DNA of 64,000 nt from Betaproteobacteria bacterium. GTDB taxonomy: Bacteria; Pseudomonadota; Gammaproteobacteria; Burkholderiales; CAIKXV01. The position numbers and the translations under genes are program-made. Each line of letters opens with the position of its first letter. The stretch's first letter is position 1. The notes below the pieces were generated by a model that was not told the DNA's origin, ran no database searches, and was given only the letters and a program-made list of their open reading frames with translations. Positions 1-64,000 of this stretch are shown in pieces. The stretch covers positions 21 through 64,020 of the forward strand of contig JAJTHE010000031.1 in the NCBI GenBank assembly GCA_021298815.1, given 5' to 3'.

Positions 1-640
<640 letters not shown>

Positions 641-702
641 TGCATCGCAGCCGTGAATGTGGACGACCGCGATTGTCCCACGATACGCGGCGGGCGACGA
701 AA

Positions 703-722
703 CCCGCGGCCGGTGCCGCGGG
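703..722 (-). terminator. possible intrinsic terminator downstream of the AhpD-like gene
   Basis: Minus strand reads CCCGCGG-CACCGG-CCGCGGG (7-bp GC stem) followed by TTTCGTC, about 40 nt after the stop at 764. The U-tract is short. Confidence 0.35.
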
Positions 723-763
723 AGGTGCCCCGGGCCGGCGCCGGCCCGGGCCCGGGTCCTGGG

Positions 764-1357
764 TCAGCCGGTGTGCTTGCCCACCGCCCATCCCTTGTCC
801 GCCAGGTGCTTCCCGCCCACCTCGAGCGGCTCTTCCTCGAGCGGCGTGGCCATCGAGTCGTTCCACCGGTTCATGAAGCCGAACAGCGACACGGTGGCCG
901 CGATCTCGACGATCTGGCCCTCGGTCCAGTGCTGCTTCATCCGGTCCATCAGTTCGTCGGTGACGTCGTTCGGCTGCGACGCCGCCGCGATCGCGAAGTC
1001 GAGCGCGACCCGCTCGGCCTCGCTGTACAGCGGGCTGCTGCGGAATTCCCAGATCGCGTCGAACTTCGCTTCATCGATCCCGAGCCGGAGCGCCGCCCCG
1101 GCAGTGTGGGCCATTCAATAGTTGCAGCCGTGTGCCTTGCTGGCCATGTACGAGACCAGCCGCTTGAACGACACCGGCACCTCGCCATCGGGCGCCCAGA
1201 TCGACGAGGCCAGCGCGGCCAGCGCCTTCAGGATCTCCGGCTTGCGCTGCAGGATCAGCGCGCTGTTGGGCACGAAGCCGAGCGCCTTGCGGTAGCGATC
1301 GAACGATTCCTCGAGGCCGGGGACCGAGCCCATCGGCAGGGGGGCGACACGTGACAT
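764..1357 (-). CDS. AhpD-like / carboxymuconolactone decarboxylase (CMD) family peroxidase-related protein with an in-frame TGA (1115-1117); candidate selenoprotein of 197 aa
   Basis: Track ORFs 1115-1357 and 764-1114 are contiguous and in the same frame, separated only by TGA. The junction reads ...SKAHG-C-N-Y-[TGA]-M-A-H-T-A-G..., so the TGA sits where the AhpD-family core motif C-x-x-C-x-x-x-H has its second Cys. Confidence 0.6.
1084..1102 (-). promoter_or_regulatory. putative bacterial SECIS-like hairpin
   Basis: mRNA reads UGA-AUGGCCCACACU-GCCGGGG-CGGCG-CUCCGGC. This is a 7-bp stem (one G-U pair) with a 5-nt G-containing loop, starting 12 nt after the in-frame UGA. Confidence 0.3.
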
Positions 1358-1383
1358 GGCTGTTCTCCTTTCGGTGATCGGGA

Positions 1384-1791
1384 CTACGACTTCGTGACCT
1401 TGTCCTGCACGCGCTGGTCGAAGCGCTCGACATTGACCACCACCCGGTCGTGCAGGCCGTCGCCGACGAGTTCGCGCTCGTCGCGCGCCTCGACCCGGAA
1501 GGTGATCAGCCGGCCCTCGACCTTGACCACCTCGGCGGTGGCCACCACCTTCATGCCGATCGGCGTCGCCGCCACATGGCGGATCTCGAGCCGGGTGCCC
1601 AGGCTCTGGTGCCCGGCCGGCAGGAAGTGCTCCGCCGCCTGCAGCGCCGCTGCTTCCATCAGGTTGACCAGCACCGGCGTGGCGAGCACCTCGACCTTGC
1701 CACTGCCGACGTGCGGCGCGGTATGCTCGTGGGCGACGGTGACCTCGTGCCGCCCCTGGCTTCCGACAGGGACCTTCAGTTCGAATGCCAA
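1384..1791 (-). CDS. hotdog-fold thioesterase (fluoroacetyl-CoA-thioesterase-like family)
   Basis: C-terminal 135 aa of track ORF 1384-2073: ...ATPVLVNLMEAAALQAAEHFLPAGHQSLGTRLEIRHVAATPIGMKVVATAEVVKVEGRLITFRVEARDE... The start is uncertain. TTG at 1791 is proposed because the ATG at 1887 would overlap the divergent pirin start. Confidence 0.6.
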   Translation of the reverse strand: MAFELKVPVGSQGRHEVTVAHEHTAPHVGSGKVEVLATPVLVNLMEAAALQAAEHFLPAGHQSLGTRLEIRHVAATPIGMKVVATAEVVKVEGRLITFRVEARDERELVGDGLHDRVVVNVERFDQRVQDKVTKS

Positions 1792-1885
1792 GTGGGATGC
1801 TCCCTGTGCCGCGGCGCCGGTCGCGCTAGGCCGGCCACCGTATTGATCGAAGCCGCATGTTATCCGAAGCCCGAGGAAAAGCTGC

Positions 1886-2746
1886 ATGACGATCCTGCTG
1901 CAACCGCATGTCAAGGACCTCGGCGGCTTCAGCGTGCGCCGCCTGCTGCCGGCGCAGGCGCTGCGCACGATCGGCCCGTTCGTGTTCTTCGACCACATCG
2001 GCCCCGCGGTGTTCGCGCCGGGCGACGGCATCGACGTGCGCCCGCATCCGCACATCGGGCTGTCAACCGTCACCTACCTGTTCGACGGCGCGCTGATGCA
2101 CCGGGACAGCCTGGGCTTCGTGCAGCGCATCGAGCCGGGCGACGTGAACTGGATGACCGCCGGCCGCGGCATCGTCCACTCCGAACGCAGCGATGCCACC
2201 GACCGCGCGAACGGCCACCGGCTGCACGGCATCCAGACCTGGATCGCGCTGCCGCGTGCCGCGGAGCGCACCGATCCGTCCTTCCTGCACGTGCCGCGCG
2301 ATCGGCTGCCGCTGGTCGACGCCCCGGGCGTGCAGTTGCGCCTGATCGTCGGCGAGGCGCTGGGCGAGCGGACGCCGGTACCCGTGTCCTCGCCGATGTT
2401 CTACCTCGCGGCGACCTTCGAGCCGGGCAGCACGTTCACCCTGCCGGCCGAACTCGGCGAGCGCGGCGTCTACCTGGTCGAGGGCAGCCTCGACCTCGAC
2501 GGCGAGGCGCTGCCGCCGCAGCATGTGGGCGTGCCGGCGGCCGGACAGCCCGCACGGCTCGCATCCTCCACCGGGGCGGTCGCGATGCTGTTCGGCGGCG
2601 TCCCCCTCGATGGCGAACGCTTCATGTGGTGGAACTTCGTCGCCAGCTCGCGCGAGCTGATCGAGGACGCCGGGGGCCGCTGGCATCGCCAGCAGATGGG
2701 CCAGGTGCCCGGCGAGACGGAATTCATTCCGTTGCCGGAGAAATGA
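1886..2746 (+). CDS. pirin family protein
   Basis: 286-aa ORF. It contains FFDHIGP...RPHPHIGLSTVTYLFDG...HRDSLG...GDVNWMTAGRGIVHSE, the typical bicupin pirin signature. Confidence 0.9.
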   Translation: MTILLQPHVKDLGGFSVRRLLPAQALRTIGPFVFFDHIGPAVFAPGDGIDVRPHPHIGLSTVTYLFDGALMHRDSLGFVQRIEPGDVNWMTAGRGIVHSERSDATDRANGHRLHGIQTWIALPRAAERTDPSFLHVPRDRLPLVDAPGVQLRLIVGEALGERTPVPVSSPMFYLAATFEPGSTFTLPAELGERGVYLVEGSLDLDGEALPPQHVGVPAAGQPARLASSTGAVAMLFGGVPLDGERFMWWNFVASSRELIEDAGGRWHRQQMGQVPGETEFIPLPEK

Positions 2747-2747
2747 G

Positions 2748-3890
2748 GTGCCCGTGAACGACATGCCCACCGCCGGGACCTCCGGCGCCACCCGTACCAC
2801 CGGCACAAACGGCCCCGCCGGGACCGACGCGGGCGCGGGCGCGGGCGCCGGCGCCGGCGCAGGTGCGTCGCCCCTGGCCGACGCCCCGAGGCTGACGCCG
2901 AAGGCTATCGTGCGCCACCTCGACCTCGAGGTGATCGGCCAGGACGACGCCAAGAAGACGCTCGCCGTGGCGATCTACTCGCACCAGCGCAAGCTCGAGG
3001 CTGCGCGCATGCGCGGGGTGCCGCTGGCGAAGAGCAACATCCTGCTGATCGGGCCCTCGGGCACCGGCAAGACCCTGATGTGCGAGTCGCTCGCCCGCTT
3101 CCTCGGCCTGCCGTTCGTGACCGCGGATGCCACCGCGCTGGCACAGACCCGCTACGTGAACGACGAGATCGAGGCGATCCTGCAGCGCCTGCTCGACCAT
3201 GCCGACGGCGACCTCGCCGCCGCGCAGCGCGGCATCGTGTTCATCGACGAGATCGACAAGCTGAAGGCGCGCGACGGGCAACCAGCCGCGGTGTCCGGGG
3301 AATCCGTGCAGCATGCGCTGCTGCGGGTAATGGAAGGTTCGCTGGTGCGCCTGCGCGGCGACGACGGACAGGCGCCTGCGCGCTACATCGACACCTCCGG
3401 CATCCTGTTCATCTGCGGCGGTGCGTTCGTCGGCCTGGACGAGATCATGGCGCGCAACCAGAGCTACGGCTTCATCTCGACCTCGGGCGCGGACGACCGC
3501 ACGATCCTCGACCGCCTGAACGCTCGGGTGAAGCCCACCGACCTCGTGCTGTTCGGGCTGATCCCGGAATTCACCGGCCGCCTGCCGGTGATCGCCCGGC
3601 TGCACGACCTCGACCGCGCGGCGCTGGTGCGCATCATGACCGAGCCGCGCAACTCGCTGTACCGCCAGTGCCAGGCGGTGTTCGAGGCCGAGGGCGTGAA
3701 ACTGGTCATCGAGCCGCGGGTGTTCGAGGAGATCGCCGACCTCGCGCTCGAGTACCGCACCGGCGCCCGCAGTCTGCGCGGCATCTTCGAGGAACTGGTG
3801 ACGCCGATCCTCTACGTCGTGCCTGACCAGCCGGAGATCCGCAGGGTGGCGATCACCTCGCTGTTCGCCGGCCCGACGGTCACGCGCTAG
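2748..3890 (+). CDS. ClpX-like AAA+ ATPase lacking the N-terminal zinc-binding domain
   Basis: GTG start 2 nt after the pirin stop, with GGAG 7 nt upstream. Walker A is LLIGPSGTGKT and Walker B is IVFIDEIDK. A ClpX-like block is present: FGLIPEFTGRLPVIARLHDLDRAALVRIMTEPRNSLYRQ...TGARSLRGI. The N-terminus is a low-complexity TDAGAGAGAGAGAGAS stretch instead of a C4 zinc finger. Confidence 0.8.
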   Translation: MPVNDMPTAGTSGATRTTGTNGPAGTDAGAGAGAGAGAGASPLADAPRLTPKAIVRHLDLEVIGQDDAKKTLAVAIYSHQRKLEAARMRGVPLAKSNILLIGPSGTGKTLMCESLARFLGLPFVTADATALAQTRYVNDEIEAILQRLLDHADGDLAAAQRGIVFIDEIDKLKARDGQPAAVSGESVQHALLRVMEGSLVRLRGDDGQAPARYIDTSGILFICGGAFVGLDEIMARNQSYGFISTSGADDRTILDRLNARVKPTDLVLFGLIPEFTGRLPVIARLHDLDRAALVRIMTEPRNSLYRQCQAVFEAEGVKLVIEPRVFEEIADLALEYRTGARSLRGIFEELVTPILYVVPDQPEIRRVAITSLFAGPTVTR

Positions 3891-3892
3891 CC

Positions 3893-3918
3893 GCCAGCCG
3901 TGAAGCTTCACGGCTGGC
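3893..3918. terminator. 26-nt perfect palindrome between convergent genes (bidirectional terminator candidate)
   Basis: gccagccgtgaag|cttcacggctggc is a 13-bp perfect inverted repeat. It begins 3 nt after the ClpX-like stop and overlaps the stop codon of the convergent OMF gene (3908-3910). Confidence 0.5.
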
Positions 3919-5332
3919 GACCCTCCGGCGCGAACAGTCCCTGCGCGCCGCGCAGCCGCACCCGTGCCTCCGCCAGCCCCGACACCAGGTCGACCCGGAC
4001 CAGCCGCTGCTCGTGGTGAACCCGAGTCGCGTCCAGCCATTCGAGGATGGTCGCACGCCCGAAGCGGTAGGCATCCTCGGCCATGGTCTGCAGCATCGGC
4101 AAGCGGCCGGCGGCATCGGTCTCGAACCGCTGCAGCGCCTCGGTCCGGCGCTGCACCACTGCCCGGTAGCGCTCCACGCCAGCGTCGACCTGTGCCTCGG
4201 CCAGCACGCGCCGCAACCCGGCGGCGCGCGCCTCGGACCGCGCCTCCTCCAGCGGACCGCGCCGGGTGTCGAAGATCGGCAGCTCGACCGACAGGCCGAG
4301 GAAGTTCGCGCCGCCGTAGGGATCGCGCGTCCACATGCGGCCGATGCCCAGCGAAGGCACCGGGATGCGGTCGCGGCGTGCCACCTCGATCACCGCGATC
4401 GCGGCCGCCTCCTCGCGTGCCGCCGCGACCACCGACGGATGCAGGGTGCCCGGCGGCGCGGCGGCGGCCGGCAGTCCGGCCTCGGCGAGCGGCGACAGCG
4501 CACCGGTCGCCTTCGGTGCCCAGCCCGGCACGCCGAGCAGTACCGCCAGCGCACCGGTGGCATCGGCACGATCGCCCTCCTGCTCGGCCAGGCGGGCCTG
4601 CAGCGCGGCGCGCTCGACGTCCACCCGGGCGAGGTCGTAGCGGCTGGCGAGCCCGCTCGATTCGCGCGCGGCGACGATGTCCCGGATGCGCCCGATGCGC
4701 ACGATCGCATCGGCGATCGCATCCATGCGCGCCTGCACCGCGAGGATGGCCATGAAGGCCACCGCGGCCTCCTCCGCCAGCTGGTTCTCGCTCACTCGCA
4801 CCTGGGCACGCGCAGCATCGATGAACCGCTCCGCCGCCTCGATGCGGGCGCGGCGCTGACCACCGACCAGCAGCGGGAACTCGATCGAGGTGTCGGTCTG
4901 ATAGCGGCCGTCGAACATCGTCGCGGCGCCGCCAGCCGGCCGCGTACGGCCGACCGCGATCCTCGGGTTGGGCAATGCGCCCGCCGAGATGCGCCGGGCT
5001 TCGGCCGCCGCGATCGCCTCGCGTTCGACCTGCAGGCGCGGACTCGCCTCGCGCGCGAGGCGCAGCACCGCGCCGAGATCCACCTCGGAAGGCAGCGCCG
5101 ACGCGGCCGGCGGGGACGATGGCGGCGATGGCGCAGCCGGGGACGTCGAAGGCAGCGCCGGCGTCCCCGGCGTCGCCATCGGCAGCGGACCGGCCTCGAC
5201 CGCGGCAGCCCGGGCCTGGAGCGGGACCAGCACCGGCATCAGCATCGGCACCAGCATCGGCACCAGCAGCCACCCCGGCACGCGCCGCGACGGCCGACGG
5301 CCCGTGCCCGTGGAACGCGGTGCACCGATCAT
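3908..5332 (-). CDS. outer-membrane efflux factor, TolC/CzcC family
   Basis: Last 474 codons of track ORF 3908-6955. The ATG at 5332 forms an ATGA overlap with the pump stop. It has a signal peptide (LLVPMLVPMLMPVLVPLQARAAA) and OEP-type repeats (LAREASPRLQ..., RYDLARVDVERAALQARLAEQE..., LEWLDATRVHHEQRL). Confidence 0.8.
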   Translation of the reverse strand: MIGAPRSTGTGRRPSRRVPGWLLVPMLVPMLMPVLVPLQARAAAVEAGPLPMATPGTPALPSTSPAAPSPPSSPPAASALPSEVDLGAVLRLAREASPRLQVEREAIAAAEARRISAGALPNPRIAVGRTRPAGGAATMFDGRYQTDTSIEFPLLVGGQRRARIEAAERFIDAARAQVRVSENQLAEEAAVAFMAILAVQARMDAIADAIVRIGRIRDIVAARESSGLASRYDLARVDVERAALQARLAEQEGDRADATGALAVLLGVPGWAPKATGALSPLAEAGLPAAAAPPGTLHPSVVAAAREEAAAIAVIEVARRDRIPVPSLGIGRMWTRDPYGGANFLGLSVELPIFDTRRGPLEEARSEARAAGLRRVLAEAQVDAGVERYRAVVQRRTEALQRFETDAAGRLPMLQTMAEDAYRFGRATILEWLDATRVHHEQRLVRVDLVSGLAEARVRLRGAQGLFAPEGRQP

Positions 5333-8300
5333 GCGTCCTCCTCTTCCGGCGTCATCAGTTTCTTCGGCGTGAGCATGCGGTAGACCACCGGCAGCACGAA
5401 CAGCGACACCAGCAGCGTGGTGGCCATGCCGCCCACCACCACCAGCGCGAACGGCCGCTGCGTCTCCGAGCCGACGCCGGTGGCGAGCGCCATCGGCATC
5501 AGGCCGAACATCGCCAGCATCGAGGCCATCAGCACCGGGCGCAGCCGCTCGGCACACCCCTCGATCAGCGCGGAGTCGAGCGCCTCGCCCGACCGGCGCC
5601 TCGTCTCGGTGGCACCGAGCAGCAGCAGGCCCATCAGCGACACCTGGCCGAGCAGGGTGATGAAGCCGATCGCCGCGCTGACCGACAGCGGCACGTCGGC
5701 CAGCAGCAGCGCGAACGCGCCGCCGCTCTGCGCGAACGGCACGGTGAGCAGGATCGCCAGCACCGTGCGCCCGCTGTTCATCGCCGCATAGAGCAGCGCC
5801 AGCACCAGCAGCACCGCCACCGGCACCACCAGCTTGAGCCGCGCCGTCGCCCGCTGCTGGTTCTCGAACTCGCCGCCCCAGACGAAGCGGTGTCCCTCGG
5901 GCGGCTTCACCTTCTCGCGAACCACGCGGATCGCCTCCTTCACCGTGGAGCCGATGTCGCGGTCCTCGATGTTGAACTTGAGGGCGAGGAAACGGGTGTT
6001 GCCCTCGCGGTTTATCTTGGCCAGGCCGGTGGTCGAGGTGATCGACGCCAGCTGGGACAGCGGGATGCGCGCACCATCCGCGCCGTTGAGGGTGATCGCC
6101 CCGATGGTGTCCGCATCGTCGCGCGCGCCGATCGGCAGGATCACCCGCACCGGCACCACGCGCTCGCCCTCCCAGAAACGGGTCACCACCTTGCCGGCCA
6201 GCGCGGTCTCGATCGCGTACTGCGCGTCGGCCACCTCGATGCCGGCCCGGGCCAGCGCCGGCCGGTCGAGCTGGATCTGCAGCTGCGGCGTGGTCGCGTC
6301 GCGGAACAGGTCGAGCTCGACCACGCCTTCGACCTTGCGCAGCACCGCGATCGCCTCGACCAGCGAGGCGCGCATCGCCGCGAGGTCCTCGCCGAAGATC
6401 TTCAGCACAACCTTGCCGCGCACGCCGCTCACCGCCTCTTCGACGTTGTCCTTGATCGGCTGCGAGAAGTTGTAGCGCACGCCGGGTATCTCGGCGAGCG
6501 ATGCGCGCATCTCCCGGGTCAGCACGGTCTTGTCGATGCCCTTGCGCCACTGCTCGCGCGGGTGCAGCCGCACGTAGGTCTCGGACGCGTTGACGCCTTC
6601 GTTGTCGGTGCCGTCCTCGGGACGGCCCTGCGCGGACAGGGTCTCGCGCACCTCCGGGAACTTCATGATCCGGCTGCGCACCTCCGACAGGATCTCCTGG
6701 CCGCGCTGCAGCGACACGCTCGCCGGCATCTCCACGAACACCGTGAAGTCGCCTTCGTCCAGTTCGGGCAGGAACTCGGTGCCCACGCCCTTGCCGGCGA
6801 GCACGCCACCGCCGAGCAGCACCAGTGCGAACACCAGCGCGGGCCAGCGCCGCCGAAGCAGCCAGCCGAGCAGGCGCCGGTAGCCTTCGGCCATCCGGAT
6901 CTGCCATTGCGGCTCGAGCTTGTCGGCGTCCGACGGCCGGAAGGCGAACGCGCACAGCGCCGGCACCACGGTCAGCGCGAACACCAGCGCCCCGAGCAGC
7001 GCGAACGCATAGGTGAGCGCGAGCGGCCGGAAGATGCGGCCTTCCACCGATTGCAGCGTGAACACCGGCAACAGCGCGACGATGATGATCAGCATCGCAT
7101 AGAGCGTCGGCTTGCCCACGTCGATCGCCGACTGGATCACCACGCGGATCACGTCGCGCCGGTCCTTCGGACGCTGGTGGCGCAGTGCATGCTGCACGTT
7201 CTCGACCAGCACCACCGCGCCGTCGACCAGGATGCCGAAGTCGATCGCCCCCATCGAGATCAGGTTGGCCGGCAGGCCGAGCGCATGCAGGCCGAGGAAG
7301 GCAGACAGCAGGGACAGCGGGATCACCAGCGCGACGATCGCGGAACCGTACACGCTGCGCAGGAACAGCCAGACGATGGCCACCACCAGCAGGAACCCGT
7401 GCAGCAGGTTGTCGTTGACGGTGGCCAGCGTCTTGCCGATCAGCGTGCTGCGGTCGTAGGTCGGCTCGACCTTCATGCCCGCCGGCAGGATCTCCTCGTT
7501 CAGCTGGCGCACCTTCTCGTGGATGCCGTCGAGCACCAGCGAGGGATTCTCCCCGCGCCGCATCAGCACGGTGCCGATCACCACGTCGGTGCGGTCGTTC
7601 CAGCCGACGCTGCCGCGGCGCGGCGTGTGCGACTGCTTCACGTCGGCGACGTCGCCCACGGTGATCGCCGAGCCGCCCCGGCTGCGCAGCACGATGGTCT
7701 TGATGTCCTCCGCGCTCTCCAGGAAGCCGAGGCTGCGGATGGTCAGTTCCTGCTCGCCGCGGCGCAGGAAGCCGCCGCCGACGTTGCTGCTGGAGCGGGC
7801 CAGCGCCTCGTCGAGTTCCACCAGCGTGATCCCGGCCGCATGCAGCCGCGCCGGATCGGGCTCGACATGCACCTCCTTCAGGTAGCCGCCGAACGACACC
7901 AGGTCGGCCACGCCCTGCACCTGGCGGAGCACGCGCGTGACGGTGTACTCGAGCTCCGACCGCAGTTCGTACAGGTCGTGGCGGTCGCTGCTCAGCCGGA
8001 ACTGATACACGCTGCCCAGCGGCGTGGCCTCGGCCGAGAGCTTGGGCTGCACCTGGTCGGGCAGGTCGACCTGGGTCAGCCGCTGCGCCACCAGCAGCCG
8101 TGCGTTGAACGGATCGGCCCCGTCGCGGAAGGTCAGCGTGACCAGCGACAGCCCGAACAGGCTCTGCGAGCGGATCAGCGTCATCCCCGGCGTGCCGTTC
8201 AGCACGCGCTCGACAGGCACCGTGATCAGCCGCTCGATCTCCGGCGCGGCATAGCCGGACATCTGCGTGATCACCGTCACCTGCGCATTGGTGACGTCGG

Positions 8301-8418
8301 GGAACGCCTCGATCGGCGTGTCGAGGTAGGCACGGATGCCGAACGCGGCCACCACCGCGGTGAAGAACACGGCGGCGATGCGCCGGTGGACGCAGGCCTC
8401 GATCAGGAACTTCAGCAT
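5329..8418 (-). CDS. CusA/CzcA-family heavy-metal efflux RND pump
   Basis: Starts MLKFLIEACVHRRIAAVFFTAVVAAFGIRAYLDTPIEAFPDVTNAQVTVITQ...; about 1030 aa with the typical HME-RND architecture. The track ORF extends 44 codons further upstream, but the adaptor gene stop lies at 8426. Confidence 0.9.
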   Translation of the reverse strand: MLKFLIEACVHRRIAAVFFTAVVAAFGIRAYLDTPIEAFPDVTNAQVTVITQMSGYAAPEIERLITVPVERVLNGTPGMTLIRSQSLFGLSLVTLTFRDGADPFNARLLVAQRLTQVDLPDQVQPKLSAEATPLGSVYQFRLSSDRHDLYELRSELEYTVTRVLRQVQGVADLVSFGGYLKEVHVEPDPARLHAAGITLVELDEALARSSSNVGGGFLRRGEQELTIRSLGFLESAEDIKTIVLRSRGGSAITVGDVADVKQSHTPRRGSVGWNDRTDVVIGTVLMRRGENPSLVLDGIHEKVRQLNEEILPAGMKVEPTYDRSTLIGKTLATVNDNLLHGFLLVVAIVWLFLRSVYGSAIVALVIPLSLLSAFLGLHALGLPANLISMGAIDFGILVDGAVVLVENVQHALRHQRPKDRRDVIRVVIQSAIDVGKPTLYAMLIIIVALLPVFTLQSVEGRIFRPLALTYAFALLGALVFALTVVPALCAFAFRPSDADKLEPQWQIRMAEGYRRLLGWLLRRRWPALVFALVLLGGGVLAGKGVGTEFLPELDEGDFTVFVEMPASVSLQRGQEILSEVRSRIMKFPEVRETLSAQGRPEDGTDNEGVNASETYVRLHPREQWRKGIDKTVLTREMRASLAEIPGVRYNFSQPIKDNVEEAVSGVRGKVVLKIFGEDLAAMRASLVEAIAVLRKVEGVVELDLFRDATTPQLQIQLDRPALARAGIEVADAQYAIETALAGKVVTRFWEGERVVPVRVILPIGARDDADTIGAITLNGADGARIPLSQLASITSTTGLAKINREGNTRFLALKFNIEDRDIGSTVKEAIRVVREKVKPPEGHRFVWGGEFENQQRATARLKLVVPVAVLLVLALLYAAMNSGRTVLAILLTVPFAQSGGAFALLLADVPLSVSAAIGFITLLGQVSLMGLLLLGATETRRRSGEALDSALIEGCAERLRPVLMASMLAMFGLMPMALATGVGSETQRPFALVVVGGMATTLLVSLFVLPVVYRMLTPKKLMTPEEEDA

Positions 8419-8425
8419 GGCGGCC

Positions 8426-9538
8426 TCAGAGGAGCAGTTCGGCTTCGCCGTCGAGCAGGAGAGCGCCCTTGACGACGATCCGGTCTCCCGCTGCCACGCC
8501 TTCGAGGATCGCCACCCGGCCACCGGACGATCGGCCGGTGCGCACTTCACGCGCCTCGAACCTGCCGTCCGGCCGCTGCAGGTAGACCACCCGCCGGTGG
8601 CCGTCCTTGATCAGCACCGCCGAGACCGGCACCGACAGGCCGTCGCGCGAGCCGGCGAAGCGGACTTCGGTCAGCATGCCGGGCGTGAGGCCCGCGGGCG
8701 GTGCCTTCAGCGCGATGTAGACCGGCAGCCGCCGGCTGGCAGCATCGACTGCCGAGCCGACGCCGTCGACCGTCCCGTCGAGGGTGGCATCGATGGCCGG
8801 CACCCGCACCCGCACCTGCTGCCCCGGCGCGATGCGCGCCACGTCGGGCTCGGGCACGTCGGCGACCACCCAGACCCGCCCCGGATCGGCCACTTCCACC
8901 AGCGGCTCGCCACCGGGTTCGGCGATCGCACCGGCGCTGGCGCGCACCGAGACCACCACCCCCGCCGCCGGCGCGCGCAGGATCACCTCGCCGCCCTGCC
9001 CGCCGCCGGCGAAGGCGATCGCGCGGCGCGTGCGTTCGAGTTCGGCGCGGGCCTCGCGCGCGCGGGCCTCCGCCTCGACCCGCTCGACTTCAAGACCGAC
9101 CCCGCGCGCCATCATCTCGGTCTGCCGGCGCAGCTGGTCCTCGGCGGCGCTGGCGCGCGCCGTCGCCTGCTCGAGCTGGGCGCGCGCGGCCGATGCGTCG
9201 GCGCTCTGCAGCACCACCAGCGGCGTGCCGGCCTTCACGCGCTCGCCGGGCCGGACCGACACCGAGGTGATGCGTCCGGAGAACGGCGCACCCAGGCTGG
9301 ACAGCGCCTGCGGCCGGTAGGCGACCCGTCCGGGGGCGGCTGCCGACGGTGCGTCGCCGCCACCCCCGACCTCCTCGATCTTCAGGAAGCCGATCTGTTC
9401 GGGGGTGAGCGCGGTCGCCTGCCGATCGCGCACCGGTGCGGGAATCTTGGCGACCGGCGCCTCGCTGCAGCCGGCCACGAGCAGGATCGCGGCAAGGGTC
9501 GCCGCGCGGGTTGCTCTGCGGCTGTGGATCGACGACAT
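8426..9538 (-). CDS. efflux RND periplasmic adaptor (membrane fusion protein, CzcB/CusB-like)
   Basis: MSSIHSRRATRAATLAAILLVAGC (lipobox-type signal). This is followed by a coiled-coil hairpin (ARAQLEQATARASAAEDQLRRQTEMMARG...EAEARAREARAELERTRR) and a beta-barrel domain. Confidence 0.85.
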   Translation of the reverse strand: MSSIHSRRATRAATLAAILLVAGCSEAPVAKIPAPVRDRQATALTPEQIGFLKIEEVGGGGDAPSAAAPGRVAYRPQALSSLGAPFSGRITSVSVRPGERVKAGTPLVVLQSADASAARAQLEQATARASAAEDQLRRQTEMMARGVGLEVERVEAEARAREARAELERTRRAIAFAGGGQGGEVILRAPAAGVVVSVRASAGAIAEPGGEPLVEVADPGRVWVVADVPEPDVARIAPGQQVRVRVPAIDATLDGTVDGVGSAVDAASRRLPVYIALKAPPAGLTPGMLTEVRFAGSRDGLSVPVSAVLIKDGHRRVVYLQRPDGRFEAREVRTGRSSGGRVAILEGVAAGDRIVVKGALLLDGEAELLL

Positions 9539-9707
9539 CGTTCTATGGGGTCCGGGCAAGACCTGGCACGCGGCCAGGGACGGCAATCAGATGGGATGGC
9601 GCAACGTATACAGGCCGCGCCTTTCGCGAAGCTTGCACGGCCTTCAGACGGAAAACCGGGCACTGCCCGCCCTACCTCGACCCACGCGCCGGCCCCTGCG
9701 CCGGCCC

Positions 9708-11243
9708 TCAGGAACCGGACGGACGTTCGAGGTCCGCGACCTCTCCGACGGTGACCGGAAGCACCGGCGCACGCACCCGGAAGCACCCGACCTCCGACGG
9801 CGTCCGATGCTGGGTCGCTGCGATCAGTTCGGTCACGGTCAGTCCGCACATCCGGCCCTGGCAGGGTCCCATGCCGCAGCGGCTGAACGCCTTCATCTGG
9901 TTGGGACCGGGCACGCCGGTCAGCGCCAGCTGGCGCACCTCCCCGGCCGTCACTTCCTCGCAGCGGCAGACGATCGTGTCGTCGTCGGCAGGCACCCGCA
10001 TCGCCGACGGCGGCTGGTACAGCCGGTCGAGGAACGGGCGCACGCTCCAGTGCGCCTTCAGCGCGCGCCGCGCGAGCCAGGCGCGGCGGTCGCGCTCGGC
10101 GGTATCGATGCGCCGCTGCTGCCAGGCGATCGACAGCCCGGACAGTTCTCCGGCAAACAGCGCCGCCTCGGCGCCACCGATGCCGGCGCTGTCCCCGGCC
10201 ACCAGCACCCCGGCCAGCGTCGTGTTGCCCCAGGTGTCGACGGCTGGCCGGAAGCAGCGCTGGGCCGCATCCCAGTAATGCTCGAGGCCGAGCGACTGCC
10301 ACAGGTTCGCATTGGGCACCACGCCCTGGTGCAGCAGCACGGTCTGCGCGGCAATCCGGTGCTCGCGGCCGCCGCTGCGGAACGCGACGGCCTCGGCCCG
10401 GGCAGTGCCCTCGATGCGCAGTTCGGTGGCGGCTGCGAAACGCGCAACCCCGGAGCGGCGCAGCGCGCCGATCAGCGACAACCCCTTGGACAGGTAGCCG
10501 GGCGCCAGCAGCGCCGGCCAGAGCCGCGCCGCCGCACGCAGGTAGTTGCCCGACGGCACCGTGCCCACCACCGCCGCGGGTTTCACGCCGGCGCGCAGCA
10601 GCTGCACCGCCAGCAGCAGCACCAGCGGCCCCGACCCGACCAGCACCACCGGCGAGCCCGGGACCATCGCCGCCGTCTTCAGCATCACCTGGGCTGCACC
10701 GCAGGTGAGCACGCCGGGCAGAGTCCAGCCCGGCACCGGCACTGGCCGTTCGTAGGCGCCGGTCGCCACCAGCACGTGGCGCGCCGCAACATGGTGTGCG
10801 CCGCGCGCATCGGTGTAAAACAGGTGGCGGTCGGCGCCAGTGCGCCGGCGCTCGACATGCACCGCCTCGTCGTCCGGGCCGGTATCGAGCGCGCTGCCGC
10901 TGGGCAGCACGAACGCGCCAGGCGGATCGGGGTCCCGGGCCTGCGCGGCGACCGGCGTGGCGACCTCGACCTGCCAGACGCGAGCCCCGGGCCGGAAGTC
11001 GGCGCCGCAGGCGCGGAAGCGCTGTGCGAAAGAGAAGCCGTCCGCATACTCGGAACCGAACACGAAGAGATCCTGCGGTCGGCGCGTGGTGACCGACTCG
11101 ATGTTGCGCCAGACCTGGCCGCCGGGCGTCGGCTGCTCGTCCAGCACCACGGTGCGCAGCCGGTTGCGCCGCGCTTCCAGCGCCGCGGCCATGCCGGCCG
11201 GCCCGGCACCGACGATCGCCAGGTCGAAACGCTCGACCGTCAT
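9708..11243 (-). CDS. NAD(P)/FAD-dependent oxidoreductase, opine-oxidase subunit A / HcnB-like
   Basis: MTVERFDLAIVGAGPAGMAAALEA (dinucleotide fold) and a BFD-like [2Fe-2S] motif (CRCEEVTAGEV...CGMGPCQGRMC). ATGA overlap with the upstream 2Fe-2S gene. Confidence 0.8.
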   Translation of the reverse strand: MTVERFDLAIVGAGPAGMAAALEARRNRLRTVVLDEQPTPGGQVWRNIESVTTRRPQDLFVFGSEYADGFSFAQRFRACGADFRPGARVWQVEVATPVAAQARDPDPPGAFVLPSGSALDTGPDDEAVHVERRRTGADRHLFYTDARGAHHVAARHVLVATGAYERPVPVPGWTLPGVLTCGAAQVMLKTAAMVPGSPVVLVGSGPLVLLLAVQLLRAGVKPAAVVGTVPSGNYLRAAARLWPALLAPGYLSKGLSLIGALRRSGVARFAAATELRIEGTARAEAVAFRSGGREHRIAAQTVLLHQGVVPNANLWQSLGLEHYWDAAQRCFRPAVDTWGNTTLAGVLVAGDSAGIGGAEAALFAGELSGLSIAWQQRRIDTAERDRRAWLARRALKAHWSVRPFLDRLYQPPSAMRVPADDDTIVCRCEEVTAGEVRQLALTGVPGPNQMKAFSRCGMGPCQGRMCGLTVTELIAATQHRTPSEVGCFRVRAPVLPVTVGEVADLERPSGS

Positions 11244-11557
11244 CGCGCAGGCTCCAGGCCGACGCGCCGATGCCCGTCCTGGCAGCGCACGTCCATCCCG
11301 GGTTCGGCGACCACCATGCAGGCCTGCCGGTTGGGCACGCCATCGATCTCGACCAGGCAGTCGAAGCAGATACCCATCATGCAATAGGGTGCGCGCGCGC
11401 TGCCGGAGCGCGCGGTCAGGCGGGCGATCGACCCGCGCTGAAGCAGGGCTGCGGCCACCGTCGCGCCGGAGGGCACGGTGCAGGGCTCGCCGTCGACCGC
11501 CAGCGTGACCTCGGGCCGCGGCGCCTCGGCGCCGTCGTCACGCAGGCTGCGGAACAT
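11240..11557 (-). CDS. (2Fe-2S)-binding small subunit (HcnA / opine oxidase small-subunit-like)
   Basis: 105 aa: VTLAVDGEPCTVPSGATVAAALLQ...APYCMMGICFDCLVEIDGVPNRQACM. Confidence 0.75.
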   Translation of the reverse strand: MFRSLRDDGAEAPRPEVTLAVDGEPCTVPSGATVAAALLQRGSIARLTARSGSARAPYCMMGICFDCLVEIDGVPNRQACMVVAEPGMDVRCQDGHRRVGLEPAR

Positions 11558-12752
11558 TCGCCTCCTTCCCCGCCGTGGCCGGCGACGCTGCCGCCCCGGC
11601 CGCCTGCGCCGGGCCCGCGAAGCGGGCGGCCGAGCAGTGCGCATACTGCGACGGCAGGCTACCGCGGGAGATCGCCGCAGCCACGCCGTGCACATGCACC
11701 GCCGCCAGCGTGACGCCGCTGTGGCAGGACACCACCCAGGCGCCGGGGCATGACGCGCTCGCCTCGTACACCGGCAGGCCGTCGGGCGTCATCACCCGCA
11801 GCGCCGCCCAGCTGCGCACGATGCGCAGCCCGCCGATCGCGGGAAAGGTGTCCACCGCACGCCGTGCGATCGCGCCCGCGTTGCCGATGGTGACGCGGTC
11901 GTCGAAGCCCGCCTCTTCCTGCGACGAGCCGAGCAGCAGCCCGCCCTCGTCGGTCTGCCGGATGTCCGCGGTCGGGAACGGCAGCAGGGGCCGCACCTTC
12001 TCGGTGACCAGCACCTGGCCGCGCACCGGCCGCACCGGACAGTCGACCCCGACCATCGGTGCCAGCAGCCGGTTGCCCAGGCCGGCGGCGAGCACCACCT
12101 GCGGCGTCCAGGCAGTGCCCCATGCCGTGCGGACCTCGAAGCCGTCGCCGCCGACCACCGGATCGATCGCCTCCACCGGCGAGCCGAAGCGATGGGTGGT
12201 GCCCAGGGCGATCGCGGACTCGTACAGTGCGCGCAGCAGGCGCAGCGGGTTCACGTCGCCATCGTAGGGCGTGTAGGACGCTCCGACCACCTTGCGCCCC
12301 AGCGCCGGTGCCCCGGACAGCCTGCGTTCCAGGCTGCCACGCTCCAGCATCTCGAACTCGAAGCCGTGGTCGCCGGCCTCGGCCTGGATGCGTCGCATCA
12401 AGCGGGTGCGCGCATCGAAGGCCGCAGCGTCGAGGCAGAACGAGAAGCCCCCCGGCTGCCGCAGGCCGACGTCGATGCCCGACGCCTCGCGCAGTCCGCG
12501 TGCCAGGTCGTCCCACTGCAGCGCCGACTCGCGCGTGAGGCGGTGGTAGGCCGGCACGCCCGCCCCCTTGTCCTGCACCCACACCTGGCCGAAGTTGCCG
12601 CGCGCCGCGCGCAGCGCGAGGTCGCCCTCGTCGTGCACGACCACGCGCCGGCCCAGCCGGGCGAGCCCGTAGGCGATCGACCAGCCGACCAGGCCGCCGC
12701 CGATGATCGCGAACTCGGGGCGCGCGCCGTACGCCGACCGGCCGGTGCTCAC
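11538..12752 (-). CDS. FAD-dependent oxidoreductase (DAO family; opine oxidase subunit B / HcnC-like)
   Basis: EFAIIGGGLVGWSIAYGLARLGRRVVVHDEG is a GxGxxG FAD fold, with DAO-like sequence throughout. GTG at 12752 is chosen as the start because the upstream gene stop lies at 12772; the start is uncertain. Confidence 0.8.
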   Translation of the reverse strand: MSTGRSAYGARPEFAIIGGGLVGWSIAYGLARLGRRVVVHDEGDLALRAARGNFGQVWVQDKGAGVPAYHRLTRESALQWDDLARGLREASGIDVGLRQPGGFSFCLDAAAFDARTRLMRRIQAEAGDHGFEFEMLERGSLERRLSGAPALGRKVVGASYTPYDGDVNPLRLLRALYESAIALGTTHRFGSPVEAIDPVVGGDGFEVRTAWGTAWTPQVVLAAGLGNRLLAPMVGVDCPVRPVRGQVLVTEKVRPLLPFPTADIRQTDEGGLLLGSSQEEAGFDDRVTIGNAGAIARRAVDTFPAIGGLRIVRSWAALRVMTPDGLPVYEASASCPGAWVVSCHSGVTLAAVHVHGVAAAISRGSLPSQYAHCSAARFAGPAQAAGAAASPATAGKEANVPQPA

Positions 12753-12771
12753 GGTGCGGCGCGTCCGGCGT

Positions 12772-13785
12772 TCAATCGACGGTCGCCCCCGTCTCGCGCA
12801 CGATCCGGCTCCACAACGCGACATCGGCGGCGATGATCCGGCCGAACTGTGCCGGCGTGGTCACCAGCGGCTCGGCTCCCTGCGCCGCGAAGCGATCGAC
12901 GGTCTCGCGCGAGGCCAGCAGCCGGTTGATGTCGCCGTTGATGCGCGTGACCACCGCCTCGGGCAGGCCGGCCGGTCCGAGCACGCCGAACCAGGGCGTC
13001 ACGTCGAAGCCGGGGAAACCCGATTCCGCCACCGTCGGCACATCCTTCAGCAGCGCCGCGCGGCGGCCGCTGGTGACCGCGATCGCGCGCAGCGAACCGG
13101 CCTTCAGGTGTCCGATCACGGAAGGCATGCTGGTGAAGGTGAACTGCACCTGGCCCGACAGGGTGTCGGTGATCGCGCCGGCCGCACCCTTGTAGGGCAC
13201 ATGCGTGAACTGCACCTTGGCCGCGCTTGCCAGCATCGGTCCCAGCAGGTGGTTCACCGTGCCGTTGCCCGCGGAGCCGAACCGGACCTCCCCGGGCTTG
13301 CTGCGCGCGAGCGCGACCAGGTCGCCGACGTTCTTCACCGGCAGCGGCGCATGCACCGCCACCACGAACGGCACGCTCGCCAGCGTCGCCAGCGGCGTGA
13401 AGCTCTTCTGCGGATCCCAGGTCAATCCCTTGTACAGGCTGGGATTGATGGCATGGGTACCGACGAAGCCGAGCAGCCAGGTGTAGCCATCGGGCGAGGC
13501 CTTGGCGACCAGGTCGTTGCCGATGTTGCCGCCGGCACCGGGCCGGTTGTCGACCAGCACCTGCTGTCCCCAGGCGTCGGCGAGCTGCTGGCCTATGATG
13601 CGGGCCAGGGCGTCGGAGGCGCCACCCGGCGTCTGCGGCACCACCAGCCGGATCGAGCGGGCCGGCCAGGCCTGCGCCGAGCCGGGTGCCGGTGCCTGCG
13701 CCTGCGCCGCAGCGGGCACCAGGCAGAGCGAGGCCAGCAGCGCCGGCAGCAAGGGTTTGCAGGTATCACGATCCATCATGGTCAT
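12772..13785 (-). CDS. Bug-family (TctC-like) tripartite tricarboxylate transporter substrate-binding protein
   Basis: Signal peptide followed by WPARSIRLVVPQTPGGASDALARIIGQQL...VDNRPGAGGNIG...VPYKGAAGAITDTLSGQVQF, the canonical Bug pattern. Confidence 0.9.
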   Translation of the reverse strand: MTMMDRDTCKPLLPALLASLCLVPAAAQAQAPAPGSAQAWPARSIRLVVPQTPGGASDALARIIGQQLADAWGQQVLVDNRPGAGGNIGNDLVAKASPDGYTWLLGFVGTHAINPSLYKGLTWDPQKSFTPLATLASVPFVVAVHAPLPVKNVGDLVALARSKPGEVRFGSAGNGTVNHLLGPMLASAAKVQFTHVPYKGAAGAITDTLSGQVQFTFTSMPSVIGHLKAGSLRAIAVTSGRRAALLKDVPTVAESGFPGFDVTPWFGVLGPAGLPEAVVTRINGDINRLLASRETVDRFAAQGAEPLVTTPAQFGRIIAADVALWSRIVRETGATVD

Positions 13786-13823
13786 CTCCTCCGCCCAGCT
13801 GTCCGGTCGTCGCGCCGGTACGT

Positions 13824-14663
13824 TCAGCGCGGCCGGTCGCCCGCCAGGGTGATCCGGTGCATCACGCGCCGGTGTCCATGGTAGTCGTTCACCGGGTTGT
13901 GCTGCACGCAGCGGTTGTCCCAGATGGCGATCGAACCCGGCTGCCACGAAAAGCGGCAGGTGAACTCGGGTCGCACCTGGTGCGAGAACAGGAAGGCGAG
14001 CAGCGGTGCGCTCTCCTCGTCGGTCCATCCGGCGAACCGGGCGGTATGCGCGATGTTCACGTACAGCGCGCGCCGGCCGGTCTCGGGATGGGTGCGCAGC
14101 ACCGGATGCTCGGCGGAATACACCTGCCGCGCATCCTCCCGTCCGCCGTCCCGGATGCGGTCCTCGCGCGTGCGGCTGACGTCGGCCTTGGCCGAACTCG
14201 ACACGCCGGTCAGCGTGGCCAGCGTCGCCTGCAGCGCGGGCGACAGGGCTTCCAGCGCGCTGTACTGGCAGGCGAACAGGGTATCGCCGCCGAACGGCGG
14301 GACCTCGCGCGCGATCAGCATCGAGGCCATCGGCGGCTGCTCGAGGTAGGTGGTGTCCGAATGCCAGATGCCGCCGAAGTTGTTGCGCTCGTGTTCGAGC
14401 TTGACCACGGGCGTGATCATCGGGAAATCGTCCAGCCCCTTCACGAACGGATACTCGACCGGCTGCCCGAACCAGCCGGCGAGCCGCAGGTACTGGGCCG
14501 GGGACAGCGACTGGTCGCGGAAGAACAGCACGCCATGGTCGAGCCAGGCGCGGCGCAGTGCCGCGATGGCCTGCGCCGGCTGCTCGCGCGACAGGTCGAT
14601 ACCGTGGACCTCCGCCCCGAGCGCGCCGGCCACCCGGCGCAGTTCGAACCCCTCGGCTGCCAT
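13824..14663 (-). CDS. TauD/TfdA-family Fe(II)/2-oxoglutarate dioxygenase
   Basis: 279 aa: GIWHSDTTYLEQPPMASMLIAREVPPFGGDTLFA (HxD facial triad) ...IWDNRCVQHNPVNDYHGHRRVMHRITL. Confidence 0.9.
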   Translation of the reverse strand: MAAEGFELRRVAGALGAEVHGIDLSREQPAQAIAALRRAWLDHGVLFFRDQSLSPAQYLRLAGWFGQPVEYPFVKGLDDFPMITPVVKLEHERNNFGGIWHSDTTYLEQPPMASMLIAREVPPFGGDTLFACQYSALEALSPALQATLATLTGVSSSAKADVSRTREDRIRDGGREDARQVYSAEHPVLRTHPETGRRALYVNIAHTARFAGWTDEESAPLLAFLFSHQVRPEFTCRFSWQPGSIAIWDNRCVQHNPVNDYHGHRRVMHRITLAGDRPR

Positions 14664-14695
14664 CGCCCGCCTCCTGCCTGTGCCTGTAGGCTTGC

Positions 14696-15586
14696 TCAGT
14701 CGACCGGGTTGCTCAGCGTGCCGATCGGCTCGATGGTGACCGCCACGGTGTCGCCGCGCTTGAGGTACCTGGGCGGGTTGAAGCCGATGCCCACGCCGGC
14801 GCAGGTGCCGGTGGCGATCAGGTCGCCCGGCTCGAGCGTCATCAGCCCCGAGATCTCCTCGATCAGCGTAGGGATGTCGAAGATCAGGTCGGACACCGGT
14901 GCGTCCTGGCGCAGTTCGCCGTTGACGCGAGTCTGCAGCTGCAGCTTCGTCACGTCGGGCACCTCGTCGGCGGTGACGATGCACGGGCCCATCGGACAGA
15001 AGCCATCGAGGCTCTTGCCCAGGAACCACTGCTTGTGCCGGTGCTGCAGCGTGCGCGCGGTGGCGTCGTTGATGATGGTGTAGCCGTACACGTGCCTGAA
15101 CGCGTCGGCCTTCTTCACGTTGCGCGCGACCGATCCGATGACGACGGTGAGTTCGCCCTCGTAGTCGACCGAGTTCGTCGGGTCGTTGGCGCTGGGGATC
15201 GGATCGCCGGGGCCGGTCACCGAGTTGGGCCACTTGGTGAAGATGATCGGCACGTCCGGGATGGCGTCCTTGCCGGCGCTGGCATCGAAGCCCGACTGGT
15301 GGAACTCCTTCGCATGCTCGTGGTAGTTCTTGCCCACGCACAGGATGTTCTTCGACGGCCGCGGGATCGGCGCCAGCAGGCGCACCCGGTCGAGCGCGAC
15401 CTGCCCGCGGTCGGACGCCGCCGCCTTGCGCGCGGCCTCCACCGCCGCCGCGCCGGCGGCGATGAAGGCGCCCATCTCGCGCGGCAGCGACGGCGCGGCC
15501 ACCGACAGGTCGGTGACCCACTTCCACCCCGCGTCGAGCACGCCGACACGGGTGCCGGCGGCATCGGAAAACGTGACCAGTTTCAT
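14696..15586 (-). CDS. fumarylacetoacetate hydrolase (FAH) family protein
   Basis: MKLVTFSDAAGTRVGVLD...NILCVGKNYHEHAKE...VDYEGELTVVIG...WFLGKSLDGFCPMGP...GDLIATGTCAGVG. Confidence 0.9.
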   Translation of the reverse strand: MKLVTFSDAAGTRVGVLDAGWKWVTDLSVAAPSLPREMGAFIAAGAAAVEAARKAAASDRGQVALDRVRLLAPIPRPSKNILCVGKNYHEHAKEFHQSGFDASAGKDAIPDVPIIFTKWPNSVTGPGDPIPSANDPTNSVDYEGELTVVIGSVARNVKKADAFRHVYGYTIINDATARTLQHRHKQWFLGKSLDGFCPMGPCIVTADEVPDVTKLQLQTRVNGELRQDAPVSDLIFDIPTLIEEISGLMTLEPGDLIATGTCAGVGIGFNPPRYLKRGDTVAVTIEPIGTLSNPVD

Positions 15587-15625
15587 CGAGGATCCTCTCT
15601 TTCGGTATTCGTGTCGGCGCGTCGG

Positions 15626-15668
15626 GTCAGGACGCGAAAAGTCAGGACGCGGAAAGTCAGGCCGGCGC
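15626..15668. repeat. 2.5 copies of a 15-nt tandem repeat (gtcaggacgcgRaaa)
   Basis: gtcaggacgcgaaaa / gtcaggacgcggaaa / gtcaggccggcgc lies in the permease-FAH spacer. The third copy overlaps the permease stop codon (15657). Confidence 0.5.
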
Positions 15669-17018
15669 GCGTTCGTTGGCGGCACGCGCCCACAGGTAGA
15701 CCGGGATGCCGGCAAGCAGCACGCCGACCGCGATCAGGCCGTTGAGCTTCGCGTAGTTGATGCCCGACCAGAGCATGTAGGCGCAGAACGCGCAGAACAG
15801 GATCGGCACCACCGGATACAGGTGCACGGCGTACGAGTTCACCGGCCTGCCTTCGCGCGCACGGAAGATGAACAGCGCGATGCCGTTGAGCAGCATGAAC
15901 GACCAGAACACCGGCGCGGTGTACTCGACCAGCACCTTGAAGCCGTCCTTCTGGATCGCGCCGAACACCACCAGCGCGAGCGCCAGCACAGTCTGCACCA
16001 GCAGGGCATTGGCCGGCGTGTTTCGGCCTTCGTTCCAGCGGCCCATGAACGAGAAGATCCGGAAGTCGCGGCCCAGCGCATAGTTCGTGCGCGCACCGGT
16101 GAAGATGGTCGCGTTCAGGGTGGTGCCGATCTCGACCAGGATCACGATCGTGATGATCACCGCGCCCACGGTGCCGGCGACCGCCTTCATCATGTCGGTG
16201 CCCACGGCGCGGCTGGCACGGATGCCGTCGATGCCCAGCACGTTCAGGTAGGCGAGGTTGAGCAGCAGGTAGATCACCGTCACCACTGCCAGGCCCATAA
16301 GGAACACGCGCACCATGTTGCGCTTGGCATCCTTCAGTTCGCCCGACAGGTAGACCGTCTCGTTCCAGCCACCGTAGGTAAGCATCACGAACACGAAGGC
16401 GAGGCCGAGCGCCGCGCCGGACGGGTCGAACGGCTTGGACAGGGTCGGCACCGGGCCGCTCGGGGTCATGGTCAGCCCGACCACGATGATCACCGCGAAC
16501 GCACAGACCAGCGTCACGGTCAGCACGTTCTGCAGCAGCGTGCTCTGCTTCGTGCCGAGGTAGTTGATGAACGACAGCGCGACGATCAGGATCGCCGCCC
16601 ACAATGGTTCGCTCAGCGACCCGAAGTTGGCCCAGCCGAAGCCCTCGAACGCCGACAGCCGGGTCATGTACTGCGCGAACAGGAAGCCGATCGCCGCGAT
16701 GATGCCGGCCTGGATCACCGTCAGCCGCCCCCAGGCGAACAGGAAGCCGAGCCCCTTGCCGTAGGCCCGGGTCAGGAAGTTGTATTCGCCGCCGGCATCG
16801 GGATAGCGTCCGGCCAGCTCCGCATAGCAGAGCACGCCGAGCAGCGAGACGAAGCCGCCGATCACCCAGAGGGCGATGTACCAGCCGGCATCGGGCGAAT
16901 TGAGCGCGACCAGCCACGGCGTGCCGAAGATGCCGACGCCGATCACCATGCCGACCATCAGCGCGGTGGCATCGAAAACCGACAGGGTCTGCCTGGGTGC
17001 TGCCGAGCCTTGCGACAT
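15657..17018 (-). CDS. APC-superfamily amino acid permease
   Basis: 453 aa, about 12 predicted TM segments. LSVFDATALMVGMVIGVGIFGTP...CYAELAGRYPDAGGEYNFLTRAYG. Confidence 0.9.
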   Translation of the reverse strand: MSQGSAAPRQTLSVFDATALMVGMVIGVGIFGTPWLVALNSPDAGWYIALWVIGGFVSLLGVLCYAELAGRYPDAGGEYNFLTRAYGKGLGFLFAWGRLTVIQAGIIAAIGFLFAQYMTRLSAFEGFGWANFGSLSEPLWAAILIVALSFINYLGTKQSTLLQNVLTVTLVCAFAVIIVVGLTMTPSGPVPTLSKPFDPSGAALGLAFVFVMLTYGGWNETVYLSGELKDAKRNMVRVFLMGLAVVTVIYLLLNLAYLNVLGIDGIRASRAVGTDMMKAVAGTVGAVIITIVILVEIGTTLNATIFTGARTNYALGRDFRIFSFMGRWNEGRNTPANALLVQTVLALALVVFGAIQKDGFKVLVEYTAPVFWSFMLLNGIALFIFRAREGRPVNSYAVHLYPVVPILFCAFCAYMLWSGINYAKLNGLIAVGVLLAGIPVYLWARAANERAPA

Positions 17019-17147
17019 GCCGTTCCTTCCGTCAGTGGGCCAGGTCGCGCGGCTGCCGCACGCCCCGGCCCGGGGTTGTGATGGTTCTAGGGGGTGGCGC
17101 GATGGTATCGCCTTCGCCGCGCCGGCAGGAATGCTGCATGCGCGCGC

Positions 17148-18038
17148 TCAGGGCTTCTTCGCCACGCGCACCGCGCTCCAGGGCGCGCTGGAGGGCGGCG
17201 CGTTGTCGCCGTTGACCATCCGCACCGATCCCTTGATCGTGTTGCCCGAGACCCGACCGCTGTATTCGTGGCGGATACGCAGGCCGCCCGCGTCACCGAT
17301 CACCGTGAACGAGAGCTCGTCGCCGCGCAGCCGCGCATCCGTCAGCCAGAACGGGTCGTTGTCGATCTTCACCGGACCGCTGATCACCTGGAACTGCTGG
17401 CGCAGCTCGATGCTGAACTCCGGGTTGCCCTTGCCGACCGGCTGCTTCCAGGCCCATTCGCCCTCCACCCGCGCCGGCACGATCCACAGGTACACGCGCG
17501 TCCAGCCACGGTCGGCCCGGGCATCGGGCATCCACTCGGCCATGTCGAAATCGTGCGAGACGACGCGCGTGCCCGGCCGCAGCTCGGACAGGATGCGCGG
17601 ACGCAGCTTCAGGTTGACCGCGGGCAGCAGGTACATGGTGAGCACCGTCGCCTTCGACAGGTCGGTCTCGAACAGGTCGCGCTGGTAGAACGCGACCCGG
17701 TCGGCCACGCCTTCCTTCTCGGCGTTGCGCAGGGACAGCTTCCAGCGCTCGCTGTTCAGTTCCACGCCGAAGCCGGTTGCACCGAACTGCTTCGCGGCGG
17801 TGATCACGATCCTGCCGTCGCCCGACCCGAGGTCGATCAGGTAGTCCTTCGGGCCGACGCCGGCCATGCGCAGCATGCGGTCGACGGTCTCGTCGCTGGT
17901 CGGCACGAACGGCACGTCCAGCGGCCGGTCCATCGACTGTGCCAGCGCCGGCAGTGCCAGCGACCCGGTGCCGGCCAGCAGCGCCTGCATCCAGCGGCGG
18001 CGTTCACGGAATCGTTCGTCAAGTCCGGCTGCTGCCAT
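17148..18038 (-). CDS. exported class I SAM-methyltransferase-like protein, paralog A (subfamily I)
   Basis: GGAGA lies 8 nt upstream of ATG 18038 (alternative ATG at 18068). Signal: RERRRWMQALLAGTGSLALPALA|QS. VPFVPTSDETVDRMLRMAGVGPKDYLIDLGSGDGRIVITAAK; GFGVELN; ATVLTMYLLP; LRPGTRVVSHDF. C-terminal module: VPARVEGEWAW...PWSAVRVAKKP. Confidence 0.85.
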   Translation of the reverse strand: MAAAGLDERFRERRRWMQALLAGTGSLALPALAQSMDRPLDVPFVPTSDETVDRMLRMAGVGPKDYLIDLGSGDGRIVITAAKQFGATGFGVELNSERWKLSLRNAEKEGVADRVAFYQRDLFETDLSKATVLTMYLLPAVNLKLRPRILSELRPGTRVVSHDFDMAEWMPDARADRGWTRVYLWIVPARVEGEWAWKQPVGKGNPEFSIELRQQFQVISGPVKIDNDPFWLTDARLRGDELSFTVIGDAGGLRIRHEYSGRVSGNTIKGSVRMVNGDNAPPSSAPWSAVRVAKKP

Positions 18039-18079
18039 TCTGGCTGTCTCCTGGGGTACCTGTTTCATCGATCGGTGCT

Positions 18080-18119
18080 GTCGTGGGGTCGTGGGGTCGT
18101 GGGGTCGTGGGGTCGTGGC
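18080..18119. repeat. octanucleotide tandem repeat (gtcgtggg x4 plus one imperfect copy); G4-N4-G4-N4-G4-N4-G4 on the plus strand
   Basis: Units at 18080-87, 18088-95, 18096-103 and 18104-111, plus gtcgtggc at 18112-119. GGGG runs lie at 18085-88, 18093-96, 18101-04 and 18109-12. The repeat sits between the paralog B stop (18133) and the paralog A start. Confidence 0.9.
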
Positions 18120-18132
18120 GGTGCGCCGCCGG

Positions 18133-19158
18133 TCAGCGCTGGCGCGCCGGTTGCGCGGCAGGGTCCACCCTGCGCGCGAGGGTGGGTGCCGCAGGCTCCG
18201 CGGCCTGCGCGGCGTCGGCTGCAGCGGGGCGCACTGCGGCGACGGTCCACAGGCCCACCAGTTCGCCCGCGACCGAACGCCCTTCGAACGCATGCCGCAG
18301 GCGGCCGCCTGGCCCGTCGACGATCGCGCTGAAGGCCAGCCGGTCGCCGGAGAGCGTCGCCTGCGCGAGGCGTGCGCTGGCACCGCCGATGCGCACGCTG
18401 CCCGATACTTCCTGGTGGTTCTGCCGCAGGTCGAGCCGCCAGGTCTCGCTGCGGCCCCGGTGTTCGAAGCGGCCTTCCCACAGGCCGTTGACATAGGCCG
18501 GCACGATCCACAGGTAGAGCGTGCTGAACGGCGGACCGAACGCGCGGTCGGGCACCTCGACCTTGCCGGTCGCATCGGGCTTCCATCCCCCGAGGGGGAA
18601 ATCGTGCGACACGATCCGGGTCCCCGGACGCAGGCGCAGCAGGCGCGGCTGCAGTTCCACCAGCAGGCGCGGCAGCAGGTACAGGGTGACCACGGTCGCC
18701 GGCGACAGGTCGGTCTCGAACAGGTCGCGGCGTTCGAACAGCGCACGCGAGGCGACGCCCAGCCGCCGTGCCTCGTCGTTGCTCACCTGTACGAGGTCGG
18801 GGTCGAGTTCGACGCCGAGTCCGCGCGCGCCGCGGCTGCGCGCCGCCTCGATCACGACCCGGCCATCGCCGGACCCGAGGTCGATCACGAAATCCTTCTC
18901 GCCGACCTTGGCCAGCTCGAGCATCGCCTTCACCACCGGCCAGGGCGTGGGCACGTAGGGCACGCCGCCGGGAGAGGGTGTCTCGGATGCCTGGGCGCGG
19001 GCGGCATCCACCATCGCCGGCAGCGGCAGGACCCACAGGACCGCCGCGACCAGCAGGGCCGGCAGCGCGCGCAACCGCGTGCGCCGGGCGGACCGCTCCC
19101 GCGCCGCCCCCGCACCCGCACCCGCACCGCCTCGCATACTCCCCCGCATGCCCGCCAT
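18133..19158 (-). CDS. exported class I SAM-methyltransferase-like protein, paralog B (subfamily I)
   Basis: Signal: SARRTRLRALPALLVAAVLWVLPLPAMVDAARA|QA. VPYVPTPWPVVKAMLELAKVGEKDFVIDLGSGDGRVVIEAAR; LGVELD; ATVVTLYLLP; LRPGTRIVSHDF; VPAYVNGLWEG. Ala/Pro-rich C-terminal tail. The start could also be ATG 19149 or 19137. Confidence 0.8.
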   Translation of the reverse strand: MAGMRGSMRGGAGAGAGAARERSARRTRLRALPALLVAAVLWVLPLPAMVDAARAQASETPSPGGVPYVPTPWPVVKAMLELAKVGEKDFVIDLGSGDGRVVIEAARSRGARGLGVELDPDLVQVSNDEARRLGVASRALFERRDLFETDLSPATVVTLYLLPRLLVELQPRLLRLRPGTRIVSHDFPLGGWKPDATGKVEVPDRAFGPPFSTLYLWIVPAYVNGLWEGRFEHRGRSETWRLDLRQNHQEVSGSVRIGGASARLAQATLSGDRLAFSAIVDGPGGRLRHAFEGRSVAGELVGLWTVAAVRPAAADAAQAAEPAAPTLARRVDPAAQPARQR

Positions 19159-19284
19159 CTCGTGCCGTCCCGTCGCCGATGCATCGCTGCATGGTTGTGT
19201 CCGGCGCGCCGATCGCTGCCGTGCAACAGCGGCGAGTGTATGACGACCGACCGCAAGTCGCAAAAAGCGCCCCCCTGAACGGAA

Positions 19285-19306
19285 GAAGCCCGCCGAAGCG
19301 GGCTTC
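19285..19306 (-). terminator. intrinsic terminator after the symporter large subunit
   Basis: Minus strand reads GAAGCCCGC-TTCG-GCGGGCTTC, a 9-bp stem with a UUCG tetraloop, followed by TTCCGTT. It lies 35 nt downstream of the stop at 19341. Confidence 0.6.
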
Positions 19307-19340
19307 CCCTGTTGCCGGTGAAGCGGGATTGCGCCAGCGA

Positions 19341-21413
19341 TCAGGCGCCCTGCTTCGCCTCGTTGCCGAGCACCGGGTAGCGCACGTTCTCGACCATCTC
19401 CTGCACCGAGCGGTCGGGGGCCGCGGTCAGCAGAGAGACGACGATCAGCGTCAGCATGCCGGCCGGCATGCCGAAGATGCCTGCCGAGATCGGCGCGATG
19501 CCGAACCACAGGTCGATCTTGTAGCCGGTCATCGCGGTGAAGAACGGATACGTGGCGACCTGGTAGTACATGCAGACCGCCAGGCCGGTCAGCATGCCCG
19601 CGATCGCACCCGCCTTGTTCGCCCGCTTCCAGAACACCCCGAGAACGAGGGCCGGGAAGAAGGCAGAGGCTGCCAGCGAGAACGCCGCCCCGACCAGGAA
19701 CAGGATGTCCCCGGGGTTGAGCGAGGTCACGTAGGCCGCGATCACCGCCACCACCAGCAGCAGGCCCTTGGCCATCATCAGGCGACGCTGGGTGGACGCG
19801 TTCGGATCGATCATCTTGTAGTAGACGTCGTGCGAGAGCGCGTTGGCGATGGTCAGCAGCAGGCCGTCCGCTGTGGACAGCGCAGCCGCGAGGCCACCGG
19901 CCGCGACCAGCCCGGATATCACGTACGGCAGGCCGACGATCTCCGGGGTCGCCAGCACGATCACGTCCTGCCCGAGGGTGATCTCGGCCAGTTGCACGAT
20001 GCCGTCCATGTTGACGTCGACCACCGACAGCAGCCTCGGATCGACCTTGCTCCAGGCCGCCACCCAGGCTGGCAGGTCGGCGAAACTGTCACCGACCAGC
20101 AGCGTGTAGATGTCGAACTTGGCCAGCACCGCCAGCGCCGGCGCGGTGAAGTAGAGCAGGAAGATGAAGAACAGCGACCAGAACACCGAGCGGCGCGCCT
20201 CCTTCACCGATGGCGTCGTGTAGTAGCGCATCAGGATGTGCGGAAGCGCCGCGGTACCGACCATCAGGCAGAACACCAGCGCGAGGAAGTTCAGCCGCGC
20301 CGTGTCGCGGGCCTCTTCGGTGGCGCCCGGGAACGGCGTTGCATGCGGCCTGGGCGGTGCGGCTCGTGCATTGTTCGCATTGCGCGCGGCGGTCCACGCG
20401 GTGCGCGCAGCGGCAGCGCTGGCCGGGTAACCCGCGAGCGCCTTCTCTGCGGCCGCCACCGCGTCCGCCGGGGCGTTCGACGCCTTCAGCGCCTCGACCT
20501 TCTTGACCAGATCGGCCCGGCCGGTCTCCCATGACCCCGGAAGGCCCTTGATCTGCGCGTCGAGCGCAGCCGCACGCTCGCGGAAGATGGCGCGAACCTC
20601 GAGTTCCTTCGGATCGGCGGTGAGCACCTTCTCGCGCTCGGTGACCTTCTCGAGCACCGTGCCGTAGACCACCTGCGGCACCGGGATGCCGGTGTGCTTG
20701 TAGGCCAGCATCATCACCGGGATCATGTAGGCGATGATCAGGATGATGTACTGCGCGACCTGGGTCCAGGTCACCGCCCGCATGCCGCCCAGGAACGAGC
20801 AGACCAGGATGCCGAGCAGGCCGACGAACACGCCGACGCCGAACTCGAGGCCGGTGAAGCGCGCGGTGATCAGGCCGACGCCGTAGATCTGCGCCACGAC
20901 ATAGACGAACGACGCGAGGATCGCGGCGAACACACCGATCGTGCGCACGATGTTGCCGCCGTAGCGCTCGCCGAGGAAGTCGGGGATGGTGAACTGGCCG
21001 AACTTGCGCAGGTAGGGCGCGAGGAACAGCGCGACCAGCACGTAGCCGCCGGTCCAGCCCATGATGAACGCCAGGCCGTCGTAGCCCTGGAGGTAGAGGC
21101 CACCGGCCATGCCGATGAACGACGCGGCCGACATCCAGTCGGAGCCCGTGGCCATGCCGTTGAACACGGCCGGCACCCGGCGTCCCGCGACGTAGTACTC
21201 GGACAGGTCGGTGGTACGGCTCATGATGCCGATGCCGGCATACAGGCCGATGGTCGCCAGCAGGAACAGGTAGCCGAGCGTCCTGTTGGGCACGCCCATG
21301 AACTCGAGCGCCGCCACGCAGAGCAGGAACACGAAGAAGCCACCCGTGTAGAAGGTGTAGTACTTCTTCAGCTGCTGGGTGAATGTCTTCTGCGAGAAGG
21401 GAACGGCGCTCAT
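19341..21413 (-). CDS. sodium:solute symporter (SSS) family, large subunit of a two-component symporter (ActP / VC_2705-like)
   Basis: 690 aa. N-terminal half: FFVFLLCVAALEFMGVP...YYVAGRRVPAVFNGMATGSDWMSAASFIGMAGGLY. A roughly 100-aa hydrophilic Ala-rich insert splits the TM bundle. The start overlaps the small-subunit stop (ATGA, 21410-21413). Confidence 0.85.
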   Translation of the reverse strand: MSAVPFSQKTFTQQLKKYYTFYTGGFFVFLLCVAALEFMGVPNRTLGYLFLLATIGLYAGIGIMSRTTDLSEYYVAGRRVPAVFNGMATGSDWMSAASFIGMAGGLYLQGYDGLAFIMGWTGGYVLVALFLAPYLRKFGQFTIPDFLGERYGGNIVRTIGVFAAILASFVYVVAQIYGVGLITARFTGLEFGVGVFVGLLGILVCSFLGGMRAVTWTQVAQYIILIIAYMIPVMMLAYKHTGIPVPQVVYGTVLEKVTEREKVLTADPKELEVRAIFRERAAALDAQIKGLPGSWETGRADLVKKVEALKASNAPADAVAAAEKALAGYPASAAAARTAWTAARNANNARAAPPRPHATPFPGATEEARDTARLNFLALVFCLMVGTAALPHILMRYYTTPSVKEARRSVFWSLFFIFLLYFTAPALAVLAKFDIYTLLVGDSFADLPAWVAAWSKVDPRLLSVVDVNMDGIVQLAEITLGQDVIVLATPEIVGLPYVISGLVAAGGLAAALSTADGLLLTIANALSHDVYYKMIDPNASTQRRLMMAKGLLLVVAVIAAYVTSLNPGDILFLVGAAFSLAASAFFPALVLGVFWKRANKAGAIAGMLTGLAVCMYYQVATYPFFTAMTGYKIDLWFGIAPISAGIFGMPAGMLTLIVVSLLTAAPDRSVQEMVENVRYPVLGNEAKQGA

Positions 21414-21676
21414 TCGTCGTCTCCTTCCGACACGCCGTACTCCTTGTCGAGCCGGTTCATGTACCAGGCGTAGTAGCCGATGATCGCCACGTAGACGATC
21501 AGCGCGCCCTGCGCCCCCATGTAGAAGCCGAGCGGGAAGCCGAGGATGACGATCTCGTTGAGCTCGCGCGCGAAGAAGCTCGCGACGAAGGTGACGACGA
21601 ACCAGATGGCCAGCAGGATCGCGGTGATCCTGAGGTTCCGGCTCCAGTATTCCTCATGACGCTGCGTGAGCTGCAT
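21410..21676 (-). CDS. DUF4212-type putative solute:sodium symporter small subunit
   Basis: 88 aa: MQLTQRHEEYWSRNLRITAILLAIWFVVTFVASFFARELNEIVILGFPLGFYMGAQGALIVYVAIIGYYAWYMNRLDKEYGV. The RBS AGGAGGGGG lies 5 nt upstream of the ATG at 21676. Confidence 0.8.
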   Translation of the reverse strand: MQLTQRHEEYWSRNLRITAILLAIWFVVTFVASFFARELNEIVILGFPLGFYMGAQGALIVYVAIIGYYAWYMNRLDKEYGVSEGDDE

Positions 21677-21817
21677 GTTTTCCCCCTCCTGTGAACAACG
21701 AGATGCCTGTCGCGGCTGCGCGTGCGCCCGCACCCTGCGGACGATCGTGCGTTGCCTTGCCCCTGTGGTACGCCGCGCGTCGCCCGCACGGCATGGCCCG
21801 CAAATTCCTCTGAGGCC

Positions 21818-21838
21818 GAAAAGCGCCCGGTGGGCGCT
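21818..21838 (-). terminator. intrinsic terminator stranded inside the 358-nt spacer
   Basis: Minus strand reads AGCGCCC-ACC-GGGCGCT followed by TTTTCGG. It lies about 200 nt downstream of the stop at 22035 and about 140 nt upstream of the symporter small-subunit start. Confidence 0.55.
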
Positions 21839-22034
21839 GCCGGCACCTGCTTCGTCCGTCTGACGCGGCGTTGCAGGGCTTGAATGTGAAACCAAGGTTA
21901 GCAGGGTACCCAGTCCAGGCAGGCGTGCCAAGCCCCTGATCGAATCTCGCCGGCCCGGAGAATGGCAAGTGACCCACCTGACACGCCATCCGCCGGCACG
22001 GACAGGTCCGGAGCGGCTGCCGCGGGGCGTCGAC

Positions 22035-22352
22035 TCAGCCCGGCAGCGTCTCGCTGGCGATGCGCAGCACCAGGTAGACCTTGCCGATGTAGAGCAGCAC
22101 CCAGGCCATGACCACCAGCGCGAAGGACGCCAGGCCGATATGCGCATCCACGACGAAGCGCGGCGTGAGCAGGCGCGTGGCCCTGCGCACGGGCGAGGTC
22201 ATCACCGCCAGTACCCGGTAGAACACGTTGGTGTCCCGGGACGGACCGGCCAGCAGGGCGAGCACGCCCTGGCCGAGCAATGCGAGCCCGGCGATCTCGG
22301 CGACCGCCTTCAGCACGACCACGACGTTGTACCAGAGGGCCAGCGAGCTCAC
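22035..22352 (-). CDS. small hypothetical membrane protein (about 3 TM segments)
   Basis: 105-aa ORF with hydrophobic segments (LALWYNVVVVLKAVAEIAGLALLGQGVLALLAG; IGLASFALVVMAWVLLYIG). It lies 31 nt downstream of the Bug gene. No family was recognised. Confidence 0.5.
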   Translation of the reverse strand: MSSLALWYNVVVVLKAVAEIAGLALLGQGVLALLAGPSRDTNVFYRVLAVMTSPVRRATRLLTPRFVVDAHIGLASFALVVMAWVLLYIGKVYLVLRIASETLPG

Positions 22353-22383
22353 CCGCCGTCCCTCCCGGCGCCGCGGCCGCTCA

Positions 22384-23400
22384 TCAGCTGCCGTCGACCT
22401 TGATGCCGACCTGCTTCACGATCTTCGTCCAGCGGGCGATCTCGCTGCGCACCAGCTGGTCGTGCTGCTCGGGGGTGGACCCCACCGGCTCCGCACCCTG
22501 GCTGGACAGGCGGTCGCGCACGGCCGGGTCCTGGACTGCCTTGACCAGCGCGCCGTTGATCGTCTTGACGACGGCAGCGGGCACGTTGGCCGGTGCCAGC
22601 ATGCCGAACCCGGACGAGACCTCGTAGCCGGGGAATCCCTGCTCGGCGATCGTCGGCACGTCGGGCAGCGCCCGCGAACGCTTGGCGCTGGTCACGCCCA
22701 GCGGCCTCAGCTTGCCCGCCTGCACGTGCGACACGAACACCGGCATCGAGGCGGCCATCAGGATCACGTAGCCGCCGACGACATCGGTGATCGCCTGGCC
22801 GGAACCCTTGTACGGCACGTGCACGTAGCTGCCGCCGTTCATCGAACTCAGCAGTTCCATCGCGAGGTGGCCGACGGTGCCTGCGCCCGACGAGGCGTAG
22901 TTGAGCTTGCCCGGGTTCTTGCGCGCCAGCGCGGCCAGTTCGCGCACCGACTTCACCGGCAGCGACGGATGCGCGACGATCATCGTCGGCACGTCGGCAG
23001 CCACGCCCAGCATCGTGAAATCCTTGATGCTGTCGTAGGGCAGCTTCGGCAGGATCGCCGCGTTGAAGACATGGGCCGACGACACGAAACCGACGACATA
23101 GCCATCCGCCGGCGAACGCGCGAGCACCTCGGTGCCGATCGTGCTGCCGGCCCCGCCACGGTTCTCGATGACGAAGGTCTGCCCGAGCAGTTCCTGCATC
23201 CGGGTGGCCACGCCGCGCGCGATGATGTCGGTGTTCCCGCCCGGCGGGAACGGCACGATCATGCGGATCGGCTTGGCCGGGTAGGCCTGCGCGAACGCGA
23301 CGTCGGGCATCGACGACAGCCCGGCCAGCGACAGCACGGACATCGACAGCACGGCGGCCGGCGCGAGACGCGCATGTGCCGTTGGCATGGGGTGTTTCAT
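22384..23400 (-). CDS. Bug-family (TctC-like) substrate-binding protein
   Basis: The RBS GGAGGA precedes the ATG. A signal peptide is followed by YPAKPIRMIVPFPPGGNTDIIARGVATRM...IENRGGAGSTIG...VPYKGSGQAITDVVGGYV. Confidence 0.9.
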   Translation of the reverse strand: MKHPMPTAHARLAPAAVLSMSVLSLAGLSSMPDVAFAQAYPAKPIRMIVPFPPGGNTDIIARGVATRMQELLGQTFVIENRGGAGSTIGTEVLARSPADGYVVGFVSSAHVFNAAILPKLPYDSIKDFTMLGVAADVPTMIVAHPSLPVKSVRELAALARKNPGKLNYASSGAGTVGHLAMELLSSMNGGSYVHVPYKGSGQAITDVVGGYVILMAASMPVFVSHVQAGKLRPLGVTSAKRSRALPDVPTIAEQGFPGYEVSSGFGMLAPANVPAAVVKTINGALVKAVQDPAVRDRLSSQGAEPVGSTPEQHDQLVRSEIARWTKIVKQVGIKVDGS

Positions 23401-23496
23401 TCTGCTGATCCTCCAGTGGCGCCCGCATCCGACGGCCCGGGCGGGCTGGTCGGTGCGCAGGGAAAACGCGGTGGAATCCCGGTTCCATCCGCAGCA

Positions 23497-23512
23497 CGGC
23501 CGTCTCCGGCCG
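23497..23512 (-). terminator. weak hairpin between paralog C and the Bug gene
   Basis: Minus strand reads CGGCCG-GAGA-CGGCCG, a 6-bp stem with a GNRA-type loop and no U-tract. Confidence 0.2.
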
Positions 23513-23525
23513 CCCGCAGTTTACG

Positions 23526-24554
23526 TCACTTCACGGCAACTGCCGGGCCGAAGTTCGCAGGGCGTGCCATGCTCCGGGAAAGCACGACCTGGCCCTGCAG
23601 CAGGGCAGGATTGTCGCTGCCGACCCGCACCGTGCCGGAAGCCTCCCCGCCCCGGGTCGCCGCGAGGATCTCGTGGCGCACCTGCTTGCCGCCGATCTCG
23701 GCGTTGAAGATCACGTTCAGGTCGTTGCCGACCATCTCGGCGAACGCGAGTGTCGCCGGCCGGCCGCCGAGGGTGACGCTGCCGGTGAGCAGCTGGAAGC
23801 GCTGCTCGAGGTCGAGCTCGACCGGGAGCACCTGGCCGCCCGCGACCGGCATCTTTCCCTGCCAGCGACCGCCGCCCTGCCCGGGGACGATCCACATGTA
23901 GACGTAGGCGAGGCCGGGCGTGCCGACCTTCTTCTCGGGCACGTCGAGGGTGATGCGATCGTCGGGCAGCCAGTCCTCGAAATGGTAGTCGTGGGTGACC
24001 ACGCGCGACCCGGGCCGCAGTTCGGCCAGCAGCTTGGGGCGCGCCATCATGTTGACCTCGGGCAGCAGGTACATGGTGACGACGTCGGCCTTGGTGAGGT
24101 CGGTCTTGAAGATGTCCCGCTGGAAGAACTGCACGCGGTCGGCGACGCCTGCCTGCTTCGCGGTGGCGTTCGCATGCCTGACCAGCTCGGGGTCCAGGTC
24201 GACGCCGAAGCCGCGCACGCCCATGCGCTGCGCCGCGGTGATGACGATGCGGCCATCGCCCGAGCCGAGGTCGACCAGGAAATCCTTCGCCCCGACGCGG
24301 CCCATGCGCAGCATCTCGTCGACCACCTTCTGCGGCGTCGGCACGTACGGCGACGAGTCGAAGCGGATCACCACGGCGTCGCGCGCCGCCGCCTGCGCGA
24401 ACGCCGACGGCGACGGCGACAGCGCGGCGCCGGCGGCGCCGGCAGCCAGGGCCTGCAGGGCCCTGCGGCGGCCGGCGGCGGCGGCGTGAAGGGCAGGATG
24501 CGCAGCGACGGGTGCCGCGGCGCGCAGCGGGGAAACGGGTGGGCGGATGTTCAT
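23526..24554 (-). CDS. exported class I SAM-methyltransferase-like protein, paralog C (subfamily I)
   Basis: The ATG at 24554 forms an ATGA overlap with the paralog D stop. Signal: AGRRRALQALAAGAAGAALSPSPSAFA|QA. SPYVPTPQKVVDEMLRMGRVGAKDFLVDLGSGDGRIVITAAQ; GFGVDLD; DVVTMYLLP; LRPGSRVVTHDY; VPGQGGGRWQG. Confidence 0.85.
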   Translation of the reverse strand: MNIRPPVSPLRAAAPVAAHPALHAAAAGRRRALQALAAGAAGAALSPSPSAFAQAAARDAVVIRFDSSPYVPTPQKVVDEMLRMGRVGAKDFLVDLGSGDGRIVITAAQRMGVRGFGVDLDPELVRHANATAKQAGVADRVQFFQRDIFKTDLTKADVVTMYLLPEVNMMARPKLLAELRPGSRVVTHDYHFEDWLPDDRITLDVPEKKVGTPGLAYVYMWIVPGQGGGRWQGKMPVAGGQVLPVELDLEQRFQLLTGSVTLGGRPATLAFAEMVGNDLNVIFNAEIGGKQVRHEILAATRGGEASGTVRVGSDNPALLQGQVVLSRSMARPANFGPAVAVK

Positions 24555-25507
24555 TTCGCGAGTCCGGTCGGTCGGAAATAGGCCGTGGTGCGGGCACGTT
24601 CCGCCCGCCACGGATAGGTAACCGTCTTGTAGTCGGGATCGTCGCGATGGACGACCTTGACGCTGCCTTCGATGCGATCGCCGCGCACCTTGCCGGAGAA
24701 CTCCTGCCGGGTCAGTCCGACCTTGTCGAGCGTGATCTCCATCGCGAACGAGAGGTCTTCGCCGCGCAGCTTCATGTCGGTGAACACGCCGCGGCGGTCG
24801 CCGACGCGGCAGATGCCCTCGGCCAGCTGGAAGAGCTGCTCGAGCAGTGCCTCGTAGCCCTGCGGGCTCCCGGTCACCGGCAGGTCCCAGTTCCAGTAGC
24901 CCTCGACCTTCGCGGGCACGACCCACACCAGCACGCGGCCGCCCTCGGTGTCGGTGAAGTCGGGCGTCCAGCCCGGCATCTCGAAGCCGTTGGACACCAG
25001 GCGCGTGCCGGGCCGCGCCTCGGCCAGCAGCTTCGGGCGCAGCAGCCGCATCAGTTCCGGGAACAGCCACATCGTGATCACCGTCGCCTCGCTGATGTCG
25101 GCGTCGAACACGTTGCGGTGGTAGAAACGGGCGCGATCGGCGAGCCCCTGCGCACGGGCGTTCTCGGTCGCCTCGGCCACCAGCGCCGGGTTGATGTCGA
25201 CCCCCCAGCCACGAACCTTCGGATTGGCCTTCAGGGCGCTGAGCACGATGCGCCCGTCCCCCGAACCGAGGTCGACGACCACGTCGTCGTCGCGCAGTTG
25301 CGCCATCTTCACCATGCGGTCGACGGTGAACTGCGGGCTGCCGACGAACAGCGAGAACCTTTCCTGCGCTCCGGCCACGCCGGGCAGCAAGGTCGTGCCG
25401 GCGAGCAGTGACAGGCAGGCGCGGCGGCGTGCGAGCGCCAGGGAGCCGGCCTGCGGCGCAACGTGCAGGCCGGGACTCGTGCTGGACTGGTTTCGTGCGG
25501 GACGCAT
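24551..25507 (-). CDS. exported class I SAM-methyltransferase-like protein, paralog D (subfamily II)
   Basis: Signal: LARRRACLSLLAGTTLLPGVAGA|QERFSLFVGSPQ. VVVDLGSGDGRIVLSALKANPKVRGWGVDIN; ATVITMWLFPELMRLLRPKLLAEARPGTR; VPAKVEGYWNW. C-terminus: PWRAERARTTAYFRPTGLAK. Confidence 0.85.
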   Translation of the reverse strand: MRPARNQSSTSPGLHVAPQAGSLALARRRACLSLLAGTTLLPGVAGAQERFSLFVGSPQFTVDRMVKMAQLRDDDVVVDLGSGDGRIVLSALKANPKVRGWGVDINPALVAEATENARAQGLADRARFYHRNVFDADISEATVITMWLFPELMRLLRPKLLAEARPGTRLVSNGFEMPGWTPDFTDTEGGRVLVWVVPAKVEGYWNWDLPVTGSPQGYEALLEQLFQLAEGICRVGDRRGVFTDMKLRGEDLSFAMEITLDKVGLTRQEFSGKVRGDRIEGSVKVVHRDDPDYKTVTYPWRAERARTTAYFRPTGLAK

Positions 25508-25510
25508 CGG

Positions 25511-26434
25511 CTACTTCAGGTCGATGCCGGTCGGACGGAACCAGCCGCTCTTGGCGACACGGCGCGCGATCCACGGCAGCTCGACCGTCTTGGCCTCGGC
25601 CACGGAAACCTTCACCGTGCCCTTGATCGTTTCGCCGTTCACCTTGCCGGAGAACTCGTGCTTGGTGCGGCCGACCCCGGTCAGCGTCATGTCGAACACG
25701 AAGGACAGGTCTTCGCCGCGCAGCTTCACGTCGGTCAGGCTCTCGCGCCGGTTGCCCACGCGCGCGAAGCCCTCGGCATTCTGGAACGCCTGGTTCATGA
25801 TCACGTCGTAGGTCTGGGTGGTGCCGCTCAGCGGCAGGTCCCAGGTCCAGAAGCCCGCCACGCGCGCGGGCACGATCCAGAGCATGATCGGGCTGGAGCC
25901 TTCGCGGTCGATCTGGTCGGGCTGCCAGAGCCCGAGGATGTTGTCGGTGCCGATCAGCTGGCCGTTGACGATCACGCGCGTGCCGGGGCGCGCCTCGGCG
26001 AGGATCTTCGGCTGCAGCAGCCGGGTGAGGTTGGCGAACAGCCACATGTTGATCACGTTGACCTCGCGCAGGTCGACGTCGAAGGCGTTGCGCTGGCTGA
26101 ACTGCGCACGATCGGACACGCCCTGCTTGGCCGCCTCTTCCGTCGCGGTCTTGACCAGCCATTCCTGCAGGTCGACGCCCCAGCCGCGCACCTTCGGGTT
26201 GCTCTTGACCGCGGCGATGATGATCTGCCCGTTGCCGGAGCCGAGGTCGGCGACGACCTCGCCGTCCTTCAGCGCGGCGAGCTTGATCATCCGGTTCACC
26301 GCGTCCTGGCTGCTCGGCCCGAACGGCGTGGCGTACTCCTGTGCCCGTGCCGACCGGATGGATCCGAAGGCCCCGGCGACCAGCCCGGCGGCGGCGGCCC
26401 CGGCGATGAACGTGCGACGCGACTGCTGTTCCAT
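25511..26434 (-). CDS. exported class I SAM-methyltransferase-like protein, paralog E (subfamily II; variant G-loop)
   Basis: The RBS GGGAGAA precedes ATG 26434. Classical Tat motif: MEQQSRRTFIAGAAAAGLVAGAFGSIRSARA|QE. The G-loop is DLGSGNGQIIIAAVKSNPKVRGWGVDL. VPARVAGFWTW. C-terminus: PWIARRVAKSGWFRPTGIDLK. Confidence 0.85.
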   Translation of the reverse strand: MEQQSRRTFIAGAAAAGLVAGAFGSIRSARAQEYATPFGPSSQDAVNRMIKLAALKDGEVVADLGSGNGQIIIAAVKSNPKVRGWGVDLQEWLVKTATEEAAKQGVSDRAQFSQRNAFDVDLREVNVINMWLFANLTRLLQPKILAEARPGTRVIVNGQLIGTDNILGLWQPDQIDREGSSPIMLWIVPARVAGFWTWDLPLSGTTQTYDVIMNQAFQNAEGFARVGNRRESLTDVKLRGEDLSFVFDMTLTGVGRTKHEFSGKVNGETIKGTVKVSVAEAKTVELPWIARRVAKSGWFRPTGIDLK

Positions 26435-26537
26435 GTGTTCTCCCTGTCCCTTCATGCGGATGTCCCGTGCCCGGCCACCCCTGGCCGGGCCTGCACTGCC
26501 TGCCTGCGCGCCGGCCCCCCGGCATGCAGGCGCGCGC

Positions 26538-27443
26538 CTATTTCGTCTCGACCCCCGTCGGACGGAAGTAAGCGGTCGTCGTGGTGCGCCGTGCAAGCCA
26601 TGGCAGTTCCACGTTCTTGCCATCGGGCGTGGACACCTTCACCGTGCCCTTGATCTGGTCGCCGTTGACCTTGCCGGCGAAATCGTGGCGGGTGAGGCCG
26701 ACCCCGTCGAGCGTCATCTCGACCGAGAACGAGAAATCCTCGCCGCGCAGCCTGACATTCTGCAGGATGCCTCGCCGGTTGCCCGCGCGGGTCACGCCTT
26801 CGGCCATCTGGAAGCGCTGCTCGAGGATCGCATCATGGGTGAACGGGATGCCGTTGATCGTGCTCTGCCACGACCAGTAGCCCTCGACCTTCGCCGGGAC
26901 GATCCACAAACCGACCGAGGAGCCGGCTTCCTTGTCCCATTCGTCGGCCTGCCACGAACCCATGTCGAACAGGTGGGTGAGCACGCGCGTGCCGGGCCTC
27001 GCCTCGGCGAGGATCTTCGGGCGCAGCAGGCGCATCAGTTCGGGGAACAGCCACATGTTGATCACGGTGACGTCGCGGATATCCGCGTCGAACACGTTGC
27101 GGTGGTAGAACTGCACGCGGTCGGCCACGCCCTGCTTCTTCGCCGCTTCGTTCGACTGCCGCACGAGGCTCTCGTTGATGTCCACGCCCCAGCCGCGCAC
27201 CTTCGGGTTGTCGCGCGCGGCGGTCAGCACGATGCGCCCGTCGCCCGACCCGAGGTCTACGACGACGTCGTTGTCCTGGATGCGCGCGAGCTTCACCAGC
27301 CGCTCCACCGTCGGCTGCGCGCTGGGCACGAACAGCGAGAAGCGCTCCTGCGCCAGGGCACCGGTCGCGCCGGCCAGCAGCATGGATGCGGCCACCAGCC
27401 CCTGCGCCGCACGAACCATCGAAAAACGTCCGTTCATGTTCAT
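26538..27443 (-). CDS. exported class I SAM-methyltransferase-like protein, paralog F (subfamily II)
   Basis: Sec-type signal: MNMNGRFSMVRAAQGLVAASMLLAGATGALA|QERFSLFVPSAQ. VVVDLGSGDGRIVLTAARDNPKVRGWGVDIN; MWLFPELMRLLRPKILAEARPGTR; VPAKVEGYWSW. C-terminus: PWLARRTTTTAYFRPTGVETK. Confidence 0.85.
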   Translation of the reverse strand: MNMNGRFSMVRAAQGLVAASMLLAGATGALAQERFSLFVPSAQPTVERLVKLARIQDNDVVVDLGSGDGRIVLTAARDNPKVRGWGVDINESLVRQSNEAAKKQGVADRVQFYHRNVFDADIRDVTVINMWLFPELMRLLRPKILAEARPGTRVLTHLFDMGSWQADEWDKEAGSSVGLWIVPAKVEGYWSWQSTINGIPFTHDAILEQRFQMAEGVTRAGNRRGILQNVRLRGEDFSFSVEMTLDGVGLTRHDFAGKVNGDQIKGTVKVSTPDGKNVELPWLARRTTTTAYFRPTGVETK

Positions 27444-27456
27444 CCTCGGATAGCAC

Positions 27457-28368
27457 TCACTTGATGTTGACGCCGGTGGGGCGGAACCACGATGCCGCGG
27501 TGCCGCGCCGCGCCACCCACGGCAGCTGCTGCGGCTTGCCCTCGGCCGGCGTGATCGTGACCGTACCGCGGATCTCCTCGCCCTCGACCTTGCCCGTGAA
27601 CGAATGGCGCGCGCGGCCGAAACCCTCGACCGTCACTTCCAGTTCGAACGAGATGTCCGCGCCGCGCAGGCGTGCCTCGGTCAGGTTCTCGCGCCGGTTG
27701 CCCACCCGCGCATGCCCTTCGATCTTCTGGAACTGCTGGCTGATCAGCAGGTCGTAGGAGCGCGCATCGCCGCCCAGCGGCAACTGCCACGACCACGCGC
27801 CTTCTACGCGCGCCGGCACGAACCAGACGAGGATCGGGCTCTGGGTGCCGTCGCCGCGATCGACGCGGTCCGGTTCCCAGTTGCCCATCATGTTCGCGTT
27901 GTCGATCAGTGCGCCGTTGATGATCACCCGGGTGCCCGGCCGCGCCTCGGCGAGGATCTTCGGCCGCAGCAGCTGGGTCAGGCTGCGGAACAGCCACATG
28001 TTGATCACCGTCACCTCGCGCAGGTCGACGTCGAACGCGTTGCGGTGGAAGAACTGCGCGCGGTCGGCCAGGCCTTCCTTCTTCGCCGTCTCGTTCGCCG
28101 CGGCCACCAGGCTGGCCTCGATGTCCACGCCCCAGCCGCGCACCTTCGGGTTGCTGCGCACCGCGGCGAGCACGATCCGCCCGTCGAACGAACCGAGATC
28201 GACGACGACATCGCCGTCGCGCAGGTTCGCCACCTTCACCATGCGGTCGATGATGAACGGGCTGCTGCCCGCCGGAAACGACCATTGCTCCTGGGCAAGG
28301 GCGACAGCCGGCAGCAGGGCACCGGCGATGAGAGCGACGCAGGCGCGCCGCAGGATGTTCAGGCGCAT
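27457..28368 (-). CDS. exported class I SAM-methyltransferase-like protein, paralog G (subfamily II; degenerate G-loop)
   Basis: The RBS GGAGG lies 5 nt upstream of ATG 28368. Signal: MRLNILRRACVALIAGALLPAVALA|QE. The G-loop is VVVDLGSFDGRIVLAAVRSNPKVRGWGVDIE (Gly to Phe). VPARVEGAWSW. C-terminus: PWVARRGTAASWFRPTGVNIK. Confidence 0.85.
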   Translation of the reverse strand: MRLNILRRACVALIAGALLPAVALAQEQWSFPAGSSPFIIDRMVKVANLRDGDVVVDLGSFDGRIVLAAVRSNPKVRGWGVDIEASLVAAANETAKKEGLADRAQFFHRNAFDVDLREVTVINMWLFRSLTQLLRPKILAEARPGTRVIINGALIDNANMMGNWEPDRVDRGDGTQSPILVWFVPARVEGAWSWQLPLGGDARSYDLLISQQFQKIEGHARVGNRRENLTEARLRGADISFELEVTVEGFGRARHSFTGKVEGEEIRGTVTITPAEGKPQQLPWVARRGTAASWFRPTGVNIK

Positions 28369-28381
28369 TCGGCCTCCATGG

Positions 28382-29323
28382 TCACTTGACGGCCAGCCCC
28401 GTGGGCTGGAAATAGGTGGTGCTGGTACTGCGCGTTGCACGCCACGGCAGGTCCACGGCCTTGCCACCGTCCGCAGTCACGCGCACCGTGCCCTCGATCG
28501 TGCCGCCCTTCACGGTGCCGCGGAACTCGTGCAGCACCGACACGCCGGGATCGAGCGTCATGCGCAGCCCGAACGAGACCTGGTCGCCGCGCAGCTTGAG
28601 GTCGGTGAAGTTGCCGCGCCGGTTGCCCACGCGCACGATGCCTTCACCCACCTGGAAGCGCTGCTCGACGATCGAGGCGTAGTTCATCGTCTGCCCGCCC
28701 ATCGGCAGCGACCAGTTCCAGAAGCCCTCGATCTTCGCCGGGACGATCCACAGGCTGATCCGGGCGTCGGCACCGGCACCGCCGAACTTGTCCGGGGCGA
28801 AGAAGGTGAGCTGCTCGTCGGGTTCCCAGGTGCCGAAGCCGAAGTCGTGGCTGACGATGCGCGTGCCCGGCTGCAGCTCGTTCAGCAGCTTGGGGCGCAG
28901 CAGCCGCATCAGTTCCGGGAACAGGTACATGTTCACCACCGTCGCCTTGCGCAGGTCGACGTCGAACACGTTCTGGTGCATGAAGCTCACCCGGTCGCCG
29001 ACGCCGGACTTGCGCGCGATCGAAGAGGCCAGCTCGACCAGTTCCGGGTTGATGTCGACGCCGAAGCCGCGCGCCCCGTGCAGCCGGGCCGCAGTGGTGA
29101 CGATCCGCCCGTCGCCCGACCCGAGGTCGACCACCACGTCGGACTTGCCGACGTTGGCCATCTTCGCCATCGCCTCGGCCACGCTCTGCGGGCTGGGCAC
29201 GTACAGCGAGAACCGCTCCTGTGCCTGCCCCGGCTTCGCCCCGGCGAGCAGGCCGAGCAGCAGTGCACCGCAGGCTGCCAGCGCCGTGCGCCGGCGGTGC
29301 GGGGCGTGGCGTCGTTCGGTCAT
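28382..29323 (-). CDS. exported class I SAM-methyltransferase-like protein, paralog H (subfamily II, first gene of the H-to-C run)
   Basis: Signal: MTERRHAPHRRRTALAACGALLLGLLAGAKPGQA|QERFSLYVPSPQ. VVVDLGSGDGRIVTTAARLHGARGFGVDIN; MYLFPELMRLLRPKLLNELQPGTRIVSHDF; VPAKIEGFWNW. C-terminus: PWRATRSTSTTYFQPTGLAVK. Confidence 0.85.
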   Translation of the reverse strand: MTERRHAPHRRRTALAACGALLLGLLAGAKPGQAQERFSLYVPSPQSVAEAMAKMANVGKSDVVVDLGSGDGRIVTTAARLHGARGFGVDINPELVELASSIARKSGVGDRVSFMHQNVFDVDLRKATVVNMYLFPELMRLLRPKLLNELQPGTRIVSHDFGFGTWEPDEQLTFFAPDKFGGAGADARISLWIVPAKIEGFWNWSLPMGGQTMNYASIVEQRFQVGEGIVRVGNRRGNFTDLKLRGDQVSFGLRMTLDPGVSVLHEFRGTVKGGTIEGTVRVTADGGKAVDLPWRATRSTSTTYFQPTGLAVK

Positions 29324-29561
29324 TGTGTTTCCGCTGGCAGGCTGTGCGTTGCCGTTCCCCTGTTCGTCTGGCATTTCCGATCGTGTTCCCGTGGCTTTCG
29401 TCGTCGTGGCGTATGGTGGAAATCGTCGGTCCCGTGCGTGCGGCACCGAAACGCGCGGAGCGCAGTTTGCCTGCAACCGCGCAGAAAGTCAGTCCGTCGA
29501 ATGCATTCGTCCCGTGCCGGCAGCGGACCTGACATCCGGACGACGCCCGGCCGGGCATCCG

Positions 29562-29581
29562 GGGCGGTTCCCGCGCCGCCC
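29562..29581 (-). terminator. GC-rich hairpin in the 270-nt spacer separating the two paralog runs
   Basis: Minus strand reads GGGCGG-CGCGGGAA-CCGCCC, about 12 nt after the paralog I stop. There is no U-tract, so this is only a candidate. Confidence 0.2.
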
Positions 29582-29592
29582 GGCAAGCCGGC

Positions 29593-30522
29593 TCACCGCA
29601 CGGCGGTCCGGCGCGCCTGCCAGCGGGTCTCGACGCCGCGGTCGTTGCGCGCGATGCCGCCCATCGTCTCGCCCTCGACCCGGCCCTCGAACTGCCAGGG
29701 CGCGGCTGGCGGCCCGCCGGCGCGCACCGGCAGGGCGACAGTAAAACGCACCCGCTCCCCGGCCAGCCGGGCATCGCGCACCTCGAGGACCTGGCGTCCG
29801 AGGGACAGTTCCGCATCCAGCACCTGGTGCACCTGCTGCAGCCGCAGCTCGGCCGGCACCGACGGCAGGCTGTCGGCCGGTGCTCCCGACCAGCTCACCG
29901 CCCAGCGGCCATGCACCTCCGCCGGCACGACGTACAGGAAGACCGTGCTGTTGCCGCCGCGCCCATCGTTCTTCTCGGGCGCGAAGAAGGTTTCAGACGC
30001 GTCAGCCTGCCAGCCCTCGAACGGAAAATCGTGGCTCACGATCCGGCTGCCCGGCCGCAGCTGGCGCAGCAGCACCGGGCGCAGGCCCTGCACGATTGGC
30101 GGCAGCAGGTACAGGGTGACCACGGTCGCCTTGCGCACGTCCGTGGCGAACACGTCGCCGCGCTCGAAGCGGACGCGGTCGCCGACGCCGGAGGCAGCCG
30201 CATTGCGATTGGAAAGCTCGACCAGCATGGCATCGAGGTCGACGCCGCCGCCGCTGGCACCGAACTTGAGCGCGGCGGCGATCGGGATGCGCCCGTCGCC
30301 GGACCCGAGGTCGATCACATGGTCGCCCTTGCCCACCGAGGCGATCGACAGCATACGCATCACGGTGTTGCCGGGCGTGGTGATGAACGGCGAGAACGGC
30401 TTGTCGTCCTGCGCCCGGGCGACGCCGGCCACCAGGGCCGCCGGCATCGCCGCGGCTGCGGGCAGCAGTCCGATGGCGCGGACCAGGCGCCTGCGCGGGC
30501 AGCGGTGCGCCGCGGCGCCCAC
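29593..30522 (-). CDS. exported class I SAM-methyltransferase-like protein, paralog I (subfamily I)
   Basis: GTG start directly abuts the paralog J stop (0-nt spacer). Signal: CPRRRLVRAIGLLPAAAAMPAALVAGVARA|QD. SPFITTPGNTVMRMLSIASVGKGDHVIDLGSGDGRIPIAAAL; ATVVTLYLLP; LRPGSRIVSHDF; VPAEVHGRWAV. C-terminus: RWQARRTAVR. Confidence 0.8.
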   Translation of the reverse strand: MGAAAHRCPRRRLVRAIGLLPAAAAMPAALVAGVARAQDDKPFSPFITTPGNTVMRMLSIASVGKGDHVIDLGSGDGRIPIAAALKFGASGGGVDLDAMLVELSNRNAAASGVGDRVRFERGDVFATDVRKATVVTLYLLPPIVQGLRPVLLRQLRPGSRIVSHDFPFEGWQADASETFFAPEKNDGRGGNSTVFLYVVPAEVHGRWAVSWSGAPADSLPSVPAELRLQQVHQVLDAELSLGRQVLEVRDARLAGERVRFTVALPVRAGGPPAAPWQFEGRVEGETMGGIARNDRGVETRWQARRTAVR

Positions 30523-31464
30523 CTAGCGCGTCCCCGCTGACGGATCGATCGACGCGGCCCTGCCGCCGGTACGCACCGCTGACCAGGGTGAGGTCTGCTC
30601 GACCCTGTCGAACGTTCGTACCGTGCCTTCGATCGTTTCGCCGCGGGCGCGGCCGACGAAATCATGGCGAAGCGTGCGGCCATTCAGCTCGACGGCCGCG
30701 CTGATGCGCACGTCCTCGCCGCGCAGCGTGGTGAGCGATACGTTCATCGGCCGCCCGGCCGCGGTGCCGCGCACCTCGAGGTCCTGCAGCCGCTGGCGCA
30801 CCGCCACCTCCACCGGCTGGCCGCCGGGCAGCTTCCACTGCCAGTTGCCGGAGACGTTGGCCGGCACGATCCAGAGATAGACATAGCTGACCCCCGGGTT
30901 GCCGACCTGCTTCTCGGGCACCTGCATGGTGACCGATTCCTCGGCCTGCCAGTCGCCCATGTTGTAGTCGTGCGACACGATGCGCGAGCCGGGTCGCAGT
31001 TCGGCCAGCAGCTTGGGACGCAGCTTCAGGTTCAGCTCGGGCAGCAGGTAAAGCGTGATCACGCTCGCGGCGCTGACGTCGGTCTCGAACATGTTGCGCC
31101 TGATGAAGGCGACACGATCGGCGACGCCCTGCTTCTTCGCGTTCTCGTTGGCCTGGCGCAGCAGTTCGTCGTCGAGGTCGAAGCCGCGGCCGCCCTTGGC
31201 GCCGAACTTCGCCACCGCGGTGATCAGCTGGCGGCCGTCGCCCGACCCCAGGTCGATCACGAAGTCGGACGGACCGACCCGGGCCATCGTCATCATGCGG
31301 TTCACCACCACCTGTGGCGTGGGCACGTAGACCACGTCGCCGGCGCCGGTCTGGGCACGCAGCAGCGGCGCCAGGGCCGCGGCGCCGGTGCCTGCAGCGG
31401 CCACCGCGACGGCGGCGAGCAGCCGCCGCCGCGAAGGATCGGCTTTCGAATGACTGGAATCCAT
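30523..31464 (-). CDS. exported class I SAM-methyltransferase-like protein, paralog J (subfamily I)
   Basis: The RBS GGAGGT lies 6 nt upstream of ATG 31464. Tat-like signal: DPSRRRLLAAVAVAAAGTGAAALAPLLRA|QT. VVYVPTPQVVVNRMMTMARVGPSDFVIDLGSGDGRQLITAVA; ASVITLYLLP; LRPGSRIVSHDY; VPANVSGNWQW; PWSAVRT. Confidence 0.85.
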   Translation of the reverse strand: MDSSHSKADPSRRRLLAAVAVAAAGTGAAALAPLLRAQTGAGDVVYVPTPQVVVNRMMTMARVGPSDFVIDLGSGDGRQLITAVAKFGAKGGRGFDLDDELLRQANENAKKQGVADRVAFIRRNMFETDVSAASVITLYLLPELNLKLRPKLLAELRPGSRIVSHDYNMGDWQAEESVTMQVPEKQVGNPGVSYVYLWIVPANVSGNWQWKLPGGQPVEVAVRQRLQDLEVRGTAAGRPMNVSLTTLRGEDVRISAAVELNGRTLRHDFVGRARGETIEGTVRTFDRVEQTSPWSAVRTGGRAASIDPSAGTR

Positions 31465-31484
31465 GCAGGTACCTCCGGAAGCCT

Positions 31485-32408
31485 TCACTTGATCCTGGAT
31501 GCGGCGAACGCCGTCGTCGCGGCGATCGTCGACTCGATGCTGCCTTCCATCCGGTCGCCGTCGACCCGGGCGCGCACGATCGCACGACCGGCACGCCCGC
31601 CCGGCGCCTCGACCGGCAGCGCGAAGCGCAGGTCGAGACCGCGGAGCGAGGTCGCGTCGAGGCGGCGCGCAGCGCGCCCGGCCGCGGCGAGCGTACCCTC
31701 GAAGTCGTTCAGGCCCTGCTGCAGCGACAGCTCGACGCGATCGAAGGCCGGGTTCCCCGGCGCGCTGACCGTCCAGCGTCCGTCGACCCGGGCCGGCACC
31801 AGGAACAGGTACACGGTCGCGTCGGGCACGCCGGTGATCGCCGCCTTCTCCGGCACGTCGAAGGTGACGTGGCTTGCCGCGCGCCAGTCCTCGAAGTGGT
31901 AGTCGTGGGCGACGATGCGCGTGCCGGGCCGCAGGTCGGTGAGGAAGCGCGGGCGCAGCTTCATCATCATCCACGGCAGCAGGTACAGCGTGAGCACCGT
32001 CGCCTCGCGAACGTCGGTGTCGAAGATGTTCCGTTCCTCGAAGCGCACGAGGTGGCCCACCCCTTCCCGGGCCGCCGTGTCGTTGGCCAGGCGCACGAGG
32101 TCGCCGTCGATGTCGACACCATAGCCGCGCGCGCCGTGCCGCTTCGCGGCGGAGATCACCAGCCGGCCGTCGCCGCAGCCGAGATCCATCACGAGGTCCT
32201 GCGCGCGGATGCCGCCGGCACCGATCATCTGGTCGACCACCGGCCAGGGCGTGGGCACGTACGGCCCGCCATTGCGGTCGAGCGGCTTCTTCCCTGCTGG
32301 CGCCTGCGCCAGCAGGGACATGGCGCCGGCTGCAAGCCCGGCACCGCCTGCCCCGGTGGCAAGCGCGAGCAGTGCGCGCCGGCGGGTGCGGATGCGGGCG
32401 GCGTCCAT
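31485..32408 (-). CDS. exported class I SAM-methyltransferase-like protein, paralog K (subfamily I)
   Basis: The start overlaps the paralog L stop (TGATG). Tat-like signal: IRTRRRALLALATGAGGAGLAAGAMSLLA|QA. GPYVPTPWPVVDQMIGAGGIRAQDLVMDLGCGDGRLVISAAK; ATVLTLYLLP; LRPGTRIVAHDY; VPARVDGRWTV. Confidence 0.85.
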   Translation of the reverse strand: MDAARIRTRRRALLALATGAGGAGLAAGAMSLLAQAPAGKKPLDRNGGPYVPTPWPVVDQMIGAGGIRAQDLVMDLGCGDGRLVISAAKRHGARGYGVDIDGDLVRLANDTAAREGVGHLVRFEERNIFDTDVREATVLTLYLLPWMMMKLRPRFLTDLRPGTRIVAHDYHFEDWRAASHVTFDVPEKAAITGVPDATVYLFLVPARVDGRWTVSAPGNPAFDRVELSLQQGLNDFEGTLAAAGRAARRLDATSLRGLDLRFALPVEAPGGRAGRAIVRARVDGDRMEGSIESTIAATTAFAASRIK

Positions 32409-33346
32409 CAGCTGCCGCGCACGTAGGTCCAGGCGCCCTCGGGCCCGGGTTCGGCGGCCACGGTGCGGACCATCCGGAACGGCGTCTCGCTGCGCCGGCC
32501 TTCGGTCTCGGTACGGAAATAGCCTTCGATGGTATTGCCCTTCGGATCGGTGCCGCGTGCGACGCGCCCGAAGAAGCGGCGGAAGGTGAACTGACGGTCG
32601 ACCTCTTCCATCATGATGAAGGTGAGACCGTCGCCGGCGAGCCGGATGTCGCGCAGGCCGACCTTCGCGCCATCGGCCTTCACCTCGGCGTCGATGTCCT
32701 GGAAGCGCTGGCGGAACACGATCTCGTGGTTGCGCGTGCCCGCGCCGGGAAGGTCGAGCCGGGCCGTCCAGGTGCCCGCGATGCGCGCCGGTATCCACCA
32801 GAAGTAGACATGGCTGCCGTAGTCGCGCAGCCGGATGTGCAGGTCGGGCTTCCAGTCGCCGAGGTCGAAGTCGTGCGACACGATGCGCGTGCCCGGCCGC
32901 AGTTCCGCCAGCAGCTTGGGCCGCACCCGCAGGTTCACCTTCACGCCCAGGTAGAGCGTCACCACCGTCGCCTTCGACAGGTCGGCGTCGAACAGGTTCC
33001 GCTCGGTGAAGCGCACACGGTCCGACACGCCGGCGACCTTCGCCAGCTCGATGCTTTCCTGCACCAGCGCCGGGTCGATCTCGTAGCCGATGCCGGGTGC
33101 GCCCCAGTCGCGAGCCGCCGCGATGTTGATGCGGCCATCGCCCGAACCGAGGTCGACCACGAAGTCCTTCGGCGTGACGTTCGCGATGCGCAGCATCGTG
33201 TCGATCAGCGTGAAGTTGGTCGGCGCGAACGGCACGTCGAGCTTGAGTTGAGCAAGCGCGCTGGCGGGCAGCACCGCGGTCGTGCCGCCGGCGGCGGCCG
33301 ACAGCGCGGCGAGCAGCGAGCGGCGGCGGGGATTCGGCAGCATCAA
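32408..33346 (-). CDS. exported class I SAM-methyltransferase-like protein, paralog L (subfamily I, first gene of the L-to-I run)
   Basis: Tat-like signal: MMLPNPRRRSLLAALSAAAGGTTAVLPASALA|QL. VPFAPTNFTLIDTMLRIANVTPKDFVVDLGSGDGRINIAAAR; ATVVTLYLG; LRPGTRIVSHDF; IPARIAGTWTA. Confidence 0.85.
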   Translation of the reverse strand: MMLPNPRRRSLLAALSAAAGGTTAVLPASALAQLKLDVPFAPTNFTLIDTMLRIANVTPKDFVVDLGSGDGRINIAAARDWGAPGIGYEIDPALVQESIELAKVAGVSDRVRFTERNLFDADLSKATVVTLYLGVKVNLRVRPKLLAELRPGTRIVSHDFDLGDWKPDLHIRLRDYGSHVYFWWIPARIAGTWTARLDLPGAGTRNHEIVFRQRFQDIDAEVKADGAKVGLRDIRLAGDGLTFIMMEEVDRQFTFRRFFGRVARGTDPKGNTIEGYFRTETEGRRSETPFRMVRTVAAEPGPEGAWTYVRGS

Positions 33347-33559
33347 CCGGGTTCGATGAGGTTCGGGGACGGGAAGAAGGGCTTATCGACCTGGTCAGTT
33401 TAACATGCAGGCTGTGCCGGCCAGCGCATGGACGGCATCGATGCTTCCCCGCGCCACCGGGCACGCTCGCCCGCGGCACACGCCTGCACGGGCCGGCATC
33501 GCGGCGGCGGTCGCCGCGCCCTGAAGCCGGCGACCGCAGGCGACGATCACGGGCAGCGA

Positions 33560-33578
33560 CCGGCCTGCTTCAGGCCGG
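33560..33578 (-). terminator. 8-bp hairpin overlapping the cupin stop codon
   Basis: CCGGCCTG-AAG-CAGGCCGG on the minus strand; tight 3-nt loop and no U-tract. Confidence 0.2.
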
Positions 33579-33875
33579 CATGACCTCGATCTCGACGAAC
33601 GTGAACTCGAACGGATTCGGGTTGATCACGTTGTGGCTCACCCCGACCTGCCGGGCGTAGGACACGCCGGCGGTCAGTTCCACCTCGCGCACCCCTTCGG
33701 GTTCCTCGAGGCGCAGGCGGCCGGTGGTCATCGGCACCACCACGTAGTCCATGCCGTGCACATGCTGGCCGGTTTCGGCGCCGGGCGCGAACCGCCATTC
33801 GGTCACGCGGAAGCGACCGTTGTCGACCTGCACCGTCGGCACGGCTGCGGGACGGGCGTCAGGCGACATCGGCAC
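33570..33875 (-). CDS. small cupin-domain protein
   Basis: 101 aa: FRVTEWRFAPGAETGQHVHGMDYVVVPMTTGRLRLEEPEG...VGVSHNVINPNPFEFTFVEIE, a single cupin barrel with G-x-H-x-H. GTG start at 33875; an ATG two codons in is an alternative. Confidence 0.75.
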   Translation of the reverse strand: MPMSPDARPAAVPTVQVDNGRFRVTEWRFAPGAETGQHVHGMDYVVVPMTTGRLRLEEPEGVREVELTAGVSYARQVGVSHNVINPNPFEFTFVEIEVMPA

Positions 33876-34034
33876 TCCGTCGGCGGCGTGCGACCAGTCC
33901 CGGCAGGGCGAGGCCGGGAACCAGCAGCGCGAGGGGCAGCACGAGGGCCGCGAGCAGTTGCTTCATTCCGGGATCTCCATGGACGCGGCCCCGCGACCAG
34001 GGCCCGCACGTCGGCTAACCTAGCAAAAATCGTG

Positions 34035-34745
34035 TCATCGAGATAGCCCGCCCCCGCCGCCGGTCGATCCGTCCGGAACGGCGCGGCGGCGCCCGGGCGC
34101 TGGCCCGGGATAGCCGCTCCATGCCGCAACCGTCGTCGCGCTCGCCATGTAGAGCGGATGCCGCGGGTGGCCTTCCCGCGTCAGGCCGAGCACGCCCAGC
34201 ACCAGCCCCTCCTGCCGCAGGCGCGACGCGACCCGCCGGCCACGATCGGCAAGCGCCCCGTGCACGCCCCAGGCGCAGACCACCTGCCCGGCCTCGCGCG
34301 CCATCGCCAGGATCGCCGCGTCGTTGCGCCGGCCCACCGGCGACGGATGCGCATAGAGTGCCCGCGGGTCGGTGCTGCGCAGCGCGAAGATGTTCGCCAC
34401 CAGCAGCCCGCCGAAGCCGTTCGCCCGCGCACGCCGCTCGCAGCGCTCGACCGTCGGATCGTTGCGCTCCTCGTCGGCGGTCGACGGATTGAGCATGATC
34501 ATCAGCAGCGGCGCACGCGACAGGTCCCAGTGGCGCCACAGCCGGTAGCGATACTGGCGGTCGCGCGAAAAGGTCGCGCCCGAGGAGATGCGCGCGGCGG
34601 CGCCCGGCCCGGGGTCCCCGGACCGGCCATCGCCGCGCGGCGCTGCCGCGCTCAGCGCGCCGCGAAGCAGTACAGCCGCCCGTCGCCGCCGGTGCTGCGC
34701 AGCGCCTCGATGCTGCAGGCCTTGGACGGGTGCGACGAATTCCAT
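34035..34745 (-). CDS. DUF1643-domain protein (start uncertain)
   Basis: The core FSRDRQYRYRLWRHWDLSRAPLLMIMLNPSTADEERNDPTVERCERRARANGFGGLLVANIFALRSTDP...VVCAWGVHG...LGLTREGHPRHPLY matches the DUF1643 pattern. The only canonical in-frame start is ATG 34745, which overlaps the upstream gene by 94 nt. Confidence 0.6.
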   Translation of the reverse strand: MEFVAPVQGLQHRGAAQHRRRRAAVLLRGALSAAAPRGDGRSGDPGPGAAARISSGATFSRDRQYRYRLWRHWDLSRAPLLMIMLNPSTADEERNDPTVERCERRARANGFGGLLVANIFALRSTDPRALYAHPSPVGRRNDAAILAMAREAGQVVCAWGVHGALADRGRRVASRLRQEGLVLGVLGLTREGHPRHPLYMASATTVAAWSGYPGPAPGRRRAVPDGSTGGGGGLSR

Positions 34746-35308
34746 GACCGCGACGCCTCGTCGTCCTTCAGTCCGGCACGGTCATGGTGTCCGACCATCG
34801 CGGAACCGGCACCGCTGCGCGTCCAGTTGCCGCAGGTGCGGTCGTCGCCCGCCGGGAAGGCCGTACCGTCGGGTCGCGACCCGGTGAGGATGTCGTGCAT
34901 GTTCGGCTTCTGCGTACGGCCGTTCAGCTGCACGCCCTTGTCGGTCAGCGCCGTCTGCAGGTTCAGGTTGTTGTTGCCATGCAGTTCGTCGACGCCGGAG
35001 GCGATCACCACGCCCTTCGCATTGACCCAGGGTCCGCGGCCGATCCGGTCGCGCGCGTGCACGGCTGGCGCGTCGGCGGTGGGCTGCGTGCTGAGATACG
35101 CACGCCAGGTGCGCCGGCCGCCGGCACCGGCTTCGTTCGCCAGCCGCTGGCACAACGCATCCGCGCCTGCCAGCCCGCCGAAATCGGCGCCCTTGCCCGA
35201 ATCGACGCTGGTGATGAAGAAAGTCATCGGCGACTTCGGCTCGTCGATCAGCATGCAGCCCGTGAGCACCGTTGCGGACGCGACCAGCGCCCATTTCCTG
35301 AAGTTCAT
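34652..35308 (-). CDS. lipoprotein with an endostatin / C-type-lectin-like domain
   Basis: The RBS GGGAGGA lies 7 nt upstream of ATG 35308. Lipobox: MNFRKWALVASATVLTG|C. Four-Cys pattern: GLAGADALCQRLANEAGAGGRRTWRAYLST ... RTCGNWT ... SKACS ... GRLYCFA. Confidence 0.7.
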   Translation of the reverse strand: MNFRKWALVASATVLTGCMLIDEPKSPMTFFITSVDSGKGADFGGLAGADALCQRLANEAGAGGRRTWRAYLSTQPTADAPAVHARDRIGRGPWVNAKGVVIASGVDELHGNNNLNLQTALTDKGVQLNGRTQKPNMHDILTGSRPDGTAFPAGDDRTCGNWTRSGAGSAMVGHHDRAGLKDDEASRSWNSSHPSKACSIEALRSTGGDGRLYCFAAR

Positions 35309-35444
35309 CCCTGAATCCTCCCGTGTCGACAGGTTTGCCCGGCCGGATGCCCCCATCCTGCCGCAGGCCGAGTGTGCACCTTTGCCGTGTGCCGGCAAGC
35401 GTGCACAGGGAGCGGGACGCTTCAGGCGCGGATGGTGCGCCGAA

Positions 35445-35942
35445 TCATTCTTCGAGCAGGGAGCGCAGCATCCACGCCGCCTGTTCGTGCACGGTCAGGC
35501 GCTGGGTCAGCAGGTCGGCGGTCGGCTCGTCGCCCGCCTTCTCGACCACCGGGAACAGCGAGCGTGCAGTGCGGGCGACCGCCTCGTGCCCCTGCACCAG
35601 GATGGCGACCATGTCGAGCGCCACGGGCCGGGTCTCGGGCGCATCCTTGAGCGAGGTCAGGCGGCCGAACTGCGCATAGGAACCCGGGGCGATGTGGCCC
35701 AGCGAACGGATGCGCTCGGCGATCGGATCGACCGCATTCCAGAGTTCGGTGTACTGCACCATGAACATCGTGTGCAGCGTGTTGAACATCGGGCCATTAA
35801 CGTTCCAGTGGAAGTTGTGCGTGGTCAGGTACAGCGTGTACGTGTCGGCCAGCAGCTTCGAGAGGCCGTCCGCGATCGCGGCGCGGTTCCTTTCGCTGAT
35901 GCCGATGTCGATGGCCGGTGCCATGCCTGCGCTTTTTTTCGC
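35445..35942 (-). CDS. dps: Dps (DNA starvation/stationary-phase protection protein, ferritin-like)
   Basis: [56 protein letters not shown], the Dps ferroxidase-site pattern. A TTG start at 35942 lies 6 nt after AGGAGA; the ATG at 35924 is an alternative. Confidence 0.9.
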
Positions 35943-36053
35943 CAAGGGATTCTCCTTCAGGTGTTTCGGATCAACGGGATTGCACGGGCGCGGTACGCAG
36001 CGATCGCGCCCGCGGCGCGGGCCGCGCACGATGGACCCGCGCACTGCCGCCGG

Positions 36054-36983
36054 TCAGCGCGCGAGCCGCGCTTCCCATTTCGCCGTCGCCGCGGACGCCC
36101 GGGCGTTGAACGTCGCCGTGCCGGCCACCGTGTCGCCCTTCACCAGCCCGTCGAACTCGTGCCGGAAGCGTTCCGCGCGGCCGGACGGCTCGAGCGCGAA
36201 GCGGAACCGCTCGCCATCGATACGCAGTCCGGCGAGCTCGACCGGCTGCCCGTTCAGGGTCGCCTTGCCGGTCAGCATCTGGTAGGACTGCGACACGGCA
36301 AGCTCCACCCGTCCGCCCCCCTGCGCGGCCGGCAGTTCGAACGCCCAGCGGCCGGCGACCTGCGCCGGGACCGTCCACAGCATCAGCGTGCTGTGCCGGT
36401 CGCGCCCGACCGGCTTGTCGGGCACGAACATGCGCAGCGAGATGTCCGGCTGCCAGTCGGCCAGCATCGCGTAGTCGTGCGACACGATGCGGGTTCCGGG
36501 GCGCAGCGCGGCGAGCTTCGGGGTGAGCAGCTGCATCACCTTCGGCAGCAGGTAGAGGCTGACCACCGTCGCCTTCGAGAAATCGGACTCGAACAGGTCC
36601 TGGGTCAGGAACTGGGCACGGTCGCTGATGCCCATCTTCTTGGCCGACTGGCGGCTGCGTTCGATCAGCCGCGGATCGATCTCGATGCCATGCCCGCGGG
36701 CGCCGAACTTCGCCACGGCCGTCAGCACGATGCGCCCGTCGCCGGAACCGATGTCGATCAGGTAGTCGCCCTTGCCGACGCCGGCGAGGTGGAGCATCCG
36801 CTCGACCACGTCCGCGGGGGTAGGCACGTAGGGCGTATCGGTGTCCTCGTCGACGATGCCGGCATCGGCCGAGCTGCGCGTGGCCGGCGCGGTGCCGGCC
36901 TGCGCCAGGACCGTGGCGGGGACCAGCACGGCACCCATCGCGGCCACCAGCACCAGCACCGACAGCGCCCGTGCCGGTGTCAT
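36054..36983 (-). CDS. exported class I SAM-methyltransferase-like protein, paralog M (subfamily I, solitary copy)
   Basis: Sec-type signal: MTPARALSVLVLVAAMGAVLVPATVLA|QA. TPYVPTPADVVERMLHLAGVGKGDYLIDIGSGDGRIVLTAVA; GHGIEID; ATVVSLYLLP; LRPGTRIVSHDY; VPAQVAGRWAF. C-terminus: KWEARLAR. Confidence 0.85.
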   Translation of the reverse strand: MTPARALSVLVLVAAMGAVLVPATVLAQAGTAPATRSSADAGIVDEDTDTPYVPTPADVVERMLHLAGVGKGDYLIDIGSGDGRIVLTAVAKFGARGHGIEIDPRLIERSRQSAKKMGISDRAQFLTQDLFESDFSKATVVSLYLLPKVMQLLTPKLAALRPGTRIVSHDYAMLADWQPDISLRMFVPDKPVGRDRHSTLMLWTVPAQVAGRWAFELPAAQGGGRVELAVSQSYQMLTGKATLNGQPVELAGLRIDGERFRFALEPSGRAERFRHEFDGLVKGDTVAGTATFNARASAATAKWEARLAR

Positions 36984-37198
36984 CGGACATGCCTTCCGTG
37001 GACGGGACGCGGCGCCGGAGGGATCTGCAACGGGGAACAGCGTCATCGACGACCTTTCAGCGACTGCCTGGGCGGCAAGTCTAGCAAACGCGAGGAACGG
37101 GAATTTGACCGCTGCGGCGCCCACGCGCCCGCCGTACAATCCGCGACCGCCAGAATACCCCCGGCGCGGCGCCCACGCCCCGTTCCGGTCCCCCGACC

Positions 37199-38866
37199 AT
37201 GTTCCTGCTGCACGCGATCATCTTCTCCACCGGAGGCGCGATCCTCGCGCTGGAACTGCTCGCCTCCCGCATCATGACGCCCTATTTCGGCGTCAGCATC
37301 TACATCTGGACCGGCATCCTGTCGATCACCCTGATCGCGCTGGCCGCCGGCTACTGGTTGGGGGGAAAGGTGACCCATGCCAGCCGCAAGCCGTCGATCG
37401 ACCGGCTCGCGCAGTGGTACCTGGCACAGCCGGCCTGGGCCGGGCTCTCCATCGTCGCCGCCTGCCTGGTGTATCCGTACGCCTTCCATTCGCTGGCAAG
37501 CTTCGACCTGGTGATCGGGGCGTTCGTCGCCTGCATGGTCCTGCTGTTCCTGCCGCTGCTCACCACCTCGGCGATGAACCCCCTGCTGGTGGCGATCATG
37601 ACCCAGTCGGCGCGGGGCGCCGCGACGGACGACGAGCGCAAGCCGACCCGCGGCGAAGAACGCCAGGCCACGGTGCTCGAGCAGCTCGACGCAGGCTCCG
37701 GACGCGTGTTCTTCGTCAGTACCGTGGGATCGGTCGCGGGCGTGATCGTCACCGCCTTCGTGCTGATGCCCTACATGTCGAACTACGACGCGGTGCTGGC
37801 GGTCGCGCTGGTGCTGTCGCTGCTGTCGCTCGCCGGCGCGCTGCGCCCCCCGGTGGCGGTCGCCAGCCGCAACCGACTGCTGGCGGTAGGCACCGCGGCG
37901 ACCCTGGCCTCGGGCGGCCTGCTCGTGTTCTCGGACGCCTACCTCGACCGGATGTGGCCTGCGCGCTACGGCGGCGTCGAATGGCAGAAGACGGCCGAGT
38001 ACGGTTCGCTGTTCGGCACCGTAAAGATCCTCGCCGGGCCGGTGGGCGCGCGCCCGGAGGCGCAGATGCGCATCTACTTCCAGGATGGCCTGGTGCAGAA
38101 CACGCTCGATTCGGGCAACCGTTCGCAGTCGTTCTTCACCTACGGGCTGGAAGGACTGGTGCATGCCTACCGGCCGCAGGCGCGCCGCGTGCTGGTGCTG
38201 GGGCTCGGCGCCGGCGTGGTGCCGATGTCCCTGGCCCGGCAGGGCATCGAGGTCACCGCGGTCGAGATCGACCCGGTGTCCTTCGAGGTCGCACGGAAGC
38301 ATTTCGGCTTCGACGCCACGCGGGTGCAGGCGATCGAAGCCGATGCGCGCACCTTCCTGCGCGCCTGCAAGGCCGGCTACGATGCAGTCGTGGTCGACCT
38401 GTTCCACGGCGACGGCATCCCCGAGTACCTGATCACGCGCGACTTCTTCAACGACCTGCGCGGCTGCTTGAAGCCCGACGGCGTGGCCGTGTTCAACACC
38501 TTCGTCGACCTCGACCGGCCTTCGGTCTATGCGCATTTCCTGGTGACCCTGCATGCCGAACTGCCCGAGATCGTCGTCTACCGCCCGGATGCGGGCGGGT
38601 CGCGCCACGTGAACAGCTTCGTAGTCGCGGGAGCCGCCCGCCTGGTGCCGCCGGAGCCGGTGCGCCTGCGCGACGCACCGTCGCGGCATGCGGCGACGCT
38701 GCAGGCGATGATGGAACGTCCGAACAAACTCGACTCGGATACGCTGCGCCGGGGCGCGATCATCACCGATGCGCGCAACACGATCTCCCTCGACATCGCC
38801 GCTGCCCAGATGGCCTACCGCAGGCTGGTGATAGAAACGGTACCTCCGGCCTTCCTGCTCAACTGA
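37199..38866 (+). CDS. membrane-fused spermidine-synthase-like protein (polytopic N-terminal domain plus class I MTase-fold C-terminal domain)
   Basis: 555 aa. The N-terminus has about 7 TM segments (MFLLHAIIFSTGGAILALELLASRIMTPYFGVSIYIWTGILSITL...). The C-terminus reads RVLVLGLGAGVVPMSLARQGIEVTAVEIDPVSFEVARKHFGF...YDAVVVDLFHGDGIPEYL...LKPDGVAVFN. Confidence 0.8.
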   Translation: MFLLHAIIFSTGGAILALELLASRIMTPYFGVSIYIWTGILSITLIALAAGYWLGGKVTHASRKPSIDRLAQWYLAQPAWAGLSIVAACLVYPYAFHSLASFDLVIGAFVACMVLLFLPLLTTSAMNPLLVAIMTQSARGAATDDERKPTRGEERQATVLEQLDAGSGRVFFVSTVGSVAGVIVTAFVLMPYMSNYDAVLAVALVLSLLSLAGALRPPVAVASRNRLLAVGTAATLASGGLLVFSDAYLDRMWPARYGGVEWQKTAEYGSLFGTVKILAGPVGARPEAQMRIYFQDGLVQNTLDSGNRSQSFFTYGLEGLVHAYRPQARRVLVLGLGAGVVPMSLARQGIEVTAVEIDPVSFEVARKHFGFDATRVQAIEADARTFLRACKAGYDAVVVDLFHGDGIPEYLITRDFFNDLRGCLKPDGVAVFNTFVDLDRPSVYAHFLVTLHAELPEIVVYRPDAGGSRHVNSFVVAGAARLVPPEPVRLRDAPSRHAATLQAMMERPNKLDSDTLRRGAIITDARNTISLDIAAAQMAYRRLVIETVPPAFLLN

Positions 38867-38964
38867 TCGCCTGCCGCTGTTCCTTGGCGCCGCCGCATGC
38901 CACCGGTTCCACGCATCGCGTCAGGCCCTTCAACCACCGCCCCCCCGCCAGCGTCGATGATCCG

Positions 38965-41220
38965 ATGACAGACGCATCACGTCCCGCGCACCGGATGACG
39001 AGCAAGGCCCGCCCGCATGCACAGCTCCGCCCGCTGCTGCTGGTGCTGGCGATGCTCTGCGCGGCCGTGGCCGGCGCGCAGGGACTCCCGCCCGGCCAGA
39101 ACCGGGTGCAGGTGGAACTGCTGGCCGAGCCGAGCACGGCACGCCCTGGCGAAGCCTTCCATGCACTGCTGCGCATGCGCATCGCACCCGGCTGGCATAC
39201 CTACTGGATGAATCCCGGGGACTCCGGGCTGGCCACCACCCTCGACTGGCGCCTGCCCCAAGGCGTGACGGCCGGCGCGCTGTCTTGGCCGGTACCGAAA
39301 CGGCTCCCGGTCGGGCCGCTGATGAACTACGGCTACGAGACCGAGGTGCTGCTGCCGCTGCAGATCAGCGTGCCTGCCGGTTTTGCGGGATCGGTCCTGC
39401 AGCTATCGGCGCAGGCCGACTGGCTGGTCTGCAAGGATGTCTGCATCCCGGAGTCGGCGCCCGTGGGCTTCTCGCTGCCGGTGGCGGCGGTCGCGGCCCT
39501 GCCCGATCCGCGGGCCGCACCGCTGTTCGCCGCGGCCCGTGCCGCGCTGCCCGGAACCCTGCCAGCCTGGACCGCGACGGCGCGCGTGGACGGCGCACGG
39601 CTGCGGATCGCGCTGCGCGCGCCCGCGGGTGCCACCGCACCACCACCGGGTGAAGTCTATTTCTTCAACGCGACCGAGGGGCAGGTCGCGCATGCCGCGG
39701 CGCAGACGGTCGCTCACCATCGCGACGGCCTGCTGATCGACGTGCCGCTGCAGCCGCAACCGCTCGCGCCCGTGGAGCGTATGGCCGGGCTGCTGGTGGC
39801 GGCACAGGGTTTCGGCCCCGGACAGCCATCGGCCGCGACGGTCGAGGCGGCGCTGTCGAGCGAACTGCCCGACCTCGGGCCGCTGCGCGCGACACTGACC
39901 ATCGCCGGCGCGGCGGCCGCCGCGACCGTCATGGATGCGCCGGCCACGGCACCCCCGGCAGCGCCCCTGGGCCTGCTGCTCGCGCTGCTGCTCGCCGCAG
40001 CCGGCGGCATCGTGCTGAATCTGATGCCGTGCGTGTTCCCGGTGCTTTCGCTGAAGGCGATGGCCATCGTCGGGCAGGCCCGTTCGGACCCGCGCGGACT
40101 GCGCATGAACGGCCTCGCGTTCGGTGCCGGCGTGCTCGCCGCCTTCTGGATGCTGGCCGGCACCCTGATCGCGCTGCGTGCCGGCGGCGAGCAGGTGGGC
40201 TGGGGGTTCCAACTGCAGTCGCCGCCGTTCGTCGCGGCGATGGCGGTGCTGTTCACGCTCCTCGCGCTGAACCTGGCCGGCGTTTTCGAGGTAGGTTCGC
40301 GCGTCTCCGCGCTGGCCGGCAGCATGCCCGAGCGCAAGGGTCCCGTCGGTTCGTTCTTCACCGGCCTGCTGGCGGTGGCGGTGGCGGCGCCCTGCACCGC
40401 CCCGTTCATGGGCGCCGCGCTCGGCTATGCGCTGGCACAGCCGGCCCTGCATGCGCTGGCCGTGTTCGGTGCGCTCGCGCTGGGCATGGCCCTGCCCTAC
40501 CTGCTGCTGTCGTTCTTGCCCTCGCTCGCCCGGCGCCTGCCGCGGCCGGGCCCGTGGATGGTGGCGTTCCGCCAGGCGATGGTGTTTCCGCTGCTGGCAA
40601 CCGTGGCATGGCTCGCCTGGGTGCTGGGCCTGCAGGCCGGCGTCGATGCGGTGTTCGGGCTGCTCTCCGGGCTCGTGCTGGTGGCGCTGGCGGCCTGGCT
40701 GTACGGCCGGTTCGCGCAGCCCTCTGCAGGGCACCGCGCGCGCACGGCCGCCATCGCCGCCAGCCTGGCGATCGCACTGGCGGGCGGCTACGCCGCATGG
40801 CCGGTGCAGGGCCTCGCGCCGGCCGCTGGCGGCAGCGGTTCCGGCGCGCCGCAGGGCGATGCCGCAGGCTGGGAACCGTGGTCAGCCGAACGGGTGGCGG
40901 CGCTGCGCGCCGAGGGACGCCCGGTGTTCATCGACTTCACCGCAGCCTGGTGCGTGACCTGCCAGGCCAACAAGCAGCTGGTGCTGGATAGCCAGCCCGT
41001 GCGCGAGGCCTTCGCCGAGCGCAACGTGGCAACCCTGCGTGCCGACTGGACACGGCGCGACCGCGCGATCAGCGAGGCACTGGCAGGCTATGGTCGCAGT
41101 GGCGTGCCGGTCTACGTGCTCTACCTGCCGGGTCGCGCGGCGCCGGCATTGCTGCCGGAACTGCTGACCCGCGACATCGTGCGCGCTTCCCTGTCCGCCC
41201 CGAGGACAACGACTCCATGA
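38965..41220 (+). CDS. DsbD/ScsB-family thiol:disulfide interchange (protein-disulfide reductase) membrane protein
   Basis: This is the 3' part of track ORF 36841-41220. Signal peptide plus N-terminal domain (HTYWMNPGDSG...ADWLVCKDVCIPE). TM core with LMPCVFPVLSLK and AAPCTAPFMGAALGYA. C-terminal thioredoxin domain: FIDFTAAWCVTCQANK. The ATG at 38995 is an alternative start. Confidence 0.85.
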   Translation: MTDASRPAHRMTSKARPHAQLRPLLLVLAMLCAAVAGAQGLPPGQNRVQVELLAEPSTARPGEAFHALLRMRIAPGWHTYWMNPGDSGLATTLDWRLPQGVTAGALSWPVPKRLPVGPLMNYGYETEVLLPLQISVPAGFAGSVLQLSAQADWLVCKDVCIPESAPVGFSLPVAAVAALPDPRAAPLFAAARAALPGTLPAWTATARVDGARLRIALRAPAGATAPPPGEVYFFNATEGQVAHAAAQTVAHHRDGLLIDVPLQPQPLAPVERMAGLLVAAQGFGPGQPSAATVEAALSSELPDLGPLRATLTIAGAAAAATVMDAPATAPPAAPLGLLLALLLAAAGGIVLNLMPCVFPVLSLKAMAIVGQARSDPRGLRMNGLAFGAGVLAAFWMLAGTLIALRAGGEQVGWGFQLQSPPFVAAMAVLFTLLALNLAGVFEVGSRVSALAGSMPERKGPVGSFFTGLLAVAVAAPCTAPFMGAALGYALAQPALHALAVFGALALGMALPYLLLSFLPSLARRLPRPGPWMVAFRQAMVFPLLATVAWLAWVLGLQAGVDAVFGLLSGLVLVALAAWLYGRFAQPSAGHRARTAAIAASLAIALAGGYAAWPVQGLAPAAGGSGSGAPQGDAAGWEPWSAERVAALRAEGRPVFIDFTAAWCVTCQANKQLVLDSQPVREAFAERNVATLRADWTRRDRAISEALAGYGRSGVPVYVLYLPGRAAPALLPELLTRDIVRASLSAPRTTTP

Positions 41221-41900
41221 CCCCTCGCAACCGCCCCGCCCCCCCCTCGGTCGCCCCTCGCCAGCGCCCGGCCGCCATGCCGGCGCGGCGATGGGGGATG
41301 CGTCCGGCGCTGCTCGCCCTGGCGCTGCTGGCCTTGCTCGCGGCTGCGCTCGCGCCCGCCCGGGTGCAGGCGCAGGCCGCCCTGGCCCGCGTCGGCGACC
41401 CGGCACCGGCGTTCACGCTCACCGCCATCGACGGCCGCCGGATGTCCCTGGCCGACTTCAAGGGCAAGTATGTCGTGCTCGAATGGTGGAACAGCGACTG
41501 CTACGCGATCAACACGCACTACCAGGCCGGTGCCATGCAGGCCGCGCAGCGTCGCGCGCGCAGCGAGGGCGTGGTCTGGCTGTCCATCGACTCGACCCAC
41601 CCCGGGCATCCGAGCTTCGTCGATGCGAAGCGCACCGCGAGCATGCTGCGCGAATGGAAGGCCGGCCAGCATGCGATGCTGCAGGATCCCGACGGGCGGA
41701 CCGGGCGTGCCTACGGCGCGATGATGACCCCGCATACCTTCGTGATCGATCCTGCGGGCAAGCTGATCTATGCCGGCGCGATCGACGACCAGCGCGGCAT
41801 GCGCGACGTGCGCAAGGCACGAAACCTCGCGTTCGCCGCGATCGACGAGGCCCGTGCCGGCAAGTCGGTGACGCGACCGCTGACCCAGGCGTACGGGTGA
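41217..41900 (+). CDS. exported thioredoxin-fold redoxin (AhpC/TSA / TlpA-like)
   Basis: ATGA overlap with the DsbD-like stop. Signal peptide, then GDPAPAFTLTAIDGRRMSLADFKGKYVVLEWWNSDCYAINTHY...TPHTFVIDPAGKLIYAGAIDD. The start may be one of the internal Met codons. Confidence 0.75.
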   Translation: MTPRNRPAPPSVAPRQRPAAMPARRWGMRPALLALALLALLAAALAPARVQAQAALARVGDPAPAFTLTAIDGRRMSLADFKGKYVVLEWWNSDCYAINTHYQAGAMQAAQRRARSEGVVWLSIDSTHPGHPSFVDAKRTASMLREWKAGQHAMLQDPDGRTGRAYGAMMTPHTFVIDPAGKLIYAGAIDDQRGMRDVRKARNLAFAAIDEARAGKSVTRPLTQAYG

Positions 41901-42067
41901 AGCGTCAAGTACGCGGGCTAGTCTGGCCCGCCTGATCCGGCGCACGACCCGGGAACCGTGGAGCCCGCGCACCGAAACCGGGCGGTGGCGGCCCAGCGGC
42001 GATCGCGCTATCCTACCCATTGGCCTGCTGCCACCCCCACCGATTCCGGCGCTGGTTTTCTGGGCTA

Positions 42068-44125
42068 ATGATGGCGAAGACATGGATCACCGAGGTCGAG
42101 GCAGCCCGCCGCCTCGACCTCTCGCTGAACGTGCTCCGGGAGCTCGCGGAACACGGCGTCCTTCGCCCGAAGCGCACGGGTCCGCGTGCCGCCGGCGAAC
42201 CGGCATCGACCGAAGGCACCCTGTACCGCAACGAGGACATCGAGGCCTATGCGCGGGCGTTCGCCCACCGCCGCGCCGACGAGACGACGCAGGACCTGGT
42301 GGCGCAGCTGTCGCGCGCCACCGACGAACTCGAGGAGAAGCGCACCTTCCTCGCGCTGCTCACCGAACAGAAGCGGCGCACCGACAACATCCTCGACATG
42401 TCCCACGACGTGATCTGGGAGACCGACGCAGCCGGCCGCTTCACCTTCCTGAACCAGTCCGCGACCGAGCTGTTCGGCGAACCGATGAAGCGCCTGATCG
42501 GGCGCTGCTTCTTCAGCTTCGAGGCCCGCGAGCAGCGCATCGCCAACCGCCGCTTCGTGTCGCAGCTGCGCACCCACGGCGAGGTGCGCAACTTCATCAC
42601 CTCGATCGCCCTCTGCCGGCGCACCCGGTGGCTCGGCATCAACGCCAAGGCGATCTTCAATGCAGACGGCCTGATCGAGAAGATGTGCGGCACCATCCGC
42701 GACATCACCGAGCAGCAGGAGGCCGAGCAGCGGTTGCGCGAGCAGGCCAAGCACGACCCGTTGACCGGTCTGTACAACCGCTCGGCGCTGGTCGAGCGGC
42801 TCGAATCGGAACTGCGCGCCGGCCATCGCGGCGCGATGCTCACCATCGACATCGACTACTTCGAGGTGGTCAACGAAGCACTCGGCCCGCGCGAGGGCGA
42901 TGCCGTGATCCGCGCGCTGGGCGGCGTGCTCGCCGCCGAGCTGCGCGGGCCGGACAGGGCGACGCTGTACCACCTGGGTGGAGACGAATTCGCGGTGATC
43001 TGCCGCGAGACCTCGCGCAAGGCGGTGGGCGCGCTGGGCGAGCGGCTGCGCCTTGCGATCGGAAACTACGTGTATCGCAGCGACGAACCGGCCATCGGCG
43101 GCCCGGGATCCCCGGCCGCGCACTGCAGGGGCCCGGCTGACGGCGGGCAGCCGCTCGGCGGCGACGCCCGCCGCTCGGTCAACTACACGGCTTCGGCCGG
43201 CGTCGTGCTGTTCCCGTTCGACGGCGACACCCCGCTCGAGCTGATGAAGAACACGCGGGTCGCGATGTACATGGCGAAGGAAGCCGGGCGCAACCGCCTG
43301 ATGTTCTTCGACCAGCCGAACAGCAACCCGCTGCGCAGCGCGACCTCGCGCCAATCGTGGTACCAACGCATCCAGGCCGCGCTCGCCGACGACCGCCTGG
43401 AGCTCTACGCCCAGCCGGTGTGCCGCCTGGACGACGGCACCGGCGTGCACCAGGAAGTTCTGGTGCGCATGCGCGAAGGCGATCGCCTGCTGCAGCCGGC
43501 CGAATTCATCCACCATGCGGAAGAGAACGGGCTGATCAAGCTGATCGACGAACGCGTGGTGCAGAAGACGCTGTCGGTCATCCATGCCCGGCCGGGCGTG
43601 GCGCCGAAGTTCTTCGTCAACCTGTCGCGGGTCTCGATCTCCGACCAGGCATGGGTGCGCATGCTGCTCGAGACCCTGCGGCGCGCCCGGCTGGGCCTCA
43701 CCGCGCTGGTGTTCGAGATCACCGAGACGGCCGCGATGCGCGACATCGATACCGCGGTGCAGTTCATCCGCGAGGTGAAGGCGCTCGGCCACGCGTTCGC
43801 GCTCGACGACTTCGGCGCGCGCTTCTCCACCTTCGACTACCTCGAGAAGCTCGACGTCGACTACATCAAGATCGACGGCGCCTTCGCCCAGGACCTGTCG
43901 CGCCTTGCGCACCGGCGCGTGCTGGTGCGTTCGATCTGCGAGATCGCCCGCGAACTCGGCAAGCAGGTGGTCGCCGAATCGATCGAGGACCAGGCAACCT
44001 CGCGCATATTCACCGACAGCGGCGCACACTTCGGCCAGGGCTTCTTCTTCGGCCATCCCGCGCCGATCGAAGGCTCCCTGCTGCCGTCCGCGCCAGCGCT
44101 CGTCGCCGGCCGTGGCATGCACTAG
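42068..44125 (+). CDS. signalling protein: N-terminal HTH-like segment, PAS, GGDEF, EAL
   Basis: MMAKTWITEVEAARRLDLSLNVLRELAEHGVL (HTH-like); PAS (DVIWETDAAGRFTFLNQSATELFG); GGDEF (LYHLGGDEFAVIC); EAL domain (LVFEITETAAM...LDDFGARFST...IKIDGAF...VVAESIED...GQGFFFGHP). Confidence 0.85.
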   Translation: MMAKTWITEVEAARRLDLSLNVLRELAEHGVLRPKRTGPRAAGEPASTEGTLYRNEDIEAYARAFAHRRADETTQDLVAQLSRATDELEEKRTFLALLTEQKRRTDNILDMSHDVIWETDAAGRFTFLNQSATELFGEPMKRLIGRCFFSFEAREQRIANRRFVSQLRTHGEVRNFITSIALCRRTRWLGINAKAIFNADGLIEKMCGTIRDITEQQEAEQRLREQAKHDPLTGLYNRSALVERLESELRAGHRGAMLTIDIDYFEVVNEALGPREGDAVIRALGGVLAAELRGPDRATLYHLGGDEFAVICRETSRKAVGALGERLRLAIGNYVYRSDEPAIGGPGSPAAHCRGPADGGQPLGGDARRSVNYTASAGVVLFPFDGDTPLELMKNTRVAMYMAKEAGRNRLMFFDQPNSNPLRSATSRQSWYQRIQAALADDRLELYAQPVCRLDDGTGVHQEVLVRMREGDRLLQPAEFIHHAEENGLIKLIDERVVQKTLSVIHARPGVAPKFFVNLSRVSISDQAWVRMLLETLRRARLGLTALVFEITETAAMRDIDTAVQFIREVKALGHAFALDDFGARFSTFDYLEKLDVDYIKIDGAFAQDLSRLAHRRVLVRSICEIARELGKQVVAESIEDQATSRIFTDSGAHFGQGFFFGHPAPIEGSLLPSAPALVAGRGMH

Positions 44126-44171
44126 CAGTTGCCGGCAGTCGCCAGCGGTCGCGGGCGGCCGGGGAACTGGC

Positions 44172-44753
44172 CTACCAGCCCCGGCCGGTGCGGCCGCGCC
44201 GGCGCGCGAGCCAGTAGGCGCCGAGGAGGGTCTTGGTCTCGGTCTGCTCGCCGCTGTCGGCCTGCCGGAGCAGCTCTTCCAGCGGCAGAACCACCGACGA
44301 CAGGAACTCGCCATCCTCCCCCGGATGGCCGACATGGACCAGGCCGGTCGCCAGGTAGTAGTCGATGCGTTCGTCGGCATAGCCGACGCAGGGATGCACG
44401 GTGAACGCGAATTCGAGGCTCCCGGCACGGTAGCCGGTCTCCTCGAGCAGTTCGCGTTCGGCGGTCGTGCGGGTCGATTCTCCCGCGTCGATCTTGCCTG
44501 CCGGGAACTCCAGCGTCTCGCGTCCGACCGGATACCGGTACTGGCGCACGAGCACCACCTGTCCGTCGTCCAGCACCGGCAGGATGATCGCCGCGCCGGG
44601 ATGCAGGATGTATTCGCGCAGCGCCTCGCGCCCGTCCGGCAGGCGCACCCGGTCGCGGCGCACCTTCAGCAACTCACCGTCGAACACCGCGGTAGAGTCG
44701 ATGCGGCGTTCGCGGAACTCGTCCATCCCGTCGTCGCTCATGCGGTCGGCCAT
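44172..44753 (-). CDS. Nudix hydrolase, ADP-ribose pyrophosphatase-like
   Basis: 193 aa: LVRQYRYPVGRETLEFPAGKIDAGESTRTTAERELLEETGY (Nudix box GX5EX7REUXEEXGU). Confidence 0.85.
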   Translation of the reverse strand: MADRMSDDGMDEFRERRIDSTAVFDGELLKVRRDRVRLPDGREALREYILHPGAAIILPVLDDGQVVLVRQYRYPVGRETLEFPAGKIDAGESTRTTAERELLEETGYRAGSLEFAFTVHPCVGYADERIDYYLATGLVHVGHPGEDGEFLSSVVLPLEELLRQADSGEQTETKTLLGAYWLARRRGRTGRGW

Positions 44754-44766
44754 CCGGTCTCCGCGG

Positions 44767-46212
44767 CTACAGCGAGCGCTGGATCGCCAGCAGGCACCAG
44801 GCCATCAGCGGCTGCGGCATCAGGCCGAGCGCAAGGACGGCGAGCCCGTTGACCGACATCAGCACCCGCGCATCCGCGGTCGCCGACAGCGGCGTGGTAT
44901 CCACCGGCTCGTCGAAGTACATCAGCTTGACGATGCGCAGGTAGTAGAACGCCCCCACCAGCGACATCATCACCGCGAACACCGCCAGCCAGACAAGGCC
45001 GATGTCCACCACCGCCGCGAGCACGGTCAGCTTCGCGTAGAAGCCCACCATGGGCGGCAGCCCCGCCATCGAGAACATCAGCAGCAGCATGATGAAGGCC
45101 TGCCACGGCGCGCGGCGGGCGAGGCCCCGGTAGTCGTCGAGCCGGTCGGCCTCGAAGCCGGCGCGGGCCAGCATCAGGATCATCCCGAAGGTGCCGAGGT
45201 TCATCAGCACGTAGGCCGCCACGTAGAACATCGCGGCGGCGAAGCCGAACGCGTTGCCCGCGAGGAAACCGAGCAGCAGGAAGCCCATGTGCGAGATGCT
45301 CGAGTAGGCGAGCATCCGCTTCAGGTTGGTCTGGGCGATCGCGGCCACGTTGCCGAGCACCAGCGACAGCACCGCCATCACGACCAGCATGCTTCGCCAG
45401 TCCGCGACCAGCCCGCCGAGCGCCTCGCCCAGGATGCGCATGAAGAAGGCGAAGGCGGCGAGCTTCGGCGCCGAACTGATCAGCAGCGTCACCGCGGTCG
45501 GGGCGCCGTGGTAGACGTCAGGGACCCACATGTGGAACGGCACCACGCCCAGCTTGAAGCCGAGGCCCGCCACGATGAACACCAGGCCGAACACCAGCAC
45601 GGTGCGATTGCCCTCGCCGCGCGCGATCATCGCCGCGATGTCGCCCACCTGCAGCGTGCCGGTCGCGCCATAGACCATCGACATCCCGTACAGCAGCATG
45701 CCGGAGGCCAGCGCGCCAAGGATGAAGTACTTCATCGCGGCCTCGGTGGCCACCGCCGAGTCGCGCTGCAGCGCGATCATCGCGTACAGCGACAGCGACA
45801 GCAGCTCGAGCCCGAGGTAGAGCGTGATGAAGTGGTTCGCCGAGACCATCACCATCATGCCGAGCACCGAGAACAGCGTCAGCGTGAAGAACTCGCCGCG
45901 GTACATGCCGCGGTCCTCGAGGTAGCGGCGGGAATAGACCAGCAGCACCGACACCGCGAGCACGATCATCAGCTTCAGCGCATCGGCCAGCGGGTCGTCG
46001 ATGAACATCACGCTGAACGTGTAGGCGGTGCCCGACGTGGCCGTCGCCAGCAGGATCATCGCGCAGCCGGCCAGCACCAGCTGGGTCAGCACCTGGGTGA
46101 TCCAGCGACGCTCGTCGCGCACGAACAGGTCGATCAGCAGCACCGCGCAGGCCGCTGCCAGCAGGAACAGCTCGGTCGCCGCCGGGGCGAAGTCGGGAAG
46201 CGGGATATTCAT
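44767..46212 (-). CDS. nuoN: NADH-quinone oxidoreductase subunit N
   Basis: 481 aa; polytopic antiporter-like subunit; last gene of the nuo operon by position. Confidence 0.9.
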
Positions 46213-46213
46213 G

Positions 46214-47698
46214 TCAGCGGGCCGGCAGTTTGCTCTGGCCCACGTGGGTGACCAGATCGTTGACCGAGGTATGCAGCACTTCGGTGAAGGGCAGCGGCCA
46301 GATGCCCATGCCGAGCACGGCGACCGCCAGCAGGCCGAGCACGAGCGCTTCGCGGCCGGAGAGATCCTTCAGCCCGGCGACGGCGGCATTGGCGACCTCG
46401 CCGAACACCACCCGGCGGTACATCCAGAGCGTGTAGGCGGCGCCGAAGATCAGCGTGGTCGAGGCGAGCACTGCGTACCAGAAGCTGACCTCGATCGCGG
46501 CCATGATCACCATGAACTCGCCGACGAAGCCGCTGGTGCCGGGCAGGCCGGCATTGGCCATCGCGAACAGCATGAAGAAGGCCGCGAACACCGGCATCGT
46601 GTTGGCCACGCCGCCATAGTCGGCGATCGCCCGGCTGTGCACCCGGTCGTACAGGACGCCGACGCAGAGGAACATGGCCGCCGAGATGAAGCCGTGGGAG
46701 ATCATCTGCACGATCGCCCCCTCGATGCCCAGCGCGTTGAACAGGAACAGCCCGAGGGTGACGAAGCCCATGTGCGCGATCGAGGAATAGGCGATCAGCT
46801 TCTTCATGTCGGTCTGCACCAGCGCGACCAGGCCGATGTAGACCACCGCCACCAGCGACAGGGCGATCACGATACCGGCGAGCGCCTGGCTCGCATCGGG
46901 CAGGATCGGCAGCGAGAAGCGCAGGAAGCCGTAGCCGCCCAGCTTCAGCATGATCGCGGCCAGCACCACCGAACCGCCGGTGGGCGCCTCGACGTGCGCG
47001 TCCGGAAGCCAGGTATGCACCGGCCACATCGGGATCTTCACCGCGAAGGCGAGGAAGAAGGCGATGAAGATCAGCACCTGGGCCTCGAACGCGATCGGCA
47101 GGCGGTACCACTCGGACAGCGCGAAGCTGCCGTCGGACAGCAGGAACAGGTAGATGAGCGCCACCAGCATCAGCAGCGAGCCCATCAGCGTGTACAGGAA
47201 GAACTTGACCGAGGCATACACCCGGTTCGGGCCGCCCCATATGCCGATCACGATGAACATCGGGATCAGGGTGGCCTCGAAGAAGAAGTAGAACAGCAGC
47301 GCATCCATCGCGCAGAACACGCCGTTCATCAGCCCCGACAGGATCAGGAACGCGGCCATGTACTGGGCGACGCGGTTGTCGATCACCTTCCAGCCGGCGA
47401 TCACCACCAGCACGGTGGTGAAGCTGTTGAGCAGGATCAGCAGCAGCGAGATGCCGTCGATGCCCAGGTGGTAGTTGATGTTGAACGCTGGCACCCAGGG
47501 CAGGAACTCGACGAACTGCAGGCCGGGCTGCTGCGGGTCGAACCCGAACCAGAGCGGCAGCGTGACCGCGAAGCCAGCCAGCGCGCCGGCCAGGGCGAGT
47601 ATCCGCGCCAGCCCGGCATTGCGGTCGGAGCCGGTGGCCAGCACGAGCAGCGCGCTGGCGATGGGCACCCAGATGGCCAGTGTCAGCAGCGGAGTCAT
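46214..47698 (-). CDS. nuoM: NADH-quinone oxidoreductase subunit M
   Basis: 494 aa. ...[39 protein letters not shown]... is the typical NuoM/ND4 motif. Confidence 0.9.
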
Positions 47699-47721
47699 TT
47701 TCGATTCGTCATTTTCGATTC
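47694..47721. repeat. perfect 14-bp tandem duplication (gtcattttcgattc x2) covering the nuoM start codon
   Basis: Copies at 47694-47707 and 47708-47721. On the minus strand this reads GAATCGAAAATGAC twice, giving two ATGs at 47712 and 47698. Confidence 0.95.
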
Positions 47722-47728
47722 GTGTGGT

Positions 47729-49747
47729 TCAGGACACCGCGCGCGTGCGCACCAGCCAGAGCACCAGCAGGCCGAGCACGCCGATCAGCATCGTGAATGC
47801 GTAGGTGTAGAGGTAGCCCGACTGCAGCTGGCGCGACAGCCGCGCGACCTGCCCGACCACCCAGGCCGAGCCGTTGACCATCACCCCGTCGATCAGCTTC
47901 ACGTCACCGACCTTCCACAGGAAGGTGCCGAGCGAGCGCAGCCCGTCGCGGAACAGGAAGGCATAGATCTCGTCGATGTAGTACTTGTTGAGCAGCAGCG
48001 CGTGCAGGCCCTTCATGCGGGCCGCGATGGCCTCCGGCAGGTCGGGCCGCTTCAGGTAGAGGTACCAGGCCAGCACCACGCCGGCCAGCGCCAGCCAGAA
48101 CGGGGCGGTGACGAACCCGTGCAGCGCCATCTCGAGCGGACCGTGCAGGTGGCCCTTCAGGTGCTCCATCGCGCCATGGGCGCCGTCGACGAAGATCGGG
48201 CCGGCGAACCAGTCGCCGAGCACCATCGGCGACAGCGCCAGGTAGCCGATCGCCACCGAGGGGATCGCCAGAAGCACCAGCGGCAGCGTCACCACCCACG
48301 GCGACTCGTGTGGCCTGGCGTCGTGTCCGTGGCCGTGGTCGTCCGCATGCGAATGGTCGTCGTGGGGATCGTGCGGCTTCAGGTGGTAGCGCTCCGGCCC
48401 GTGGAACACCAGGAAGTACATCCGGAACGAGTAGAAGGCGGTGATGAACACGCCGGCGGTGACCGCGAACGCGGCGAAGCCCGCCCCCGCGATGTCCGCC
48501 TGCCCGACCGCGACGATGATCGAATCCTTGGAATAGAAGCCGGACAGGAACGGCGTGCCGATCAGCGCCAGCGAGCCGACCAGCGACGTCAGCCAGGTGA
48601 TGGGCATGTACTTGCGCACCCCGCCCATCCAGCGGATGTCCTGGTTGTGGTGCATGCCGATGATCACCGAGCCGGCCGCGAGGAACAGCAGTGCCTTGAA
48701 GAAGGCGTGCGTCATCAGGTGGAAGATCGCGACCGAGTAGGCCGAGGCGCCCAGCGCCACGGTCATGTAGCCGAGCTGCGACAGCGTCGAATAGGCGACC
48801 ACCCGCTTGATGTCGTTCTGCACGATGCCCAGCAGGCCCATGAACAGCGCGGTGATCGCGCCGGTGACCAGCACGAAGGACAGCGCGGTGTCGGACAGCT
48901 CGAACAGCGGCGACATGCGCGCGACCATGAAGATGCCGGCGGTGACCATCGTCGCGGCGTGGATCAGCGCCGAGATCGGCGTCGGGCCTTCCATGGAATC
49001 GGGCAGCCAGACATGCAGCGGGAACTGGGCCGACTTGCCCATCGCGCCGATGAACAGCAGGATGCAGGTGACGGTCACCAGCGACCAGCTCGCGCCGGGG
49101 AAAACCTCGATTCGCGCATCGACCATGGTCGGCGCCCGCTCGAACACCTGCTGGTAGTCGAGCGTGCCGAAGAACGCGAGCACCAGGCCGATCCCCAGCA
49201 GGAAGCCGAAGTCGCCGACCCGGTTGACCAGGAAAGCCTTCAGGTTGGCGTAAGTCGCCGTCGGGCGCTTGTACCAGAAGCCGATCAGCAGGTAGGACAC
49301 CAGCCCGACAGCCTCCCAGCCGAAGAACAGCTGCAGGAAGTTGTTGCTCATCACCAGCATGAGCATCGAGAAGGTGAACAGCGAGATGTACGAGAAGAAT
49401 CGCTGGTAGCCCGGGTCGTCCTTCATGTAGCCGATGGTGTAGATGTGCACCATCAGGGACACCGAGGTCACCACCAGCATCATGGTGGCCGTCAGGCTGT
49501 CGATCAGGAAGCCGATCTCGAGGCGGATGTCGCCCGAGGTGAGCCAGGTATAGACCGTGCCGTTGAACGTGTTGCCGTCCATCACGTCCAGGAACACGCA
49601 GATCGAGGCGGCGAGCGAAACCGCGACCCCGGCGATGGTGACCACGTGCGCCCCGGTGCGCCCGACCTGGCGCCCGAACAGGCCGGCCACCAGCGCGCCG
49701 AACAGCGGGGCGAGGGGAACCAGCAGGTAAACCGTCTGCATCGTCAT
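47729..49747 (-). CDS. nuoL: NADH-quinone oxidoreductase subunit L
   Basis: 672 aa. ...GWEAVGLVSYLLIGFWY...SAQFPLHVWLPDSMEGPTPISALIHAATMVTAG... is the typical NuoL/ND5 pattern. Confidence 0.9.
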   Translation of the reverse strand: MTMQTVYLLVPLAPLFGALVAGLFGRQVGRTGAHVVTIAGVAVSLAASICVFLDVMDGNTFNGTVYTWLTSGDIRLEIGFLIDSLTATMMLVVTSVSLMVHIYTIGYMKDDPGYQRFFSYISLFTFSMLMLVMSNNFLQLFFGWEAVGLVSYLLIGFWYKRPTATYANLKAFLVNRVGDFGFLLGIGLVLAFFGTLDYQQVFERAPTMVDARIEVFPGASWSLVTVTCILLFIGAMGKSAQFPLHVWLPDSMEGPTPISALIHAATMVTAGIFMVARMSPLFELSDTALSFVLVTGAITALFMGLLGIVQNDIKRVVAYSTLSQLGYMTVALGASAYSVAIFHLMTHAFFKALLFLAAGSVIIGMHHNQDIRWMGGVRKYMPITWLTSLVGSLALIGTPFLSGFYSKDSIIVAVGQADIAGAGFAAFAVTAGVFITAFYSFRMYFLVFHGPERYHLKPHDPHDDHSHADDHGHGHDARPHESPWVVTLPLVLLAIPSVAIGYLALSPMVLGDWFAGPIFVDGAHGAMEHLKGHLHGPLEMALHGFVTAPFWLALAGVVLAWYLYLKRPDLPEAIAARMKGLHALLLNKYYIDEIYAFLFRDGLRSLGTFLWKVGDVKLIDGVMVNGSAWVVGQVARLSRQLQSGYLYTYAFTMLIGVLGLLVLWLVRTRAVS

Positions 49748-49757
49748 CGCGGCGCCC

Positions 49758-50063
49758 TCACCCTTTCAGCGCGTCGAGGTCGTCGACATGGATGGTGCGC
49801 AGGTTGCGGAACAGCGCGACCAGGATCGCCAGGCCGATCGCCGACTCGGCCGCGGCGACGGTCAGGATGAAGAACACGAACACCTGGCCCGCGATGTCCT
49901 GCAGGAAATAGCTGAAGGCGATGAAGTTGAGGTTCACCGCGAGCAGGTTCAGCTCGATCGCCATCAGCAGGATGATCACGTTCTTCCTGTTGAGGAAGAT
50001 GCCGAGCACGCTGATCGCAAACAGGATCGCGCCCAGAATCAGGTAGTACGACAGCGGCACCAA
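49758..50063 (-). CDS. nuoK: NADH-quinone oxidoreductase subunit K
   Basis: (L)[46 protein letters not shown]...[16 protein letters not shown] start 8 nt after AAGGGAG; the GTG at 50060 is an alternative. Confidence 0.85.
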
Positions 50064-50136
50064 CGGCTTGGCTCCCTTTTTTCTTGCTTCTTCCTGGTGT
50101 CGGTCCTGCGCCGGCCCGCACGGGCGGCGGCGCGGG

Positions 50137-50799
50137 TCATTTCGGCTGTTGCGGCGCCTGTTGCGGTGGCTCGGGTTCCGGCGCGGGCGCGGACACGCCC
50201 TTCTTCTCGGACGGCATCGACACCAGCCGCACGCGGCCCTCGCGGGTCGCGGCGACCTGCACCGCGGGATCGATGCTGCGCGTGTTCTTGCGCGCACGCA
50301 GGGTGAGCGCGATCGCGGCGATGATCGCGACCAGCAGGATCACCGCCGCGAGCTCGAACGGATACAGGTATTCGGTGTACAGCACCATGCCGATCGCACG
50401 GGTGTTGCTGTAGCCCTCGGCGACCTCGGGCGGCGGCGGCCGCATCTCCAGGCCGAAGTACGGGCCCATCAGCGTCGCGCCCATGATCCCGAGCAGCAGC
50501 ACGGCCACCGGCAGCGCGATCGGCAGGATGTTCCAGAAGCCCTCGCGCAGCCGGTCGACGTTGATGTCCAGCATCATGATCACGAACAGGAACAGCACCA
50601 TCACCGCGCCCACGTAGACGAGGATCAGGGTGATCGCGAGGAACTCGGCATGCAGCAGCAGCCACAGGCCGGCGGCCGAGGCGAACGCCAGCACCAGGAA
50701 CAGCGCGGCATGCACCGGGTTGCGCGCGGTGATCACGCGCAGTGCGGACAGCACCAGCACCGTCGCCAGCACGAAGAACACGATCGACGGGAAGTTCAT
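50137..50799 (-). CDS. nuoJ: NADH-quinone oxidoreductase subunit J
   Basis: 220 aa. ...[52 protein letters not shown]... Confidence 0.9.
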
Positions 50800-50835
50800 C
50801 GGGCCGCCCTCGCCGGCACTTGGCCGGCCGCCATG

Positions 50836-51327
50836 TCAACGGTAGTTCGCATCGGCCATCCTGTCGCGCGCGATCTGGTCTTCACAGCGGTCGCCGATCG
50901 CCAGCAGCATTTCCTTGGTGTAGACGAGGTCGCCACGGCGCTCGCCGTGGTACTCGAGCGTGCGCGTCTCGACGATCGAATCCACCGGGCAGGACTCCTC
51001 GCACAGGCCGCAGAAGATGCACTTGGTGAGGTCGATGTCGTAGCGGGTCGTGCGCCGGGTACCGTCGTCGCGCACCTCGGACTCGATGGTGATCGCCATC
51101 GCCGGGCAGACCGCCTCGCACAGCTTGCAGGCGATGCAGCGTTCCTCGCCGTTCGGGTAGCGGCGCAGCGCATGCAGGCCGCGGAAGCGCGGGCTCTGCG
51201 GCGTCTTCTCCTCCGGGTACTGCACGGTGATCTTGCGTGCGAACAGGTTGCGCCCGGTCAGCATCATCCCGCGAAGCAGTTCGAGCAGCAGGAAGGAACG
51301 GAAGAAGCTCTGGATGCGGTTGATCAT
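50836..51327 (-). CDS. nuoI: NADH-quinone oxidoreductase subunit I
   Basis: 163 aa with two 4Fe-4S ferredoxin motifs, [12 protein letters not shown] and [12 protein letters not shown]. Confidence 0.95.
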
Positions 51328-51352
51328 CGGGTGTCTCCGCGCGTCTCCATGC

Positions 51353-52441
51353 TCAGAACCACCAGTTGAAGGGGGGCCAGGTGCGCACCGGTTCCATCAT
51401 CGCCACGCCAACGACCATGATCCACACCAGGGTCAGCGGGATGAACACCTTCCAGCCCAGGCGCATGATCTGGTCGTATCGGTAGCGCGGGAAGGTGGCC
51501 CGCAGCCAGAGGAAGCAGAACAGCACGAACGCGATCTTGATGAACAGCCAGTGCGCGCCGGGCGCGAACAGCAGCCCGACCACCGGGATCGCGGCGAGCG
51601 AATCGACCTGCACCGGTGGCAGCCAGCCGCCGAGGAACATCAGCGCGGCCAGCGCCGAGATCAGGATCATGTTCGCGTATTCGGCAAGGAAGAACACGGC
51701 GAACGCGGTGCCCGAGTATTCGACATGGAAGCCGGCGACGATCTCGGACTCGCCCTCGGCGACGTCGAACGGCGCCCGGTTGGTCTCGGCTACGCCGGCG
51801 ATGAAGTAGACCAGGAACAGCGGGAACAGCGGCAGCAGGTTCCAGCTCCAGAAGCCGCCCCCGGTCTGCGCACGCACGATCTCGCCCAGGTTCAGGCTGC
51901 CCGACACCATCAGCACGCCGACCAGCGCGAAGCCCATCGCGATCTCGTAGGACACGATCTGCGCCGCCGAGCGCATCGCGCCGAGGAAGGCGTACTTCGA
52001 GTTCGACGCCCAGCCGGCGACGATCACCCCGTAGACGCCCATCGAGGTCAGCGCCAGCACGTAGAGCAGGCTGGCGTCGATGTCGGCGAGCACCGTCTCC
52101 GGCCCGAACGGCAGCACCGCCCATGCGGCCAGCGCCGGCATGATGGACAGCGTGGGCGCGATCAGGAACAGGAACCGGTTCGACCCGGTCGGGACGATGA
52201 TCTCCTTGAAGATCAGCTTGAACACGTCGGCGAACGGCTGCGCGAGGCCGGCCGTCCAGCCCATGCCGAAGGCCATCACCCGGTTCGGGCCGATGCGCAG
52301 CTGCATGTAGCCGATCACCTTGCGCTCGGCCAGCGTGAGGAAGGCGACGCAGATCGTGATCGGCAGCACGATCGCCAGGATCTTCACCAGGGTCCAGACC
52401 ACTGGCCAGGCGGGGCCGAGGAGGTTCTCGAAGAATTCCAT
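51353..52441 (-). CDS. nuoH: NADH-quinone oxidoreductase subunit H
   Basis: 362 aa. ...[17 protein letters not shown]...[23 protein letters not shown]... Confidence 0.95.
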
Positions 52442-52451
52442 CGCGGCCTCC

Positions 52452-54842
52452 TCAGCTCACCGTCTCGGCGGGCACGGCCGGGGCCGGCGCCGGGACGCGT
52501 TCGATCGCGAGGGCGGCGGGTCCGCAGGCCGCACCGAGCGGGAAGGTGGCGGCATGGCCCGCCGGCAGCAGCAGGCAACCCGGTGGCAGGCTCGGGTCGA
52601 ACGCAGCCGGGAACACCAGGCTCGCCTGGCCCGCGGCGATGCGCAGCGAATCGCCCGCCTGCAGGCCCGCCCGCTGCCAGAGATCGGCGGACAGTACCGC
52701 CGTCAGCGGAGCCGCGTCGCGCGTCTTCTGCAGCGGCGGCGAGCGGCGCGCGAGCGCGTCCGCATCGTGGATCCGCACGGGGGCCACGCGCTCGATGCCG
52801 GCCGGCGCGGCGGCGGTGGCGTCGACCGCCAGCGGCGATGCGAGGGCATTGTCGCAACCGGGCACGGGCAGGCCGTCGAGCGCAAGCCCGGCGCGCACCG
52901 CCTCTGAGGAGTCCTGGTCGAAGCCGGGCAGGTCGAGCAGGTTGCCGAGCACGCGCAGCACCTTCCAGGCCGGGCGGGTGTCGCCCAGCGGCCGGACCAC
53001 GCCGGCAAAGGCCTGCGCACGACCTTCGGTGCTGACGAAGGTGCCGGCAGTCTCGGTGAACGGTGCAGTCGGCAGGATCACTTCCGCGTAGTCGAGGGCC
53101 CGGTGCTCGAATGGCGACAGCGCGACCACGAACTCGGCCGCCTTCATCGCCGCCAGCGCCGCGGCACCGTCGGCGCAATCCAGTTCCGGCTCCGCACCGA
53201 GCAGCAGGTAGGCCTTGCGCGGCGCGGCGATCATCGCCTGGGCGTCGAGCCCGCCCGCGCCGGGCAGTGCCCCGGCCAGCACCGCGCCCACGCTGTTGGC
53301 GGCGGCGCCGAGGTGGCCGAAACGAGCGCCGGTGCAGGTGGCCAGCGCCTGCGCCAGCACTTCCAGCTCCGCGAACCGGGGATGCTGCGCGGCGAGGTTG
53401 CCGAGCCAGACGATGCCGCGCTCGGCACGCGCCAGGTCTTCGCCCACCGCCCGTGCCGCGTCTGACACGACCAGCGGATCCAGGGCGGCGGCCAGCGTGG
53501 CCGGCAGCGCCGCGCCTTTCGCGGCGGCCGCGGCCTTAACGACCTGGGCCAGGGCGGACACCATTGCCGACGGCGCCACCACGGTCTCGCTCGCCAGCGG
53601 CATCATCGGATCCTGCGCGAGCGGGTTGAGCAGGTGCACCCGCGACTGCCGCTTCACCGCCTGGCGCATGCGCTGCGCGAGCAGCGGATGGTCCTTGCGC
53701 AGCACGCTGCCCACCACCAGGAAGGCATCCGCCTGGCCGACCTCGGCCACCGGCAGCCCGAGCCAGGGCGCGCCCTTGCGGGCGCCGTCGAGCCGGAAGT
53801 CGACCTGCCGCAGCCGGTGGTCGACGTTCCCGGAGCCCAGCCCGCGCACCAGTTTCGCGAGCAGGTGCAGTTCTTCCACCGTCTGGTGCGGCGTGGCCAG
53901 CGCCCCGATCGATGCCGGGCCATGGCTGGCGACGATCGACTTCAGGCGGCTGGCGACATGGTCGAGCGCCTGCTGCCAGTCGACCTGCTGCCACTGGCCG
54001 TCGCGCCGGAGCAGCGGGCGCGGCAGGCGCAGTTCCGAGTTGAGCGCCTCGTAGGAGAAGCGGTCCTTGTCGGAGATCCAGCATTCGTTGACCGCTTCGT
54101 TCTCGAGCGGCAACACGCGCAGCACGCGGTTGCCCTTCACCTGCACCATCAGGTTGGCGCCGAGGCTGTCGTGCGGGCTGACCGACTTGCGGCGGGTCAG
54201 TTCCCAGGTGCGGGCGGTGAAGCGGAACGGCTTGGAGGTCAGCGCACCCACCGGGCAGATGTCGATCATGTTGCCCGACAGTTCCGAATCGACGGTGCGC
54301 GCGACGAACGGCATGATCTCGCTGTGCTCGCCGCGCCCGGCCATGCCGAGTTCCATCACCCCGGCGATCTCCTGGCCGAAGCGCACGCAGCGCGTGCAGT
54401 GGATGCACCGCGTCATGTCGGTCGCGATCAGTGGCCCGAGGTTCTTGTTCGGCACCACGCGCTTCATCTCGTCGTAGCGCGACTCGCTCGCGCCGTAGCC
54501 GACAGCGAGGTCCTGCAGCTGGCATTCGCCGCCCTGGTCGCAGATCGGGCAGTCGAGCGGATGGTTGATCAGCAGGAACTCCATCACGCCCTTCTGCGCC
54601 TGCACGGCCTTGGGCGAATGGGTGAACACCTTCATGCCTTCAGTGACCGGCGTCGCGCAGGCCGGCAGCGGCTTGGGGGCCTTCTCGACCTCGACCAGGC
54701 ACATGCGGCAGTTGGCGGCGATGGTCAGCTTCCTGTGGTAGCAGAAATGCGGCACGTAGATGCCGAGCGCGTTCGCGGCTTCCATCACCATCGCGCCGTC
54801 GCGCACCTCGACCGGTTTGCCGTCGACTTCCAGCTTGGCCAT
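52452..54842 (-). CDS. nuoG: NADH-quinone oxidoreductase subunit G
   Basis: [64 protein letters not shown]...; Fe-S cluster Cys motifs are present; 796 aa. Confidence 0.95.
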
Positions 54843-54858
54843 CGTTGCTATCGCTCTC

Positions 54859-56172
54859 TCAGGAGTACGGGCCGACCAGGCACCGCTTGTGGTCGACGTG
54901 GTACTGGAACTCGTCGCGGAAGGCCTTGATGAAGGCCCGCACCGGCATCGCGGCCGCATCGCCCAGCGCGCAGATGGTGCGCCCCTGGATGTTGTCGCAG
55001 AGGTTGAGCAGGAGGTCGAGGTCTTCCTGCCGCCCCTTGCCGTGCTCGATGCGGTCGACCACCCGGTACAGCCAGCCGGTGCCCTCGCGGCAGGGCGTGC
55101 ACTGGCCGCAGGATTCCTCGTAGTAGAAGTAGGACAGCCGGTGCAGGCAGCGCACCATGCAGCGCGTCTCGTTCATCACGATCACCGCGCCCGAACCCAG
55201 GAACGACCCGGCCTTCTGGATCGAGTCGTAGTCCATGTCGAGCGCCATCATGGTGTCGGCCGGCAGCACCGGCATCGACGAACCGCCGGGGATCACCGCC
55301 TTCAGCTTCACGCCGTCGCGCATGCCGCCGGCCATCTCGAGCAGCTTCGCGAACGGCGTGCCGAGCCTGACCTCGTAGTTGCCCGGGCGCGCGACGTCGC
55401 CGCTCACCGAGAAGATCTTGGTGCCGCCGTTGTTCGGCTTGCCCAGGTTCAGGAAGGCCTCGCCGCCGTTGTTGATGATCCACGGCACCGCGGCGAAGGT
55501 CTCGGTGTTGTTGATGGTGGTCGGCTTGCCGTACAGCCCGAAGGTGGCCGGGAACGGCGGCTTGAAGCGCGGCTGCCCCTTCTTGCCCTCGAGCGATTCC
55601 AGCAGCGCGGTCTCCTCGCCGCAGATGTAGGCGCCGTAGCCGTGGTGTGCATGCAGCTGGAAGCTGAACTCGCTGCCCATGACGTGGTCGCCGAGGTAGC
55701 CGACGGCGCGCGCCTCCTCGAGCGCTTCCTCGAAGCGTTCGTAGACGTCCCAGATCTCGCCATGGATGTAGTTGTAGCCGACCGTGATGCCCATCGCGTA
55801 CGCCCCGATCATCATCCCCTCGATGAGGATGTGCGGGTTGTAGCGCATGATGTCGCGGTCCTTGAACGTGCCCGGCTCGCCCTCGTCGGAATTGCAGACG
55901 AGGTACTTCTGGCCGGTGTAGTTCTTCGGCATGAAGCTCCACTTCAGGCCGGTCGGGAAGCCGGCGCCGCCGCGCCCGCGCAGGGCCGACTTCTTCAACT
56001 CGCCGATCACCACGTCGGGCGGGATCTTCTCGGAGAGGATCTTGCGGATCGCCTGGTAGCCGCCACGCGCCTCGTAGTCGCGCAGGCGCCAGTTGGTACC
56101 GTCCAGGCCCTTCAGGATCACCGCATCGGGCCCGTAGATGCCGGCCTCGAACGGGGGCAGCGGCGCGTTCAT
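54859..56172 (-). CDS. nuoF: NADH-quinone oxidoreductase subunit F
   Basis: Contains [19 protein letters not shown] and [16 protein letters not shown] overlap with the nuoE stop. Confidence 0.95.
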
Positions 56173-56786
56173 CGGACGGTCTCCGTGCCGGCGGGCGCAG
56201 CGCCGCCCGCATGCGCGCCGGGATCGGCGGGCGCAGCGCCTTCGGCGCGCAGCTGGTCGACCAGCGCATCGAGCTTGTCCGGCGTCATCCAGGACAGCAT
56301 CGTGCGGTTGTTGCGCATCAGCACCGGCGCGTCGCCGCAGGCGCCCATGCATTCGCCTTCCTTCAGCGTGAAGCATCCATCGGCGGTGGTCTCGCCGAAG
56401 CCGATGCCGAGCTTGCGCTTCAGGTGTTCGGCAGCCACCCCGGCCCCCTGCAGCTGGCAGGGCAGGTTGGTGCACAGCGTGAGCTTGTTGCGGCCCACCG
56501 GCGCCAGGTCGTACATCGTGTAGAAGGTCGCGACCTCGTACACCGCCACCGCCGGCATGCCGATGTGCCGGGCGACGGCATCCATCACCGGCGTCGACAG
56601 CCAGCCCTTCTCTTCCTGCGCGATCGCGAGCGCGGCCATCACCGCGGACTGCCGCTGGTCGGGCGGGTACTTGGCGATCGCACGGTCGATGCGGGCGATG
56701 GCGCCTGCCGTCAGTGCGGCATCGCCCTCGCCCGCAGGCTGGCCTGGGGTGCGGCCGCCTGCGGCCGCTGGCACGGGTGCATTCAT
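56169..56786 (-). CDS. nuoE: NADH-quinone oxidoreductase subunit E
   Basis: Contains [11 protein letters not shown] and [12 protein letters not shown] (2Fe-2S ligands). Ala/Pro-rich N- and C-terminal extensions. Confidence 0.9.
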
Positions 56787-56840
56787 CGCGCTGTGGTCAA
56801 TCCATCGGTCATCGGTTGCCTGCCGGTACTCATCGGTCGC

Positions 56841-58094
56841 TCATCGATCAATTTCGCCGAACACGATGTCCTGGGTACCGATGATCGCGACGACGTCGGC
56901 GATCATGTGCCCGCGGGACATCTCGTCGATTGCGGCCAGGTGCGGGAAGCCCGGCGCCCGGATCTTCAGGCGGTAGGGCTTGTTGGCGCCGTCGGACACC
57001 AGGTAGATGCCGAACTCGCCCTTGGGATGTTCGACCGCCGCATACGCCTCGCCAGCCGGCACGTGCATGCCTTCGGTGAAGAGCTTGAAGTGGTGGATCA
57101 GCTCTTCCATGTTCATCTTCATGTCGACCCGGCGCGGCGCGGCCACCTTGTGGCTGTCGCTGATCACCGGACCCGGGTTCTTCCGCAGCCAGTCGACGCA
57201 CTGGCGGATGATCCGGTTCGACTGGCGCATTTCCTCGATGCGCACCAGGTAGCGGTCGTAGCAGTCGCCGTTGGTGCCGATCGGGATGTCGAAGTCGAGG
57301 CGGTCGTAGACCTCGTAGGGCTGCTTCTTGCGCAGGTCCCACTCGATGCCGGAGCCGCGCAGCATCGGGCCGCTGAAGCCCAGCTGCAGCGCGCGCTCGG
57401 GCGTGACCACGCCGATGCCCACGGTGCGCTGCTTCCAGATGCGGTTGTCGGTGAGCAGCGTCTCGTACTCGTCGACGCAGCCCGGGAAGCGCTCGGTGAA
57501 GGCCTCGATGAAGTCGAGCAGCGAGCCCTGGCGATGCGCGTTCAGGCGCTTCAGGTCGGCGTCGCTGCGCAGCGGCGACGGGTCGTACTGCGGCATCCGT
57601 GCCGGCAGGTCGCGGTAGACACCACCCGGCCGGTAGTAGGCCGCATGCATGCGCGCGCCCGACACCGCCTCGTAGCAGTCCATCAGGTCTTCGCGCTCGC
57701 GGAAGCAGTACAGGAACACCGTCATCGCGCCGATGTCCAGCCCGTGGGCGCCCAGCCAGAGCAGGTGGTTCAGCGTGCGGGTGATCTCGTCGAACATCAC
57801 GCGGATGTATTGCGCGCGGACCGGGGGCACGACGCCGGTCAGCTTCTCGATAGCCATCACGTAGGCGTGCTCGTTGCACATCATCGAGACGTAGTCGAGG
57901 CGGTCCATGTACGGCACCGACTGCAGGAAGGTGCGCGTCTCGGCGAGCTTCTCGGTCGCCCGGTGCAGCAGCCCGATGTGCGGGTCGGCACGCTCGATCA
58001 CCTCGCCGTCCAGTTCCAGGACGAGGCGCAGCACGCCATGGGCCGCAGGATGCTGCGGCCCGAAGTTCATCGTGTAGTTCTTGATCTCTGCCAT
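56841..58094 (-). CDS. nuoD: NADH-quinone oxidoreductase subunit D
   Basis: 417 aa: [31 protein letters not shown]... Confidence 0.95.
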
Positions 58095-58102
58095 GCGGTC
58101 GG

Positions 58103-58717
58103 TCAGCCCTTGCGGAAGCCTTCGCTGTCGGCGTAGTTGTCCTCGCGGATCACCCGCGGCACGACTTCGCGCGGCTCGATGGTGACCGGCTGGTAGACGA
58201 CCCGCTTCTGGTCGGGGTCGTAGCGCATCTCGACATAGCCGGTGACCGGGAAATCCTTGCGGAACGGGTGCCCGACGAAACCGTAGTCGGTGAGGATGCG
58301 GCGCAGGTCGGGATGGCCTTCGAACACGATGCCGAACAGGTCGAACGCCTCGCGCTCGTACCAGTTGGCCGACGCCCAGATGCCGGTGACCGAGGGCAGC
58401 AGCGGGAAATCATCGTCGGGCGCGTAGCAGCGCACCCGCAGCCGCGCGTTGTGCTCCAGCGAAAGCAGGTGGTAAACCGCGCAGAAGCGCGCCCCGTCCC
58501 AGGTGCCGTCGCCATGGCCGGACCAGTCGACGCCGCACAGGTCGACCAGCTGCGCGAAGCGCAGGGCCGGGTCGTCGCGCAGGCGTGCCATCGCCTCGGC
58601 CAGCCGGGCCGCAGGCACCGTCACCGTCACCTCGTCGAACGCGTACACGATCTTCGATACCGCCTCGCCCAGCGCGGCCTCGACCCTTGCCTGCAGTTGG
58701 TCGGGGGGAAGGCTCAT
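58103..58717 (-). CDS. nuoC: NADH-quinone oxidoreductase subunit C
   Basis: ...[44 protein letters not shown]... ATGA overlap with the nuoB stop. Confidence 0.9.
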
Positions 58718-59253
58718 CGTGCGATCGTGCTCTGCCGCTTGATCTTGTTCTGCAGCTGGATGATGCCGTAGAGCAGCGCCTCGGCCGTCGGAGGGCAGCC
58801 CGGCACGTAGATGTCGACCGGGACGATACGATCGCAGCCACGCACCACGGAATACGAGTAGTGGTAGTAGCCGCCGCCGTTGGCGCAGGAACCCATCGAG
58901 ATCACCCAGCGCGGCTCGGCCATCTGGTCGTAGACCTTGCGCAGCGCCGGCGCCATCTTGTTGCACAGCGTGCCGGCGACGATCATCACGTCGGACTGGC
59001 GAGGGCTCGGGCGGAAGATCACGCCGAAGCGGTCCATGTCGTAGCGTGCGGCTCCGGCATGCATCATCTCGACCGCGCAGCAGGCGAGGCCGAAGGTCAT
59101 CGGCCAGAGCGACCCGGTGCGCGTCCAGTTGATCAGGTCATCGGCCTTGGTCATGACGAAGCCGCGCTCCGCACCGGGAAACACCGGTGCCGCGGCAGGG
59201 GCCGTCCCGGCAGGTGCAGTCATGCCTGCGCCAGGAACCGCGAGTTCACTCAT
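58714..59253 (-). CDS. nuoB: NADH-quinone oxidoreductase subunit B
   Basis: ...[17 protein letters not shown]...[14 protein letters not shown]...[10 protein letters not shown]...; the start may be an internal Met. Confidence 0.9.
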
Positions 59254-59283
59254 CGGATGCTCCGTTCACGAAGGACCGGCCGG

Positions 59284-59652
59284 TCATTCCCATTCGAGTG
59301 CGCCCTTCTTCCATTCGTAGACGAAGCCGACGACCAGGATCATCAGGAACACGAACATGGCGCCGAGCCCGAACCAGCCGATGTCGGACAGCACGATCGC
59401 CCAGGGAAACAGGAAGGCGATCTCGAGGTCGAACAGGATGAACAGGATCGCGACCAGGTAGTAGCGCACGTCGAATTTCATGCGTGCGTCTTCGAAGGCC
59501 TCGAAGCCGCATTCGTAGGGGGACAGCTTCTCGGCATCGGGCCTATTGGCGCCGGTCGCGGTACTGGCGATCCAGCCGACCAAAGGAAGGACGAGCCCGA
59601 AAGCGAGCCCTACGCCGATGAACAACAGAATGGGCAGGTAACTTTCCAGCAC
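59284..59652 (-). CDS. nuoA: NADH-quinone oxidoreductase subunit A
   Basis: 122 aa, GTG start. ...[44 protein letters not shown]... Confidence 0.9.
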
Positions 59653-59940
59653 AGCTAGCTCAACCGTCGACTAAGCAACTCTTTGGACCCCCGGTTTTCC
59701 CGGTACAGCCTCGCGCGTCGGCCGGCCTGCCTGCGGCAGGGCGGACCGTGCGAGGGTCACGATAACGCAGCCCTGGCGCCGCCCCTGGCCAGCGGGCCAA
59801 TGGGCCCCAGCCGGGTGGCGCGCGCTGCAATCACGCGTCTGGAGGCATCAGGCGCGGCGCGAGGGACCGCTGTGCGCCTTGCCGTGCTGCCGATCCTTCA
59901 CTTCCCCCGGCCCCGGACACTGCCCGGATGCCGGCACTGC

Positions 59941-60025
59941 TGGTGCCCACGATCAGACTCGAACTGATACGGCTTTCGCCACTGCCCCCTCAAGACAGCG
60001 TGTCTACCAATTCCACCACGTGGGC
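59941..60025 (-). tRNA. tRNA-Leu (anticodon GAG), encoded CCA end
   Basis: Minus strand: GCCCACG TG GTGGAATTGGTAGACAC G CTGTC TTGAGGG GGCAG TGGCGAAAGCCGT ATCAG TTCGAGT CTGAT CGTGGGC ACCA. It has a 7-bp acceptor stem, a 5-bp anticodon stem, a long variable arm and a TTCGAGT T-loop. Confidence 0.9.
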
Positions 60026-60088
60026 GAACTCGTTGCGACCCCGATATTGTCGCCTACTTTCGGCTTTCCGGGGTCATCCGGAGAGCGT

Positions 60089-60544
60089 TTACTTCGGAAT
60101 ATCTGAAGCCTTGGATACGCCCTTGCCGGCGGGATCCGCGGCGGCACCGGTCGCGGCGCCACCCTTCGTGGCCGCCTCCGGCATCGCAGCCGGCGGTGCG
60201 GACGGCACCGGCACGGCGGACGACGCGGGCGCCTGCGCAGGCGCGCCCGGCACGGGAATCTGCGACGCCGGCGTCGCCGGCGCGTTCTCCATCAGCCCGC
60301 GCGACACGCCCGTATTGGACGCCAGGTAGGTCAGCACGAGGCTGGTGATGAAGAACAGGGTCGCCATGATCGCGGTCATGCGGCTCATGAAGTTGGCCGA
60401 ACCGCTGGAGCCGAACAGGCTGCCGGCCGAGCCGCTGCCGAAGGCCGCGCCCATGTCGGCGCCCTTGCCCTGCTGCAGCAGCACGAAGACCACGATGGCG
60501 CCCGCGGCGAGCACATGGAAAAGCAGGATGAAGTTCTGGAGCAT
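60089..60544 (-). CDS. secG: preprotein translocase subunit SecG (with Ala/Pro-rich C-terminal tail)
   Basis: [74 protein letters not shown]. Confidence 0.9.
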
Positions 60545-60568
60545 CTTGGGTGTTCCCTGTTGTGCGGA

Positions 60569-61342
60569 TCAGCCGAATGCCCGGCAGATCGGCTCGAAGT
60601 CCTCGATCTTGAGCGAAGCGCCCCCGATCAGGCCACCGTCGACGTCCGGCATCGCGAAAAGTTCGGCGGCGTTGGAAGGCTTGACGCTGCCGCCGTACAG
60701 CAGCGAGATGCCGGCACCGGCGCGCCCGAGGCGGGTACGCAGGAACCCGTGCACGGCCTGCACCTGCTCCGGCGTCGCGGTGCGGCCGGTGCCGATCGCC
60801 CATACCGGCTCGTAGGCGATCACGCAGTGCGCCAGGGCGTCCAGCCCGAGCACCTCGACGCAGACCGAGAGCTGGCCGGCAATCACCGCCTCGGTCATGT
60901 CGATCTCGCGCTCCTCCAGCGTCTCGCCGAGGCAGATGATCGGGGTCATGGCGGCGGCGAGCACCGCCGCCGCCTTGCCGGCGACCAGCGCGCTGGTCTC
61001 GGAATGGTGCGCGCGCCGCTCGGAATGGCCGACGATGACGAAACTCGCGCCGAACTCGGCGATCATCTGCGCCGACACTTCCCCGGTGTAGGCGCCGGAC
61101 GCATGCACGCTGGCGTCCTGGGCGCCCCAGCGGACGGCGCTGCCGGACAGCAGCTCGCGTGCCTGGGCCAGGTAGGGGAACGGCACACAGACCGATACTT
61201 CCACGCCGGCGCCTGCCCATGCCTCGACGGAAGCCGAGCAGGCACGCAGCAGCTCCGCGTTGGCGGCAAGCGAACCGTTCATCTTCCAGTTGCCCACGAC
61301 GCGCTTCTTCCTGGCCGCGTCACTGCTTTGGCTGGCACGCAT
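60569..61342 (-). CDS. tpiA: triose-phosphate isomerase
   Basis: ...VVGNWKMNGS...IVGHSERR...YEPVWAIGTG...LYGGSV... Confidence 0.95.
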   Translation of the reverse strand: MRASQSSDAARKKRVVGNWKMNGSLAANAELLRACSASVEAWAGAGVEVSVCVPFPYLAQARELLSGSAVRWGAQDASVHASGAYTGEVSAQMIAEFGASFVIVGHSERRAHHSETSALVAGKAAAVLAAAMTPIICLGETLEEREIDMTEAVIAGQLSVCVEVLGLDALAHCVIAYEPVWAIGTGRTATPEQVQAVHGFLRTRLGRAGAGISLLYGGSVKPSNAAELFAMPDVDGGLIGGASLKIEDFEPICRAFG

Positions 61343-61379
61343 CTCGCGTTTCCCGGTGTGACCTGAGTAGAACCGCGGG

Positions 61380-61409
61380 ATTATACCGATGCGCGGGATC
61401 GCGGGTCAA
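61380..61409 (-). promoter_or_regulatory. near-consensus sigma70 promoter for tpiA-secG(-tRNA-Leu)
   Basis: Minus strand reads TTGACC (61409-61404), an 18-nt spacer, then TATAAT (61385-61380). This lies about 38 nt upstream of the tpiA ATG in an otherwise GC-rich spacer. Confidence 0.6.
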
Positions 61410-61477
61410 ACCGATGCGGGAACGTATTCCTGGCGCCGGTCTCCCGCGGGGCGAAGCCTCGCGGCAGACCTTCGGCC

Positions 61478-62272
61478 TCAGCCGAAGCGTCCGGTGATGT
61501 AGTCCTCGGTCTGCTTCTTCTGCGGCTTGACGAAGATGTCTTCGGTGACGCCGTACTCGATCATCTCGCCGAGGTACATGTAGGCAGTGAAGTCGGACAC
61601 CCGCGCCGCCTGCTGCATGTTGTGGGTCACGATCAGGATCGTGACCCTCGCCTTGAGTTCGTTGATCAGCTGCTCGATGCTCGCCGTGGCGATCGGATCC
61701 AGCGCGGACGTCGGCTCGTCGAACAGCAGCAGTTCCGGGTCGCTGGCCAGCGCACGGGCGATGCACAGGCGCTGCTGCTGTCCGCCGGACAGGTTGAACG
61801 CCAGGTCGGAGAGCCTGTCCTTGACCTCGTCCCACAGGGCGGCCCCGCGCAGCGCTTCCTCCACCTTCTCGTCGAGGATCGCGCGCCGGCTGATGCCGCG
61901 CACGCGCAGGCCGTAGGCCACGTTCTCGTAGATGGACTTGGGGAACGGGTTGGGTTTCTGGAACACCATCGACAGCCGCATGCGCACTTCGATCGCATCG
62001 ACCTGCGGGGACAGGATGTTGAGGTTGTCCGGCTGCAGGACGATCTCGCCCTCGTAGCGGTTGCCGGGATACAGGTCGTGCATCCGGTTGAAGCAGCGCA
62101 GCAGCGTGGATTTGCCGCAACCTGACGGACCGATCAACGCAGTGACCTTCTTGTCCTGCACCGACAGGTTGACGTTCTTCAGGGCCTGCTTCTCGCCGTA
62201 GAAGAAGTTCAGGTTGTTGACGTCCGCCTTGCCGCGCGCGAGGGGACGGTCGACGACTTCGCTGGTCACCAT
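61478..62272 (-). CDS. pstB: phosphate ABC transporter ATP-binding protein
   Basis: ...[22 protein letters not shown]...[33 protein letters not shown]...[12 protein letters not shown]... Confidence 0.95.
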
Positions 62273-63207
62273 TTGATGTTCTTTCTGATCTGATAGCGCA
62301 GGTAGATCGCGAGGCCGTTCATCAGGAGCGTCATCACGATCAGCACGACGCCAGCCGCCGCAGCGTTGGCCGCGAACGCAGGGTCGGGCCGGGACACCCA
62401 GTTGAACATCTGGATCGGCAACACCGTGAACGGCGCGAACAGCCAGTCGAAATTGACGAACGGAGGCTCGGCACTCACCGGGCTGGGCGGCAGGAAGGCG
62501 ATGAAGGTCAGCGCGCCGATGGTGATGATCGGCGCAGTCTCGCCGATCGCGCGCGACATGCCGATGATCACGCCGGTCAGGATGCCACCGCGGGAGTACG
62601 GCAGCAGGTGGTCGGAGATCATCTGCCAGCGGGTGGCGCCCAGCGCATAGGCGCCCTCCCGGATCGTGCTCGGGACCGCCCGCAGCGCCTCGCGGGTGGA
62701 CACGATGACCACCGGCAGTATCAGCAGCGCCAGCGTCAGCCCGGCCGCCAGGACGCTCTCGCCGAGGCCCAGGATGTAGACGAACAGGCCGAGTGCGAGC
62801 AGGCCGTAGATGATGGACGGCACGCCGGCGAGGTTGGTGACGTTCACCTCGATGATGTCGGTGATGATGTTCTGCTTCGCGTATTCCTCGAGGTAGATCG
62901 CCGAGCCGATGCCCAGCGGCACGGCGGTCAGCATGGTCACCAGCATCACCAGCGTGGTGCCCACCCACGAGGACAGGATGCCTGCGTCGGCCGCACGCCG
63001 CGACGGGAAGCTCGTGAAGAACTCGGGGGTCAGCCGCGCCCATCCGTCGAACAGCAGGCTCGCGAACGAGGCGATCATGGTCAGCACGGCAATCAGCATG
63101 CACACCAGGCCGACGATCGCGAACATGTGGTCGCGCAGCTTGCGCTTGCCGATCAGCGCACGCATCTCCTCGATGCGCTGCGGCGAGATCTGGGTGTAGG
63201 AACTCAT
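62266..63207 (-). CDS. pstA: phosphate ABC transporter permease PstA
   Basis: [15 protein letters not shown]...; contains [13 protein letters not shown] (EAA-loop region). ATGA overlap with the pstC stop, and its stop overlaps the pstB start. Confidence 0.9.
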
Positions 63208-64000
63208 CAGTAGATCTCCCGGTACCGCTTGCGCATCACATGGCCGAACACGTTCAGGGCCAGCGTCATCACGACGAGCACCAGGCCGGCCGCGAAGATG
63301 CTCTGGTATGCGACGGATCCGTGCTCGACGTCGCCGAGGCTGACCTGCACGATGTAGGCCGTGATGGTCGCCGCCGGCTCCATCGGGTTGAACGTGAACT
63401 TCGGCTGCAGGCCGGCCGCGATCGCCACCACCATGGTCTCGCCGATCGCGCGCGACACGGCCAGCACGTAGGCCGCCACGATGCCCGAGATGGCGGCGGG
63501 CGTCACCACGCGCACCGCGGTCTGGAAGCGCGTCGCACCCATCGCATACGATCCTTCGCGCATCGCCATCGGCACCGCGCGCATCGCGTCCTCGGCGACC
63601 GAGCTGATGTAGGGGATGATGAACACGCCGATGACGATGCCGGGCGCCAGCATGTTGAACCCGGGAAGGCCGGGCATGAAGATCTGCAGGAAGGGCGTGA
63701 AGTAGAGCAGCGCGAAATAGCCGAACACGACGGTCGGCACCGACTCGAGGAGCTCGAGGAACGGCTTGACCGTCTCTCGCACCTTGTGCGGCGCGAATTC
63801 GCTCAGGTAGATCGCGATGATGGTGCCCATCGGGATCGCCACTGCCAGCGCGACCGCGGCCACCGTCAGGGTGCCGGCGAGCAGCGGCAGGATGCCGTAC
63901 CGGGCATCCGCGAACAGCGGCGACCACACCGTGCCTGTGAGGAACTCTACGATCGAGACATGTTCGAAGAAGCCGAGGGACTCCACCACCAGGATGGCCA
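63207..64000 (-). CDS. pstC: phosphate ABC transporter permease PstC (5' end beyond the window)
   Basis: ...[32 protein letters not shown]...[15 protein letters not shown]... The reading frame stays open to the window edge. Confidence 0.9.

What the first reader, a model, noticed from the sequence alone, without database searches (positions are those of the whole stretch)
24551..29323. Five consecutive genes form a distinct subfamily with an invariant extreme C-terminal tail
Paralogs D, E, F, G and H are adjacent and form one coupled run. Their mature N-termini read Q-E-(R/Q/Y).(F/S)...; D, F and H have QERFSL(F/Y)V. They share the block NPKVRGWGVD(I/L) (H reads HGARGFGVDIN), MWLF(P/A/R)(E/N/S)L(M/T)(R/Q)LL(R/Q)PK(I/L)LAEARPGTR, and an identical style of C-terminus: YFRPTGLAK, WFRPTGIDLK, YFRPTGVETK, WFRPTGVNIK and YFQPTGLAVK. 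That gives the pattern (Y/W)F(R/Q)PTG(L/I/V)x(0-1)xK at the carboxyl end. The other eight paralogs lack this tail. A short motif fixed at the very C-terminus of exported proteins is typical of a sorting, docking or processing signal, for example recognition by a secretion or attachment machine, or an oligomerisation strand.
Basis: seen in the sequence. Interest (0 to 1): 0.6.

Follow-up and report, generated by a model that had tools for sequence, protein, structure and literature searches.

The report
Conserved tail of exported methyltransferase paralogs
Five neighbouring genes for exported methyltransferase-like proteins share a strongly conserved C-terminal motif (aromatic-Phe-x-Pro-Thr-Gly); it lacks every hallmark of a known sorting signal and is most likely an end-piece of the protein's beta-barrel domain, though its exact role is unproven.

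Summary
Genes D-H (24551-29323, minus strand) form a monophyletic clade within a 13-gene array. Each protein has a signal peptide (mostly twin-arginine type), an aKMT-like SAM methyltransferase domain and an unannotated calycin-like beta-barrel. All five end in [YW]F[RQ]PTG plus 3-4 residues.

The tail is under protein-level selection. Orthologous arrays in freshwater Burkholderiales MAGs keep it, and all 120 best database homologues (57-98% identity) carry a variant. Codons vary synonymously. G is invariant and F, T and P are about 90-96% conserved.

Two details need correcting. The terminal Lys is not conserved across the family, and some members carry 6-15 residues after the Gly. Paralogs C and J have cognate but degenerate tails.

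The sorting-signal reading finds no support. There is no hydrophobic segment or basic cluster, no LPXTG spacing and no conserved partner gene. In 293 kb the motif never appears outside this family.

AlphaFold models the tail as coil rather than a buried strand. Its confidence is moderate (about 70-74), with or without the methyltransferase domain. The motif sits a fixed five residues after the last barrel strand. Profile comparison aligns it to the junction that precedes a second barrel in related two-barrel proteins.

Best reading (about 0.4): a retained junction stub acting as a cap in cis. A docking motif acting in trans is not excluded.

The parts
24551..25507 (-). Gene D (318 aa): twin-Arg signal peptide, aKMT-like SAM-MTase domain, calycin-like barrel, tail YFRPTGLAK (tail codons 24554-24580)
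   Evidence: identical to database protein P0072
25511..26455 (-). Gene E (314 aa; the JGI gene call starts at 26434, 307 aa): signal peptide with Tat-consensus-like SRRTFIAG, MTase domain with variant motif I DLGSGNGQ, barrel, tail WFRPTGIDLK (25514-25543)
26538..27443 (-). Gene F (301 aa), the modelled member: signal peptide 27351-27443 (residues 1-31), MTase domain 26898-27350 (residues 32-182), barrel 26583-26897 (residues 183-287), tail 26541-26582 (residues 288-301, ..TTTAYFRPTGVETK)
   Evidence: AlphaFold model with pLDDT 91 and pTM 0.83; PDB matches; tail position
27457..28368 (-). Gene G (303 aa): as above, but motif I reads DLGSFDGR (second Gly replaced by Phe in 11 of 11 orthologues); tail WFRPTGVNIK (27460-27489)
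28382..29323 (-). Gene H (313 aa), basal member of the clade: MYLF instead of MWLF; tail YFQPTGLAVK (28385-28414)
23526..24554 (-). Gene C (342 aa), the next gene in the run: same architecture outside the D-H clade, with a degenerate cognate tail ..PANFGPAVAVK that is conserved among its orthologues
30523..31464 (-). Gene J (313 aa): same architecture; tail ..AASIDPSAGTR resembles the barrel N-cap/junction motif [VI]DP[ST]G
17148..36983 (-). Extent of the whole 13-gene paralog array: A, B at 17148-19158; C-L at 23526-33346; M at 36054-36983. Unrelated genes interrupt it (TctC, DUF4212, SSF symporter, Dps, DUF1643)

Best explanation
D-H encode exported two-domain proteins: a signal peptide ending AxA|QE, an aKMT-type class I SAM methyltransferase domain, and a small calycin-like eight-stranded beta-barrel.

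The tail is the segment directly behind the last barrel strand. It consists of a fixed five-residue Thr/Ser/Ala-rich spacer, an aromatic pair (Y/W-F), one variable residue, Pro-Thr-Gly, and a few loosely constrained residues.

I read it as a retained stub of the junction and N-cap that, in related proteins, leads into a second barrel. In these single-barrel proteins the stub would work in cis. The aromatic pair would pack onto the closed end of its own barrel, next to the methyltransferase-barrel interface. Pro-Thr-Gly would terminate the chain as a turn or edge-breaker.

On this reading it is a fold and interface element of the subfamily, not a targeting signal.

Shown: the architecture, the conservation, the fixed spacing, the coil state and the alignment to the junction. 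Inferred: that the aromatic pair packs on the barrel, and that the stub descends from a two-barrel ancestor.
For: Architecture:
- NCBIfam NF041081 (archaeal protein-lysine MTase) matches at E 1e-21 to 1e-38.
- PDB 5bxy matches at E 4e-60 and aKMT 5fa8 at E 2e-49, covering profile positions 32-182 only. Foldseek gives target-normalised TM 0.94 and 0.87.
- The C-terminal domain is modelled as a barrel (strands over residues 188-287) with only weak calycin, avidin and FABP-like matches.

Constraint on the tail:
- G297 100%, F293 96%, T296 90%, P295 89%, Y292 85% (aromatic). The core motif carries 3.65 bits per column against 3.23 for the mature protein.
- Synonymous codon variation is ample.
- The tail is present in all 120 best homologues and in the syntenic arrays of 14 MAG loci.

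Geometry:
- The spacer from the last-strand Arg to the aromatic pair is 5 residues in 103 of 106 distinct tails.
- The length after the Gly varies from 3 to 15. Position is therefore fixed relative to the barrel, not relative to the carboxyl end.

Structure prediction:
- The tail is coil with block pLDDT 74 in the full-length model and 70 in the isolated barrel. Its modelling does not depend on the MTase domain.
- The pLDDT bin counts fit higher confidence at the AYF end and lower at PTGVE.

Junction homology:
- The barrel occurs as 2-7 tandem repeats and as MTase plus two barrels.
- hhalign (probability 99.6%, E 8e-25) carries the alignment through the tail and places the tail Gly on the Gly of the next barrel's G-x-W.
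- Junctions read hydrophobic-[ND]-[LIP]-[VTS]-G-[TR]-W. P0200 has F-D-L-T-G-T-W, against F-E-P-T-G-T in the tail.
- The tail of paralog J (IDPS.G) scores 5.4 against an N-cap PSSM.
Against: - I could not inspect model coordinates, so contact of Y292/F293 with the barrel is inferred, not seen.
- AlphaFold gives only about 50-70 pLDDT to the highly conserved P-T-G. A cis cap does not by itself explain their conservation.
- A PSSM of independent N-caps ranks the tail window only about 8th of about 23 Gly-centred windows for the YFRPTG type. P, T, G and a following T match; Y, F and R do not. The junction homology is therefore suggestive, not statistically established.
- A Thr/Ser-rich spacer is also what a flexible presented peptide would look like.
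Confidence: 0.4

Rival explanations
1. The tail is a short linear docking motif that acts in trans. An exposed YF-x-PTG peptide on a flexible Thr/Ser spacer would be bound by another molecule: the barrel or MTase cleft of a neighbouring protomer or paralog (giving homo- or hetero-oligomers of D-H), or an unidentified periplasmic partner.
For: The tail is coil, and confidence falls towards the end. P, T and G are highly conserved yet not explained by the monomer model. The spacer is Thr/Ser/Ala-rich. Five paralogs are kept together as a set in all related MAGs, each with its own tail variant.
Against: The spacer length is essentially invariant (103 of 106), which is unusual for a flexible presented peptide. 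No conserved partner gene lies next to array or single-copy members. Tail confidence of about 70-74 is above typical disordered values. No multimer prediction could be run.
Confidence: 0.25
2. The tail would be a sorting, attachment or processing signal read by a dedicated machine, for example sortase- or exosortase-like cleavage, Lpp-like linkage of the C-terminal Lys to peptidoglycan, or a C-terminal processing protease.
For: The proteins are exported, with signal peptides ending AxA|QE. The motif is conserved, near-terminal and not buried. Most array members end in Lys.
Against: No hydrophobic helix or basic cluster follows the motif. P-T-G lacks the LPXTG spacing. The terminal residue is Q, R, E, H or D in many homologues, and 10 of 106 distinct tails carry 6-15 extra residues. 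No sortase, exosortase, L,D-transpeptidase or Prc-like gene is called within +/-10 kb. Neighbourhoods of single-copy members are unrelated to each other. In the data examined, the motif is confined to one domain family.
Confidence: 0.1
3. The tail is a pseudosubstrate or automethylation site. It would fold back into the lysine-methyltransferase cleft, where the terminal Lys is methylated or blocks the site.
For: The catalytic domain is aKMT-like. aKMT4 automethylates (PMC4639711). The tail leaves the barrel at the end that faces the MTase domain; this is an inference from the even-stranded up-and-down topology.
Against: Lys is not conserved at the end (about 70%; Q is common). Tail pLDDT is the same with and without the MTase domain. 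The conserved residues are Y, F, P, T and G, not the Lys.
Confidence: 0.07
4. The tail is a functionless evolutionary relic, or a DNA-level element (translational coupling or a ribosome-binding site for the next gene).
For: The genes are tightly packed, and the tail resembles a junction remnant.
Against: Amino acids are conserved while codons vary freely. Single-copy genes with unrelated downstream neighbours keep the tail. Conservation exceeds the protein average at 57-60% overall identity.
Confidence: 0.03

Closest known systems
aKMT / aKMT4 of Sulfolobus islandicus (PDB 5FA8, 5FAD, 5JWJ; NCBIfam NF041081)
   Same: Same compact class I (seven-beta-strand) SAM-MTase fold and motifs. Sequence profile E 2e-49, Foldseek target-normalised TM 0.87, NF041081 E down to 6e-38.
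   Different: aKMT is a cytoplasmic single-domain protein of about 160 aa. The proteins here add a signal peptide, a C-terminal barrel and the tail. Scores (77-130 bits) lie below the curated 200-bit cut-off. The D-G clade has MWLF where other members have LYLL after strand 4.
PDB 5BXY, Salinibacter ruber 'RNA methyltransferase' (structural genomics, SAH complex)
   Same: Closest solved homologue: E 4e-60, 41% identity, target-normalised TM 0.94, rmsd 1.2 A over 152 columns.
   Different: 158 aa, with no export signal, barrel or tail. Its function was never tested, and its name is probably generic.
Human FAM173B/ATPSCKMT and FAM173A (mitochondrial lysine methyltransferases)
   Same: aKMT homologues that carry an N-terminal hydrophobic targeting or anchor segment in front of the MTase domain (PMC5828452).
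   Different: Eukaryotic and membrane-anchored, with no barrel or tail. Homology to the window proteins was not tested directly here.
C-terminal sorting or attachment signals (LPXTG/sortase, PEP-CTERM/exosortase, GlyGly-CTERM/rhombosortase, Lpp C-terminal Lys)
   Same: A short conserved motif near the C-terminus of exported proteins.
   Different: Those signals consist of a motif plus a hydrophobic helix plus basic residues, or an obligatory terminal Lys. They are portable between protein families and co-occur with a processing enzyme. None of these features is found here.
Calycin-type small beta-barrels (lipocalin, FABP, avidin, nitrobindin)
   Same: Eight-stranded up-and-down barrel of about 105 residues, with G-x-W on the first strand and a conserved Arg on the last strand.
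   Different: Foldseek matches are weak (E >= 0.03, query-normalised TM <= 0.58). There is no Pfam family. The domain forms tandem repeats in other secreted proteins.

Membership tests
aKMT-type protein-lysine N-methyltransferase (NF041081) | Whole-protein score above the curated cut-off (200 bits) | tested here: not met
   77-130 bits, E 1e-21 to 6e-38. This shows clear homology but not equivalog membership.
aKMT-type protein-lysine N-methyltransferase (NF041081) | Class I SAM-binding motif I (D-x-G-x-G-x-G) and an acidic residue after strand 2 | tested here: met
   DLGSGDGR and GVD are invariant or nearly so. Exceptions: G has DLGSFDGR and E has DLGSGNGQ, each in all of its orthologues.
aKMT-type protein-lysine N-methyltransferase (NF041081) | Same three-dimensional fold as the solved aKMT | tested here: met
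   Foldseek 5fad E 8e-17 with TMt 0.87; 5bxy E 9e-20 with TMt 0.94.
aKMT-type protein-lysine N-methyltransferase (NF041081) | Lysine methylation activity | not testable with these tools
   Requires biochemistry.
Sortase (LPXTG) cell-wall sorting signal | L-P-x-T-G pentapeptide | tested here: not met
   The motif is [YW]-F-x-P-T-G, with no residue between P and T.
Sortase (LPXTG) cell-wall sorting signal | Hydrophobic helix and positively charged tail after the motif | tested here: not met
   Only 3-5 mostly polar residues follow the Gly in 96 of 106 distinct tails. The longer extensions are Pro-rich, not hydrophobic.
PEP-CTERM / exosortase and GlyGly-CTERM / rhombosortase signals | Signature motif plus transmembrane helix plus Arg-rich end, with the sorting enzyme encoded in the genome or nearby | tested here: not met
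   No such segment. No exosortase- or rhomboid-like gene among the Pfam-annotated genes within +/-10 kb. The rest of the genome could not be examined.
Lpp-type covalent peptidoglycan attachment | Obligatory C-terminal Lys | tested here: not met
   Terminal K at about 70% (weighted). Q, R, E, H, D or extensions occur in the other homologues.
OMP beta-signal / DegS-activating C-terminus | Aromatic residue at the extreme C-terminus (Y-x-F) | tested here: not met
   The aromatic pair lies 8-9 residues from the end, and the terminal residue is polar or charged.
Twin-arginine (Tat) signal peptide | S/T-R-R-x-F-L-K-like n-region, hydrophobic core, AxA cleavage site | tested here: inconclusive
   E has SRRTFIAG. 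D, G and H have RR followed by a hydrophobic core. F has a single Arg. All end AxA|QE. J gives only weak hits to Tat-signal models. No dedicated predictor was available.
Calycin-like barrel | Eight-stranded up-and-down barrel with G-x-W on strand A and a basic residue on the last strand | tested here: met
   DSSP strands of both models. G188 and W190 are invariant and R286 is nearly invariant. Foldseek similarity is only weak.

The most novel reading that the evidence does not exclude
These proteins could be active, Tat/Sec-exported protein methyltransferases working in the periplasm. The YF-x-PTG tail would then be their trans-acting recognition peptide. It could assemble the five paralogs into a complex, or hand them to an unknown partner or processing enzyme. 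That would amount to a periplasmic protein-methylation system with its own C-terminal address tag.
Probability: 0.12. Interest if true: 0.75.

Novelty: new variant of a known kind. Interest (0 to 1): 0.4.

Why it matters
On its own, the tail is a modest finding: a subfamily-specific and strongly selected C-terminal motif of unknown role.

It marks a large and undescribed protein family, with at least 6,787 homologues. The family combines three things:
- an export signal;
- an archaeal or FAM173-type lysine-methyltransferase domain;
- an unannotated calycin-like barrel that also exists as tandem repeats (2,530 representative clusters).

SAM-dependent methyltransferases acting outside the cytoplasm are essentially undescribed in bacteria. 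The phrase 'periplasmic methyltransferase' occurs in none of the 8 million papers searched.

Knowing whether the tail is a cap, a docking peptide or a processing site would tell how these proteins are organised in the periplasm. It would also give a simple handle (tail deletion or a tail peptide) for the first experiments on them.

Tried and rejected
- **DNA-level explanation** (ribosome-binding site or translational coupling inside the tail codons). Rejected: synonymous codons vary freely, and single-copy genes with other neighbours keep the tail.
- **Known sorting signals** (LPXTG, PEP-CTERM, GlyGly-CTERM, Lpp Lys, OMP beta-signal). Their defining features are not met.
- **Conserved partner gene.** None within +/-10 kb of the array or of two single-copy homologues.
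- **Pfam or NCBIfam family for the barrel.** None found; only sub-threshold TbpB_B_D and Lipocalin_4 hints in repeat proteins.
- **Foldseek on the isolated barrel.** Only weak calycin-like matches.
- **PSSM test of tail against N-cap.** Weak for YFRPTG-type tails (median rank about 8 of 23) and better for YFEPTGT-type tails and the tail of J. The relic idea therefore stays a hypothesis.
- **Metagenome scan for a 'missing link'** (YF.PTG.W.W followed by a second barrel). Uninformative.
- **Short barrel-plus-tail 'stand-alone' proteins** among the representatives. They look like metagenomic fragments or mis-called starts, so I did not use them as evidence.

Full report
**1. What is there**

The window is about 70% G+C. 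It comes from an 85.6-kb contig of a JGI metagenome (3300034010). The same contig is also held by NCBI as a Betaproteobacteria MAG. Its closest relatives are Burkholderiales MAGs, many whose isolate names suggest lake samples.

On the minus strand lie 13 paralogous genes of about 300-340 codons:
- A, B at 17148-19158;
- C-L at 23526-33346;
- M at 36054-36983.

The finding concerns D-H (24551-29323). I re-derived the proteins, and the five C-termini are exactly as reported: YFRPTGLAK, WFRPTGIDLK, YFRPTGVETK, WFRPTGVNIK and YFQPTGLAVK. The other shared blocks are also as described, except that H deviates in the MWLF...AEARPGTR block.

D-H are a clade. They are 47-63% identical to each other and 29-44% identical to the other eight paralogs, with H basal. 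The genes are tightly packed: gaps of 13, 13, 103 and 3 nt, then a 4-nt overlap into C.

**2. The proteins**

Each protein starts with a signal peptide that ends A-x-A|Q-E. D, E, G and H have twin arginines, and E reads SRRTFIAG, close to the Tat consensus. F has a Sec-like n-region.

Residues of about 32-182 form a compact class I SAM-methyltransferase domain:
- The best NCBIfam model is the archaeal protein-lysine N-methyltransferase NF041081 (E 1e-21 to 6e-38, below its curated cut-off).
- The closest solved structures by sequence are 5BXY (E 4e-60) and aKMT 5FA8/5FAD (E 2e-49).
- By fold, the target-normalised TM-scores are 0.94 and 0.87.

An AlphaFold model of F (pLDDT 91, pTM 0.83) shows a helix for the signal peptide and then the MTase fold. 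After it comes an all-beta domain (strands over residues 188-287), followed by 14 residues of coil.

The beta domain on its own is modelled with pLDDT 92.5. It resembles small calycin-type barrels only weakly: de novo barrels, avidins, FABPs and nitrobindin, with E >= 0.03. It has no Pfam family. It does carry the calycin-like sequence marks, with G-x-W on the first strand and Arg on the last.

A profile of this domain finds 2,530 representative clusters. Many of them are signal-peptide proteins made of 2-7 tandem copies without any MTase. Some are MTase plus two barrels.

**3. Is the tail more than chance or drift?**

Yes.

- All 120 best database homologues of F (57-98% identity) carry a recognisable variant. 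These range from YFRPTGVETK to YFEPTGTNVQ and YFAPTGTDVK.
- Fourteen related MAG loci carry the array or parts of it in the same gene order (M..L K J I H G F E D C..B A). Each orthologue keeps its own tail variant.
- Across 62 genes the codons for R, P, T and G vary synonymously while the residues stay the same.
- In a weighted alignment, G297 is invariant, F293 is 96%, T296 90%, P295 89% and Y292 85%. The six-residue core is better conserved than the mature protein on average: 3.65 against 3.23 bits.
- In the window, a looser form of the motif matches only at the five C-termini, plus one unrelated internal site.
- In 293 kb of window plus related loci the motif occurs 65 times, always at a family C-terminus.

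**4. Corrections to the description**

The terminal Lys is not a family feature. It reaches about 70% (weighted), and Q is common.

The motif need not be at the extreme end. 96 of 106 distinct tails have 3-5 residues after the Gly, and 10 have 6-15, mostly Pro-rich.

The upstream spacing, by contrast, is almost invariant. Five residues (Thr/Ser/Ala-rich) separate the last-strand Arg from the aromatic pair in 103 of 106 tails.

Two of the 'tail-less' paralogs have cognates:
- C orthologues end in A[NY][FL]G.A...
- J orthologues end in ..[IL][DE]P[SQ]...

**5. Testing the sorting-signal interpretation**

Every defining feature I could test is absent.
- No hydrophobic helix or basic cluster follows the motif.
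- P-T-G lacks the LPXTG spacing.
- There is no obligatory terminal Lys (Lpp type) and no terminal aromatic residue (OMP type).
- No sortase, exosortase, rhomboid, L,D-transpeptidase or tail-specific protease is among the Pfam-annotated genes within +/-10 kb of the array.
- Two single-copy tail-bearing genes sit in unrelated neighbourhoods: a branched-chain ABC transporter, and TctC genes.
- Sorting signals are portable between protein families, but this motif was found only behind this one barrel.

The rest of the genome could not be searched, so portability is not fully excluded.

**6. What the models say**

That is not met, because the tail is coil.

Its block pLDDT is 74 in the full-length model and 70 in the isolated barrel. 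The last one or two residues fall to about 45. The tail's modelling therefore does not depend on the MTase domain. This argues against a confident fold-back into the catalytic cleft.

The pLDDT bin counts fit the A-Y-F end being placed with fair confidence and P-T-G-V-E less so.

**7. Where the tail may come from**

In tandem-barrel proteins and in MTase-plus-two-barrel proteins, the last strand (W-x-A-x-R) is followed by a short linker. Then comes an N-cap of the next barrel: hydrophobic-[D/N]-[P/L/I]-[T/S/V]-G-[T/R]-W-x-W. Examples are ADPTGTWTW, IDPSGLWKW and, in P0200, F-D-L-T-G-T-W.

The tail reads F-[E/D/R/A]-P-T-G-[T/V] and stops three or four residues later, where the Trp ladder would begin. 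Profile-profile alignment of the barrel-plus-tail profile against a barrel-plus-junction profile (probability 99.6%, E 8e-25) runs through the tail. It puts the tail Gly on the G of G-x-W. The tail of paralog J (SIDPSAG) fits an independent N-cap PSSM well, with a score of 5.4.

There are caveats.
- The same PSSM ranks YFRPTG-type tails only about 8th of 23 Gly-centred windows. P, T, G and T match, but Y, F and R do not.
- A truncated metagenome scan for a YF.PTG.W.W 'missing link' found nothing in a barrel context.

The relic origin is therefore a reasonable inference, not a demonstrated fact.

**8. Most likely mechanism and rivals**

I commit, at about 0.4, to a cis-acting structural role.
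- The stub of the inter-barrel junction has been retained.
- Its aromatic pair packs on the closed end of the barrel. This is the same end as the barrel's N-terminus and hence the MTase-barrel interface, as inferred from the even-stranded topology.
- P-T-G ends the chain as a turn or edge-breaker.

This reading accounts for the fixed upstream spacing, the tolerance of C-terminal extensions, the restriction to one domain family, the lack of a partner gene and the moderate confidence in the isolated domain. It leaves the very high conservation of P-T-G only weakly explained.

Rival readings:
- Trans docking or oligomerisation motif (about 0.25). It would explain P-T-G but not the fixed spacer.
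- Dedicated sorting, attachment or processing signal (about 0.1).
- Pseudosubstrate or automethylated Lys (about 0.07). aKMT4 does automethylate (PMC4639711), but the Lys is not conserved.
- Functionless relic or DNA element (about 0.03). This is contradicted.

**9. Comparison with what is known, and novelty**

The catalytic domain works like, and is clearly homologous to, aKMT, 5BXY and the FAM173 enzymes. The last also carry an N-terminal hydrophobic segment (PMC5828452).

The proteins are not equivalogs of aKMT. Scores are below the cut-off, and the proteins have two extra modules and a different predicted location.

The tail belongs to no known class of C-terminal signal.

I found no paper describing exported bacterial members. 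'Periplasmic methyltransferase' returns nothing in the held library, and a 2025 preprint calls human METTL9 the first secreted methyltransferase.

I rate the finding a new variant of a known kind, with interest 0.4. The tail itself is probably a structural detail, but it marks an unstudied, widespread family of exported methyltransferase-barrel proteins.

Noticed in passing
17148-19158, 23526-33346, 36054-36983 (minus strand): There are thirteen paralogous genes for signal-peptide-bearing aKMT-like SAM methyltransferases fused to a calycin-like barrel. Gene order is conserved in related freshwater Burkholderiales MAGs. Exported or periplasmic SAM-dependent methyltransferases appear undescribed, and the methyl-donor supply outside the cytoplasm is unexplained. 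Tat export of a cofactor-loaded enzyme is one possibility.
   Followed up: partly
27457-28368 (gene G) and 25511-26455 (gene E): G has DLGSFDGR in SAM-binding motif I, with the second Gly replaced by Phe, in 11 of 11 orthologues. E has DLGSGNGQ in 12 of 12. These may be pseudo-enzymes or have an altered cofactor site, conserved as such.
   Followed up: partly
C-terminal ~105 residues of every paralog, e.g. 26583-26897 in gene F: This beta-barrel domain has no Pfam family. It is found in 2,530 representative clusters. It also occurs as 2-7 tandem repeats in secreted proteins without an MTase, and as MTase plus two barrels in Armatimonadota- and Planctomycetes-labelled MAG proteins. It is a candidate new domain family.
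   Followed up: partly
23526-23570 (C), 30523-30570 (J), 32408-32455 (L): Other paralogs have their own C-terminal signatures, each conserved among its orthologues: C ..A[NY][FL]G.A.., J ..AASIDPSAGTR (like the barrel N-cap motif), L ..EPGPEGAWTYVRGS.
   Followed up: partly
D-G after MTase strand 4, e.g. residues 130-134 of F: The tail-bearing clade has MWLF(P) where other paralogs, 5BXY and aKMT-like proteins have LYLLP. H is intermediate (MYLF). The predicted substrate-side motif therefore changes together with the tail.
   Followed up: no
29324-29592: A 269-nt gap lies between genes I and H. It is the only sizeable intergenic space inside the C-L block and is a possible promoter region for the H-to-C run. 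It was not scanned.
   Followed up: no
e.g. the 999-codon reading frame at 23526-26525 (-) and 27845-30526 (+): Very long ORFs overlap the real genes on both strands and in other frames. They are the usual artefact of about 70% G+C, not genes.
   Followed up: no
PDB 5BXY (external): The closest solved homologue is deposited as an 'RNA methyltransferase', yet it is an aKMT-type domain (41% identical to F). The name is probably a generic structural-genomics label.
   Followed up: no
34035-34745, 35445-36044, 37199-38866 and the region to ~41220: Genes flanking the array include DUF1643, a Dps/ferritin-like protein, a long membrane protein with a spermidine-synthase-like C-terminal part, and a DsbD-like thiol:disulfide interchange protein. 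Only DUF1643 and ferritin have Pfam support. The other two are my reading of the translations. No link to the array was established.
   Followed up: no
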